Below are positions 1 through 64,000 of a DNA stretch of 64,000 bases, piece after piece; position 1 is the first letter of the stretch, and each line of letters begins with the position of its first letter. Origin of the DNA: a candidate division WWE3 bacterium (GTDB lineage Bacteria; Patescibacteriota; 4484-211; GCA-002791395). A program made the translations under genes and the position numbers. A model generated the notes under the pieces. That model made no database searches, was not told where the DNA came from, and saw nothing but the letters and a program-made list of their open reading frames with translations. The stretch spans positions 22,797 through 86,796 of the forward strand of contig JAAXWF010000001.1 in NCBI GenBank assembly GCA_013335095.1, given 5' to 3'.

Positions 1-258
1 TCGCCAGGTCTTAAAAATAGCCCAGACTTAGTGTCCGATTTATTAAATGATTACGAATGGGTATTAAACGAAGAATGTTTTAACTATGGAGAATGTAGCA
101 ATTACAGTTCATTTATTAGTGCCGGTAAGGCGGTATTTAACGTTGAATACGACCTGCAAAAGTCAGCATTTTGTACCGAGGCAACTCAACTGAAGTTCAG
201 CAGCTATCGGGCAAATCTTGCCCTTGATGGAAAACTGTGGGATCCGTGCAATCAATAA
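1..258 (+). CDS. C-terminal end of a protein whose ORF runs off the window start (function unknown)
   Basis: Frame 1 is open from base 1; stop at 256-258. Confidence 0.35.
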   Translation, partial: SPGLKNSPDLVSDLLNDYEWVLNEECFNYGECSNYSSFISAGKAVFNVEYDLQKSAFCTEATQLKFSSYRANLALDGKLWDPCNQ

Positions 259-261
259 AAA

Positions 262-288
262 ACCCCTTACAAAATTTGCAAGGGGTCC
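262..288 (-). terminator. Intrinsic terminator hairpin (cccctt/aagggg) with U-tract in minus orientation, 3' of gene 317-628
   Basis: Short inverted repeat preceded on plus strand by an A-tract. Confidence 0.4.
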
Positions 289-316
289 TACGTATTATGC
301 CTAAATGAGACAACCC

Positions 317-628
317 TTATTCACCGATCGGAGTCGTTCGATTAACGAGTGGAACATCAGATCGATTGTGGTTTTTTAGGTCGTCCAGCGTATAGATGCT
401 GAGCGCCCACAATGCTCCCTGAATAAATCCCAGCCACCGAAAGACTTTTTCCATCCGCCCTTCGTCAATAAACTCAAGCATCTTTGGGAGCATACCCAAA
501 CAATGCCCCAAGATATTGCGAGGAATCAGCGGTATTGAATCGTGAGGGAAATCGAGAGGAGATGCTCCGATCGCTTCAAGCTCCCGACGATATAACTCCA
601 AAACACCGCGAACTCGGTTCGCATCCAT
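317..628 (-). CDS. Hypothetical protein (high-GC); start trimmed to ATG at 628 with GGAGG RBS
   Basis: ORF track 317-685; internal ATG at 626-628 preceded by cggagg. Confidence 0.5.
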   Translation of the reverse strand: MDANRVRGVLELYRRELEAIGASPLDFPHDSIPLIPRNILGHCLGMLPKMLEFIDEGRMEKVFRWLGFIQGALWALSIYTLDDLKNHNRSDVPLVNRTTPIGE

Positions 629-719
629 ATTGATATGACCTCCGACGAGTTGATACCATCCACAACAAAAAATGCCCCGGAACACATGTGTGTACCGGGG
701 CCCATTAAGCGATCTGCGA

Positions 720-1268
720 CTACGCGCTCAGATCCTCAAGATCCTGAGGATCAACAAGCAGCACGCCATCGTCCACCAGGATCGGAACCAGGTCCAGCAG
801 CCCATCAGGCATTGGCTCCTTGCCGTCATCCTCATAGGCGACAACGGTGACCGGCTCATCCCGGTACAGAGCGGCAGAACCAACAGGTCGAGCGGGGCTG
901 ATGAATCGACGCCGATACTCAATCCGGACGCCGAATTTGGCCGCATACGCCAACAGGTGAAAGCACACGAACTCGAACTTAACCCAGGGGAAAAGTTCGG
1001 TAGCGCCGAGGTTGACCTCACGCTCCTTTTCCCCTCGGATACCCGCCTGGTACTGTGTACCATTCAGATCTGGCGATCGAGAAAAGATGAAGACATCGAC
1101 TGGTCGACGACTAAACATCTCATGAGGCGTCTCATGCACCTCAATCCGCGTCACCGTCAGACCACCGGCCAGGTCGACATGAACCACCATCCGCATGAAG
1201 TCCTCATCACCGGGAACTTCCTTCCCAAGCGCAGCCCGAATGAGCTCGACCAATTTTTCCGGAATCAT
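720..1268 (-). CDS. Hypothetical protein (high-GC), start MIPEKLVEL with AGGAGG RBS
   Basis: ORF 720-1328; ATG at 1266-1268 with aggagg 7 nt upstream on the minus strand. Confidence 0.55.
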   Translation of the reverse strand: MIPEKLVELIRAALGKEVPGDEDFMRMVVHVDLAGGLTVTRIEVHETPHEMFSRRPVDVFIFSRSPDLNGTQYQAGIRGEKEREVNLGATELFPWVKFEFVCFHLLAYAAKFGVRIEYRRRFISPARPVGSAALYRDEPVTVVAYEDDGKEPMPDGLLDLVPILVDDGVLLVDPQDLEDLSA

Positions 1269-1412
1269 TGAGAGTCCTCCTGAAGAAACGGTGCCTTTTG
1301 GCGTATTCATTATACAGCAGAAAGACAACTCTATAGGACAAGAATAAAAAAAATCCCTCTATACTTTTTGTGCATAGAGGGTGAAGAAAGTACCAGATGA
1401 TTTCTTTGATTG

Positions 1413-1712
1413 TCATACAACAAACGGTTCCAATACCTTTAGTCCATTTGGGCTAACAATAAAACGACCGGACTGATGTTCAATAAGTCCACACTTTACC
1501 ATCTGCTCAAACCAGTATCGATGCAGATGACGATCGAGCTGGCGGCAATGCGACATATAGTCGCGCCAACTAAATAAACTCCATGTGTTTCCAAAGTGCC
1601 GCTGCATAATTATGACCAGATTGGCCATAACCATTTCATATGCAGGATGCTCTAACCACCGACGTGGTGAATTCCGTACGATTTGAACCTGAGATGGTGC
1701 AAATGATGCCAT
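1413..1712 (-). CDS. Hypothetical protein (high-GC)
   Basis: 99-aa ORF with SD-like aaagggga upstream. Confidence 0.45.
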   Translation of the reverse strand: MASFAPSQVQIVRNSPRRWLEHPAYEMVMANLVIIMQRHFGNTWSLFSWRDYMSHCRQLDRHLHRYWFEQMVKCGLIEHQSGRFIVSPNGLKVLEPFVV

Positions 1713-1782
1713 CGGGATCCCCTTTCCAAAGGTTTCTAGACTTCACTCAACAGTGCTAGTGTATCAAATCAGTTGAAGAGAT

Positions 1783-1812
1783 AAAAAAATGCCCCCGTGT
1801 TTCCACGAGGGC
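1783..1812 (-). terminator. GAAA-tetraloop terminator hairpin, copy A (gcccccgtgtttccacgagggc preceded by A7 on plus strand)
   Basis: On minus-strand RNA it folds as a 9-bp stem with one G-U pair, a GAAA loop and a U-tract. On the plus strand the same position is a C-A mismatch. Confidence 0.7.
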
Positions 1813-1833
1813 TTAGGACTATACAAGCTTGAG

Positions 1834-2355
1834 CTAGCTTCGTGCTGACTCAAGGTACGACCACGGATGCTCTGAGCACCCATGGAACAGATTGGTCAAG
1901 ATCCATGCCCGGAGATCTGGGTATGACCCCAGCTTGTCGGACTCGTTATAGCACACGATTCGTGCCCGATGACGGTTACCCGCCCATAGATAGGCACGAA
2001 CGGTATCAGCTGAGCTCACACCGCGCCCCTCGTTAAGAGGAGCAGCAAGCTCTTTGAGCGCATTTGCGAGCCGCTTCAGATCCCCCCAATTCCGGTGGAA
2101 CTGAGTCGCGACTTGTTGGCAGGCACGGCGGACCGGCTGAGGTACGGCTTGGGCAAAGCCCCTGCACTCCACGGCCGAACCGGCGGTCACGACACGAACT
2201 TCGGTGTGATCAACAACTCCGTCACCGACGATCCGCGCCATGTGAACTGTCCACGGCCGATCAGGGTGAATTTCGATCGCCCACCCGCGCCACTCATAGT
2301 GGAGAGCGCCGTTATCCGTGACACGTTCAGTCTGCAGGACATTGTAAGGGGTCAT
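1834..2355 (-). CDS. Hypothetical protein (high-GC)
   Basis: 173-aa ORF; cggagg RBS upstream of ATG at 2355; adjacent to upstream gene (operon). Confidence 0.55.
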   Translation of the reverse strand: MTPYNVLQTERVTDNGALHYEWRGWAIEIHPDRPWTVHMARIVGDGVVDHTEVRVVTAGSAVECRGFAQAVPQPVRRACQQVATQFHRNWGDLKRLANALKELAAPLNEGRGVSSADTVRAYLWAGNRHRARIVCYNESDKLGSYPDLRAWILTNLFHGCSEHPWSYLESARS

Positions 2356-2367
2356 GATGTCCTCCGA

Positions 2368-2943
2368 TTACTTAGTGTCACTGAAGGTGCCCACGTTGTG
2401 AAGCGCCGCAAATCGTTCGAGGAGTGTTGGCACATCCTCGAAATGAATGAGGATCCGGTGGTAGTCACCGGAGCTATTGAATTGTAGACGCAGACCGTCA
2501 CCCAGATCCGGATATTCTTCTCTCCAGGCGGGATCGACATATCTACTGGCGTACTGGCACTGCCCCAAACCGTTCCGCCGCACAACATCACCGAAGCTGA
2601 CCCAGCGCTGCTCAAACAGCAACATCAGGTCCCCTTCATCGCTGACGATAGCAGTAAACCCATCCTCTTCTTCGCGGCACATTTCGCCGACGAAGTCATC
2701 TGCCTCGGGCATGACATACCCGAGATAGATGGTAAAACGAGTGCCGGTAAAGTTACCCAGGTACCGCTCGACCATCGCTCGTGCGGCCTCGATGACCGAC
2801 TCCTCCACGTGGAGGAAGTAGAAATAGTCATCAAGCGCCTCCCGATCGAGGCCGATTGCGGTGTATGCCGGCATATCAACGCCAAGCCTCCGAATAACCG
2901 AGTCATAAATGACCGGCTTCGCCTCCATTGTGGGGTCACTCAT
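2368..2943 (-). CDS. Hypothetical protein (high-GC); start MSDPTMEAK
   Basis: ORF 2368-2955; ATG at 2943 preceded by ggaggg. Confidence 0.55.
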   Translation of the reverse strand: MSDPTMEAKPVIYDSVIRRLGVDMPAYTAIGLDREALDDYFYFLHVEESVIEAARAMVERYLGNFTGTRFTIYLGYVMPEADDFVGEMCREEEDGFTAIVSDEGDLMLLFEQRWVSFGDVVRRNGLGQCQYASRYVDPAWREEYPDLGDGLRLQFNSSGDYHRILIHFEDVPTLLERFAALHNVGTFSDTK

Positions 2944-3061
2944 AGAGCCCTCCATCGTAATCCAAAGGAGCCCAGTGCTCCTCCGCCATTCGCGTCAACT
3001 AATTGTATAAGAAATACACAACAAAGTAAATACTATAGGATCACACAGGTATTAATCGTCG

Positions 3062-3394
3062 TTACTCTAAGTAAGTTGGTTCGAAATTTACATTTCCACC
3101 AGCCTTAACATCGATGGTGATACCCGCCAATTTATATGTTACTGGCAATTCTAATATTTTTTGAGTTCGTAAGCTCATTCGAGCAAGCATTTCTGGCTGC
3201 GGTTGTTGAGGCTTTCCATCAACCAATAGTTGGACACATTCACTAATTTGTTGTTGATTGTTCAAAATAAATGTACCAGTGACCTCGGTAGACAAATCAA
3301 AAGAACCATACGGTGAATACATTATTTTTGATAGATCAAGAAAAATTTGATACATGACCTCGTTTGGGTCACCAGATGTAGATAATTCCTGCAT
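3062..3394 (-). CDS. Hypothetical protein
   Basis: 110-aa ORF, no recognisable motif. Confidence 0.35.
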   Translation of the reverse strand: MQELSTSGDPNEVMYQIFLDLSKIMYSPYGSFDLSTEVTGTFILNNQQQISECVQLLVDGKPQQPQPEMLARMSLRTQKILELPVTYKLAGITIDVKAGGNVNFEPTYLE

Positions 3395-3507
3395 TTATTA
3401 TAGTATAGCATTTAGCATTATAGTTGAACACAATGAGGAACTAACTTAACTCATAACACTAACAACGTAGTATAATATCTTCGTCCGCTTTTCAGTAAGG
3501 AGTGTCA

Positions 3508-4377
3508 ATGGAGCCTATTCGGAAGTCGGTTGACGAGATTGCTTCGGAGCTGGGCATCGATTTTGATGCTGCAGATCCGGCAAAAGATTTGGAACGGCTG
3601 ATATGCCATCTCGTTGAGGTTCGCAAAGTCGAACTTCAAAAATCGGCTGAAGAAATTCAGATCGAAGCCCAAAGACGCGTTTATCTCGCGGCAGAACAGA
3701 TCGCGGAACGTCTCCAAGGAAGGCTAACGAAAAGGCATCGACGAATCCTTGCTCAGATACATCTGGGCGTACTGGTAGTCGATGACCTTAATGGGTTAAC
3801 ATCCGATCCGCATGAACGATTGGATCTACCCGACCGATTACTCGAAGGCCTGCCTGGTCAAATCATTCGGGAACGGCTAATCGTGACCGTTCATGGGATG
3901 GTAATCAGGCCATACTTAGCTCTGGTGCTGCGCGCATCGGTGTTAAAACACCCAGACGGAGATACCACCATAATCCACGAGATTATGCATCTTCTGGGTG
4001 AAAATAACCTCCCGATGCTGCTAAATGAAGCAGCTACCGATCGATACGTCGTTACCGTTCGGCGGGTCGATCATCAACCCGAAAGTCGAATGACGCTCGG
4101 ATATCGGCTGGCATATTACTGTTGGAACACAGTAGCAACCGTGGCAGGAACCCAGCGAGTCTGGGAGGCCTACACGGATGAAGCCTTGGTAGAAGAGGTC
4201 AAAGACCAACACGGTCACTGGATCAAAAAGCGACTGGTGGGGCATCCGTTTCACGATTACATGCGCGAACGGATGAAAAGACCCCAGTTATGGGATCAGT
4301 TTCTGATTCATGTGACCAAGAAACAGATGATCAGAGCATATCTGATTATTTTGTTTGGGTTCAAAAATCCGGATTAA
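3508..4377 (+). CDS. Hypothetical protein with HExxH motif (HEIMH); possible zinc metallopeptidase-like
   Basis: aaggag RBS at 3497-3502; TATAAT at about 3468; HEIMHLLGE motif. Confidence 0.5.
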   Translation: MEPIRKSVDEIASELGIDFDAADPAKDLERLICHLVEVRKVELQKSAEEIQIEAQRRVYLAAEQIAERLQGRLTKRHRRILAQIHLGVLVVDDLNGLTSDPHERLDLPDRLLEGLPGQIIRERLIVTVHGMVIRPYLALVLRASVLKHPDGDTTIIHEIMHLLGENNLPMLLNEAATDRYVVTVRRVDHQPESRMTLGYRLAYYCWNTVATVAGTQRVWEAYTDEALVEEVKDQHGHWIKKRLVGHPFHDYMRERMKRPQLWDQFLIHVTKKQMIRAYLIILFGFKNPD

Positions 4378-4425
4378 TTATCCGTATGTGGGGGGAAGGT
4401 TCGCCTTCCCCTTTTATATTCGGGG

Positions 4426-5013
4426 TTAGTCGACTGGAACAAATCGTGCTCGGGTGAAGGAAAATGCAGCGTAGGTTGATTCTCGCTTGGTAACCATTAA
4501 GTTATGTTGACCAGGTGTAAGCGTTATCGTATCGACCGGCAACCAAACCATTCCCTTAGTATCCATGGCTTTGTGGTTATATAAAAGCTTTTGGGACTGA
4601 TCTATAAATACAGTCACATTCCGATCTCCATCTTTGCACAGTCCATCATCACTCGTATAAAAATCCATTCGGTAACGACCTTGTTTTTCGATAGTAAATG
4701 GAATAATGACTTGTGCCTCTTTGTACGCTAAGTAGGCTTCATATCCCCGCGAAGTTTCGGCTAAATAGGTACTGCCCTCTCCATTTTCTCCGTAATTAGT
4801 AATCTTTCCGTCACGAGCTTCGACGATTATTGAACCTGGAATAAGTGTCGGCTCTGCAGTTGGTACGATAGTAATTGGAAAATTTTTATCGGTGCTTGAT
4901 AAATCAGTTGGTGCTTTTGGCATTCGCATAAATACAAATACACCCATACCTGCAATAATAATGATACCTGCTGCTACTAATATTTCAATAATCCCAAACC
5001 CACGCTTGTCCAT
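4426..5013 (-). CDS. Type IV pilin/pseudopilin-like protein (prepilin N-terminus KRGFGIIEIL)
   Basis: G|F cleavage motif with E at +5 and a hydrophobic helix; start placed at internal ATG 5013. Confidence 0.6.
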   Translation of the reverse strand: MDKRGFGIIEILVAAGIIIIAGMGVFVFMRMPKAPTDLSSTDKNFPITIVPTAEPTLIPGSIIVEARDGKITNYGENGEGSTYLAETSRGYEAYLAYKEAQVIIPFTIEKQGRYRMDFYTSDDGLCKDGDRNVTVFIDQSQKLLYNHKAMDTKGMVWLPVDTITLTPGQHNLMVTKRESTYAAFSFTRARFVPVD

Positions 5014-5153
5014 ACAAACACTATAACGGGAATATATTTCTGCTGCAATAGAATTGTTTAATTGAATAAAGGAAAGTTTAAAACAAAGTGCAATTTCTAG
5101 CCTGTTTCTTATTAACCTCAAAACAGGCTCAGAAATGCAATTTTAGATAAATC

Positions 5154-5507
5154 TTACCAGCGATTTCCGCCGCCTCGATTATATCCACCACCATTTCGGT
5201 TTCCACCATTCCGGTTTCCGCCACCTCGATTACCACCGCCTCGATTTCCTCCTCGATCCTCCATAGGACGAGCTTCATTAACAACTAATGTTCGACCTTC
5301 GATCTCATAATTGTTGAAACGACTAATCGCTGCTGCTGCGTGTTCATCATTCGCCATTTCGACGAATCCAAAGCCTTTGCTTCGTCCCATTTCACGATCA
5401 ATAATGATGTTTACGGTGTCGACTTGGCCAGCTTGCTGAAACAGCGCTTCGAGGTCGCGTTCGGTCATTGAGTATGGTAATCCACCTACAAATAATTTTT
5501 TTGCCAT
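5154..5507 (-). CDS. RRM-type RNA-binding protein with glycine-rich C-terminus (paralog 1)
   Basis: RNP-1 KGFGFVEM and RNP-2 LFVGGL; GGNRGGG repeats; ggaggtg RBS. Confidence 0.85.
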   Translation of the reverse strand: MAKKLFVGGLPYSMTERDLEALFQQAGQVDTVNIIIDREMGRSKGFGFVEMANDEHAAAAISRFNNYEIEGRTLVVNEARPMEDRGGNRGGGNRGGGNRNGGNRNGGGYNRGGGNRW

Positions 5508-5650
5508 TGTAATCACCTCCGATTCTGATTTTGACTTGTTAATATGGAAATAGTTAAAAAACAAAAGGGCAATACAAAAACGCCTTTTCCGATTAAAAAT
5601 TTACGCACATGCTGCCCTAAATCACGGGTGTGCGTATATTATACGCTATA
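5508..5650 (-). promoter_or_regulatory. Promoter (TATAAT) plus about 120-nt conserved 5' leader of RRM gene 1
   Basis: Minus strand reads gcgTATAATatacgcacacccgtgatttaggg; blocks shared with the RRM2 leader. Confidence 0.5.
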
Positions 5651-5741
5651 ATCGGGATATGTACACAGGTACAGTTGCAATCGGATCTCTATTTACTCAT
5701 TGACAGGCATCATTCAAGATCGCTAATCTTAAAATATCAAA

Positions 5742-6131
5742 ATGAAATACATACCCCTTATCCTGGGTACTGCTCTTTTTTTAGTGCTAAATGTTTTATT
5801 CGTATATCCACAGTATGTGATTACTCAACAAAACCTGGATTGTCCTGCTGGATGTGTTATTGAAACAGGAGTTCCATTTCCATGGAAAAAACTTCATACG
5901 AGCTCCGTTATTATTAACATACGAGAGCCTGACCCTGAGTATTATTACAATTATAATTACTTAGCAATTGATTTAATCTTTTGGGCAGCCATCAGTTATG
6001 GTACGAGTTACGGTATGGCTATGATACTACAACATTTAGAACCCAAGACACAGTTATCACAACAAGAAGCAAGTATAAAACCGAAATCCACGAGAAGGAA
6101 AAAAGGGATCACCAAACCAAAATCTAAATAA
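5742..6131 (+). CDS. Hypothetical small membrane protein
   Basis: N-terminal hydrophobic segment; lysine-rich C-terminus. Confidence 0.4.
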   Translation: MKYIPLILGTALFLVLNVLFVYPQYVITQQNLDCPAGCVIETGVPFPWKKLHTSSVIINIREPDPEYYYNYNYLAIDLIFWAAISYGTSYGMAMILQHLEPKTQLSQQEASIKPKSTRRKKGITKPKSK

Positions 6132-6158
6132 AAAAAGCCCCCGTGTTTCCACGAGGGC
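6129..6158 (-). terminator. GAAA-tetraloop terminator hairpin, copy B
   Basis: Identical 22-nt core to copy A; A-tract on plus side gives a U-tract for the minus gene 6180-6950. Confidence 0.7.
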
Positions 6159-6179
6159 GAGATTACCCGATACGTACTC

Positions 6180-6950
6180 TTACTTTTCTACCTTGACGAC
6201 GATATAGTCGCCGATTTCTCCCGACAAACCGTGTGAGACCGCGGTCTTAAGAAAATCCGCGATAGCGTCGGCATTAGTGCGACCGATGCCATGCATTCGC
6301 GGATTTGTATTCAACCGAGCTCGCATCGCCCCACACAGCTGGCCCCGCGACGCCTTCGGATCATAATACACCTCGATGTGAGGCTTTTCGATCCACCACA
6401 GGAGCCGATCGGCATGCTTCATCATCGCCAGCTGTGCAGCTACCTTTCGGAGCTGTTCGGGCGTGACTTGCAGAAACTTCATGAGTCCAGCCAGCTGGTC
6501 GAGACTCATCGAATCCTCGTGGCCAGCACATCGGGCGATAAACCCGAGTAGAACTGACGTCGGATGAACCTGCCGATCACACAGATGATGGAGCAAAAAC
6601 TCCATCGCCCCGGCGAGATCCCCCCATGCAGTATTGTAGCTATCAGGAATAATCCTGGCTGGGAGCTCGCCTTCGTCACGGACACCGGCAGTGGGTACAT
6701 ACTCAAACCCTAAGAAGTACTCCACGGTGGCCGTTGGTGCGGCCATGCTCAGAAAGATATCCTGAGGCGTGGGATGGGCTAAATACTGTGCCACAGCCTC
6801 AGCGTGGTCACGGACCTCAATGATGAGGACCCGGCGCCACCGATCCTTTTCCGAAACGAGGGCGTAAATCTCCTGAACAGTCGGTACTCGATCTCCTGGG
6901 AAAACGAGCACTAAAAATGGTGCTCGCTGCTCCGGATCATGTGTCGACAT
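6180..6950 (-). CDS. Hypothetical protein (high-GC); intact copy of the family that includes 7096-7828
   Basis: ORF 6180-6980; ATG 6950 with aggagg RBS. Confidence 0.55.
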   Translation of the reverse strand: MSTHDPEQRAPFLVLVFPGDRVPTVQEIYALVSEKDRWRRVLIIEVRDHAEAVAQYLAHPTPQDIFLSMAAPTATVEYFLGFEYVPTAGVRDEGELPARIIPDSYNTAWGDLAGAMEFLLHHLCDRQVHPTSVLLGFIARCAGHEDSMSLDQLAGLMKFLQVTPEQLRKVAAQLAMMKHADRLLWWIEKPHIEVYYDPKASRGQLCGAMRARLNTNPRMHGIGRTNADAIADFLKTAVSHGLSGEIGDYIVVKVEK

Positions 6951-7047
6951 ACGTCGCCTCCTGGTAAGTAAACCTTCCACAGCCGCTTAAAACGGTAGAC
7001 ACATTATAGTATTAAAGGGACATTTACGCAAACTATGGGATTTAACT

Positions 7048-7080
7048 AAAAAAATATACCCCCGTGTTTCCACGAGGGTA
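7048..7080 (-). terminator. GAAA-tetraloop terminator hairpin, copy C
   Basis: tacccccgtgtttccacgagggta preceded by an A-tract. Confidence 0.65.
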
Positions 7081-7095
7081 TGCAAAGGACTCGAT

Positions 7096-7455
7096 TTATC
7101 CGATACGACAATCGACCTTCGATATGGTAACTCCTTTTAGTAACCTCAATTCAGATGATCGATTGACCATCTCCATGGCGATGAGAGTCGAAACATCGGC
7201 CAAAACCAAACAACCAGATAATGGCCAATATTGAACAAGCACCGAGACGAGCTGGTCTAGCGATGTAATTTGCGATCCCGTTGTACGCGAAAGAGTGGGC
7301 GGGATATGACGAACCAGCTTCAGAATACCCGATGGAACTGGTTCTTCTGGCATAATAAAGACACGAGCAGACCGATAGCCAAACACGATTGCCGCCCGGC
7401 CCAAAGTGCGAGCGTCGACAGTGGTCGCCACAGCAACCCCCTTATGTATCCACAA
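7096..7455 (-). pseudogene. Fragment homologous to the middle/C-terminal part of the 6180-6950 protein (SLDQL..., LIAMEM blocks); probably a disrupted paralog
   Basis: Colinear similarity to 6180-6950 in a different frame from the adjacent N-terminal fragment. Confidence 0.4.
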
Positions 7456-7543
7456 TGTGCGCTTAGGATTATAGGTTTATTATACCAACACAATCAAAAT
7501 AATAAAAACCCCCATGATTATTTCACAGGGGCAACGTTGTTAT

Positions 7544-7828
7544 TTAATAAACGTCAGTCGGATTCGATTCTGGTAGCGGAGTGAATCCGACAAAAACGCT
7601 TCGACACCGATCGGGAGCACTACGGCTCAAGAACATTCGCCACGGTGTACGCTCATTAATAAAATGGTCGATGGCGTCTTGCATTCCAGCGACTTGCCGG
7701 ATAATGATCCGCCGAAATCGCTCATCTTTATGGAGTAAATCCCGAACAGTTTCTTCGGTGGGAATGGGATCATCCCCGAAGACAAAAACGATAATAGGCG
7801 CATATCCTTCTGGGTTAATGCCGTTCAT
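7544..7828 (-). pseudogene. N-terminal-domain fragment of the same family (APIIVFVFGDDPIPT... resembles APFLVLVFPGDRVPT...)
   Basis: Stops after about 94 aa whereas the paralog continues; a degenerate terminator-repeat copy lies in the gap at 7503-7531. Confidence 0.4.
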
Positions 7829-7926
7829 AGATCCCTCTATTAACCTGCAAACATGGCATGGCCATTCCCTTTGCTACTTACCGCCACAAACGCGCAGGTA
7901 TATTATACATACAGATTCATACATTC

Positions 7927-8169
7927 ATGCGAAAAAATATTGGAACCACTGATCGAATTATTAGAATACTAATCGGAGTAATATGTTTAATCGCGGCATT
8001 GATACTCCGAAACCTTTTTATTGCAGCACTAGGGGTATTCGCTCTTTATGAAGGATTAGCCTCATGGTGTGCACTTTATCAATTGATAGGAAAAAATACG
8101 TGCCCAATTGATTTACCGTCTCTGCAACATAACAATAGTTCTAAGCAGCAATCAAAAAAGGTTGCCTAA
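7927..8169 (+). CDS. DUF2892/YgaP-like small inner-membrane protein
   Basis: Two TM helices; C-terminal CAL...GKNTCP signature; start trimmed to ATG 7927. Confidence 0.45.
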   Translation: MRKNIGTTDRIIRILIGVICLIAALILRNLFIAALGVFALYEGLASWCALYQLIGKNTCPIDLPSLQHNNSSKQQSKKVA

Positions 8170-8764
8170 TTATAGTCTTCATCTTTTCAGGGGCGACACG
8201 TCGAATATCACTAAGGTAAATTTCATGATGTTTTTGTTTATGGCCGTTAAATTCGCTTCCCAATTCGGTAATAAATTCATGAACCTTTTTAATTGTTGGG
8301 CCTTCTTCAGAGAATGGTCCAAGATGCATAATCTGAGCCGCGACACCTTCGTCGAAGGATTCAAATCGCAGTTTACTAATATCCAATTTTTTATCAGCAG
8401 AAACCTGATCAATTGTTTCAAGATAATCATCATGCGTCACAACATCGGGCTGCATAATCATATACGTCCACTTCCATTTTTCTTTTTTGCCCGAAGTAAA
8501 GTCGTTCATATTATCTGCCCACCACAATCCTTCAAGAGGCATTACCCCAAAGTCAATCTGTCGAGTCTTTTTTATATGAAATTTAATTTTGTAAGCGACC
8601 GGAAATAACGTCTCAATAGCAGACTTTGCCTGTGGTGAAGTGTTCGGATCACCCATACCATCAATCATTATGTAGTTCCATACAGGTAGCGTAATAATTT
8701 CGACTTCTTTTGATGACGGAGCATAAAACTCCGCCAGTAGTTTCTTATAATCAATTTTTGACAT
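8141..8764 (-). CDS. GyrI-like small-molecule-binding domain protein
   Basis: Length and pattern (HEIYLSDIRR...) typical of GyrI/SbmC-like effector-binding fold. Confidence 0.4.
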   Translation of the reverse strand: MSKIDYKKLLAEFYAPSSKEVEIITLPVWNYIMIDGMGDPNTSPQAKSAIETLFPVAYKIKFHIKKTRQIDFGVMPLEGLWWADNMNDFTSGKKEKWKWTYMIMQPDVVTHDDYLETIDQVSADKKLDISKLRFESFDEGVAAQIMHLGPFSEEGPTIKKVHEFITELGSEFNGHKQKHHEIYLSDIRRVAPEKMKTIIRQPFLIAA

Positions 8765-8900
8765 CCGAAGAATTTATAGTACGAAAATCACTTATAACTT
8801 CAAACGATATAGATCACACTTTTTTTAACGAAACAAAGATATATTAGAAATAATTTACTTTTTTCAGTATGATTCTAATAATGCTGTAAAAGACTTAAAT

Positions 8901-9443
8901 ATGAACTATAAATTCAGAATACTTATTGCCATCAATGCAATATTTGTTTTAGCAGGAAGTCTATTTGTGCCTTTATTCTCTCTTTTTGTAGAATACTTAG
9001 GCGGAAATGCACAATCTGCTGGCATAATGTATGCTACACAATTTACCTCAGCGCTTATTACGAACATCTACATTCTAAAACTAAATGACTCCAAACGTCT
9101 CGCAAAGTTACTTCTAACAATTAATTATGCGCTAAAGGGGTTTAGTTGGCTAATGCTATGCCTATTTCCCGGATGGATAATGCTCTTTGTTGTCCAAGTA
9201 CTAGGAGGGATAACACAAGCATTGGGAACCCCAGGATTTAATGTCTTAATAACAGAACGACTCGATAAAAAACAGCATATTAGGGAATGGGGATCGTGGG
9301 ATTTAGTCCAAAATATTTCGATCGCACTTGGAAGCATTATTGGCGGTAGCATTGCATATTATTATGGCTTTACGCTTCTTTTTTTAATAATGAGTGTACT
9401 GAGCTTTTTTGCCTTAGCGTTACTCTTAACGGTAAAAATATAA
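8901..9443 (+). CDS. Six-TM protein resembling the N-terminal half of an MFS transporter (truncated?)
   Basis: Motif-A-like LNDSKRLAKL between TM2 and TM3; no second half downstream. Confidence 0.4.
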   Translation: MNYKFRILIAINAIFVLAGSLFVPLFSLFVEYLGGNAQSAGIMYATQFTSALITNIYILKLNDSKRLAKLLLTINYALKGFSWLMLCLFPGWIMLFVVQVLGGITQALGTPGFNVLITERLDKKQHIREWGSWDLVQNISIALGSIIGGSIAYYYGFTLLFLIMSVLSFFALALLLTVKI

Positions 9444-9517
9444 TGGGTAAAAGCCCCCGTATATGTTGCCTATACAACAATCGACATTGAACTTATATAA
9501 TTAATTCTGTTGGCCCT

Positions 9518-11182
9518 ATGCGAAAAAAGAATTTACACGTTTCAAGTGACCTAATCATCTTGATTGGAGGTTTCTCAGCAAGCCTTATTGGTGTATTTCT
9601 TGTCGTCTCAGCTTTATTTCCTACCAGCAATAATTCAAATATATTGACCACTAAACTAACACAGACACAAGCGGCAAACAGTTTTACCGATACATTTGAT
9701 GGGAAACCGACATCACCACAACCATTTACCCAAATAGGACAAAGCACCTGGGATATAGCCATACAATCACGGAATCCAGACACGTGGGATACGTTAGTTC
9801 CATTCCAGATGATGCATGGACCTAACTGTGAACCACCACTTATGACTGGCGCGACAGCTCCATATGATCATCATGAATTAATGGTTCATGACTGGGATGG
9901 GAATTATGATAGTGCGGTATTTAAATGTGCCGACCATATCATGACCGGAATTTATGGAATTGGGCGATCTATTAATGATGGATATGCAATGATTGCATTA
10001 ACTCCTAATCAAATGGTTGATTTTACCAACGGACCCGCAACAATACGGTGGGATATGACGACGTTTAGAACAACTCAACGTGATTGGGTTGATGTGTGGA
10101 TCACGCCCTATGACGATAACCTCCAGTTACCATTTGATACAGGTGATGTAGATTTACAAGGAATGCCAATGAATACAGTGCACTTAACAATGACCGCACC
10201 GAATGATAATTCAAAAACAGGTTTCAAACCGACCATAATTATTAATGGACAAGATACCGGTGAATTTCAACAGTTTACCGGTGACTATGATTCATTTTTG
10301 GCCTATGAAGATTATTTACCATCAAAAGCAGGAGATCCAAAACGTCGTGATACGTTTGAAATTACCATAAGCAAAACTCATCTTAAAATGTGTATGCCTC
10401 AAGATACCACTGATAATGCTCCATCTGAGACACTGTGTTGGGTCGATAAGAATATCAAGTCATTACCATTCACAAAAGGGGTGGTTCAATTCGCCCATCA
10501 CTCGTATACACCAAATAAAGACTGCGATTTTTACACGCCCTTACCATGCGGTCCGGACACGTGGCATTGGGATAATATATCAATTTCACCTTCGGTACCA
10601 TTTACCATGATTAAAGCCGATCAAAGAGCGGTACGAGGCGAGACACAGGTTGTCACATTTACTCAATCGGCTCCGGCGAACGCTAAATTGCGCTTTAGTG
10701 CAATTGGATCAGTTCAACTCAGTTTTAATAACGGTTCTTTTCAGTCTGTTACAAACCAATCATCAACCTTATACCACTCAGATCATTTTGCTTCATATTT
10801 TGTAAATATCCCACAAGGGACATCAACAGTTCGGTTTAAATTATCCGGCTCAGAGGTTATGGCAAAAGATTTCGCGATTTGGTCACAAGCAGCGCCAACA
10901 GGGACAACTCCGACACCAATCATAACAACGGCTCCATCACCCACCACACAACCAACACGCACTCCAACCCCAACGATTACGGGAACGACTGTTCTAGGAG
11001 ATATTAACCGGGACCGTATCGTTAATGTATTAGATCTGGGAATACTTGTTGGACTGTATGGGCGTCAAACATCTAGTGATGTAGCAAATGTGAACTTGCA
11101 GCGATCTGATTTAAATGGAAATGGATTAATAGACATTTACGATATTGGAATCCTCTCGGCAAACTACGGTAAAACATACTAG
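9518..11182 (+). CDS. Secreted protein with Pro/Thr linker and C-terminal type-I dockerin module
   Basis: N-terminal signal anchor; PT-rich linker; duplicated Ca-binding segments DINRDRIVNVLD / DLNGNGLIDIYD. Confidence 0.6.
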   Translation: MRKKNLHVSSDLIILIGGFSASLIGVFLVVSALFPTSNNSNILTTKLTQTQAANSFTDTFDGKPTSPQPFTQIGQSTWDIAIQSRNPDTWDTLVPFQMMHGPNCEPPLMTGATAPYDHHELMVHDWDGNYDSAVFKCADHIMTGIYGIGRSINDGYAMIALTPNQMVDFTNGPATIRWDMTTFRTTQRDWVDVWITPYDDNLQLPFDTGDVDLQGMPMNTVHLTMTAPNDNSKTGFKPTIIINGQDTGEFQQFTGDYDSFLAYEDYLPSKAGDPKRRDTFEITISKTHLKMCMPQDTTDNAPSETLCWVDKNIKSLPFTKGVVQFAHHSYTPNKDCDFYTPLPCGPDTWHWDNISISPSVPFTMIKADQRAVRGETQVVTFTQSAPANAKLRFSAIGSVQLSFNNGSFQSVTNQSSTLYHSDHFASYFVNIPQGTSTVRFKLSGSEVMAKDFAIWSQAAPTGTTPTPIITTAPSPTTQPTRTPTPTITGTTVLGDINRDRIVNVLDLGILVGLYGRQTSSDVANVNLQRSDLNGNGLIDIYDIGILSANYGKTY

Positions 11183-11235
11183 CGCATAGTTAAAAAAACT
11201 TTTCAATATTTTTAATGAAATTTTTAAAGAGAACG

Positions 11236-11272
11236 TGGGGCCTGAATTTTATAGTTCAGCCCCCAGCGTCTC
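11236..11272. terminator. Bidirectional hairpin (ggggcctgaa...ttcagcccc) between convergent genes
   Basis: Inverted repeat 9/10 bp. Confidence 0.45.
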
Positions 11273-11279
11273 AACAAGA

Positions 11280-11591
11280 TTACCAGCGATTTCCGCCGCC
11301 GTTATTGTAACCACCTTCGCGATTATCGCGATTTCCACGTGGTACCATTGGGCGAGCTTCGTTCACCTGAAGTTTTCGGCCACCGAGTTCATAACCATTA
11401 AACATGTTTATTGCATTCGCAGCTTCTTCATCAGATGACATTTCTACAAATCCGAACCCTTTACTGCGACCGGTTTCTCGATCAACAATAATTTGAACAG
11501 ATTGAATAGCGCCAGACTGTCCGAACAAGTCTTGTAATTCTTGTTCAGTAGTAGAGTAAGGTAATCCACCTACAAATAATTTTTTAGCCAT
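11280..11591 (-). CDS. RRM-type RNA-binding protein (paralog 2)
   Basis: KGFGFVEM RNP-1; aggaggtg RBS. Confidence 0.85.
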   Translation of the reverse strand: MAKKLFVGGLPYSTTEQELQDLFGQSGAIQSVQIIVDRETGRSKGFGFVEMSSDEEAANAINMFNGYELGGRKLQVNEARPMVPRGNRDNREGGYNNGGGNRW

Positions 11592-11745
11592 TCATAAAAC
11601 ACCTCCTACTCTGATTTTAGTTTGTTGAGTAACGCTGGAAATACTTAAGAAACACGAAGTTAGCACATGCAACTCTGGAAACTTAACCCCACACGCTTAT
11701 ACTCCCTAAATCACAGGGTGTAGACATATTATACCATCTATTTGG
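11592..11745 (-). promoter_or_regulatory. Promoter (TATAAT) plus about 130-nt conserved 5' leader of RRM gene 2
   Basis: Minus strand reads gGTATAATatgtctacaccctgtgatttaggg; shared gcatgtgc, tatttcca and aaaatcaga blocks. Confidence 0.5.
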
Positions 11746-11763
11746 CTTAAGATACACAAATCA

Positions 11764-12153
11764 TTACTTTCCTAGATTCATTAATTGCTTTAAATGTGAT
11801 TGAATGGATTCTTTTGGACTATAGTCCGACAAGATTGACGGCTCATGAGCCAGTGCATTAATGCCTTTAACGTTATAGCGCGGAACTAAATGCCAATGGA
11901 CCTGATTAACCTCATCCATATACATTAAATAGACCTTTTCGACAGCTAAAGCACCAAGCATAGCCGTACGTACAGAATTCACCATATCCATCAAGTACTC
12001 ATAGTCGCTTCGAGTTAGGAGATGGAGGTCAGCTACACTGTTATTCCAAACAATAACCGTATGCCCTGGAGTAAGGGGAAATGAAGCTAGGCACACATAT
12101 AATTTGTCATCTTGGTAAATTAAACTTTGTGGATCTGGCGCGGGTAAATTCAC
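11764..12153 (-). CDS. HIT-family hydrolase
   Basis: Histidine triad VHWHLVP. Confidence 0.7.
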   Translation of the reverse strand: MNLPAPDPQSLIYQDDKLYVCLASFPLTPGHTVIVWNNSVADLHLLTRSDYEYLMDMVNSVRTAMLGALAVEKVYLMYMDEVNQVHWHLVPRYNVKGINALAHEPSILSDYSPKESIQSHLKQLMNLGK

Positions 12154-12169
12154 GTACGTATCATAACAA

Positions 12170-12212
12170 AAAAGGCGCGAGGATGTTACTCCCCGCGCGT
12201 GTATTAACCCAC
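12170..12212 (-). terminator. Terminator hairpin (gcgcgagg...ccccgcgc); minus-strand fold has a G-U pair, plus-strand has a C-A mismatch
   Basis: Same motif repeated at 13049-13083. Confidence 0.55.
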
Positions 12213-12229
12213 CGACACCAGCCAGACCC

Positions 12230-12895
12230 CTAGATCAGCTCGGTATCTTTGACCATCGAGAGGGCTGCCTGCGCCATGTTACCTAATCGAACCCGATCGA
12301 TATCGACGACAGGATAAAAACACCGATGGCTAATGTATTGGGCAAGAGGTTCGTCCCGATAGAAGGCGCGCCGCTCAACCCACACCCCCGAGATCCTGTC
12401 ATATATCTTGATAATATACGACCGGCTTACGTGTAACATCTCCGTTGGTTCGTAGCAGATCGCTAGACCATCCAACTGAGGGCGAATATAACTCAGGTCC
12501 CCCCCAGCTAAAGCAAACGTTACCATATCCAGAATCAGGTCCTTACCTGCGCGCAGTCGTGGAGACACGGTGACGCCACCAGCCAAGACCTGATCATAGA
12601 CCGCGCGACGCGATTGCCGAATCAGTTGCCGAAGATCGCTCGGCAGCTGATCCCGGTGAATAAGGACCTCAGTTATGGCCAATGCCGTAGCATACCGTTC
12701 ACCTTCGGGGATTTCGCCATTGAAGCTTATTGACCCCAAGCCTAATAGCCCCAATGAAATTGTCACCTTCCCATGAGAGGTGATCAAGCAGACCATCCAT
12801 TGATGGTTGTCCGTTGGTTGAGTTGCCCTACTGACCTCGACCTGACCGAAGATCGTTTCGATCGTGAGCTTATTGTCCGAAGTTACTGCGTCCAC
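12230..12895 (-). CDS. Hypothetical protein (high-GC), tandem paralog A
   Basis: 221 aa; alignable throughout with 13099-13797. Confidence 0.55.
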   Translation of the reverse strand: MDAVTSDNKLTIETIFGQVEVSRATQPTDNHQWMVCLITSHGKVTISLGLLGLGSISFNGEIPEGERYATALAITEVLIHRDQLPSDLRQLIRQSRRAVYDQVLAGGVTVSPRLRAGKDLILDMVTFALAGGDLSYIRPQLDGLAICYEPTEMLHVSRSYIIKIYDRISGVWVERRAFYRDEPLAQYISHRCFYPVVDIDRVRLGNMAQAALSMVKDTELI

Positions 12896-13048
12896 GAAAT
12901 GTCCTCCTCAAGTGATGTCGAACACACGACTCCCTATTCGGTCGATATCCCAGACGTTAAATCTGTCCTCGAATCGAGGCAGATAAGTATCTAATGTTTT
13001 AGGTACTTGGCTGCCTTGACTGACTTTTTCAAAATAATAGAGTAAAAA

Positions 13049-13083
13049 AAGGCGCGAGGATGTGAATCCCCGCGCCCGCGTAC
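13049..13083 (-). terminator. Second copy of the gcgcgagg/ccccgcgc terminator
   Basis: aaaaaaaggcgcgaggatgtgaatccccgcgc. Confidence 0.55.
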
Positions 13084-13098
13084 CCGACTTGAACCGAC

Positions 13099-13797
13099 TT
13101 ACTTCTGGACCTGGTCCAGCCAGTTGTCGTAGACCACGAACCCCGTCTGCCCGATCATCGGATAGAGAAGGCTAGCGCTGGCCACAATCGTCCTGGCCAA
13201 CCCTTCCGGATCGTCCCCCAACGTCGCCGTCGGGAAAAACCGGAGGAGGTCAATCTGAGGATGCCCGTCTGTTAGATGGACAATTGTCTGCTCGGCATAC
13301 ACGCCGAGGTGACCGTCCAGCTCCCGCATCATGTAAGCACGAGTGATCCGGAGAGCCTCGCGATAGATAAAGCTAATCTCCACCCCGCCGTTCACCATCC
13401 GAACCACGCTCCCGCCACGCATGGCAAAGGCTATCATGTCGGCAGCGAGCTCAGTACAGGCGGTGGTCTGCCGCGACCACAGCACCTCTTTGCCGACGAC
13501 ATTATGGTACATTTCGTACCGATGGCGGCGCAGAGCGGCTTCGAGCTCCTGGGGCACCTGCGGGTGCCCGATCAGCAGTTCGATCAGCGAGAGGGTCATG
13601 GCCCTCTTCTCATTGGCAGGCTCGCCGCCGGGCCGGCTCATCAAGCCATCCCGATCGATGCTGAACAGGAACCCGCCAGCATAGTCTGCCCAGATCTCGT
13701 ACCGCCTATCATCCAGGCCGGTCCGGGGCGGGATCTCGATCCGGACGTTGCCGAACGCGGTCTCGATCACGATCTGGTTAGCCTTAGTCGTGGGCAT
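13099..13797 (-). CDS. Hypothetical protein (high-GC), tandem paralog B
   Basis: 232 aa. Confidence 0.55.
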   Translation of the reverse strand: MPTTKANQIVIETAFGNVRIEIPPRTGLDDRRYEIWADYAGGFLFSIDRDGLMSRPGGEPANEKRAMTLSLIELLIGHPQVPQELEAALRRHRYEMYHNVVGKEVLWSRQTTACTELAADMIAFAMRGGSVVRMVNGGVEISFIYREALRITRAYMMRELDGHLGVYAEQTIVHLTDGHPQIDLLRFFPTATLGDDPEGLARTIVASASLLYPMIGQTGFVVYDNWLDQVQK

Positions 13798-13875
13798 AAG
13801 ACCCTCCTAGTAGTAAATACGATGCCAGCACAGCTGGCGCCATAAGTCCTCAACAGGACAACGAATTGCCCTGGC

Positions 13876-13926
13876 CCGTGGGGGCACGAAATCTGTTAAA
13901 CGTTAACCGATTACGCACCCCCACGG
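13876..13926. promoter_or_regulatory. 9-bp inverted repeat (ccgtggggg ... cccccacgg) with 33-nt spacer in the leader region of 13099-13797
   Basis: Seen directly; lies 80-130 nt upstream of the start codon at 13797. Confidence 0.3.
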
Positions 13927-14028
13927 TATCTTGTGTAAAAGTACTTTGGAGCATAAAAGCCCCTTATGTATTAAGTATATCAAATATAGGCTTATAGTAA
14001 AAGCGGCGGTTATGTAAAATATAAAAGC

Positions 14029-14586
14029 TTATTCAGCACGTAGTATTCCGATTTGGGTTTTCCCATCGCTGATTAAATCGACAAGCTCAGATCGACTCGG
14101 TGAAAAATAAAAGACTTCGCCAGGAACGATATTAGGTATGACCTGATGCCTTTTATTCATATACACAAAATTATTCAATTTGGGTTCGATAAGAGTAAAT
14201 CCACATTTTTTATAAAATGGTAATAATTCAGTCTCACAGAATCCTAACGCTGGCTTATTAGTTTTTAATAAGTACTTTTTCACACTCGACATCAACAAAC
14301 GACCCAAGCCTTTTCCCTTTTGGATAGCAATCACAGTCGAAATACATATAATCTTTTCTTTTTTACCTTGAACTACGATTGGTATCCTCCGCAGCTTGCC
14401 GAAAGCTAAAAGTCGATGATTAAACTTTGAATACAACAAAAAAAATAAAGATGTTGAAACCTCGGGATCGTTCTTATTCAACGTGGTCCGGGAGTGAAAT
14501 TCGCGTACACGATACGTATTAATAATTTCAAGCGTTGATCCTGATAAAGCACGACCTTGCATCTTTTGGAGGGTATATTGTGACAT
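14029..14586 (-). CDS. GNAT-family N-acetyltransferase (low-GC)
   Basis: Motif A QKGKGLGRLLM; start uncertain (14586 or 14604). Confidence 0.6.
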   Translation of the reverse strand: MSQYTLQKMQGRALSGSTLEIINTYRVREFHSRTTLNKNDPEVSTSLFFLLYSKFNHRLLAFGKLRRIPIVVQGKKEKIICISTVIAIQKGKGLGRLLMSSVKKYLLKTNKPALGFCETELLPFYKKCGFTLIEPKLNNFVYMNKRHQVIPNIVPGEVFYFSPSRSELVDLISDGKTQIGILRAE

Positions 14587-14607
14587 TAGTACGAATTGTA
14601 ACAAAAA

Positions 14608-14637
14608 AACCGCCGTAGGTTACCCCACGGCGGCATA
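14608..14637 (-). terminator. Hairpin ccgccgtagg/cccacggcgg with U-tract for minus gene 14656-15036
   Basis: Inverted repeat preceded by A7 on plus strand. Confidence 0.55.
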
Positions 14638-14655
14638 AGCACTCTCTCGAAAGAC

Positions 14656-15036
14656 CTACTCGGAGTACCGAGCGACCAGCTCGGCAATCGGATCAGTCCC
14701 CAACTCAGGAGGACATTTGGCCTCGTCGAAGTAAAGCTTGACCTGGCGTAGAATCGCCAGAGTAAGCCGCATCGCGGCCATTGGCATAGGTTGGCCAACG
14801 TCCTTGTTAGTAACCGTGACCATCCGCCCCAACGGGCCATTACCACGCGGATGGACGGTGACCTCAATTGACCCGTCAGACCAAATCCAGAATTCACCTT
14901 CTCGAATCGCGATGGCTAGGTGAGCCAAGGCGATAAAGTCGAACGAGATGCCGTACTGCATAGAGACTTCGCCAAACTCACGGGCCGCTTGAGCGGCATT
15001 TACGCGAGTAGTGAACATCTCCTCCACTCTAGGCAT
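14656..15036 (-). CDS. Hypothetical protein (high-GC)
   Basis: 126 aa; adjacent to the upstream gene (operon). Confidence 0.5.
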   Translation of the reverse strand: MPRVEEMFTTRVNAAQAAREFGEVSMQYGISFDFIALAHLAIAIREGEFWIWSDGSIEVTVHPRGNGPLGRMVTVTNKDVGQPMPMAAMRLTLAILRQVKLYFDEAKCPPELGTDPIAELVARYSE

Positions 15037-15048
15037 GCCATGACCTCC

Positions 15049-15399
15049 TTAGAACTTTGCGAACCACTGTCCGCTAAATCGAATCTCCGGATACCCTTCG
15101 ATCACCAGCCACTGGCGGTGTCCGACAGCAACCAGAAGCGGTTGCCAGCTCTCATCCGGCAAACACGCTGGACTGTGGTACTCGCCATCATGATGATGAC
15201 AAGCAGGCTCATCGACAGGAACCGGAATGACCTCCCTCACCCGAAATGGGCCGCACCCATAGCTCCGAAGGTGGAGCTCTTCCATCAGATTGGTATGGGA
15301 CTCGCGATCCCAAACGACCAGATCACCAGGAGCAAATAGCTCCCGCTCCATTGCCGCAGTCTGCGGGTCAGTAGAAACCGCCACAAGCGTGGGACTCAT
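15049..15399 (-). CDS. Hypothetical Cys/His-rich protein (CHHHDGEYHSPAC)
   Basis: ATG 15399 with aaggaggg RBS. Confidence 0.5.
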   Translation of the reverse strand: MSPTLVAVSTDPQTAAMERELFAPGDLVVWDRESHTNLMEELHLRSYGCGPFRVREVIPVPVDEPACHHHDGEYHSPACLPDESWQPLLVAVGHRQWLVIEGYPEIRFSGQWFAKF

Positions 15400-15630
15400 C
15401 GTACCCTCCTTGCATGGCTCAATTCCTCGCCATCCCGGCGACACAATAGGTGCGTATCATTTTAATAGATTCCCGACAATAAATCAAACACTATAGGTAA
15501 CCGCATCAAGATGGAGTCGCAGCAGCTTTATTTGTTATAAATACATATTTTTGATACAATCGGTCCGTCCTATAAGACAATTCAGGAGTCTGAAAAGCTG
15601 CTGAATTTGGCTGGTTTCAAAGGAGGGTCA

Positions 15631-17838
15631 ATGGCCGCCAAACAGGAAGTCCTAAACCTGGAGCGATTCTCAGGGGCCGCACGGAATCTACTCCGCGATG
15701 CCCTAATAATCGCCTCCGAGGCCGAACACAAGTCCTACGTCAGCTTCGAGCATCTGCTACTGGCGATTCTACAATCGACAGACGCGAATGCATACCGGCT
15801 GCTGGTGGACGCCGGATGTGAACCGGAACGACTCCGGGCAACTATCCGGGCTACGGCTGTTCGAACGCCTCAGGTTAATGGGGTGCTACTCACACACGGT
15901 GAGCTATCGCTGCCGCTTAGTACTGATGCCGCCCGCATTATCGAACGATCTCGTGAAGCTGCATCAAAATTCAGTGCAGCTAAAATCGGATCGGATCATC
16001 TGCTACTGGCGATGTTCGAGGTTGACGAAAGTCGAATCGTCCTCGTCGCAGCCGGCGTTCGCGTTGAAACGATCAAAAGCCTCGTGCTTGAGATCCACCA
16101 AAGCGGACACACCGAAAAAGGTGATGCGGCAATCATCGGCCTGGAAGAGCTTGGCACTCAAGCAGGCCAACTCGAGCCGATCATCAACGTGACTATCGTT
16201 GACGCACTCTGGACACTGTGGACTCATCGTCGCTTGCCGGGGGTCCTATTATTCGCCGAGAGTGGCGCGCCAGCTTGGGATCAAATCCTTGGTCTGGTAC
16301 GCCGACTAAGCTCAACCAAGGAGCCAAAGTTTAGCCTCATCGCGATTTCGCCCGATGCATATCTGAGTAACCCGATCCTGACGATTCAGGCGGCGATTCG
16401 GCGTGCATTGGATGAAAAAGCGATCTTGATCCTTCCCGATATTGGCCAATATGTAGGTCAAGTCGAAGACGGATTCACGACGGCAGTAAGCTTGGTTCGT
16501 GAGGCAGTGCAAAACAGCGGACTCAAGATAGTTGGGATCGCTGAACCGGCCTATCGATCAGTATTATCGAAGGATCGTCTGTTTAGTCGAATGAGGTTTA
16601 CAGACGTCGAAGCCACAACGATAGATCAAACGATCGCCTATATTACAAGGCTGATCGAGACTCTTGTTGATGGCCGAATTACGTTTGCTGAGGATACCCT
16701 CAAGCAAATTGTAGAACTCGCGGATCAGTATCTCCCGCGAGAGTTACCTGGCTGCGCGATTGACCTAACCTACGACGTAGTAGCCGCAGCCGAACTCGTC
16801 TTCGATCAGCAGCAAACTGAGTCGGTCCAGATTGATGGGAATCTCGTACTAGCTGTGCTAGAGAGGCTCACCAACCTTCCACTCGGTAAGCTGATTGGTA
16901 CAGAAAAAGAGAGACTGGCGCAGATGGAGGAAATCATCCATCGTCGCTACGTTAATCAAAAAGATGCAGTGACCGCACTGGCGCGCTCGATAAGGCGCAG
17001 TCGCACTGCATTCCGGGATAAACGACGCCCAATCGGCACGTTTCTATTTCTCGGAACAACCGGAACCGGCAAAACAGAGCTCACCAAAGCTCTGGCCGAA
17101 TTTCTGTTTGGGTCGGACGAAGCCCTGGTGGGCATCGATATGAACGAGTTTGCTGAACCACATACCGTGTCAGCACTACTTGGTTCACCCGTCGGTTATG
17201 AAGGCCACAGTCAGTCTACCCCACTGGATGTGGTTGCCCAACGACCATTTATGGTAGTCCGGTTCGATGAGATCGAGAAGGCACACGACGACGTGCTGCT
17301 TGCTCTGCTCGGACTGATGGAAAACGGATATATTACAACTCGGAGTGGACGAAGGATTAACTTCCGACACACGGTTGTGATTATGACGTCAAACGTAGGG
17401 TCGGAATACCTACGAGGAGAGGATCCAGGATCTGAAAAAGACCAAGCGCTCGCAGCGCTTAAGGATCGTTTTCGCCCGGAGTTCCTCAATAGGGTCGATC
17501 GAACGATCGTCTTTTCACCCTTTAGCAGTGACGATCTGCAGAAGGTTGCCGGGATGTTCCTGGCTTCAACGGTAAAAGAAGCCGCTGAAGAAGGGATCAA
17601 CCTGGTAGTCGCCGCCACGACCTTGCAGCAACTTGTAGCCAACATGGCTCAGGAGTGCAAACAATACGGCGCACGACCACTTCGTCGAGTCATTGATGTA
17701 CTCGAAGAGGTGATTGTCGATGGTATCGTTGCTGGCATATTCAAACCAGGACAAACCGTCGAGGTTCGATTCATGGATAATAAGTTGGAACCGGTCATCG
17801 TATCGGATACATCAGAGGAGGGAGCAGATCATGTCTGA
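15631..17838 (+). CDS. ClpC/ClpB-like AAA+ protein: two Clp_N repeats, degenerate NBD1 (Walker A replaced by ESGAPAWD; Walker B DE replaced by PD), intact NBD2 (GTTGTGKTEL, FDEIEKAH, GARPLRR)
   Basis: aaggaggg RBS; ATG 15631; motif comparison with ClpC/ClpB. Confidence 0.7.
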   Translation: MAAKQEVLNLERFSGAARNLLRDALIIASEAEHKSYVSFEHLLLAILQSTDANAYRLLVDAGCEPERLRATIRATAVRTPQVNGVLLTHGELSLPLSTDAARIIERSREAASKFSAAKIGSDHLLLAMFEVDESRIVLVAAGVRVETIKSLVLEIHQSGHTEKGDAAIIGLEELGTQAGQLEPIINVTIVDALWTLWTHRRLPGVLLFAESGAPAWDQILGLVRRLSSTKEPKFSLIAISPDAYLSNPILTIQAAIRRALDEKAILILPDIGQYVGQVEDGFTTAVSLVREAVQNSGLKIVGIAEPAYRSVLSKDRLFSRMRFTDVEATTIDQTIAYITRLIETLVDGRITFAEDTLKQIVELADQYLPRELPGCAIDLTYDVVAAAELVFDQQQTESVQIDGNLVLAVLERLTNLPLGKLIGTEKERLAQMEEIIHRRYVNQKDAVTALARSIRRSRTAFRDKRRPIGTFLFLGTTGTGKTELTKALAEFLFGSDEALVGIDMNEFAEPHTVSALLGSPVGYEGHSQSTPLDVVAQRPFMVVRFDEIEKAHDDVLLALLGLMENGYITTRSGRRINFRHTVVIMTSNVGSEYLRGEDPGSEKDQALAALKDRFRPEFLNRVDRTIVFSPFSSDDLQKVAGMFLASTVKEAAEEGINLVVAATTLQQLVANMAQECKQYGARPLRRVIDVLEEVIVDGIVAGIFKPGQTVEVRFMDNKLEPVIVSDTSEEGADHV

Positions 17839-18772
17839 CACGCCGGCGCCCGATACAACCGCTGCGGCTGAGAAACCGCAGTTGACAGCCGACGCAATCG
17901 TTACAATGATTGGTGGCTGGATTAGTCAGGGTCATTCAAGCGCCCGGATCTCACAGTACCTGGCAGTACGGGGTATCACCACAGACCTGGTCAGACAAGC
18001 CTGTGCGATGATTCGGCAGGCCGTAACCGAGCAAACCACTCAGGTAGCCGAACTGCGCACCCAGATGCAGGCTGATCTGGATACCGAAGAGTCTACGTAT
18101 ACCAGTGCTCGGGCTGTTCAGCAAGGTCTGCTGGATCAGGCTCAACAGATCATGGCACAAGCGAATGCGGTTCTCGCATTCTACGGTGCCCAGAGCGAAG
18201 CACAGCCTGCGGCGGCTGAGGGTGTGACGCAGGAAACAGCCGTAGAACCGGTGGAGGAAAAGCCCCGCTGGCCAAGTTTCCTCGGCAATATCTTCGAGGC
18301 GTTGTCGGTGGATGATGGACAAGCCGCGGTAGAAGCTGCTTCACTACAGACTGAGGCGAACACGGATATTGCCCAGCCAAGCACTCCATCGTTGGATGAT
18401 CCATATGTACCACTTCAGGTCATATTGGTCATAGCGGATCTATCGATCCAGACGACAAGGCGATGGGATAGTCTGCGGGCTTTATCGGTAGATGAAGGAC
18501 GAACGCCGGACCTAGATCTTGCCGATCTACAGACGACGTTTGAAGTTCTAAAGCCGCAGTTTGAGCGCGGCCGACTTATGGCGCAGCGCCAGGCACAGCA
18601 GAGTCAGTCGGCTATTGGAGTGTATGAAGCGCATTGGTCGCAAGTACGTGCGCAGAATGCACAAAACGTAGCTGAGCTCGACCAGAGGGCGGCGACACTC
18701 ACGAGCTTTAACCAAGCCTGTGACGCAGTGGAGACAATGATCGCCACAATTGAGGCTTCGACCCAGGCCTAA
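17831..18772 (+). CDS. Coiled-coil protein, translationally coupled to the ClpC-like gene (ATGTCTGA overlap)
   Basis: gaggaggg RBS inside the upstream gene; 313 aa, Q/A-rich heptad-like regions. Confidence 0.55.
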   Translation: MSDTPAPDTTAAAEKPQLTADAIVTMIGGWISQGHSSARISQYLAVRGITTDLVRQACAMIRQAVTEQTTQVAELRTQMQADLDTEESTYTSARAVQQGLLDQAQQIMAQANAVLAFYGAQSEAQPAAAEGVTQETAVEPVEEKPRWPSFLGNIFEALSVDDGQAAVEAASLQTEANTDIAQPSTPSLDDPYVPLQVILVIADLSIQTTRRWDSLRALSVDEGRTPDLDLADLQTTFEVLKPQFERGRLMAQRQAQQSQSAIGVYEAHWSQVRAQNAQNVAELDQRAATLTSFNQACDAVETMIATIEASTQA

Positions 18773-18792
18773 TTTTAAACATGGGTTAAAAA

Positions 18793-18835
18793 AATAACCG
18801 CCGGGTGGTACCACAATGGTACCCACCGGCGGTTT
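18793..18835. terminator. Perfect bidirectional terminator (accgccgggtggtacc acaa tggtacccaccggcggt) with A-tract and T-tract
   Basis: 16-bp perfect inverted repeat between convergent operons. Confidence 0.85.
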
Positions 18836-18863
18836 TTCATATCTCTCTAACTCTAATTACTAC

Positions 18864-19946
18864 CTATCTTTTTTCCCCTCCCTTACGAACTACCGCCGAC
18901 CGAGTACCCGAGGTACGCCGCTGGCTAGTCGGTTGTGGGACCGTTGAGGTCAGAGCCCCTCCGGCCAATCCGACATTAGCAACGTCGGCAGCGTTTACAG
19001 GTCCAGCTTCACCACCTGCCATCCACGCCGAGACGGTATTCTGGGCTCTTTCGGTTGCCAGAAGACTTTCAACAGTCCTTCCAAGCTCTTCGGCGGCTGC
19101 AGCCTGGTTCAGAGACTGAACCCCCGCAGACATCGCACTGACTTCAGCCTGAACACGTTCAAACTGTTGCGAAATAGTCAGCCGGGCCTGATCGAACTGA
19201 GCTTCGACCAGGTTGATCATCCGACCAAGCGCTTCGGGGCTGTTAACCCCCTGCTGAACGGCTTCAAGGTGACGTTGGGCAGCCGCATGAGCGGCGCTCA
19301 AACTATTGAGCAGTTCGGCGTCACCCCTGGCGTCTTCCATCTCAGCCAAGAGTCGCCGGACTTCACGTTCGGCGAGCTCTACGGCACTGTTATCGCCGAT
19401 AACCACCGCGAACAGCTGCCCCATGAAGTTCAGCCGTCGCTGGTACAACCGAACTGAAAGCTCCAACAGCTTATCGATGTCGGGCATAATCAGTTGGCGA
19501 GCTGAATCTCCCAAGCCTTCGGAGTCGAACAGTCGATCAAGTTGCTCAACCTGAGCAAAGACTTGATGTAGCTGTTCACGCCGGGCTTCAAATTCCCGCT
19601 TAGTATACGGCGGGTTTTGTGAGTACCGATATTGCTCATAAAGGCCGATCAGACGACCTTCGAGCTCATCCTGTAGCCCTTCAACTTCGCGCAGGATCTC
19701 ATCGGACTCAGTCACGTTCAGGAGGTCATACAGAGACTTCCCGACATACGCGACCAGAGTAATCGATGCCCCTGTTAGAACAGCAGGAATTGCTGCAGCA
19801 GGGGCAATGGCCAGTAGCCCTAAGCCGGATACGAAAGACAATAGTCCTCCGCCAATGGCAATCGTCAGATTCCGTTCGTCTAGAAAAGCTTCCCCAAACT
19901 CACCCAACGAATTCCGTAAGTCGTCGACCAGACGATTCCCGCTCAT
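18864..19946 (-). CDS. Membrane-anchored coiled-coil protein (two N-terminal TM helices; XpaC/TelA-like architecture, family assignment tentative)
   Basis: Hydrophobic segments at aa 27-70, then long helical region; aaaggag RBS. Confidence 0.5.
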   Translation of the reverse strand: MSGNRLVDDLRNSLGEFGEAFLDERNLTIAIGGGLLSFVSGLGLLAIAPAAAIPAVLTGASITLVAYVGKSLYDLLNVTESDEILREVEGLQDELEGRLIGLYEQYRYSQNPPYTKREFEARREQLHQVFAQVEQLDRLFDSEGLGDSARQLIMPDIDKLLELSVRLYQRRLNFMGQLFAVVIGDNSAVELAEREVRRLLAEMEDARGDAELLNSLSAAHAAAQRHLEAVQQGVNSPEALGRMINLVEAQFDQARLTISQQFERVQAEVSAMSAGVQSLNQAAAAEELGRTVESLLATERAQNTVSAWMAGGEAGPVNAADVANVGLAGGALTSTVPQPTSQRRTSGTRSAVVRKGGEKR

Positions 19947-20104
19947 CGAGCGCTCCTTTCCATCGTTACGATCGATCCAACTAGTTCTTGGTTTCTGAAC
20001 TAGGATAAAGCCAAGTATACTGCATGAATTTATCTTAATTAAGAAAATGGGCCGACTCTCAATTAAGAGAGACGGCCCAACATTACGCTATGTTAGCGTG
20101 CGAT

Positions 20105-21961
20105 TTATCGAGCCCCTGGCAGCACCAGTTGGCAGCCAAAGAATCGGTCCTGCCGCCTGATATTTTCATCAGCGGCGTTCATGTGGCTCGGATCCGACGG
20201 AATCACCGGCTTAAACGCGATCCGCTCGACCGGAACGTTCCGGTTTGAAAGCAGATCACGGATAGCCGGAATTCGAACGTCCGTCAGAAACGCCATCAAT
20301 CCTTCGGCGGTATCCCCGGGAGGCCAGGCAGTGCCGACCTCACAGAGCATCAAGACATCGACCGAAGTTGCCTTAAGGGCAGGCTTGATCGAATTATCTA
20401 CGTACGCATCGAAGCGTCCGACCGACTCTTCGACCAACGTGCCTTCGTTGGCGTTGAATTCAAAGAACTCGCGAGGGAACGTTGCCACAACGTCCTCAGG
20501 CTTGATCCCCGTCACGTCGACCGGATTGACCTGAGGTCGCCGATCGAGCGTGAACTCTTTGGCCGTAAACAACGCCCGGGCATCGGTAAGTAGCTCGGGG
20601 TGGCGCTCAGCGGTTCCCAGTACGAACTGGGGATTAACGACCGTCATCGGGTCGAACTGCTGAACTGGTTTACCACCATACCCCCACAGTTCGCTTGTGA
20701 ATGCGATCTGGGTTGCGATCACTCCGCGCTGGCCATTGGCCTGGGTGGTGCGCTGGTCATTCATCAGGTTGACGTTCGACCGGAGCGTCGCTTGCGCGAT
20801 ACCGTTCATGTAGTCGCGCATAGCTGCATCGGGAGACATTCCCGAATCAATCAAGGCCTGGATACCGGTCCAGCCATCGTGGCTCTGATCCCACTCAGAA
20901 ATCATGGTGGCGGCCCCGGCGGGGTCGCTGAGCATGAAGTTCAGGGCATCGAACCAGGCGTCATGAAACGCCTGCACCAGAGCCGGGTTTTCCCCGACAA
21001 TCTGGTTCGAGAAGATCACGCCATCGATAAGGCTTGGAAGGTTTTCGCTTCCGATGACCTTATAGCCGATATCAACATCCTGGCCATTTCCGTCGTAGAT
21101 GAAAACGGTTTTGCCGTCATCGCGAAGGTTAATGACCGGGATCCAGCCGACCATCACGTTGGTCTGGCCCGCCTGATAGGCTTCCAGAGCCTGTTCAGCC
21201 CGGTTGATATCAGGAAGCATCATGCGAACATTCGGATCCGCGGCATTCTCGCGACCAGCGTAATAAAACGTGATCGTTAGAAGCTCACTCACCGAATTCG
21301 CACCTGCCGCAATCGGCTTGCCAATGATCCCCTGGAGCGTTTGATTTGGCTCCCGGGAAACCATGAAATCCGATCCGCGGCTCATGGAGATGATCAACGT
21401 GTTGACGCCGTACGCCCCTTGCAGGGCAAAGGTGTCGACTGTGGTTAGACCACAGTTGAACTCTCCCGTACGCAGGTAATCAGCCTGCTGATTCTCGTCA
21501 AAGTCATTCTGGTCCAGATTGGGGCCAGAAGCCATGGGCACCAGCTCAAGCTCGAAGTTGTGCTTCGCAGCGAATTGCTGAGCCATGAGGATGGTTGGGT
21601 AGTAGCTCGGGTAGTTAGCCACGAAGCATTTCAGTGTACCCAACGAGCCACTTGCTGACGTTGTTCCGGCTTGATTCACTGGGGTTGCCGCTGCAGCAGC
21701 CGTTGGCTGAATTTGCGAGCTCCCTGCCGTTGCGTTATTCGGATTTACCGTCGGCGCGCCCCCCCCGAAGGGAACGACTTGCGTGACGGAAACCGAAGTA
21801 GGTGCGGTTGATGCACTGCTATTGCCCCTGATCAGCAAGGTACGAATCCCCAAACCGATCACGGTGAGCAGCATCAGGACCGCAAGGATAGCAATACCGA
21901 CTCGAGTTGGACTAAGACGCCGACGTCGGCGCAATGAACTACCATCGGTTGGTGAACTCAC
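20105..21961 (-). CDS. Membrane-anchored protein with NMT1/SsuA-like periplasmic substrate-binding domain and C-terminal extension of unknown function
   Basis: GTG start 21961 with AGGAGG RBS; Arg-rich N-terminus plus TM; SBP-like region YPSYYPT...GWIPVINLRDDG. Confidence 0.5.
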   Translation of the reverse strand: MSSPTDGSSLRRRRRLSPTRVGIAILAVLMLLTVIGLGIRTLLIRGNSSASTAPTSVSVTQVVPFGGGAPTVNPNNATAGSSQIQPTAAAAATPVNQAGTTSASGSLGTLKCFVANYPSYYPTILMAQQFAAKHNFELELVPMASGPNLDQNDFDENQQADYLRTGEFNCGLTTVDTFALQGAYGVNTLIISMSRGSDFMVSREPNQTLQGIIGKPIAAGANSVSELLTITFYYAGRENAADPNVRMMLPDINRAEQALEAYQAGQTNVMVGWIPVINLRDDGKTVFIYDGNGQDVDIGYKVIGSENLPSLIDGVIFSNQIVGENPALVQAFHDAWFDALNFMLSDPAGAATMISEWDQSHDGWTGIQALIDSGMSPDAAMRDYMNGIAQATLRSNVNLMNDQRTTQANGQRGVIATQIAFTSELWGYGGKPVQQFDPMTVVNPQFVLGTAERHPELLTDARALFTAKEFTLDRRPQVNPVDVTGIKPEDVVATFPREFFEFNANEGTLVEESVGRFDAYVDNSIKPALKATSVDVLMLCEVGTAWPPGDTAEGLMAFLTDVRIPAIRDLLSNRNVPVERIAFKPVIPSDPSHMNAADENIRRQDRFFGCQLVLPGAR

Positions 21962-22026
21962 AGAGCACCTCCTAAAAGTAAGAGGGACTGCCGCCCATTT
22001 GCGGCAGCCCACTTTCCGATTTAGAA

Positions 22027-22788
22027 CTACTTCTCCGGCGTCAGCCGGGTCGTAGCAGCACCATCAGCAGTAGCAGGTCCAGCCTGGCCGGCTTTCTTCT
22101 TGGCGATGAGTGCCGTAAGCTCCGGACTCATCTCACCCAGAGAGAGCGCGCCACCAGGGGCGAGGCCTGCTTCCATAACCGCGCTCGACATGCGAAGCCG
22201 GGCATCAGCGTCACGCCGCCCGTCATCGGCACGATCCTGAAGCTCTTCGAGCTCCCAAAAGTCGTTGCCCTGACCAATGCCGGCCATCTGTTCCTGCAGT
22301 GAAGCAAGACCAGCTTTAGCCTCATTCGCAGCGATGCGGATCTTGTAGCCGTTGGCTTGAGCTGCCTTAAGACGAGCTGCGTTGATATTACGCAACATAA
22401 TCGCCTTAATGTTGGCTTGAGAGGCAACAGACTCGAGGTCTCTCAGAAGCCCCTCAACGATTGGCTGATGCATCTGGATCTCCTGATCCAGGGCCATTGC
22501 TGTTTCTAGGTCTTCATTTTCGACCGCTTTCTCGCGCCGTGCCTTGAGCTGATCGAGGTACTGAACCTGACGGGCCACATCCTCGGCGAAAGCCTCCTGG
22601 CTTTTGCTCAGCTCAACGCCAGCCCAATAAGCCGAATCCTCGGCTCCCTTGGCCTTGTCGCGTACGCTCTCAAGGAGGTCATCGGTGCTTTCATTGCGAA
22701 GCCACCGCCCAACCTCCCGCCAAAATCGATTCCAAAGCTCGCCGATCACAAATCCCGGACCATTCCGACGAGGAGAACGATTAGACAT
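22027..22788 (-). CDS. PspA/IM30 (Vipp1/LiaH) family protein
   Basis: Coiled-coil with C-terminal PspA-like FWELEELQDRADD segment; ATG 22788 with ggagga RBS. Confidence 0.5.
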   Translation of the reverse strand: MSNRSPRRNGPGFVIGELWNRFWREVGRWLRNESTDDLLESVRDKAKGAEDSAYWAGVELSKSQEAFAEDVARQVQYLDQLKARREKAVENEDLETAMALDQEIQMHQPIVEGLLRDLESVASQANIKAIMLRNINAARLKAAQANGYKIRIAANEAKAGLASLQEQMAGIGQGNDFWELEELQDRADDGRRDADARLRMSSAVMEAGLAPGGALSLGEMSPELTALIAKKKAGQAGPATADGAATTRLTPEK

Positions 22789-23096
22789 ATGAGTATCCTC
22801 CGTAGAACTACTACACCTGATACAGGCTCCGATGCGAATCCACCGAAAGGTCAATCCATTAGCTGGGATTGCTCCCCTTTCCGCTAAACGTGAAATACAC
22901 GCTTACACATTCAGTAAGCGATTTACTTTTACCATATTTTGCTCCTAACGTCAAAACATAACAAAACACTATAAGACGAGATTGCTTATAAATATTCGTT
23001 TTCATCCTTAAATACTTATCAAGCTTTACTAAAAGGCTTATACTTATAAACGCCAATACATCGGCATCGTGGAACGCACGACTATAGGAGGCGTCA

Positions 23097-24521
23097 ATGA
23101 CCCCATCAAGTGGCACGTACCGTGAACATCTTGAGAATCACGGTATCTCGGTACGAACGGATCCAGTCTTGCCGTTTTTTCATTACGATAGAAACGGTAA
23201 GCTCGTCATCAGAGTATCAGGCTACTCCGACCTGGATCTGTTTGAGGTGTATGCAAGGTACGGTGCGGTTCAGCTGAACCTGCCCGATCTAGCAACACAA
23301 AGAGTACATCAGAGATGGGCCATTAATGGAGCGGCAGCAAAGGCTGCCCATTATCCCGAGGCAGTTCAAAGCGCCTATGCGACAAAAGCCAACGACTGGT
23401 ATCCAGTCGTTTCCCGAGTCGTTCGCGCCGGGTGTCATCAAGAGACCTCATCGCCATCGGGGGTCGCAGCAGCTCAGATACTTTGGGAAAGGGGCGAAAT
23501 TAGCCCAGAGCAGATGGTGATTTGTAATGGATACATTACAGCACCATATGCGGGCGCAATTCACGATTTGCGACATGCCGGATTTGCGAATACTATTCCG
23601 GTAATCGACAAAGAAAGCGTGCTGGCGCTCTTCCGACGCGACCATACGTGGCGATTCGGGATCCGGCAACGGGCTCATTTGCCCGCTCAAACAGACACCA
23701 AACCACACAAGGGTGTGTCTCGGTTTGGAATGGATTATGAAGAGCTCAAACGAGTCGCGATGATGATCCAGCGCAACCCCGGATGGGAGTTGGTGTTATA
23801 CCACTTCCACCTAGGTAGCCAGATCATCGATGAGGATAATTTCCTCGGCGGGTTACTGTCTGCAGCGACTAACTACTGTCGACTCAGGCAACAGGTCCCA
23901 ACCCTTCAATATCTTGATATTGGAGGAGGCGCACCAGTCCAATACGGCCTAACCCCACTCACGATTAATCTAGAGCTATTGCTCACTAGATTCTTGGTGA
24001 GCTTAAAGGACCTGTGTACACACTTTGACGTTCCCTGTCCGACGGTCATCACAGAATGGGGACGGTTCACGGTAGCGCCAAGCGAGCTACGGATGATGGA
24101 AATCCGGGCTCAATATGAACCTGGATTTATTCAAGTCCATGACACAATTATGGGCTCATTGGCGGATAATTGGGCAATCAAGCAACCGTTCCCAGTACTT
24201 TCTCTGGCGGGGCTTGACCACCCGACGACACGAGGCAAGATCGTTGGGCTAACCTGCGACGAAGATGATTGTCTATTCACGGAAGACGACAATCATGTGA
24301 CCATCGCTCGTCCAGATCGATTTCGGACTCCCGGGTCCGAGGTTTTGGTAGTTGCCAATACCGGCGCATACCAGTCAAACCTCGGGAATCTGGAGCACTG
24401 CATGCAGTTGCAGGAGGCGGTAATTGCCGCGTATCTCCATCGCGGGCAGTGGGTGTTTGAGACGGTCCGTCCCAGACAAATGGCCAAAGACATGCTCAAG
24501 CTGTTTGGCTGGCCTGTATAG
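23097..24521 (+). CDS. PLP-dependent decarboxylase, fold type III (Orn/DAP/Arg decarboxylase family; arginine-decarboxylase-like)
   Basis: YATKAN PLP-lysine motif, HFHLGSQ, DIGGG motifs; taggagg RBS. Confidence 0.6.
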   Translation: MTPSSGTYREHLENHGISVRTDPVLPFFHYDRNGKLVIRVSGYSDLDLFEVYARYGAVQLNLPDLATQRVHQRWAINGAAAKAAHYPEAVQSAYATKANDWYPVVSRVVRAGCHQETSSPSGVAAAQILWERGEISPEQMVICNGYITAPYAGAIHDLRHAGFANTIPVIDKESVLALFRRDHTWRFGIRQRAHLPAQTDTKPHKGVSRFGMDYEELKRVAMMIQRNPGWELVLYHFHLGSQIIDEDNFLGGLLSAATNYCRLRQQVPTLQYLDIGGGAPVQYGLTPLTINLELLLTRFLVSLKDLCTHFDVPCPTVITEWGRFTVAPSELRMMEIRAQYEPGFIQVHDTIMGSLADNWAIKQPFPVLSLAGLDHPTTRGKIVGLTCDEDDCLFTEDDNHVTIARPDRFRTPGSEVLVVANTGAYQSNLGNLEHCMQLQEAVIAAYLHRGQWVFETVRPRQMAKDMLKLFGWPV

Positions 24522-24542
24522 CCGAGTAGGTCACTGTTAGTC

Positions 24543-24577
24543 GGGGCGAGCGGAAACGTTCGCCCTTTTTTTATCAC
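24543..24577 (+). terminator. Hairpin gggcgagcg gaaa cgttcgccc followed by T8
   Basis: Inverted repeat plus T-tract. Confidence 0.7.
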
Positions 24578-24675
24578 CCCGCAGCACCAAACTATAGGAC
24601 TCCATGGTATATAATTACACTTAAGTTTCCGATAAATAAGACTAGGAGCCAGTCATAGCTGGTACAGGAGGTCGG

Positions 24676-25227
24676 ATGAAGCGCTGCTTCGCGTGCTCGG
24701 GCAAAAGCCCAGTCGATGCGCAGTACTGCATCAACTGCTCGGCACCATATCCGATAGCAAGCACGGGCACCACGAAACACCTTGGAAAACAAGACGACCT
24801 TGCCCGCACCATAGCCGTAACACACATAGCAGCTATGATGGGGTTAATCCAGTTCACCATGATCATCATCGGCGACATGCTGATGTACAACATCATAGGA
24901 CTGGAATACTGGAAGTCTCTTTCGTTGTTCGAGTTTAGCCTGTTGTGGACATGTCGAGGTATGCTCGATACCGGTATCAGCCTATTGGTACTCATCGGGT
25001 TGCTTCGCTTGACAACAAAAATGGTAATAACAGGTTCGCCTCGCCAGATAGCCAAAAAACGAATCATCGTCACGGCTATCTTAGCGCTGGTGATGTCAGT
25101 AGTTGGGCTCATGGTAGCTCCTGAGTTAAACTACAACCTGCAGGACAAAACCACAATATTGGCCATCAGCCTCATAATGGCCGGAGCGGTTGGTACACTG
25201 ATAGGTAGAGCAAGTAAGACTGCATAA
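24676..25227 (+). CDS. Membrane protein with N-terminal zinc ribbon (CxxC...CxxC) and four TM helices
   Basis: caggagg RBS; Cys pairs; hydrophobic segments. Confidence 0.55.
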   Translation: MKRCFACSGKSPVDAQYCINCSAPYPIASTGTTKHLGKQDDLARTIAVTHIAAMMGLIQFTMIIIGDMLMYNIIGLEYWKSLSLFEFSLLWTCRGMLDTGISLLVLIGLLRLTTKMVITGSPRQIAKKRIIVTAILALVMSVVGLMVAPELNYNLQDKTTILAISLIMAGAVGTLIGRASKTA

Positions 25228-25231
25228 ATAG

Positions 25232-25268
25232 CTGCCGGGGCTTAGCACAACTAGTCCCCGGCTTTTTT
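25232..25268 (+). terminator. Hairpin gccgggg...ccccggc followed by T6
   Basis: Inverted repeat plus T-tract. Confidence 0.7.
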
Positions 25269-25346
25269 ATTTCTTAATTTCATAAAAGTTGATACTAGAG
25301 CCTATAATATTAATACGGTGATTTAAGGATCGTAGAGGAGGCAAGT

Positions 25347-26000
25347 ATGCCATTGCAGACCGATTGGAGTAATGTCGGAACGGCGAATCTACGCCGTAAG
25401 GTGGCCAAGCTGATTAAGCGTGCAGAGATTGACGTTGACCAGCGCTATCTCGCCCTCCACGCCATGGGTCTACCCCAGGGACAGATCCCAAACGTGGAAA
25501 AGCTGATTGACGCAGCCACCCGGGAGCAGCTCGAAGCTGCCGCAACGATCTTGTCGTACCTGATTGGTCCAGCCAAAGAAGCGGGCAAAGGTACAACGAT
25601 TGAGCAAGACGCTCGACGATGGTGGGAAGAGGCCCTTGCGGCCAACGCCCACAATGGAATCCCACAGGAATGGGTTAATAGGATCGACCTACTGACTCAG
25701 CTCGAAAATCTGGGTTATGGTGTAGACCAGATCAACCCGGTCGTACGACTGGGCAAAGTTCAGGTGTACCGACTGATCGTCAATCAGTTCAAGCTTGCGG
25801 CAGATCGGTACAACGAGAACCTAGGCACCCTGGTCGAAGTATCTAGGCGGGAGTGGGAAGCATTTTGCAACGCGAAGCAGGAGGATGAGGTCCTGGTAGC
25901 GATGCGCGCATGCTTCACCTGGATACAGGATCGTAGCCAGCCGATGCCGTCTCCTCGGCAGATGCTGCTGTTCTACGGTATGCTCGGCAGCACAATCTAA
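25347..26000 (+). CDS. Hypothetical protein (high-GC)
   Basis: agaggagg RBS; 217 aa. Confidence 0.5.
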   Translation: MPLQTDWSNVGTANLRRKVAKLIKRAEIDVDQRYLALHAMGLPQGQIPNVEKLIDAATREQLEAAATILSYLIGPAKEAGKGTTIEQDARRWWEEALAANAHNGIPQEWVNRIDLLTQLENLGYGVDQINPVVRLGKVQVYRLIVNQFKLAADRYNENLGTLVEVSRREWEAFCNAKQEDEVLVAMRACFTWIQDRSQPMPSPRQMLLFYGMLGSTI

Positions 26001-26017
26001 GGTTTGCTCGAAAATGG

Positions 26018-26052
26018 TGCCGGGGATCCACATGGATCTCCGGTTTTTTTAT
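26018..26052 (+). terminator. Hairpin ccggggatcca...tggatctccgg followed by T7
   Basis: Inverted repeat plus T-tract. Confidence 0.65.
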
Positions 26053-26124
26053 TTACAACCTCCATAAAACTATCTAAAAATGACTCACATTAATGATTAT
26101 TGATATGAATATGATGCCTAAAAA

Positions 26125-26152
26125 AAAGGCAGCGAGTTTCCCCGCTGCCCGA
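26125..26152 (-). terminator. Hairpin ggcagcg...cgctgcc with U8 on minus strand, 3' of 26175-26786
   Basis: Inverted repeat preceded by A8 on plus strand. Confidence 0.6.
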
Positions 26153-26174
26153 TCGTAGCACCTCCTGAAAATTT

Positions 26175-26786
26175 TTAGTCGAACGCCATCAGTTCGACCC
26201 AGTGATTGTCACGAACTGCGGCCCAATCAAGGGTCCCCGCAATTGAGTGACACTCCTGACTCACCCGCCACGGATCTCCCGCGGCAAGCAGGTCAAGATA
26301 AGCCGAGCGGTAATCAGCCGCCCGAGCAACGCTGCCGACTCGTTCGGCCTTGCCGGGATGAGTTCGCTCAGGTCGGACACGAAAGCAGACCAGCTCCCCC
26401 TTCTTAAGGGTTGGCTGAACCCAGTCGTGCCCATTCCGATAGAACTCTATCGGCGTAAAACCTTCAGAAAATCGGACGTTCCACACGTCCGATCCATGAA
26501 AGTAGTACGACCGTCCAACGGCACTGTTGCCGTCGATACCCAGCCCCTTGATAAATCCGAAGCCTTTGCTGGCATCATAGAATGTGACTTCGCCGAGGAA
26601 AAGCACGTGATGCTTTTCTGGCTGATCGTCAGCAAACCAGATTGGCCCAAAGCTTCGAGGATTTTTGGCCGCCTCCACCACATCCGCCCGACAGATCGGG
26701 CAGAATCCATTATGGCGAACAACATTCGCCTCCTGCGTATCGTCCTCGATGGTGTGGGCGCACGGGAAAAAAGTCACCGTAGCCAT
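26175..26786 (-). CDS. Fusion protein: N-terminal Cys/His zinc-finger-like motif, central cold-shock domain (KGFGFI), C-terminal domain of unknown function
   Basis: CSD signature GEVTFYDASKGFGFIKG...YYFHGSDV; aaggaggg RBS. Confidence 0.6.
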   Translation of the reverse strand: MATVTFFPCAHTIEDDTQEANVVRHNGFCPICRADVVEAAKNPRSFGPIWFADDQPEKHHVLFLGEVTFYDASKGFGFIKGLGIDGNSAVGRSYYFHGSDVWNVRFSEGFTPIEFYRNGHDWVQPTLKKGELVCFRVRPERTHPGKAERVGSVARAADYRSAYLDLLAAGDPWRVSQECHSIAGTLDWAAVRDNHWVELMAFD

Positions 26787-26955
26787 GGGAGTCCCTCCTT
26801 GGTGTAGAGCAGCGCTCTACTATATTAGGTGCCAGGTCCAAAACAGTACCACCATAATAGCCTATAGTAGTACTGCCTGTCAAATTTTTAAAAATAGCCG
26901 TTACATTGGCGTCTCATTTAAAAAAATATTATAGTAGTAAGGATTAGTACGTTCG

Positions 26956-29262
26956 ATGATCGAAAAGACCTCTAAACAATTAATAACCTTCATGACGATT
27001 GTGAGTTCATTCATGATCGTTGCATTGTCCCTACTATTTATTGATAGTTACGGTTCTAAAACAGCTTCAGATAATCGAAAATCAGCCAGTGCTGCTCAAA
27101 ATACTGGTAATTATGTACTCTATACCCAAACAGACATTGACAATATCAAGGCTCAAATCAATTCAAATACCACCATTAAAAATGCTTATAACGACCTCAT
27201 CACTAAGGCAAATGAAGATTTAAATGGCTCATTCCATTTCTACGGTGGAACTTCACATACCGCAAATAGCCAAGCATCACGAGCCGCGCTTAGACTAGCT
27301 CTGGCATACAGGCTTACGGGAGATACGCAGTATGCATCGAAAGCAAAAAGCGTGGTTATGACCGTTACGAGTGCATCAACTATGGTAACTGATGATCCAT
27401 CAATACCCGACAAAGCAACCGCATCGGATAGTCTTTTGTTATATGGGGTCGATACTCCAGGCATGATTCTTGCAGCTGATTTTCTTGATACTTATCCTGG
27501 GTTCAATTCAAGTGAAAAGCAGTCGGTAAAAGATTGGTTTAACGCGACAGCGCGAAGCGCTATGACTCTTCATTACAACACCAAAGTACAAGCTGAAGCC
27601 GGACGTGAATATATGGATCTTGGGTTTACGAACTATAACAGTTGGAGAGTTGTTTTAATTATGACTGCGGGAATATATACCAAAGATTCTGAATTATTTA
27701 ATTTTGCAGTTAGTTATTTTAAAAACTCCCTCATGGAAGAAATGTTTAATTCTTTAGGAGTAGCCGTATGGGAAGTACGAAGAATCACGACAAAAACCTA
27801 TTACTACTCTCACTATACAATTTCGGGAATGCTGCAATTAATTATACTTGCGCGAAAACAAGGAGTCGATCTTGCCAGCTATAAAAATTCTGCCGGGGCG
27901 AATCTTAAAACAGTTCTGGATTATTATTACCAGTTTGCGAACGGTACGCCGTGGCCTTATGAAGGAATAGAAGGGTCTAATCCTCCAAAATATTCTGATG
28001 TATGGGAAAACTTTGAAGCAGGTTATTTTATGTATAAAGACTCAAGATATAACACGCTCATAAATTCCTATCGACCGACATACTGGAGGTCTGGCATCAT
28101 GACTCCCAACACGTTATTTTTCTTAAGTAGTGATTTCAATAATCCTTCAAATCCGATAACGCCAAACCCGACCACAACAGGTGCGCCTACAGCAACACCC
28201 ATACCAGTACCGACCGGTCGAATAAATCCATCGCCACGATTGCCGATCTCGCCATATAATTCGACCGGAACGCCGTGGGCAATACCCGGAACAATTGAGG
28301 CGGAAAGTTTCGATAATGGTGGTGTGGGGATTGCCTACTACGACACTGATTCAGACAATATTGGCGGAGCATATCGATCGACAAGCATTGATATTGATCC
28401 CTACAGTAACGGTAATTACAGCGTAGCATGGATTAGGCCAACAGAGTGGCTACGGTATTCGGTGTTTGTCCAAACACGCGGGATATATGACATTAAACCT
28501 CGAGTCGCCTTCAAAGGACCGGCAGGAAATTTTGATATTGAGATTGATGGCAAAGTCGTCGGTAGTTTTACCATACCTGATACAAAAGAATTTAGCGCAT
28601 TTACCGATATAACCGTAGGAAATATTCAGCTAGAAACCGGATATCATGTACTTCGAATTATTGCAGTCAGTGCAAATGAGGGTAGTTACGATGGATTGAT
28701 GGGAGATATTGATAAATTCACCTTCGTCTTAACTAAAAACCTTTCTACGTCACCGAATACCCAATCGCCCGCTGCGGTACCAGGAAAAATCGAGGCGGAA
28801 AACTTTGACCGAGGTGGCGAAGGGATCGCATATCATGACACCAAGACTGGCAACGAACTTGTGATTCAAAATAAAGGCGGGATTGATTACCGACCAGGAG
28901 AAGGTGTCGATATTGGGAAAAACGCAAATGGCGCAACCTATGTCGGCTGGATTGAAAATACCGAATGGTTAGTCTACACCATTAACGTAACTGAAGATGG
29001 CTATTACCACCTATCGGCACAAGCTGGATTTAATGGCGCTGGTGGAAGCTTCGATCTTGAGATTGATGGTAAGACTCAAGGGCACTTTACTATTCGAGAT
29101 TTGGGTGCATGGGATATTTACACCACCATACCTGCATGGCCTCCGTATATCAGGTTAACCAAAGGTACACATACCCTTCGGCTCATCGCCAAACAACGAC
29201 CTGGTGTATCCACCTATCAAAATCTTCTCGGTGATATCGATTATTTCGAAATTTCAAAGTAA
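26956..29262 (+). CDS. Secreted alginate-lyase/heparinase-II/III-like (alpha/alpha)6 toroid domain protein with two C-terminal CBM6-like modules
   Basis: Signal peptide; AYRLTGDTQYASKA motif shared with 32473-34503 and 48996-50897; two repeats IEAE(S/N)FD.GG.GIAY.DT...W..Y. Confidence 0.5.
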   Translation: MIEKTSKQLITFMTIVSSFMIVALSLLFIDSYGSKTASDNRKSASAAQNTGNYVLYTQTDIDNIKAQINSNTTIKNAYNDLITKANEDLNGSFHFYGGTSHTANSQASRAALRLALAYRLTGDTQYASKAKSVVMTVTSASTMVTDDPSIPDKATASDSLLLYGVDTPGMILAADFLDTYPGFNSSEKQSVKDWFNATARSAMTLHYNTKVQAEAGREYMDLGFTNYNSWRVVLIMTAGIYTKDSELFNFAVSYFKNSLMEEMFNSLGVAVWEVRRITTKTYYYSHYTISGMLQLIILARKQGVDLASYKNSAGANLKTVLDYYYQFANGTPWPYEGIEGSNPPKYSDVWENFEAGYFMYKDSRYNTLINSYRPTYWRSGIMTPNTLFFLSSDFNNPSNPITPNPTTTGAPTATPIPVPTGRINPSPRLPISPYNSTGTPWAIPGTIEAESFDNGGVGIAYYDTDSDNIGGAYRSTSIDIDPYSNGNYSVAWIRPTEWLRYSVFVQTRGIYDIKPRVAFKGPAGNFDIEIDGKVVGSFTIPDTKEFSAFTDITVGNIQLETGYHVLRIIAVSANEGSYDGLMGDIDKFTFVLTKNLSTSPNTQSPAAVPGKIEAENFDRGGEGIAYHDTKTGNELVIQNKGGIDYRPGEGVDIGKNANGATYVGWIENTEWLVYTINVTEDGYYHLSAQAGFNGAGGSFDLEIDGKTQGHFTIRDLGAWDIYTTIPAWPPYIRLTKGTHTLRLIAKQRPGVSTYQNLLGDIDYFEISK

Positions 29263-29329
29263 CACATCCAGATAAAGTAAAGCGGCCGATGATAGGTTCA
29301 TACCATCGGCCAACTGTGAATATGTAAAA

Positions 29330-29743
29330 TCACCATGGGATATCCTCTCCACCATCTAGTATCCATGGCAATACTTTGTGAATCACGCCCAAGTGAGTTG
29401 CGAGTTCTATCTGACCCCACGTTACTCGGCAAGCACTTGGATGTTTCGTCGCAAATAGATATGCCCTCGACATAACATCGATGTGCATATTGCTCGTATC
29501 GATAACCAGCCACCCTTCTTTTTTAGAACAAAGTGGAGTGATTGGAGCCGTGATGATCTGACACCCATGCTGATCATGACCATGATAAAGCGCATGACCG
29601 GCGTGGATGATTAACGCCTGAATTTCGGGTTTGAAGTGCTCAAATCGAACTTCATTTGAACGTATTACGGAAAGAGTTTCCGAGTTACCAGGACAAACCT
29701 GATATTCTCCGGCTAGATCAGCCGGATCCAAGAGGAGTTGCAT
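29330..29743 (-). CDS. Hypothetical His-rich protein (HAGHALYHGHDQHG); paralog of 29873-30109 N-terminal region
   Basis: gaaggagg RBS; shared LLDPADL...VRFEHFKPE.Q block. Confidence 0.5.
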   Translation of the reverse strand: MQLLLDPADLAGEYQVCPGNSETLSVIRSNEVRFEHFKPEIQALIIHAGHALYHGHDQHGCQIITAPITPLCSKKEGWLVIDTSNMHIDVMSRAYLFATKHPSACRVTWGQIELATHLGVIHKVLPWILDGGEDIPW

Positions 29744-29818
29744 AACTTCCTCCTTCATGAAGTTTCAGACAAGCAATTCCGACCGTTATTATACGATCTG
29801 AATGTAACTAGAACAAAA

Positions 29819-29850
29819 AAACCGGCAGGAAAATTTCCTGCCGGGACGCA
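29819..29850 (-). terminator. Hairpin ccggcagg aaaattt cctgccgg with U7 on minus strand
   Basis: Perfect 8-bp inverted repeat. Confidence 0.65.
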
Positions 29851-29872
29851 TATATGTGGGCGCTGATTTTAT

Positions 29873-30109
29873 CTAGCCACGAACTTGATCGCCGTCGAAG
29901 ACGACGCGAGGTGGAATGATCGCATTATACGAGGATCGATCCCAAGTGAAGTAGGTCGCCTCGCCGACCCTTCGGATTACGTCCTGCACCTCAGGCTTGA
30001 AGTGCTCGAAGCGAACAAGCGAGGGATTCAGTGTTGGCATGATTCCGCCGTTTTCCGTAGCTTCCTGATGTTCCGGCTTAAGATCGGCCGGATCGAGTGT
30101 GAGTCTCAT
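29873..30109 (-). CDS. Short paralog (78 aa) of the 29330-29743 N-terminal domain
   Basis: agaggag RBS. Confidence 0.45.
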   Translation of the reverse strand: MRLTLDPADLKPEHQEATENGGIMPTLNPSLVRFEHFKPEVQDVIRRVGEATYFTWDRSSYNAIIPPRVVFDGDQVRG

Positions 30110-30192
30110 CGAGAATCTCCTCTAGTGGGCTTTCACCCTCCAGAAATTCGCCACAAAGACACTATTATTATAACAGATCGACTATAGGATAA

Positions 30193-31023
30193 CTAAAACG
30201 TATCGCATAAAAGATAATCTCCGTGTTCAAAACCTTTGTTAAACCACTCAACCCGTTGAGATGACGATCCATGAGTCCACGTTTCGGGTGAAATTTGGCC
30301 AGAAACTTTTTGCTGAATTCGATCATCCCCAACCGCCGCCGCCGCATCAAGCGCCTCAGAGATCTCACCGGGTTCAAGTACACCAATCATATTAACGCTG
30401 TGGGCCCAGACCCCTGCGTAACAATCAGCCTGAAGTTCTACTTTTACAGACAGCTCATTTTCCGACTCACCATTATGAGCAGTATCAGCCGCCTGTAATA
30501 CGCCGAGCTGTTCCTGCACATGATGACCCACTTCATGAGCTATGACATATGCTTCGGCCACATCTCCGCCTTTTGCACCAAGCCTGGTTGTTAACTCATC
30601 AAAAAAGGTTTCATCGAGATAAATTGTTTGATCATATGGACAATAGTGAGGTCCGACTTGAGAGGTGGCCACTCCACATCCAGACGTAGTTATATTTCGA
30701 AACAGGACCAAACGAGGAGGAGAATAAGTATGGTTTTGTTGCTTTAACTGATCAACCCATAGATCATTAGCTGAACCAAGAACTGTTGAAGAAAACTGTT
30801 CATAGGCATCGTTGCCAGCAAACGATGAAGTATCTGACTCGTTTTGAGAATTTAACGCGACGTTTAAGACCTGATTGAGGATTTGGGTAGGATCAGCGCC
30901 AGCCAAGACACTTAGACCAACATATAGGGCGACACCAACTAGACCAACACCACTCACATATGGAGCCATACCACGACGATCTTCAATGTTCCCTCGACTG
31001 GTAATTCGGTCCCAATTAGCCAT
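30193..31023 (-). CDS. ypfJ: YpfJ-family putative neutral zinc metallopeptidase
   Basis: N-terminal TM; HEVGHHVQ zinc motif; CPYD..IYLDETFF and ELQADCYAGVWA blocks characteristic of the family. Confidence 0.75.
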   Translation of the reverse strand: MANWDRITSRGNIEDRRGMAPYVSGVGLVGVALYVGLSVLAGADPTQILNQVLNVALNSQNESDTSSFAGNDAYEQFSSTVLGSANDLWVDQLKQQNHTYSPPRLVLFRNITTSGCGVATSQVGPHYCPYDQTIYLDETFFDELTTRLGAKGGDVAEAYVIAHEVGHHVQEQLGVLQAADTAHNGESENELSVKVELQADCYAGVWAHSVNMIGVLEPGEISEALDAAAAVGDDRIQQKVSGQISPETWTHGSSSQRVEWFNKGFEHGDYLLCDTF

Positions 31024-31027
31024 GTAA

Positions 31028-32419
31028 TTATTGTACCTTATCTGCTCTGTTCGAAGGATCGAAAATCGATGGCTCTAATTCTTCACCGTTTATCAGACGC
31101 GCAATTCGATCCCCACCAACAATTGATGGTAAAAGGCCGACCCCGTTGCATCCCAAGTTATACATTAGAACTTTATTCGCAGGTTCAAAGCCAACTAACC
31201 GAACACCATTAGGTGTATACCCCATCAGTCCGTGCCATGAATACAAGTACGATATTTCTCCCTTAGGAGCAAATTTATATGTTTGATGAATGAATGCATC
31301 TATTTCATACTGAGCAGATGCAGGAAATGCACTATCTTGAACATAATCAGTCGTATTATGCATGCGTTGTTCGGGGCCACCGACACAAACCAAACTTTGT
31401 TCTTTGGCCCCATCATGGTGAACCGTTCTACGCGTTAACGTATAGTATGGTTCAAGTTCGTACGCTGAATCATTTGAATACAAACCTCGTGGTAAATAAC
31501 TTATTGCTACAGGTGGATTAATATGTTCTTCGACAAAACCGGCCATATATCCAACAACTCCACGGATTAAATAATGAAAATGAGTGTCGATTTCTTCTCC
31601 AGCTTTGTTAGTAATCGTAAATTTTTCAAATCCGTTTGTGCACAATACGATTTGCTTAGTACTGATCTTATATGGCCCGCTTAACAGCTCACCGCGATCT
31701 TGATCAAGAATAATTTCATTGATGTGAGTATGCTCGTATACGTTAAATCGATCAGCATATGTTTTCACTAAATAGTGAGCAAGTTCACGAGTTAAGAAAG
31801 CGCTATTCATGACGCCCTTACGGGTAGACAAAGCGGCGATAAACCGTCTATCCTCAGTTTCTAAAAGAGATAAGATATTTTCATGAGGTACGATCGAATA
31901 CAGCCCCTCGTAAAGTGTGGGAATTTGATTGGCTAGTCCCGATTCCCCGGCCACGATCAAGGGCTCGAGATCTATTCGAGCATGGTTGGCGTAACGATTA
32001 TTTTCTAGATGTACGATAATTGAATCCAGGTCCTGAAACCCAGCATACCCAGTAAAATCAGCAAACTTAGTTTTAAGCCCACAATCAGTAATAATATTTT
32101 GTAACAGTGACCAACCATCATTTACATCCGATTGGGCTTTCGCGACCATTTCTAAACCGAATTCCTGAACCATCGAAGATATTTGTCGTTCAAAGTAACT
32201 CACCAATTGGCCGGCATTATGCCCAGTTGCGCCATGAGCTAATTTATATCCTTCAACAAGGATTACTTTTTTACTAGTATTTTTAAGAAGAAAATATGCA
32301 GTAACAACGCCCGAAATACCCCCGCCGACGATGGTAATTTCGGTTTGCTGATCTTGTTGTAAGTTTGGATATGAATACGAATCAAGTTGAGCAATCCATG
32401 GGGAGTTATTATTTGCCAT
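31028..32419 (-). CDS. FAD-dependent oxidoreductase (DAO-like)
   Basis: IVGGGISGVVTAYFL dinucleotide-binding motif. Confidence 0.65.
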   Translation of the reverse strand: MANNNSPWIAQLDSYSYPNLQQDQQTEITIVGGGISGVVTAYFLLKNTSKKVILVEGYKLAHGATGHNAGQLVSYFERQISSMVQEFGLEMVAKAQSDVNDGWSLLQNIITDCGLKTKFADFTGYAGFQDLDSIIVHLENNRYANHARIDLEPLIVAGESGLANQIPTLYEGLYSIVPHENILSLLETEDRRFIAALSTRKGVMNSAFLTRELAHYLVKTYADRFNVYEHTHINEIILDQDRGELLSGPYKISTKQIVLCTNGFEKFTITNKAGEEIDTHFHYLIRGVVGYMAGFVEEHINPPVAISYLPRGLYSNDSAYELEPYYTLTRRTVHHDGAKEQSLVCVGGPEQRMHNTTDYVQDSAFPASAQYEIDAFIHQTYKFAPKGEISYLYSWHGLMGYTPNGVRLVGFEPANKVLMYNLGCNGVGLLPSIVGGDRIARLINGEELEPSIFDPSNRADKVQ

Positions 32420-32472
32420 GTACGATGATAAGAATATCAGAAAATAAGTAGAAGCGAAATTTGACTACATTC

Positions 32473-34503
32473 CTACGAGGTTCGCTGATACGAAGCAATT
32501 AATAAAGACAGATCAAATACATTAACTGATCCATCTTGGTTTATGTCACTTCGGCGCTCATGTAAAGGGCTCTGTGCAGTAGGACTTGTACCGTAAAAAC
32601 TGGCAAGAATTCCCAGATCAAAAATATTTGTCACACCATCCTGGTTGATGTCGGATGAATGAATCGGAGTCTGAGTAGGTGTAACGGATTGAGTAAATTT
32701 GCGTAGATTATTAGAGTCAATTACAACCGGAGTAGTACTATCAGACGATTTCCAGAAGACCGTAGTATGGTCTTCACCAATACTTTCAACATGTAACACT
32801 TCCAAATAATAACTATTTCCATTTATAAGCTGGATAGGATTGCTTTGGATCTGGCTAACCGAGCAACTTTGGGCTTCACTTATTGAGCAAGAGTAGTCTT
32901 GATAGTTAAGCCACCGATCTATATGAGCAATTAATTGCTTTGAATCGGGTTCTGCACTCGTACCCAAATAGAGAACAGCCGCATCATCTGCCGTAAGGTA
33001 AAACGTATAGGAACCTGTTTTCTGAGGAATTAATATAGCACGCATTCGTGAACCAAAATTAGAGTCGATCGTAGAAGCCCCTTGATGTAACGGTGCGTTT
33101 AATGATGAAATATAGGTGGTTGAAGTCGGTGAATTAGGGAATCGCTCATCTTTAGATAGATCACTGATAAGCGCATTGGGTTGCGTTTGTATCGTATCCC
33201 ATCGTTCATACAATACATTTGTTTGCCCTGGTGTTAGAGTTGGTGTTATTGATGGTTTTGGAGTCGGCGTAGTTGTTGGCACACGGGTAGGAGTCGGATC
33301 TCCTGGCTTGGCTAAATGCCTTCCGTTATAAAGATAAACGAATGGGCCAAATAAAACAGAATGAGCAGTTGGCCTTTTAGTCCCAGACCAATCACGATTT
33401 TGTTCTATAATCTTTAAATATTCAGAATTACCCCAATACGCATATGCAGCTTGATATGTAGCGGCATAGTCCGTATGGATGAACGGATAACTCACACCCT
33501 TTCCTCCAACATGCGGCCACGCGGTACCAGTAAAATACTTTACCAGTGAATCAAACGCCAGTTTTAAATTTCGACCATCTGAGGTTGTATAATCCCACAA
33601 ATTTACACCTTGTTGACGTGCGATTTCGGCTAAAACAACCATTCCCGATAACGAGAATCCCGTGTAGTACCAGGTATCATCTCCATTTGATTCAAATCGA
33701 GCCATTTCGTGACCGATAAAACCATTAGCTTCAATAACCCGAGGATTAGAAGGCCAACAGTGACCGGTCGCACTTTCGAGATAGCGTTTATATGCATTAA
33801 ATGCGACATCTTTAAGATTAGAATCATTCGTAACGACTCCAGCCGAAGCAACAAGGGAGGCCCGAAACCATTTCATGTTAGTAATACAGTTATCATTCAA
33901 ATTCGGAGTATTACTTAATATATCGTATGCAAGGTTATGAAAAAAAGTTCGAATGGTTTCTTTTTTAGCTGAATCAAAACCGCTATAGTCCTCGACTAAA
34001 TTAAAAGCTTGAGCCAACAGTGTGTACTGGACCCCCCACGATAATTCCCGATTAGGACGATCAGCAATAGGTACAGATTTTATATCGGGCGTAAAGTTCG
34101 TTTGCGATGACAGTAAATTAATTGTTGCTTGTGCATACTCTCCTTTTCCGGTTATTTGGTACGCCCAAGCAGTGTGAATTGCAGTCCGACCTTCATCGGC
34201 AAATTTTCCGGAAACTTCGGACCAGATCCCACCATTTTTAATGGCGTCATCGGCGACGCTCACAACAAAATCACGAGATTGGCTATTTAAATCAAGCGAA
34301 GTGGACAAAGATTTCATTTCCTGTCGTTCGGTAGCATTTGCGATGACCGAACCTGTTGCGGCCTGAGTTATGACCGGAGGTGATTCGATTGTTTGAGAAC
34401 TAAAGATATAAAATGAAACACCTATAACCGACAACCAGAAAAATGCTAAATCTAAAGGGATTATTCTTTTTATAGATTTTTTCGCGATTAAATACGATGA
34501 CAT
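32473..34503 (-). CDS. Secreted alginate-lyase-like toroid domain protein with PA14 module and C-terminal dockerin
   Basis: N-terminal TM anchor; AYQITGKGEYAQA motif; PA14-like GSYTFYLTADDAAVLYLG; dockerin DINQDGVTNIFD / DINQDGSVNVFD. Confidence 0.5.
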   Translation of the reverse strand: MSSYLIAKKSIKRIIPLDLAFFWLSVIGVSFYIFSSQTIESPPVITQAATGSVIANATERQEMKSLSTSLDLNSQSRDFVVSVADDAIKNGGIWSEVSGKFADEGRTAIHTAWAYQITGKGEYAQATINLLSSQTNFTPDIKSVPIADRPNRELSWGVQYTLLAQAFNLVEDYSGFDSAKKETIRTFFHNLAYDILSNTPNLNDNCITNMKWFRASLVASAGVVTNDSNLKDVAFNAYKRYLESATGHCWPSNPRVIEANGFIGHEMARFESNGDDTWYYTGFSLSGMVVLAEIARQQGVNLWDYTTSDGRNLKLAFDSLVKYFTGTAWPHVGGKGVSYPFIHTDYAATYQAAYAYWGNSEYLKIIEQNRDWSGTKRPTAHSVLFGPFVYLYNGRHLAKPGDPTPTRVPTTTPTPKPSITPTLTPGQTNVLYERWDTIQTQPNALISDLSKDERFPNSPTSTTYISSLNAPLHQGASTIDSNFGSRMRAILIPQKTGSYTFYLTADDAAVLYLGTSAEPDSKQLIAHIDRWLNYQDYSCSISEAQSCSVSQIQSNPIQLINGNSYYLEVLHVESIGEDHTTVFWKSSDSTTPVVIDSNNLRKFTQSVTPTQTPIHSSDINQDGVTNIFDLGILASFYGTSPTAQSPLHERRSDINQDGSVNVFDLSLLIASYQRTS

Positions 34504-34598
34504 AGGCGGGGTCTATTATTTGAGATTAGGACAATAAGTCAATTCCTGCAAGCGGAAATAATGAGCGGAGGTTTTCGCCTCCGCTTGATTGAAAGAAC

Positions 34599-35054
34599 TT
34601 AGAGAATCGCGGCAGCGACCTGCCTTGATGAGGGCATTAAGTAGTCGAGATACGGGATATGTTCGATCGTACATCGGTAATGGGATCCGACCCCATATGG
34701 CACCCCGACATCGACCATAAGCCCGGTACCCAGCCGACTCATATAATAGAGCTGAGTCGCACCCACATCGACCGCCGTTTCGCCAAGAAGAGGATCTTCA
34801 TGGCGGCGGATTCGGAATGTAACCTCAAGAGCCCGCCGTGTATTAAACACACGGAAGGCCCCCATCGAATGTACCGCCAAAACGACCCGTTGCTGCGCAT
34901 GAGATGCTCGTTCGAGCAACTCAAGGCCGTTTTCTCCCACGGCAAGCCAAATATTACGATACCCTGGAGTATCATAATCAGCGAACCTCATAAATTGCTG
35001 TTGAACACTACCATCGTTCATCCAGGAAACCTGGATACCGGTAGAACCAGGCAT
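34599..35054 (-). CDS. Hypothetical protein (high-GC)
   Basis: ATG 35054 with aggaggg RBS; terminator-like hairpin agcggagg/cctccgct at about 34565-34590. Confidence 0.5.
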   Translation of the reverse strand: MPGSTGIQVSWMNDGSVQQQFMRFADYDTPGYRNIWLAVGENGLELLERASHAQQRVVLAVHSMGAFRVFNTRRALEVTFRIRRHEDPLLGETAVDVGATQLYYMSRLGTGLMVDVGVPYGVGSHYRCTIEHIPYLDYLMPSSRQVAAAIL

Positions 35055-35173
35055 AGCGGCCCTCCTATCAATGACAGGAACCATAGTAAGTGTAGAGAGT
35101 ATAAAAAAAGCCACCATGGAAGTCAAACAGATCTATATTCGATAATTTATTAAGGTGTACAATACAATTAATT

Positions 35174-35620
35174 ATGGTTAATTTAAAATCCGAAGTAATT
35201 ACGGGTATTACCATAGGAGTCATCGTTATTATGTTTCTTATTTGGCCACAACTTAAAAATAAACCGACAACAGAAGATCCCCAGAATCAAGGGAAAAACC
35301 AATTAGTGACTGTTTCACCCAAAGAATTTAGCGAGCAACTTAAACAAGATGATGTAATCGTGATTGATGTACGTACCGAAAGTGAGTTTCGTGAATCACA
35401 CATACAAAATGCCGCAAACGTAGATTATTATCAGACAGAGAAATTTGATTCGTACCTCAACCAACTCGATAAACAAAAACAATATATGATTTACTGTCGT
35501 TCAGGTCATCGAGCCGGACAAGCTCTCGAAATAATGAAGCAAAAAGGATTTACTCATGTAACGAACCTCGCTGGTGGAATAAGTGCATGGATTGGTAACA
35601 ATTACCCAGTAGTTAATTAA
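35174..35620 (+). CDS. Membrane-anchored rhodanese-domain sulfurtransferase
   Basis: Active-site loop YCRSGHRAG. Confidence 0.75.
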   Translation: MVNLKSEVITGITIGVIVIMFLIWPQLKNKPTTEDPQNQGKNQLVTVSPKEFSEQLKQDDVIVIDVRTESEFRESHIQNAANVDYYQTEKFDSYLNQLDKQKQYMIYCRSGHRAGQALEIMKQKGFTHVTNLAGGISAWIGNNYPVVN

Positions 35621-35892
35621 GGATTATTCCGATTTATTCACCACAGAATCCCATTTCTCGTCAATTATAATTTGTTCTTTAGATGCCCAGTGTATTGTTT
35701 CTTTATTAATAGCGGGATAAATCGCCTCACCTGATGTAAATGACAAGGGTTCTTTTGTAGCAATATCATCAACGGTTTTCCAAACTACCAAGCATTCATC
35801 ACACATCGATACCAGATACGATGCTCAGCACCCATGAAATAACTCAGCTAGAGTTCAGTAAAAGTTAAGCTCATCTCGTTATAATACAAACT

Positions 35893-36567
35893 ATGAATAT
35901 ATTAGTCGTTGAAGACGAAGTTAAATTAGCCAATGCAATCAAACGTGCGCTGGAAATACAAACATATGCGGTAACCGTTGCGTATGATGGGCAAACTGGT
36001 TTAGATTTAGCCGTATCAGAAGAGCTTGATCTCATCATATTAGATTTAATGCTCCCAAAAATCGATGGACTTGAAATATGCCGGATGATACGAAACCAAG
36101 GCATTCATACTCCAGTTTTGATACTAACCGCCAAAGGTCTCGTAAGCGATAAAATTAACGGACTCGATACAGGGGCAGACGATTACATGGTCAAACCATT
36201 CTCTTTTGAAGAATTATTTGCACGAATTAGAGCATTAACACGAAGGCCCCGCCACGTAATTAATCCGGTACTAACTGTTGAGGATTTACTGCTCGACCCT
36301 TCAAAATTTACGGTCAGTAGAAATGAGATTGGAATTAGTTTATCCAGCAAAGAATTTGCCTTACTTGAATATTTAATGCGAAACAAAGGCTCAATATTAA
36401 CTAAAACCCAAATTATTGGACATATTTGGGACTATGATGCCGATGTATTACCCAACGTCGTTGAGGTTCATATAAAACACCTTCGCGATAAAGTCGATAA
36501 ACCATTTGAAAAACCATTAATAATGACAGTTCGAGGTTTTGGATACATGATTGGAGCAAAGGAATGA
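35893..36567 (+). CDS. OmpR-family response regulator
   Basis: Receiver domain (DLMLP, TAKG) plus winged-helix output; TATAAT 8 nt upstream. Confidence 0.85.
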   Translation: MNILVVEDEVKLANAIKRALEIQTYAVTVAYDGQTGLDLAVSEELDLIILDLMLPKIDGLEICRMIRNQGIHTPVLILTAKGLVSDKINGLDTGADDYMVKPFSFEELFARIRALTRRPRHVINPVLTVEDLLLDPSKFTVSRNEIGISLSSKEFALLEYLMRNKGSILTKTQIIGHIWDYDADVLPNVVEVHIKHLRDKVDKPFEKPLIMTVRGFGYMIGAKE

Positions 36568-37592
36568 CTATATTCCATAACGCCCGGATAACTTTAACCG
36601 CATGGTATTTAATAATTATTGCGATGATCAGTTTATGCTTTAGCGTTGCTTTTTATCAGGCTTCGACACGAGAAATAGATCGGTTAATTAATCGAATACA
36701 AATGGACCAGCAAAGGTCATCAAACCAAACAGCACCTCCCCCGCCCCATATGATGAATACACCCAGTATAAGTGATCTGGAACAATTAAAAGAACGGCTC
36801 AAAATTACACTGATTATTATTAACGGAGTAATCGTGGCGACTTCGGGAGTTGCGAGTTATTTTTTAGCTAGCCGAACACTTAAGCCTATTAAGCAAATGG
36901 TCGATGAGCAACAAGAATTTATTTCAAGTGCTTCACATGAACTACGCACACCAATTGCAGTACTGCGGGCGGAAATGGAAACAAGCCTCATGGAAAAGCA
37001 TATTACCGATGCCCAGGCACGCGCCCTGATTAAAAGTAATTTAGAAGAGGTTTCATCAATGCAATATCTGGTAAATAATCTGTTAAAGATAACAAAATTA
37101 CATAATGGTAATCACGAACTCCAACTCACAAAGAAAGAATTAGTATTGTCCGAGATACTCGAAACAACATTTACCCGCCTACAAACATTAGCTGATCCGA
37201 AAAAAATATCAATATCTACGTCGGTGCCTGATATAAAAATTATTGCTGATGAGGAGAGCATCAGAGAACTATTCACAATCATAATAGACAACGCGATTAA
37301 ATATAGTCGACCGTCAAGTACTATACAGATCAAAGCACACCAGGAGCAGCATATGGCTCATATAACCATAACCGATACTGGAATCGGAATCCCACCGCAA
37401 GATATTCCGCATATTTTTGAACGGTTTTATCGTTCAGATAAATCGCGATCACAAACCGAGGGATTTGGGCTCGGCTTACCGATCGCTCAAAAAATAGTCG
37501 AACAGCATCATGGTAAAATCTTTATTACAAGCAAAGTCGGAAAAGGAACGACAGTTCATATAGATCTTCCCATTTTTCACTCACATTCTTAA
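36564..37592 (+). CDS. Sensor histidine kinase
   Basis: H-box SASHELRTPIA; G2 box GFGLGLPIA; two TM helices; 4-nt overlap with the regulator gene. Confidence 0.85.
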   Translation: MTIFHNARITLTAWYLIIIAMISLCFSVAFYQASTREIDRLINRIQMDQQRSSNQTAPPPPHMMNTPSISDLEQLKERLKITLIIINGVIVATSGVASYFLASRTLKPIKQMVDEQQEFISSASHELRTPIAVLRAEMETSLMEKHITDAQARALIKSNLEEVSSMQYLVNNLLKITKLHNGNHELQLTKKELVLSEILETTFTRLQTLADPKKISISTSVPDIKIIADEESIRELFTIIIDNAIKYSRPSSTIQIKAHQEQHMAHITITDTGIGIPPQDIPHIFERFYRSDKSRSQTEGFGLGLPIAQKIVEQHHGKIFITSKVGKGTTVHIDLPIFHSHS

Positions 37593-37640
37593 TACGAACC
37601 TTTAAGCAAAGGTTAAGATGGATTTTGTAAAACGACTCTC

Positions 37641-38054
37641 ATGAAACAACACAATCACACATACCGACTCTCAAAGTTCTTGCTCATCGGTGCACTCGCG
37701 ACTTTAATCGATTTAGCCTTGTATGTCATTTTGTGTAATCGACTACATTTAATTCCATCGGTGGCGGCGAGCGTTTCGTTTTCATGTTCAACTCTTATAA
37801 ATTTTTCGCTGAATAATCGGATCACGTTTTTATCATCTGATCGAACGTACTTTGAAAAAATAGCTCGATTCTATACCGTCGCAATCGGTGGATTAATACT
37901 TACATATCTAGGCATAAGCCTCTTAACGATGTCGTTCGGATTCGACTACTTAATAGCTAAAGTTTGTGTTGTCATTCTCGTAACAATCTACAATTATCTC
38001 TTGCAAAGTAGAGTAACTTTTAATGTATCTCAGAATAACTTAAGCCGAAGTTAA
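37641..38054 (+). CDS. GtrA-family membrane protein
   Basis: Four TM helices with GtrA-like N-terminus. Confidence 0.65.
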   Translation: MKQHNHTYRLSKFLLIGALATLIDLALYVILCNRLHLIPSVAASVSFSCSTLINFSLNNRITFLSSDRTYFEKIARFYTVAIGGLILTYLGISLLTMSFGFDYLIAKVCVVILVTIYNYLLQSRVTFNVSQNNLSRS

Positions 38055-38078
38055 GAATTATCAGATACTATTCCAAAC

Positions 38079-40235
38079 ATGGAAAAGATAAAGAATTTGG
38101 TAAAAAATCACGCGGAAAAGATTGCACTAACTGCGGTTCTATTGGTTTCACTAACAATCGAAATAGCACTCTTATTAAAGAACGACTATGGTAATACCTA
38201 TTATGCGGCTGCAGTAAGAAGCATGCTTCAAAGCTGGCACAATTTCTTTTTTGTTTCATTTGACCCAGCCGGCTTCATATCTGTTGATAAGCCCCCATTT
38301 GGATTATGGATACAAACCGTTTCTGCGTTTATTTTTGGATATCATGGATGGTCACTTTTACTACCTCAAGCGCTTGCACATGTTGCATCAGTAGGAATTC
38401 TTTATATCTTGGTTAAAAAATACTACGGTACAATCTCGGCTTTAATATCGGCCTTTGTTTTATCAATTACACCAATTAGCGTAGCAGTCGCGAGTACCAA
38501 TCAACTTGATAGTACGCTTGTACTAATTCTCTTATTAGCGACATGGAGTCTGTTTACGAGCATCGAGACAAAAAAAATACTCTGGCTGATTATTTCATTT
38601 ATTCTTGTGGGTATTGGGTTTAATACCAAAATGATGGCTGCATATATGATCTTGCCGGCATTAGTTATAACTTACTTTTTTGCAATAAAAGGTCAATGGA
38701 AACAAAAAATTCTGAACCTGTCCATCGCAAGTGTATTTCTTGTCACGGTTTCCCTTTCTTGGGCAATCGCAGTTGATTTAACACCAGCACAAAATCGCCC
38801 GTATGTAGGATCAAGCGAAACAAATTCCGCCCTAAATCTAGCCTTAGGTTATAACGGATTACAACGCCTTACCGGAATGCAATTCGGTAAAACTGAAGCA
38901 ACAGAGCCGGTAGCACAATCAGATCAAAGCGCCCCAGAAACACCAACAGGAAATATACCCGATAAAGGCACGATGCCAGGACCTCAAGGCGGCGGACCAG
39001 GCGGTTTTTCTGGTCAACCGGGTGTATTCAGGTTATTTCAACAGAACTTAGGTGGACAGATCAGTTGGCTACTCCCGTTTGCAATGGCATCAATCTTTGT
39101 TGTACTCACTCGCAAAAGACTTCGCTGGCATCTTAGTAAAGAACAACATCCAACGATACTGTGGGGAATATGGCTCATTACCTGCGGAGTCGTGTTTAGC
39201 TTTGCTGGTTTTATGCATGAATATTACACCGTACTGATGGCTCCCGCATTGGCCGCCCTCGTTGGTATAGGCGCATCGATTTTATGGGGTGAGTATAAAG
39301 GGAACTCCTGGAGACAATGGGTTCTACCAATCGCCTTAGGAATAACCGCAATCGGACAATCCATAATTCTTTCTTACTTTTCTTCTTATCATTTCTTAAT
39401 ACCAATAATAGGTATCGGTGCCGGGGTATCAGCCTTAATTCTCTTAATTGCAAAATCGGGTTTACATAAAGCATTCTCCCGATATTTACTCGCAATGTAT
39501 ATCTTGGGTTTAACCAGCTTAGGTATTACTAGTGTTGTTTGGACATCGTATTCATTTACTCACCAAATTAACCAAACGATCGTTACCGCAGGGCCATCCG
39601 CCGAAGGAAATCGATTTGGATTTGCTGATGACAATAATCGAGATGGATTAAACGAAGATGCAGAAAACCAACAGAAGATGCCGCCAATTGGGATAGATGG
39701 TATGGGTGAATTCCGATCCATTAGTGATGATTTAATTGTGTACCTGGAACAACATCAAGAGAATGCGACATATCTCGTTGGGACCAGTTCTTCACATAGC
39801 GCGGATTCGATTATTATAAAAACGGGTAAGGCGGTTATGGCTATGGGTGGTTTTTCAGGATCAGACACCGCGATATCGCTTAAAGAATTAAAAAGTACGA
39901 TTGCTAATGGTGAAATCCGATATTTCATCACCGAATCAGATCGAAGTGGCTTTGGTAGCCAAGAGATGAATCGACAAATACATGATGGCACACAATTTTT
40001 GGATAATTCAAATCAAGATAATACGCAACCGTCACCACTTATGTTTGGTCAAAACAGGCCCCCTATGGGTGGTGACAGTAATCAGGGGCGGGTTGGATTT
40101 GGGGGGCAGAATTCAGAGATATCTGAGTGGATTACCAAACAATGTACACTCGTATCATCAGATGAGTGGCAATCTGATTCAACTGAATCACAACAACAAT
40201 CTACGTTATACGACTGCAAATCAGTGACACAATAA
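38079..40235 (+). CDS. Glycosyltransferase family 39 / ArnT-PMT-like membrane glycosyltransferase with long Gly/Gln-rich extracytoplasmic tail
   Basis: DPAGFISVDKPPFGLW loop motif after TM1; multiple TM helices. Confidence 0.65.
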   Translation: MEKIKNLVKNHAEKIALTAVLLVSLTIEIALLLKNDYGNTYYAAAVRSMLQSWHNFFFVSFDPAGFISVDKPPFGLWIQTVSAFIFGYHGWSLLLPQALAHVASVGILYILVKKYYGTISALISAFVLSITPISVAVASTNQLDSTLVLILLLATWSLFTSIETKKILWLIISFILVGIGFNTKMMAAYMILPALVITYFFAIKGQWKQKILNLSIASVFLVTVSLSWAIAVDLTPAQNRPYVGSSETNSALNLALGYNGLQRLTGMQFGKTEATEPVAQSDQSAPETPTGNIPDKGTMPGPQGGGPGGFSGQPGVFRLFQQNLGGQISWLLPFAMASIFVVLTRKRLRWHLSKEQHPTILWGIWLITCGVVFSFAGFMHEYYTVLMAPALAALVGIGASILWGEYKGNSWRQWVLPIALGITAIGQSIILSYFSSYHFLIPIIGIGAGVSALILLIAKSGLHKAFSRYLLAMYILGLTSLGITSVVWTSYSFTHQINQTIVTAGPSAEGNRFGFADDNNRDGLNEDAENQQKMPPIGIDGMGEFRSISDDLIVYLEQHQENATYLVGTSSSHSADSIIIKTGKAVMAMGGFSGSDTAISLKELKSTIANGEIRYFITESDRSGFGSQEMNRQIHDGTQFLDNSNQDNTQPSPLMFGQNRPPMGGDSNQGRVGFGGQNSEISEWITKQCTLVSSDEWQSDSTESQQQSTLYDCKSVTQ

Positions 40236-40270
40236 TTCGCTCATTACTAAAAATTAGGTCATCTACTATA

Positions 40271-41002
40271 ATGCGAATCACACAGATAATTCATATGAAT
40301 GATTTTATTCCACGTCTAAAGAAAGAATTGCTCGACCTGAGTGATTCAGAAGCAGAGAAAAACGGAAAAAAGTTTTTTAAGGAAGAAGTACAGTTATATG
40401 GTATTAAATCCTCAATATTAAAAAAAGTTAGTACACAGTACTTCAACGAAATTAAACAGCTACAGAAAAAACATATTTTTGATATCTGTGAACAACTATG
40501 GAAATCGGAAATGCTCGAAGAACAAATCATTGCCTGCAATTGGTCCTATCACGTTAATACATCATATTCTAAAGACGACATCGAGGTGTTTGAAAAATGG
40601 CTCAATACATATGTATCGAACTGGGCTACCTGCGATACTTTTTGTAATCATTCTGTTGGAACAGTGGTTGAAATGTATCCTGATCTAATTGAGAGGGTCA
40701 TAAAGTGGACGCAATCACCCAACCGTTGGATGAAAAGAGGCGCAGCGGTATCATTAATAATTCCGGTACGGAAAGGTTTGTTTATCGATGAGGTATTCAA
40801 AATATCTGATTTATTGATAACGGATAAAGATGATCTTGTACAAAAAGGATATGGATGGATGCTAAAGGCTGCAAGTGAGTCATCAATTTCAACGGTGTAC
40901 CAGTACATGATTGAACATAAATCGATAATGCCCAGAACTGCACTACGGTACGGAACAGAAAAAATGCCTGAAGATATGCGCAAAAGAGTACTCGCAAAAT
41001 AA
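40271..41002 (+). CDS. DNA alkylation repair enzyme (AlkD/AlkC-like HEAT-repeat) family protein
   Basis: NWATCDTF...RWMKRGAAVSL pattern; start 40271 or 40295. Confidence 0.5.
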   Translation: MRITQIIHMNDFIPRLKKELLDLSDSEAEKNGKKFFKEEVQLYGIKSSILKKVSTQYFNEIKQLQKKHIFDICEQLWKSEMLEEQIIACNWSYHVNTSYSKDDIEVFEKWLNTYVSNWATCDTFCNHSVGTVVEMYPDLIERVIKWTQSPNRWMKRGAAVSLIIPVRKGLFIDEVFKISDLLITDKDDLVQKGYGWMLKAASESSISTVYQYMIEHKSIMPRTALRYGTEKMPEDMRKRVLAK

Positions 41003-41863
41003 TTACGAACCGTACTGACCAGCTAGGATACCCAAGTCATACACATCAATCACACCGTTGTTTGTTAAATCACATCGTCGCATAACTTCGGTGCTTTCAC
41101 TGGTAATAGCTACATCATAGTATGACGCAAAGATACCGACATCAAAAACATTGACGATACCATCTTGATTAATATCAGCCGAGTGAGTTGGTGTAATAGA
41201 AACAGCTGGCCCAATCTGTATAGTTGAATTCTGTACTGCGGTTAGCTGGTCAGAAGGAGGGGTATTACCTATCACGTTTGAATCGTTCTTATTACCCGAT
41301 GAATATACCATTGTTAGTGTCGTTGATCCTGTTGCTAAAGGTTGAAAGACTAAGTCAAATAAAGGGTTGTTTTCATCGAGAGTACCTGAGAAACCTGATA
41401 GGGCTTGATTATTAACCGAATCATACGCCATGACACCTACATTTATAGTACCCGATGATTCAGCTTGATTTACGACCAACGTGCCGTTAAATGCGAAGTA
41501 GGAATCACTCGGTAAAAAAGTCCGCAAATTAGTACCTTCTGCTTTTGGCACTACCGAAACTAATCGCAACTTGGACCGATCATATGTAATTTGGACATCA
41601 ACTCCAGTCACAACACCACTATTTGTGTTTAATGTTACAGGGACATGCACCTCTGATCCAATCTGTGCGCTACTATTAAGCGGAAATCCAAGTTGGCTGG
41701 AAAATGCGAATGAACTGGAACCGGGAAATAATAATTGTAATAAACGTTTGCCACCAGAGGGAAAAGACACGGCAATAACAAGGAATACAATTAACCCAAC
41801 AGAACTTAATGTCACCAGAAGTGGATCCATCTTGGTTTTAGATTTCTTTTCGGTAGCTTCCAT
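41003..41863 (-). CDS. Secreted protein with cohesin-like beta-sandwich domain (aa about 60-200) and C-terminal dockerin
   Basis: VHVPVTLNTNSGVVTGVDVQITYDRSKLRLVSV...FAFNG pattern resembles cohesin; dockerin DINQDGIVNVFD / DLTNNGVIDVYD. Confidence 0.45.
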   Translation of the reverse strand: MEATEKKSKTKMDPLLVTLSSVGLIVFLVIAVSFPSGGKRLLQLLFPGSSSFAFSSQLGFPLNSSAQIGSEVHVPVTLNTNSGVVTGVDVQITYDRSKLRLVSVVPKAEGTNLRTFLPSDSYFAFNGTLVVNQAESSGTINVGVMAYDSVNNQALSGFSGTLDENNPLFDLVFQPLATGSTTLTMVYSSGNKNDSNVIGNTPPSDQLTAVQNSTIQIGPAVSITPTHSADINQDGIVNVFDVGIFASYYDVAITSESTEVMRRCDLTNNGVIDVYDLGILAGQYGS

Positions 41864-41887
41864 AGTTTTAGTAATTTCTATCTCGCA

Positions 41888-42460
41888 TTATACAATCAGT
41901 AATACAACACCCGAGATAACGAGCACCACAATTAATACGGAGAATAGATTAGTCGCATTTACCACTCCAGTATTCGGCAGATTATTGCTCGACCCGAGAG
42001 CGCTGGACGTTGGTGAGGGGGTAATAGTACTTGATGTGGGTGTTGGTGAAGGTGTTGATGTAGAAGAGGCTGCGACCGTTGGAGTCGGCGTATTACTTGG
42101 CGTTGGAGTAGGAGTACTTGTAGGTGCCGTACAAACGGAAGCCTGATAATTTGGATCCAGGTAATATACGACATCAGCTAGATGAGACCCTGGTATTAGC
42201 GAGGTAATATCAGTACCGCATGGATTGCCTTGATGAGGAGTACTGCGGGTTCCTTTTTCAAAAATATTGTTGTTATAGATATACAGACATCGAGAATCAG
42301 CAGCAACTTCGTCAACAGTCATACACGTTTGTGAGTGGACAATTAAATGATGTCGAATAAACAATAAATATGCAGCTGAAAAAGCAATTATCGACACCGC
42401 GAATAACCGCCGAACAGAATATCTTGAATTAAGTACTTTCGTATATAATAGCCTGCGCAT
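41888..42460 (-). CDS. Surface protein: N-terminal TM, Cys-containing module, PT-rich linker, LPNTG sortase-like motif followed by hydrophobic tail
   Basis: LPNTG 28 aa from C-terminus followed by a hydrophobic stretch; no charged tail. Confidence 0.5.
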   Translation of the reverse strand: MRRLLYTKVLNSRYSVRRLFAVSIIAFSAAYLLFIRHHLIVHSQTCMTVDEVAADSRCLYIYNNNIFEKGTRSTPHQGNPCGTDITSLIPGSHLADVVYYLDPNYQASVCTAPTSTPTPTPSNTPTPTVAASSTSTPSPTPTSSTITPSPTSSALGSSNNLPNTGVVNATNLFSVLIVVLVISGVVLLIV

Positions 42461-42472
42461 TATAAATGTGAA

Positions 42473-43813
42473 ATGGTTATAGATAATGTTATCATAAAAA
42501 AAGTACCCATGAATATATTAAAAAAAAACGTTGGATGGATAGTACTAATAGTACTGTGCTTAGTACCTCTGGTTATGTGGTGGCCACTTATTCCTATGAG
42601 CTTACGCTTTCGTAAGCCGGTTAACACGCTCACAACCATCACTCAAATATCCGGATTAATCGGGATGGTAATGTTTGCCTACTCGCTAATACTGAGTGCC
42701 CGCATTAAAATATTTGAAAAATTATTCGGTGGATTGAACCGAGTATATTTAGCCCACCATCAAATTGGCGGCATTGCTTTTATACTAATAATGCTTCATC
42801 CACTATCGGTGCTTGCGGCATACGCTCCGATATCGCTTGATTTGGCGATTAGGTACATAATTCCCTCTTCCGACTGGGCAAATAATTTTGGCCTGCTTGC
42901 GTTTGTATTACTAATGGCGGCGTTGGTAATCACGTATTACACCAAATTACCGTATGAAATCTGGCGATGGACTCATAAAGTACTTGGAATATCATTGGCA
43001 ATAGGAGTGCTGCACACGCTCCAGGTTTCCAGTGACATTAAAAGAAATGCCCCCCTCCGCTATTATTACTTAGCTCTGATTGGCATTGCATTAGTTCTTT
43101 TTCTTTACCGAAGTGTGTTGAGCAGATTATTGGTTAAAAAATATCGATACAAGGTTAAGTCAGTAACATCCCCCGTAGCTAATGTTGTAGCGATAGAGTT
43201 TTCTCCTTTAGCCAAGCCGATGACGTATGAAGCTGGTCAGTTCGTCTTTTTACAGCTAAAAGATAAGACCGTTGGTATGGAATCGCACCCGTTCTCAATA
43301 GCTTCAGCACCGACTTCAACCGACTTACGAATTGTTATTAAATCATTAGGGAACTACACCGCTAAACTAACTGCAATTCAGCCTGGTACCGAAGCGTTAA
43401 TAGAAGGACCGTTTGGTAGGTTTAATTATACCCATTATCAATTTACTAATCAGATCTGGGTTGCTGGTGGTATTGGGATTACTCCATTTTTAAGCATGGC
43501 ACAAAGTTTACAGGACCCTAATTATTCAGTTACGCTCTTTTACAGCGTCATTACCGAAGCAGAGCTCATCTATAGAGAGATCTTTGAACAAATCGCAGCA
43601 AATAACCCCAATTTCAAGTTTTATCCATTTATCTCAGAAAAACAAAAACGTATAACTGGTGATTTTGTAATCGAACAAGCCGGATATGATATTACCAAGA
43701 CGGATTTCTTGGTATGTGGACCACCGCCAATGATGAAGAGCCTACGAGAACAAATTCACAATCGAGGGGTATCATATGGCAGAATCCATACCGAAGAGTT
43801 TACAATGAACTAA
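42473..43813 (+). CDS. Ferric-reductase-like transmembrane flavocytochrome (FRD TM domain plus FAD/NAD-binding FNR module)
   Basis: HPFSIAS, GGIGITP, CGPPPM motifs; six TM helices with conserved His; start 42473 or 42509. Confidence 0.65.
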   Translation: MVIDNVIIKKVPMNILKKNVGWIVLIVLCLVPLVMWWPLIPMSLRFRKPVNTLTTITQISGLIGMVMFAYSLILSARIKIFEKLFGGLNRVYLAHHQIGGIAFILIMLHPLSVLAAYAPISLDLAIRYIIPSSDWANNFGLLAFVLLMAALVITYYTKLPYEIWRWTHKVLGISLAIGVLHTLQVSSDIKRNAPLRYYYLALIGIALVLFLYRSVLSRLLVKKYRYKVKSVTSPVANVVAIEFSPLAKPMTYEAGQFVFLQLKDKTVGMESHPFSIASAPTSTDLRIVIKSLGNYTAKLTAIQPGTEALIEGPFGRFNYTHYQFTNQIWVAGGIGITPFLSMAQSLQDPNYSVTLFYSVITEAELIYREIFEQIAANNPNFKFYPFISEKQKRITGDFVIEQAGYDITKTDFLVCGPPPMMKSLREQIHNRGVSYGRIHTEEFTMN

Positions 43814-43816
43814 ACG

Positions 43817-44203
43817 ATGCTTAAAAAATTGATTGGTCTAGTATTAATACTATTTTGGTCAGCTGTGTATGGGATTATGTACCTACAAATACAAGCCAAA
43901 CCTCAACAGAATCAAGTCTCACCAACTCCGTCACCAACATCGAAACCAACTCCGACAGTTGAACTAGATGCAGTAACTGAAATATTGACCGAAACTCAGA
44001 AAAACCTCGTTCAAAACGTTGTAAAAAATTACATTACTAATGCCAGTATTTTACATACTCAATATAATAGTCAGCAAGACAAATATGAAGTTATTACTGC
44101 ATTACCAAAAGGAGACAGCATTGAAATTTATGAGTTATATATTTCTCCTGCAGGTAAAGTAACTCAAACGAAATTACTATATCCTTTATTGCAGAATAAC
44201 TAA
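43817..44203 (+). CDS. Small secreted/membrane-anchored hypothetical protein
   Basis: Signal-anchor followed by PT-rich stretch. Confidence 0.4.
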   Translation: MLKKLIGLVLILFWSAVYGIMYLQIQAKPQQNQVSPTPSPTSKPTPTVELDAVTEILTETQKNLVQNVVKNYITNASILHTQYNSQQDKYEVITALPKGDSIEIYELYISPAGKVTQTKLLYPLLQNN

Positions 44204-44223
44204 AGGATGGTACGATAAACACA

Positions 44224-45057
44224 ATGAACACACTTAAATTCGAGTTTATTAATCTTTTTTCTCTAATAAGAAAGCATAAGCTTCGTACCGTGTTAGTGTT
44301 TTTAGTAACCTATTTTTCGCTCCAAACCGTATATTACATAACGTATATGAAAAAAGTCTCCGCTCAAACCTGCTTTACTCAAGCAATGCTTGATGCCGAA
44401 AGAGATCAACAAAAGCGATGTCTGTATGCATATAACGGAGAAGTTTGGGATCCATCTGGCGGTAGTTTTAGATTACATAAAAGTCAACCGTGTGCTGAAG
44501 ACGTATATTGTACGATAGTAAATGTACATTTTGTTAACGATAACATTATTGATCGAATAAAAGATGTTAGTCGATATTTCAGACCATCATTATATGTAGG
44601 AACAATATGTTCCGGCGAGACAATTAGAAAATCAGCAGGCTCAAAAACAGATACATCAAGCGCCATTTGTAGTGGGGCGACATCAACTCCGACACCGACA
44701 AGAACTCCCACGCCATCACCAACTCGAACCCCGACGCCGACAGCAACCAAAACGCCAACTCCAACACAGGGAACAACACCGACGATTCAACCAACAGCAA
44801 CAAGTACACCACGACCGAGCAATACACCAACGATATCGCCAACACGTACCCCGACACCAACAACACCAGCCAATCATTGCCAACCATCAGGAGATGTTGA
44901 TTGTTCAGGAAAAGTAAATGCGCTTGATGCAGCTATTGTCATGATGGCACTCGGACAACCATCATCAACTAATCCTGCTGCAGATATAAATAACTCAGGC
45001 ACAATAGATGTTGAAGATTTGAGGATTGTTACAACGGCTTACGGGACACAGCTGTAA
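44224..45057 (+). CDS. Secreted protein sharing the Cys-module of 41888-42460, PT-rich linker, C-terminal dockerin
   Basis: AQTC...RCLYAYN...C block; dockerin DVDCSGKVNALD / DINNSGTIDVED. Confidence 0.5.
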   Translation: MNTLKFEFINLFSLIRKHKLRTVLVFLVTYFSLQTVYYITYMKKVSAQTCFTQAMLDAERDQQKRCLYAYNGEVWDPSGGSFRLHKSQPCAEDVYCTIVNVHFVNDNIIDRIKDVSRYFRPSLYVGTICSGETIRKSAGSKTDTSSAICSGATSTPTPTRTPTPSPTRTPTPTATKTPTPTQGTTPTIQPTATSTPRPSNTPTISPTRTPTPTTPANHCQPSGDVDCSGKVNALDAAIVMMALGQPSSTNPAADINNSGTIDVEDLRIVTTAYGTQL

Positions 45058-45068
45058 TTATATTTACT

Positions 45069-45698
45069 CTATTTCCAACTCTTAATAAAGTCTTCCGAAG
45101 AAACGACCCGTGAAAATAAATAAGGAAAAGTATACTCAAGTAAGTGTCGTTGAATAATCTGTCGCGTTTTGACATCGGTTGTTTCAACAAGATCCTTTAG
45201 GACAACAAGGCTATAGCCCTTCGAAAAGCCGCCAACAACTGAGGCTAAAATACACCCATCGGTAAAGACGCCGGTTACTACAACGTAGCGCACTCCTCTT
45301 TCTGCGAGTATTTCATTCAAGTTAGCCATAGCAAACGCATCGTTGGTATTCTTTTCGGCAATTAAGTCTTGTGGTTGCGGTTCAATTTTATAGAACTGTT
45401 CCGAAAATCCAGTTGTATCTTTTGAATAATAAGCGAACTGCTCATCGCTATACAATTCGTTTACATTATCGGCTAGATATTCTTTGCGCCAAGGGACGGT
45501 CTTTCCGAAGATAACAGGCCCCCCCACTACTAGCCGGAATCTCTGGATAAATGGCTCTAGCCGGTCTACCATTTTGCGTATCGCCGAAAAGTGTATATTC
45601 CACTCTGGGATTTCGCAATCTGCATGGGCACACGAATTTATGACATCAACAATCAGCAAGGCGGTATTACTCGAATTCATTTTTTCAAAAGGTTTCAT
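45069..45698 (-). CDS. Isochorismatase-family cysteine hydrolase
   Basis: ALLIVDV and VVTGVFTDGC motifs. Confidence 0.65.
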   Translation of the reverse strand: MKPFEKMNSSNTALLIVDVINSCAHADCEIPEWNIHFSAIRKMVDRLEPFIQRFRLVVGGPVIFGKTVPWRKEYLADNVNELYSDEQFAYYSKDTTGFSEQFYKIEPQPQDLIAEKNTNDAFAMANLNEILAERGVRYVVVTGVFTDGCILASVVGGFSKGYSLVVLKDLVETTDVKTRQIIQRHLLEYTFPYLFSRVVSSEDFIKSWK

Positions 45699-45764
45699 AA
45701 AATCATCATATCACTATAATTTCTCTATAATCAAAAACACGCTATAAGCTGGTATAATCACCGA

Positions 45765-46343
45765 ATGAGACTATTTCTTTGTCGCCATGGCCAAACAACA
45801 GGAGATGTTGAAGATCGATACGGCGGAAATTATGACGATCACCTCACCGAATTAGGAAAACAACAAGCTCAACAGCTCGCAGACTTTTTGGCTAAACAGG
45901 ATGTAAAAAAACTATACGCGAGCCCACTGATGCGTGCTCAGGAAACAGCTATGGTTGTTGCCGATGCGATTCAATTACCTGTTACAACATACTCGGATCT
46001 ACGTGAGCGTAATCATTACGGAATTTTGACTGGAATGATCAAAGCAGACGCATTACGCCAATACCCCGACCAGGTAGCATTACTTGCTAATACACATAAC
46101 ACGGTAGAACAAGCTGAACCGTATGTGTTTTTTCAAGAAAGGATACAAATGGCTCTTTCTGAAATTACCACTGAAAATGCATCACCGATAGCGATAATCA
46201 CTCACGGTGGGCCGATTCGGCTTGTATTTCGTGAATTACTTAAAAAAGGAGAGATTAATATTGAGGATTGTGCAATTGCGACCATTGAGTACCAGTCCAA
46301 TACGTGGACCCTTATTCAATCAGTTGGTATTTCTAACCGATAA
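45765..46343 (+). CDS. Histidine phosphatase (phosphoglycerate-mutase-like) family protein
   Basis: LCRHGQT motif. Confidence 0.7.
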   Translation: MRLFLCRHGQTTGDVEDRYGGNYDDHLTELGKQQAQQLADFLAKQDVKKLYASPLMRAQETAMVVADAIQLPVTTYSDLRERNHYGILTGMIKADALRQYPDQVALLANTHNTVEQAEPYVFFQERIQMALSEITTENASPIAIITHGGPIRLVFRELLKKGEINIEDCAIATIEYQSNTWTLIQSVGISNR

Positions 46344-46393
46344 ATAATTTGCGTATATGGATCACAGTAGCTACAATAAAATAAAGGGAAAAG

Positions 46394-46867
46394 ATGCAAA
46401 CAATTACTCCGTTTCTCTGGTTTAATAATAACGCTGAAGAGGCAATCAACTTATACACATCTTTATTCAAAGATTCTAAAATATATTCTATTACCCATTA
46501 TCCAAATGATTCCGGTGAAATGTCAGGAAAGGTATTAACAGCGGTGTTTGATATAAATGGCCAACGTCTTATGGCTCTGGACGGCGGACCAACATTTATG
46601 CTCTCCGAAGCTTTTTCTTTATTTGTCGAATGTGATACTCAAGAAGAAGTCGATTTTTTATGGGAAAAATTACTTGAGGGAGGAACACCGCAGCAATGTG
46701 GTTGGCTTAAAGATAGATTCGGATTGTCGTGGCAAATTATCCCTAAAGCATTAGGCAAATTAATGAATGATCCGGATCCTCAAAAATCACAAAGAGTTAT
46801 ACAAGCAATGTTATCAATGGTAAAAATTGATATTAAAGTATTGGAAGACGCATACAACGGAACATAA
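46394..46867 (+). CDS. PhnB-like VOC-family protein (PF06983-type)
   Basis: ITPFLWFNNNAEEA...CGWLKDRFGLSWQI pattern. Confidence 0.6.
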   Translation: MQTITPFLWFNNNAEEAINLYTSLFKDSKIYSITHYPNDSGEMSGKVLTAVFDINGQRLMALDGGPTFMLSEAFSLFVECDTQEEVDFLWEKLLEGGTPQQCGWLKDRFGLSWQIIPKALGKLMNDPDPQKSQRVIQAMLSMVKIDIKVLEDAYNGT

Positions 46868-46892
46868 AAAGCCCCCATGTTTCCATGAGGGC
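46866..46892 (-). terminator. GAAA-tetraloop terminator hairpin, copy E (gcccccatgtttccatgagggc), with compensatory G-C to A-T change in the stem
   Basis: Positions 7 and 16 of the core changed together relative to copies A-C; pairing is preserved. Confidence 0.7.
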
Positions 46893-46920
46893 ATCAGTAT
46901 CACCCAAGATCACCGAATAT

Positions 46921-47301
46921 CTACTCCCCCTCTGCTTCAGAAGGTTCAGCGAGAGCCTCAAAGAGCCCCATTGCTACGCAATTGAGCGTAAATAACGCCA
47001 TCATCACAGGCTTCATGTCATCGCCTGGATTTTTAAGCTTGATCGCTCCGACGAGGAGCAATTGTACACCCGGTTTAATGCCTTTAACGTCCAGCTTTGC
47101 AGTAAAGCCATCTGGATCCAGTAGATCAGCGAACCTAATGACATCATCGTTACCAGTGAGCAGAACGATTGCAGCATTCTGCTCAACCATGGGAACGGTG
47201 ATTGTAACTTTGCCGTCATCGGCAATCGCAATCGTACTACCGGGAACCCCAAGCCGAGTCCGAAGGAAATCGTACAAAGTCGATTTTGGAGCGTCGTCCA
47301 T
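46921..47301 (-). CDS. Hypothetical protein (high-GC)
   Basis: 126 aa. Confidence 0.45.
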   Translation of the reverse strand: MDDAPKSTLYDFLRTRLGVPGSTIAIADDGKVTITVPMVEQNAAIVLLTGNDDVIRFADLLDPDGFTAKLDVKGIKPGVQLLLVGAIKLKNPGDDMKPVMMALFTLNCVAMGLFEALAEPSEAEGE

Positions 47302-47385
47302 AGGGAAACTCCCCTTCCAACATAGTCCGGAGAAAAACGCAGTTGTATTGTACGGTAACTACCCAGCAAAGTCAAAACTATGGGA

Positions 47386-48111
47386 TTAAATTAGTTTACT
47401 TTCCCCGGTATAAAAAAGACGACCTTTTGTAATGATTAAGACTAAAATAGCATATACAATAAGCAAAGTACTGTAGGTAGAAACAAAACTATTCTCTTTA
47501 ACTAAATACACAATATTGTTAGTAATATGAAAAATGATTGGAGCGATTATCGACCCACGATTGATATTTAATGATGAGGTCAATAAGATTGCTCCGAAAA
47601 ACAACGACACAATAAACCCTACGACCATAAATGAAGAATTAAACTGGAACCGATACCAAAACATAGGAGCATGCCATACCGCCCATACAATCGTTAATAT
47701 GCCGGTCGCCAGAAGCGGTGAAAATCGTTGCTGCAATGTAGGGATAGCATATCCTCGCCAGCCGATCTCTTCAAATATTCCATATACTAAGCTGGACACA
47801 GTTATTAATAAAAAATCCGAGTTATCAATAGAAACCGGGCCCGAAAACGTAATCGTGATACCTCCAAGTAATAATGGAGAGACACTAAAAAGTAATGCTT
47901 TCCATGAAGCAAGCCTGAATATATTTTTTAAGTACATTGCCGATCCAGCTTCAAATCGTTTAATAACATAAATAGCCGCAATAGTCGGACCAAAAGAGCC
48001 AACCGCATGCCAATGCGGGTCAATCCAAGCGAAAGCCAAAGGAATCGTAACGATCCACGTACAAACATATGCCAAAATAAAATAGAGTATTAATTTATTG
48101 TTAAAATTCAA
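47386..48111 (-). CDS. CPBP-family (CAAX-protease/Abi) intramembrane metalloprotease
   Basis: FEEIGWRGY motif 1; HAPMF and HITNN motifs; multiple TM helices. Confidence 0.75.
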   Translation of the reverse strand: MNFNNKLILYFILAYVCTWIVTIPLAFAWIDPHWHAVGSFGPTIAAIYVIKRFEAGSAMYLKNIFRLASWKALLFSVSPLLLGGITITFSGPVSIDNSDFLLITVSSLVYGIFEEIGWRGYAIPTLQQRFSPLLATGILTIVWAVWHAPMFWYRFQFNSSFMVVGFIVSLFFGAILLTSSLNINRGSIIAPIIFHITNNIVYLVKENSFVSTYSTLLIVYAILVLIITKGRLFYTGESKLI

Positions 48112-48287
48112 AATAAGATCCTTTTCAAATAACGGATGCGCTCTGAACTATGGCATAATCATAATATGCTAATAATAATTATTGTAGTATTAATCATTTT
48201 AGTTCTAGCTGGAGTATTTTTAGCCGGAGCATTATCAGAAAACGCGACAAAATCATCTCCAAATGAAAAAGAAAACAAGACGAACGA

Positions 48288-64000: not shown

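What the first reader, a model, noticed from the sequence alone, without database searches (positions are those of the whole stretch)
41003..41863. Candidate cohesin-plus-dockerin adaptor among many dockerin proteins
At least six proteins in the window end or begin with type-I dockerin duplicated Ca-binding segments (9518-11182, 32473-34503, 41003-41863, 44224-45057, 48996-50897 N-terminal). No multi-cohesin scaffoldin is present. The 286-aa protein at 41003-41863 has, between its signal anchor and dockerin, a roughly 140-aa region whose strand pattern (G.EVHVPVTLNTN.G..GVDVQITYD...L..VSV..., FAFNG, INVGVMA) resembles a cohesin beta-sandwich. A protein with both a cohesin and a dockerin could be the anchoring or adaptor partner for the other dockerin proteins. 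It is transcribed just downstream of an LPNTG-motif surface protein.
Basis: inference. Interest (0 to 1): 0.6.

Follow-up and report, generated by a model that had tools for sequence, protein, structure and literature searches.

The report
Cohesin-plus-dockerin adaptor protein in a CPR bacterium
The 286-residue protein really does combine one cohesin module and one dockerin module, the two halves of the "plug-and-socket" system bacteria use to assemble secreted enzymes. It is a new example of a known protein type in a tiny-genome candidate-phylum (WWE3) bacterium, not a new kind of system.

Summary
The ORF at 41003-41863 lies on the minus strand and encodes 286 aa. NCBI lists it as hypothetical protein HGA91_00355 from a candidate division WWE3 (CPR) bacterium.

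**Domains**
- N-terminal hydrophobic helix, aa 14-33.
- Cohesin module, aa ~55-218. Pfam PF00963 scores 28.5 bits against a gathering score of 24.1. AlphaFold2 gives pLDDT 92-96, and the top 20 PDB fold matches are all cohesins (best E 4.6e-11, TM 0.78).
- Ten-residue linker.
- Dockerin, aa 229-286, with two intact Ca-binding loops.

**Corrections to the finding**
- The window holds five dockerin proteins, not "at least six".
- This is the only cohesin in the window.

**Family**
The cohesin belongs to a family of at least 208 cluster representatives. About 90% have the same N-terminal hydrophobic segment and about half carry a C-terminal dockerin. The named members are CPR bacteria, including a paralog in the same genome.

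**Best reading**
It is a monovalent adaptor or tether of a small non-cellulosomal cohesin-dockerin network. It would hold secreted alginate-lyase-family enzymes and other dockerin proteins near the cell. Its own dockerin is in the same sequence group as the cargo dockerins, so head-to-tail chaining is possible. Binding partners are inferred, not shown.

**Verdict:** new member of a known kind, moderate-low interest.

The parts
41003..41863 (-). Whole ORF, 286 aa plus stop. NCBI HGA91_00355 'hypothetical protein', candidate division WWE3 bacterium.
   Evidence: ORF list. 100% identical database entry on a 536-kb contig.
41765..41824 (-). N-terminal hydrophobic helix, aa 14-33 (LLVTLSSVGLIVFLVIAVSF), preceded by a Lys-rich n-region. 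It is an export signal or a signal anchor.
   Evidence: AF2 helix 14-33. Kyte-Doolittle 19-mer mean is 2.64. About 90% of family members have such a segment. Cleaved versus retained is not resolved.
41210..41701 (-). Cohesin module, aa ~55-218. It is a beta-sandwich with one inserted alpha-helix at aa 127-137.
   Evidence: Pfam PF00963 28.5 bits vs gathering score 24.1. AF2 pLDDT is mostly 95-99 over this region. Top 20 Foldseek PDB hits are all cohesins. 42 of 76 aligned homologs hit PF00963 on their own.
41180..41209 (-). Short linker, aa 219-228 (PAVSITPTHS region).
   Evidence: Dip in pLDDT (76 in the full-length model, 86 in the TM-less model) between the two modules. Homologs carry Pro/Thr-rich linkers of 10 to ~190 aa at this position.
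41006..41179 (-). Dockerin module, aa 229-286. Ca-binding loops at nt 41141-41176 (aa 230-241) and nt 41036-41071 (aa 265-276), each followed by a helix.
   Evidence: Pfam PF00404 21.8 bits, E 2.2e-4, just under the gathering score of 22.9. phmmer hit to the solved dockerin 2y3n_B, E 2e-4. AF2 helices at 239-247 and 274-282. Alignment with the four other window dockerins.
41888..42460 (-). Upstream same-strand gene, 190 aa: Cys-rich domain, Pro/Thr linker, LPNTG and a hydrophobic tail. Probably co-transcribed (24-nt gap).
   Evidence: no terminator-like site in the gap. Its N-domain is related to that of the dockerin protein at 44224-45057 (BLASTP E 1e-6). The pairing is not conserved next to homologs elsewhere.
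32473..34503 (-). Candidate cargo: alginate-lyase-family (PF05426) + PA14 + C-terminal dockerin, 676 aa.
   Evidence: Pfam. Its dockerin is 44% identical to the target's dockerin and phmmer with the target's dockerin gives E 7.8e-17.
48996..50897 (+). Candidate cargo: N-terminal dockerin + alginate-lyase-family domain, 633 aa.
   Evidence: Pfam. Dockerin 46% identical to the target's. phmmer E 1.1e-14.
9518..11182 (+). Candidate cargo: 554-aa secreted protein of unknown function with a C-terminal dockerin.
   Evidence: Pfam Dockerin_1 E 2.1e-4. Dockerin 48% identical to the target's. phmmer E 1.1e-13.
44224..45057 (+). Candidate cargo: 277-aa Cys-rich domain + Pro/Thr linker + a more divergent dockerin.
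   Evidence: Pfam Dockerin_1 33.9 bits. Dockerin only 32% identical to the target's.

Best explanation
The gene encodes an exported, non-catalytic protein with one cohesin and one dockerin. By architecture it is a monovalent adaptor-type scaffoldin, part of a small non-cellulosomal cohesin-dockerin network in a CPR (WWE3) bacterium.

Shown here:
- the two module identities;
- the export signal or anchor;
- the presence of four other dockerin-bearing secreted proteins within 32 kb;
- a paralog with the same architecture elsewhere in the genome;
- a sizeable family with the same layout.

Inferred:
- The cohesin face binds, in a Ca-dependent manner, the dockerins of co-encoded secreted proteins: two alginate-lyase-family enzymes, a 554-aa unknown protein, and possibly the Cys-rich protein.
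- The protein's own dockerin plugs into another cohesin, either that of the paralog HGA91_03420 or that of another copy of itself. Its dockerin is in the same sequence group as the cargo dockerins, so head-to-tail chains or small clusters of enzymes would result.
- These complexes are kept at the cell surface by the N-terminal helix if it is not cleaved, or otherwise by a cell-bound cohesin encoded elsewhere.
For: **Module identity.** Pfam Cohesin is above the gathering score and Dockerin_1 scores E 2.2e-4. A solved dockerin is hit at E 2e-4. AF2 pLDDT is 91.9 and 96.1. The top 20 PDB fold matches are all cohesins in both searches.

**Cargo candidates.** There are exactly five dockerin ORFs and one cohesin in the window. 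All have N-terminal hydrophobic export segments.

**Dockerin grouping.** The target's dockerin is 44-48% identical to three cargo dockerins and 57% to the paralog's. They share the DxNxDGxVNxFDLGIL...YG pattern.

**Family.**
- 208 representatives at E <= 1e-3 and 77 at E <= 1e-10.
- About 90% have an N-terminal hydrophobic segment and at least 69 of 151 have a C-terminal dockerin motif.
- 42 of 76 hit Pfam Cohesin and 38 of 76 hit Dockerin_1.
- The paralog P0016 (HGA91_03420) has the same layout.

**Related CPR loci look like mini-networks.**
- Amesbacteria L004 has three tandem genes: Coh-Doc, Coh-Coh-Doc, and signal peptide-Coh-C-terminal TM anchor.
- Other loci place the homolog next to dockerin-bearing beta-helix proteins or a further cohesin gene, and one next to a GH43-like protein whose dockerin signal is not significant.

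**Precedent.** Monovalent adaptors are a defined class (PMC11557425), exemplified by R. flavefaciens ScaC (PMC5429695). A cohesin that binds the dockerin of its own polypeptide and multimerises was shown for R. bromii Amy4 (PMC4611034).
Against: - No binding was tested, and cohesin-dockerin specificity cannot be read from sequence with these tools.
- Only 64 kb of a MAG with at least two contigs (536 kb and 359 kb) was visible, so the full cohesin and dockerin inventory is unknown, as is the presence of a cell-anchored cohesin or a sortase.
- The N-terminal segment resembles those of the putative cargo proteins. It may simply be a cleaved signal peptide, in which case this protein alone cannot tether anything to the cell.
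- The dockerin misses Pfam's gathering score by 1.1 bits.
- In classical adaptors the adaptor's own dockerin differs in specificity from the cargo dockerins. Here they look alike, which fits chaining but not 'type switching'.
- Gene neighbourhoods of homologs are not conserved, so no operon-level partner is defined.
Confidence: 0.6

Rival explanations
1. The protein is just another dockerin-bearing cargo. The cohesin-fold domain serves as a generic beta-sandwich (spacer, carbohydrate binder or adhesin) that does not bind dockerins. Only the dockerin is a functional interaction module, docking onto a real scaffoldin encoded elsewhere in the genome.
For: Cohesin folds occur in non-dockerin contexts; cohesin-like domains in eukaryotic TMEM132 are reported in the title and abstract of PMC6030884. 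Sequence similarity to solved cohesins is weak, with profile E-values of 0.014-0.9. About half of the family members lack a detectable dockerin and carry other C-terminal domains such as PA14, Big_7, CBM and fn3.
Against: The fold matches are specifically to dockerin-binding cohesins, with a gap of about six orders of magnitude in E-value between the best cohesin and the first non-cohesin match. The domain passes Pfam's curated cohesin threshold. Cohesin and dockerin co-occur in about half of the family and in tandem cohesin gene clusters, as expected for an interacting pair. No other cohesin is present near the five dockerin genes.
Confidence: 0.15
2. The cohesin-dockerin modules mediate attachment of the ultra-small CPR cell to a host cell or to other cells, binding partners outside its own proteome. 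They do not organise its own enzymes.
For: Non-cellulosomal dockerins in another ultra-small lineage (Omnitrophota) have been proposed to act as adhesins (PMC10066038). The family's named members are CPR bacteria. No literature on the function of cohesin-dockerin systems in CPR was found.
Against: The same genome region supplies four plausible in-house dockerin partners of the same sequence group. Homolog loci carry both halves of the pair side by side. There is no evidence of host-derived partners.
Confidence: 0.12
3. Intramolecular clasp: the protein's dockerin folds back onto its own cohesin in cis across the 10-residue linker. This gives a self-capped monomer that neither chains nor carries cargo unless displaced.
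For: The linker is very short, about 10 aa. The dockerin is in the same group as the presumed ligands. AF2 pTM rises to 0.80 for the TM-less construct, somewhat higher than expected if the dockerin were placed arbitrarily.
Against: The pTM values (0.73 and 0.80) are ambiguous, and neither coordinates nor PAE were available. Homologs have linkers from 10 to ~190 aa, typical of independently acting modules. The known precedent, Amy4, was interpreted as intermolecular multimerisation (PMC4611034).
Confidence: 0.08
4. The cohesin resemblance is a chance match of a generic beta-rich region.
For: By word-indexed search the protein is nearly an orphan. There is no direct phmmer hit to any solved cohesin.
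Against: Pfam is above the gathering score. 42 of 76 homologs independently hit PF00963. Two AF2 models each give cohesins as the top 20 fold matches. hhalign to a Pfam-positive Amesbacteria cohesin gives probability 98.9%, E 1.9e-17.
Confidence: 0.02

Closest known systems
Monovalent adaptor scaffoldins of cellulosomes, e.g. Ruminococcus flavefaciens ScaC (class defined in PMC11557425; ScaC described in PMC5429695)
   Same: Non-catalytic secreted protein with an export signal, a single cohesin and a C-terminal dockerin. The cohesin recruits dockerin-bearing polysaccharide-degrading enzymes, and its own dockerin plugs into another cohesin.
   Different: ScaC's own dockerin (group 1) belongs to a different specificity group from the dockerins its cohesin binds (groups 3 and 6), so it acts as a type switch (PMC5429695). 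Here the protein's dockerin is in the same sequence group as the putative cargo dockerins. No multi-cohesin primary scaffoldin is visible. The cargo is alginate-lyase-family and unknown proteins, not plant-cell-wall glycoside hydrolases. The host is a CPR bacterium with a tiny genome.
Ruminococcus bromii Amy4 and the amylosome (PMC4611034)
   Same: A non-cellulosomal cohesin-dockerin system in which one polypeptide carries both a cohesin and a dockerin. In Amy4 the cohesin was shown to bind its own dockerin as well as other enzymes' dockerins, predicting multimers. That is the behaviour suggested here by the shared dockerin sequence group.
   Different: Amy4 is a 1,356-aa GH13 amylase. The WWE3 protein has no catalytic module. 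Self-recognition is experimentally shown for Amy4 and only inferred here.
Non-cellulosomal cohesin and dockerin modules in Bacteria and Archaea (Peer et al. 2009; Archaeoglobus fulgidus cohesin-dockerin proteins). These are cited in the reference lists of PMC10066038 and PMC4611034; the original papers are not held in the library.
   Same: Few cohesin and dockerin genes per genome, found outside cellulolytic Firmicutes, with both modules sometimes on one protein.
   Different: The CPR family here has its own recurring layout: N-terminal hydrophobic helix, conserved juxtamembrane stretch, cohesin with LKTFLP and TTDSN motifs, Pro/Thr linker, dockerin. No paper in the held library describes it.
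Clostridium acetobutylicum CohA2 (PDB 6kgc and related entries) and R. flavefaciens ScaB cohesin 3 (5aoz, 5m2s)
   Same: Best structural matches: Foldseek E 4.6e-11 to 9e-9, TM 0.68-0.78 normalised to the target.
   Different: Only 13-21% sequence identity. The WWE3 cohesin is ~165 aa against ~140 aa and contains an 11-residue helix insertion (aa 127-137). It cannot be assigned to type I, II or III from these data; the best sequence-profile hit is a type-II-like A. cellulolyticus ScaB cohesin at only E 0.014.
Tandem cohesin gene trio in Candidatus Amesbacteria (GCA_001773695.1, locus L004 8001-11347)
   Same: The first gene (P0023, 281 aa) is a family member with the same helix-Coh-Doc layout.
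   Different: There the Coh-Doc gene is followed by a Coh-Coh-Doc gene and a signal peptide-Coh-C-terminal TM anchor gene. That amounts to an explicit anchoring partner. No such partner is present in this window.

Membership tests
Cohesin domain (Pfam PF00963) | Score at or above the curated gathering threshold of the family HMM | tested here: met
   28.5 bits vs 24.1, E 2e-6, aa 64-179 matching model positions 8-105 of 139. 42 of 76 homologs also match.
Cohesin domain (Pfam PF00963) | Cohesin-type beta-sandwich (jelly-roll) fold | tested here: met
Cohesin domain (Pfam PF00963) | Binds a dockerin | not testable with these tools
   Needs a binding assay or a multimer prediction. Only single-chain prediction without coordinates or PAE was available.
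Dockerin (Pfam PF00404) | Score at or above the curated gathering threshold | tested here: not met
   21.8 bits vs 22.9 (E 2.2e-4), a narrow miss. The paralog P0016 (26.6 bits) and the homolog P0023 (31.2 bits) pass.
Dockerin (Pfam PF00404) | Two duplicated ~22-residue segments, each an EF-hand-like 12-residue Ca-binding loop followed by a helix | tested here: met
   DINQDGIVNVFD (aa 230-241) and DLTNNGVIDVYD (aa 265-276), with Asp/Asn/Thr at loop positions 1, 3, 5, 9 and 12. AF2 helices at 239-247 and 274-282. phmmer hit to the solved dockerin 2y3n_B over aa 229-285, E 2e-4.
Monovalent adaptor scaffoldin (definition in PMC11557425) | One dockerin and exactly one cohesin in a non-catalytic secreted protein | tested here: met
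   There are no other Pfam domains, and an N-terminal export segment is present.
Monovalent adaptor scaffoldin (definition in PMC11557425) | Own dockerin binds a different scaffoldin's cohesin, while its cohesin binds enzyme dockerins of another specificity (type switching) | tested here: inconclusive
   Its own dockerin is 44-48% identical to the cargo dockerins with the same motif pattern, which argues against type switching. Specificity cannot be derived from sequence. The only other cohesin known in the genome is the paralog P0016.
Cellulosome (classical) | Multi-cohesin primary scaffoldin plus many dockerin-bearing plant-cell-wall glycoside hydrolases | tested here: not met
   There is a single cohesin in the 64 kb window. 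The dockerin proteins are PF05426 lyase-family or of unknown function, with no cellulase. The rest of the genome was not visible.
Cell-anchored (anchoring) scaffoldin | Cohesin plus a recognised cell-attachment element (SLH, LPXTG, C-terminal TM helix, LysM) | tested here: inconclusive
   None of the listed elements is present. The 20-residue N-terminal helix could be an uncleaved anchor, but it resembles the N-termini of the putative cargo. No signal-peptide predictor was available.

The most novel reading that the evidence does not exclude
CPR bacteria possess their own clade of N-terminally membrane-anchored cohesin-dockerin proteins whose dockerin is recognised by the same cohesin type. 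These proteins polymerise head-to-tail into a surface-bound chain or lattice. The chain concentrates exopolysaccharide-degrading lyases and Cys-rich adhesin-like proteins at the contact zone with a host cell. This would be a minimal, self-assembling attachment-and-feeding scaffold for episymbionts rather than a cellulosome derivative.
Probability: 0.12. Interest if true: 0.65.

Novelty: new member of a known kind. Interest (0 to 1): 0.35.

Why it matters
Cohesin-dockerin systems are mostly studied as cellulosomes of Firmicutes. Here a genome of about 1 Mb or less, from a lineage thought to live as an episymbiont, devotes several genes to the system. Those seen are at least five dockerin proteins and two Coh-Doc proteins, attached to alginate-lyase-family enzymes rather than cellulases.

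If the inferred binding is real, these tiny cells organise or tether their few secreted polysaccharide-degrading enzymes at the surface. That bears on how CPR bacteria feed on, or attach to, biofilm matrix or host envelopes.

The protein is small, predicted with high confidence and non-catalytic, so the proposal is cheap to test. The pair could also add an orthogonal cohesin-dockerin specificity for designer scaffolds.

The module identities and the adaptor architecture themselves are well known.

Tried and rejected
1. **Word-indexed homology search.** With the protein and with the profiles A2 and A5 it was uninformative. It returned only 2 hits, or only short dockerin fragments, so it gave no census of the MAG's cohesins and dockerins.
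3. **Locus retrieval with single proteins.** With P0016 on species-representative genomes it gave two distant loci and not the MAG itself. A metagenome scan with the target found nothing. The look-up of encoding contigs had no record for P0016.
5. **Cis packing of dockerin on cohesin.** I tried to infer it by comparing pTM with and without the N-terminal helix (0.73 vs 0.80). This was judged inconclusive without coordinates or PAE.
6. **L007 upstream gene.** I suspected that the 194-aa gene upstream of the closest homolog (L007 4566-5150) was a membrane-anchored mini-cohesin. Rejected: no Pfam hit and hhalign probability 2.9%.
7. **Conservation of the LPNTG pairing.** I tested whether the upstream LPNTG gene is a conserved partner. 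It is absent next to homologs in six other loci, and the L007 upstream protein is unrelated to it. The adjacency is probably local.
8. **Sortase.** None was found among the window ORFs scanned.
9. **Literature.** No paper on cohesin-dockerin systems in CPR/Patescibacteria was found in the held library.
Full report
**Observation**

The window contains a 286-codon ORF at 41003-41863 on the minus strand. It is 100% identical to NCBI HGA91_00355, a 'hypothetical protein' of a candidate division WWE3 bacterium, on a 536-kb contig.

Exactly five ORFs in the window carry duplicated dockerin-type Ca-binding segments:
- 9518-11182 (+)
- 32473-34503 (-)
- 41003-41863 (-)
- 44224-45057 (+)
- 48996-50897 (+), where the dockerin is N-terminal

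This was shown by a motif scan, by phmmer with the target's dockerin, and by an HMM built from the five segments. That HMM gives E 2e-37 to 4e-28 for these five and 0.09 for the next ORF. 'At least six' is therefore an overcount by one.

Only one cohesin is present in the 64 kb. Neither the single sequence nor a 31-sequence family profile finds a second among all six-frame ORFs of at least 60 aa.

The gene begins 24 nt after a same-strand 190-aa ORF that ends in LPNTG plus a hydrophobic tail. No terminator-like site lies between them.

**Identity of the modules**

Cohesin:
- Pfam's Cohesin model (PF00963) matches aa 64-179 at 28.5 bits, above its gathering score of 24.1 (E 2e-6).
- An AlphaFold2 model built on a 76-sequence alignment has mean pLDDT 91.9. 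A second model without the N-terminal helix, on a 50-sequence alignment, has pLDDT 96.1.
- In both Foldseek searches of the PDB the top 20 matches are solved cohesin modules. They include C. acetobutylicum CohA2, C. cellulolyticum, R. flavefaciens ScaB and ScaE, and C. perfringens.
- Probability is 1.00, best E is 4.6e-11, and TM is up to 0.78 normalised to the target.
- The first non-cohesin matches (complement C3 or CVF domains and an antibody heavy chain) appear only above E 1e-4.
- A family profile against PDB sequences gives only weak hits (E 0.014-0.9), but 16 of 19 are cohesins.

It is not met on either count.

Dockerin:
- Dockerin_1 (PF00404) matches aa 229-280 at 21.8 bits, 1.1 bits under its gathering score (E 2.2e-4).
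- The region aligns to the solved dockerin of 2y3n_B over aa 229-285 (E 2e-4).
- It shows two canonical 12-residue loops, each followed by a predicted helix.

**Anatomy**

| Residues | Feature |
|---|---|
| 1-13 | Lys-rich n-region |
| 14-33 | Hydrophobic helix |
| 35-45 | Second short helix, conserved among the closest homologs (P-x-G-x-x-L-L-x-x-L-x-P) |
| ~55-218 | Cohesin with an 11-residue helix insertion at 127-137 |
| 219-228 | Linker |
| 229-286 | Dockerin |

No signal-peptide predictor was available. The 20-residue hydrophobic stretch is long for a cleaved signal. However, the putative cargo proteins of the same organism have similar N-termini. Whether the helix is cleaved or stays as an anchor is therefore open.

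**Family and distribution**

An exhaustive HMMER scan was run with the cohesin region alone against 1.84 billion cluster representatives. It found 208 proteins at E <= 1e-3 and 77 at E <= 1e-10. The match almost always starts 40-60 residues from the N-terminus.

Of the 151 sequences examined (150 from the scan plus one):
- 135 have an N-terminal hydrophobic segment.
- At least 69 have a dockerin-type motif near the C-terminus.

Of the 76 sequences aligned:
- 42 hit Pfam Cohesin on their own.
- 38 hit Dockerin_1 on their own.
- The others carry PA14, Big_7, CBM or fn3 domains instead.

Names are available for few members:
- two from this WWE3 MAG, the target and the 278-aa paralog HGA91_03420 on a 359-kb contig;
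- one from Candidatus Amesbacteria;
- one locus from a 'Patescibacteria group bacterium' MAG.

The rest come from unnamed metagenome contigs. The family therefore looks CPR-centred, but that rests on four named cases.

**Context elsewhere**

Gene neighbours are not conserved as an operon, but cohesin or dockerin genes recur next to family members.

| Locus | What lies next to the family member |
|---|---|
| L004 (Amesbacteria) | The Coh-Doc gene is followed by a Coh-Coh-Doc gene, then a signal peptide-cohesin-Pro/Thr linker-C-terminal TM helix gene. The last cohesin is homologous to the family (hhalign probability 98.9%, E 1.9e-17). This is a miniature anchor-plus-adaptor set. |
| L001 and L009 | Two adjacent cohesin genes |
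| L006 | A NosD/beta-helix protein with a C-terminal dockerin nearby |
| L007 | A dockerin + beta-helix protein 3 kb away |
| L008 | An adjacent GH43-like protein whose dockerin signal is not significant (Pfam E 0.097; no hit to the window-derived dockerin HMM) |

The LPNTG gene upstream of the target has no counterpart in these loci.

**How it most likely works**

Shown:
- an exported single-cohesin, single-dockerin protein;
- four other exported dockerin proteins within 32 kb;
- a paralog with the same design.

Two of the four dockerin proteins are PF05426 alginate-lyase-family enzymes. One carries PA14 and the other has an N-terminal dockerin.

Inferred from established cohesin-dockerin biology: the cohesin binds dockerins in a Ca-dependent way and so gathers these proteins.

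The target's dockerin is 44-48% identical to three cargo dockerins and 57% identical to the paralog's. All share V/I-F/Y at loop positions 10-11 and the DLGIL...YG helix. This differs from R. flavefaciens ScaC, whose own dockerin belongs to a different group from those its cohesin binds (PMC5429695). It resembles R. bromii Amy4, whose cohesin was shown to bind its own dockerin and predicted to multimerise (PMC4611034).

I therefore favour an adaptor or tether that can also chain head-to-tail with itself or its paralog. It would be held at the surface either by its own N-terminal helix or by a cell-bound cohesin encoded outside the window.

Confidence:
- About 0.95 that the module assignment is right.
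- About 0.6 for the adaptor or tether mechanism.
- About 0.35 for self-chaining specifically.

**Rivals**

- The cohesin fold is not dockerin-binding here and the protein is merely cargo (0.15).
- The modules bind partners on host or other cells (0.12).
- The dockerin clasps its own cohesin in cis across the short linker (0.08). The pTM values of 0.73 and 0.80 are ambiguous, and no coordinates or PAE were available.
- The resemblance is due to chance (0.02), effectively excluded.

**Comparison with known systems and novelty**

By architecture the protein meets the published definition of a monovalent adaptor scaffoldin: a dockerin plus a single cohesin (PMC11557425). It does not belong to a classical cellulosome. 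There is no multi-cohesin scaffoldin and no dockerin-bearing cellulase in view.

Non-cellulosomal cohesin-dockerin pairs across Bacteria and Archaea are an established phenomenon (Peer et al. 2009, cited in PMC10066038). Public databases already tag relatives with cohesin or dockerin domains.

The additions here are modest. There is a coherent, apparently CPR-centred subfamily with a fixed N-terminal helix-cohesin layout. It is linked to alginate-lyase-family cargo in a very small genome. I found no description of it in the held literature.

I rate it a new member of a known kind, interest 0.35.

**Limits**

- Only 64 kb of the genome was visible.
- The MAG could not be retrieved from the genome collection.
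- The word-indexed protein search could not deliver a census.
- Binding specificity, cleavage of the N-terminal helix and oligomeric state all need the experiments or computations listed under next steps.

Noticed in passing
window 41888-42460 (-) and 44224-45057 (+): The 190-aa LPNTG protein and the 277-aa dockerin protein share a Cys-rich N-terminal domain (BLASTP E 1e-6). Each continues into a Pro/Thr-rich linker. The same module is apparently displayed either through a sortase-type signal or through a dockerin. The LPNTG signal lacks a basic tail (Pfam Gram_pos_anchor E 0.22). No sortase was found among the window ORFs scanned.
   Followed up: partly
window 26956-29262 (+), 32473-34503 (-), 48996-50897 (+): Three paralogous PF05426 alginate-lyase-family proteins with different appendages: CBM6 + CBM35 without a dockerin; PA14 + C-terminal dockerin; N-terminal dockerin. 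This is an unusual investment for a genome this small. The substrate is unknown.
   Followed up: partly
window ~12000-26000: This block is 52-55% GC against ~40% for the rest of the window. Most of its large ORFs have no Pfam hit. One is a ClpB/ClpC-like ATPase (15607-17838) and one a PLP-dependent decarboxylase (23097-24521). It may be a foreign island or a mis-assembled or mis-binned segment.
   Followed up: partly
window 1-64000: No tRNA genes (ARAGORN) and no Rfam family at gathering score were found anywhere in the 64 kb.
   Followed up: no
window 40271-41002 (+) / 41003-41863 (-): The DNA-alkylation-repair gene and the Coh-Doc gene converge with zero intergenic bases; their stop codons abut. 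The divergent pair 41888-42460 (-) / 42473-43813 (+) is separated by only 12 nt. The best promoter-like site (42472-42445, minus strand, 10/12) overlaps the annotated start of the LPNTG ORF, so that start codon may be wrong.
   Followed up: no
L004 8001-11347 (Candidatus Amesbacteria, GCA_001773695.1, MEXN01000005.1): Three tandem cohesin genes: Coh-Doc (281 aa), Coh-Coh-Doc (530 aa), and signal peptide-Coh-Pro/Thr linker-C-terminal TM anchor (286 aa). This looks like a complete miniature anchoring-plus-adaptor cohesin-dockerin set in a CPR genome.
   Followed up: partly
L001 9336-10819 and L009 7983-10036: Further CPR or metagenome loci with two adjacent cohesin-family genes. Tandem duplication of single-cohesin genes seems to replace multi-cohesin scaffoldins in these lineages.
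   Followed up: no
window 35893-40235 (+): A two-component system (response regulator and histidine kinase), a GtrA-like protein and a 718-aa PMT_2/YkcB-type glycosyl- or mannosyltransferase lie just to the left of the Coh-Doc gene on the + strand coordinates, separated from it by the DNA-alkylation-repair gene. The Pro/Thr-rich linkers of the neighbouring surface proteins could be glycosylation substrates.
   Followed up: no
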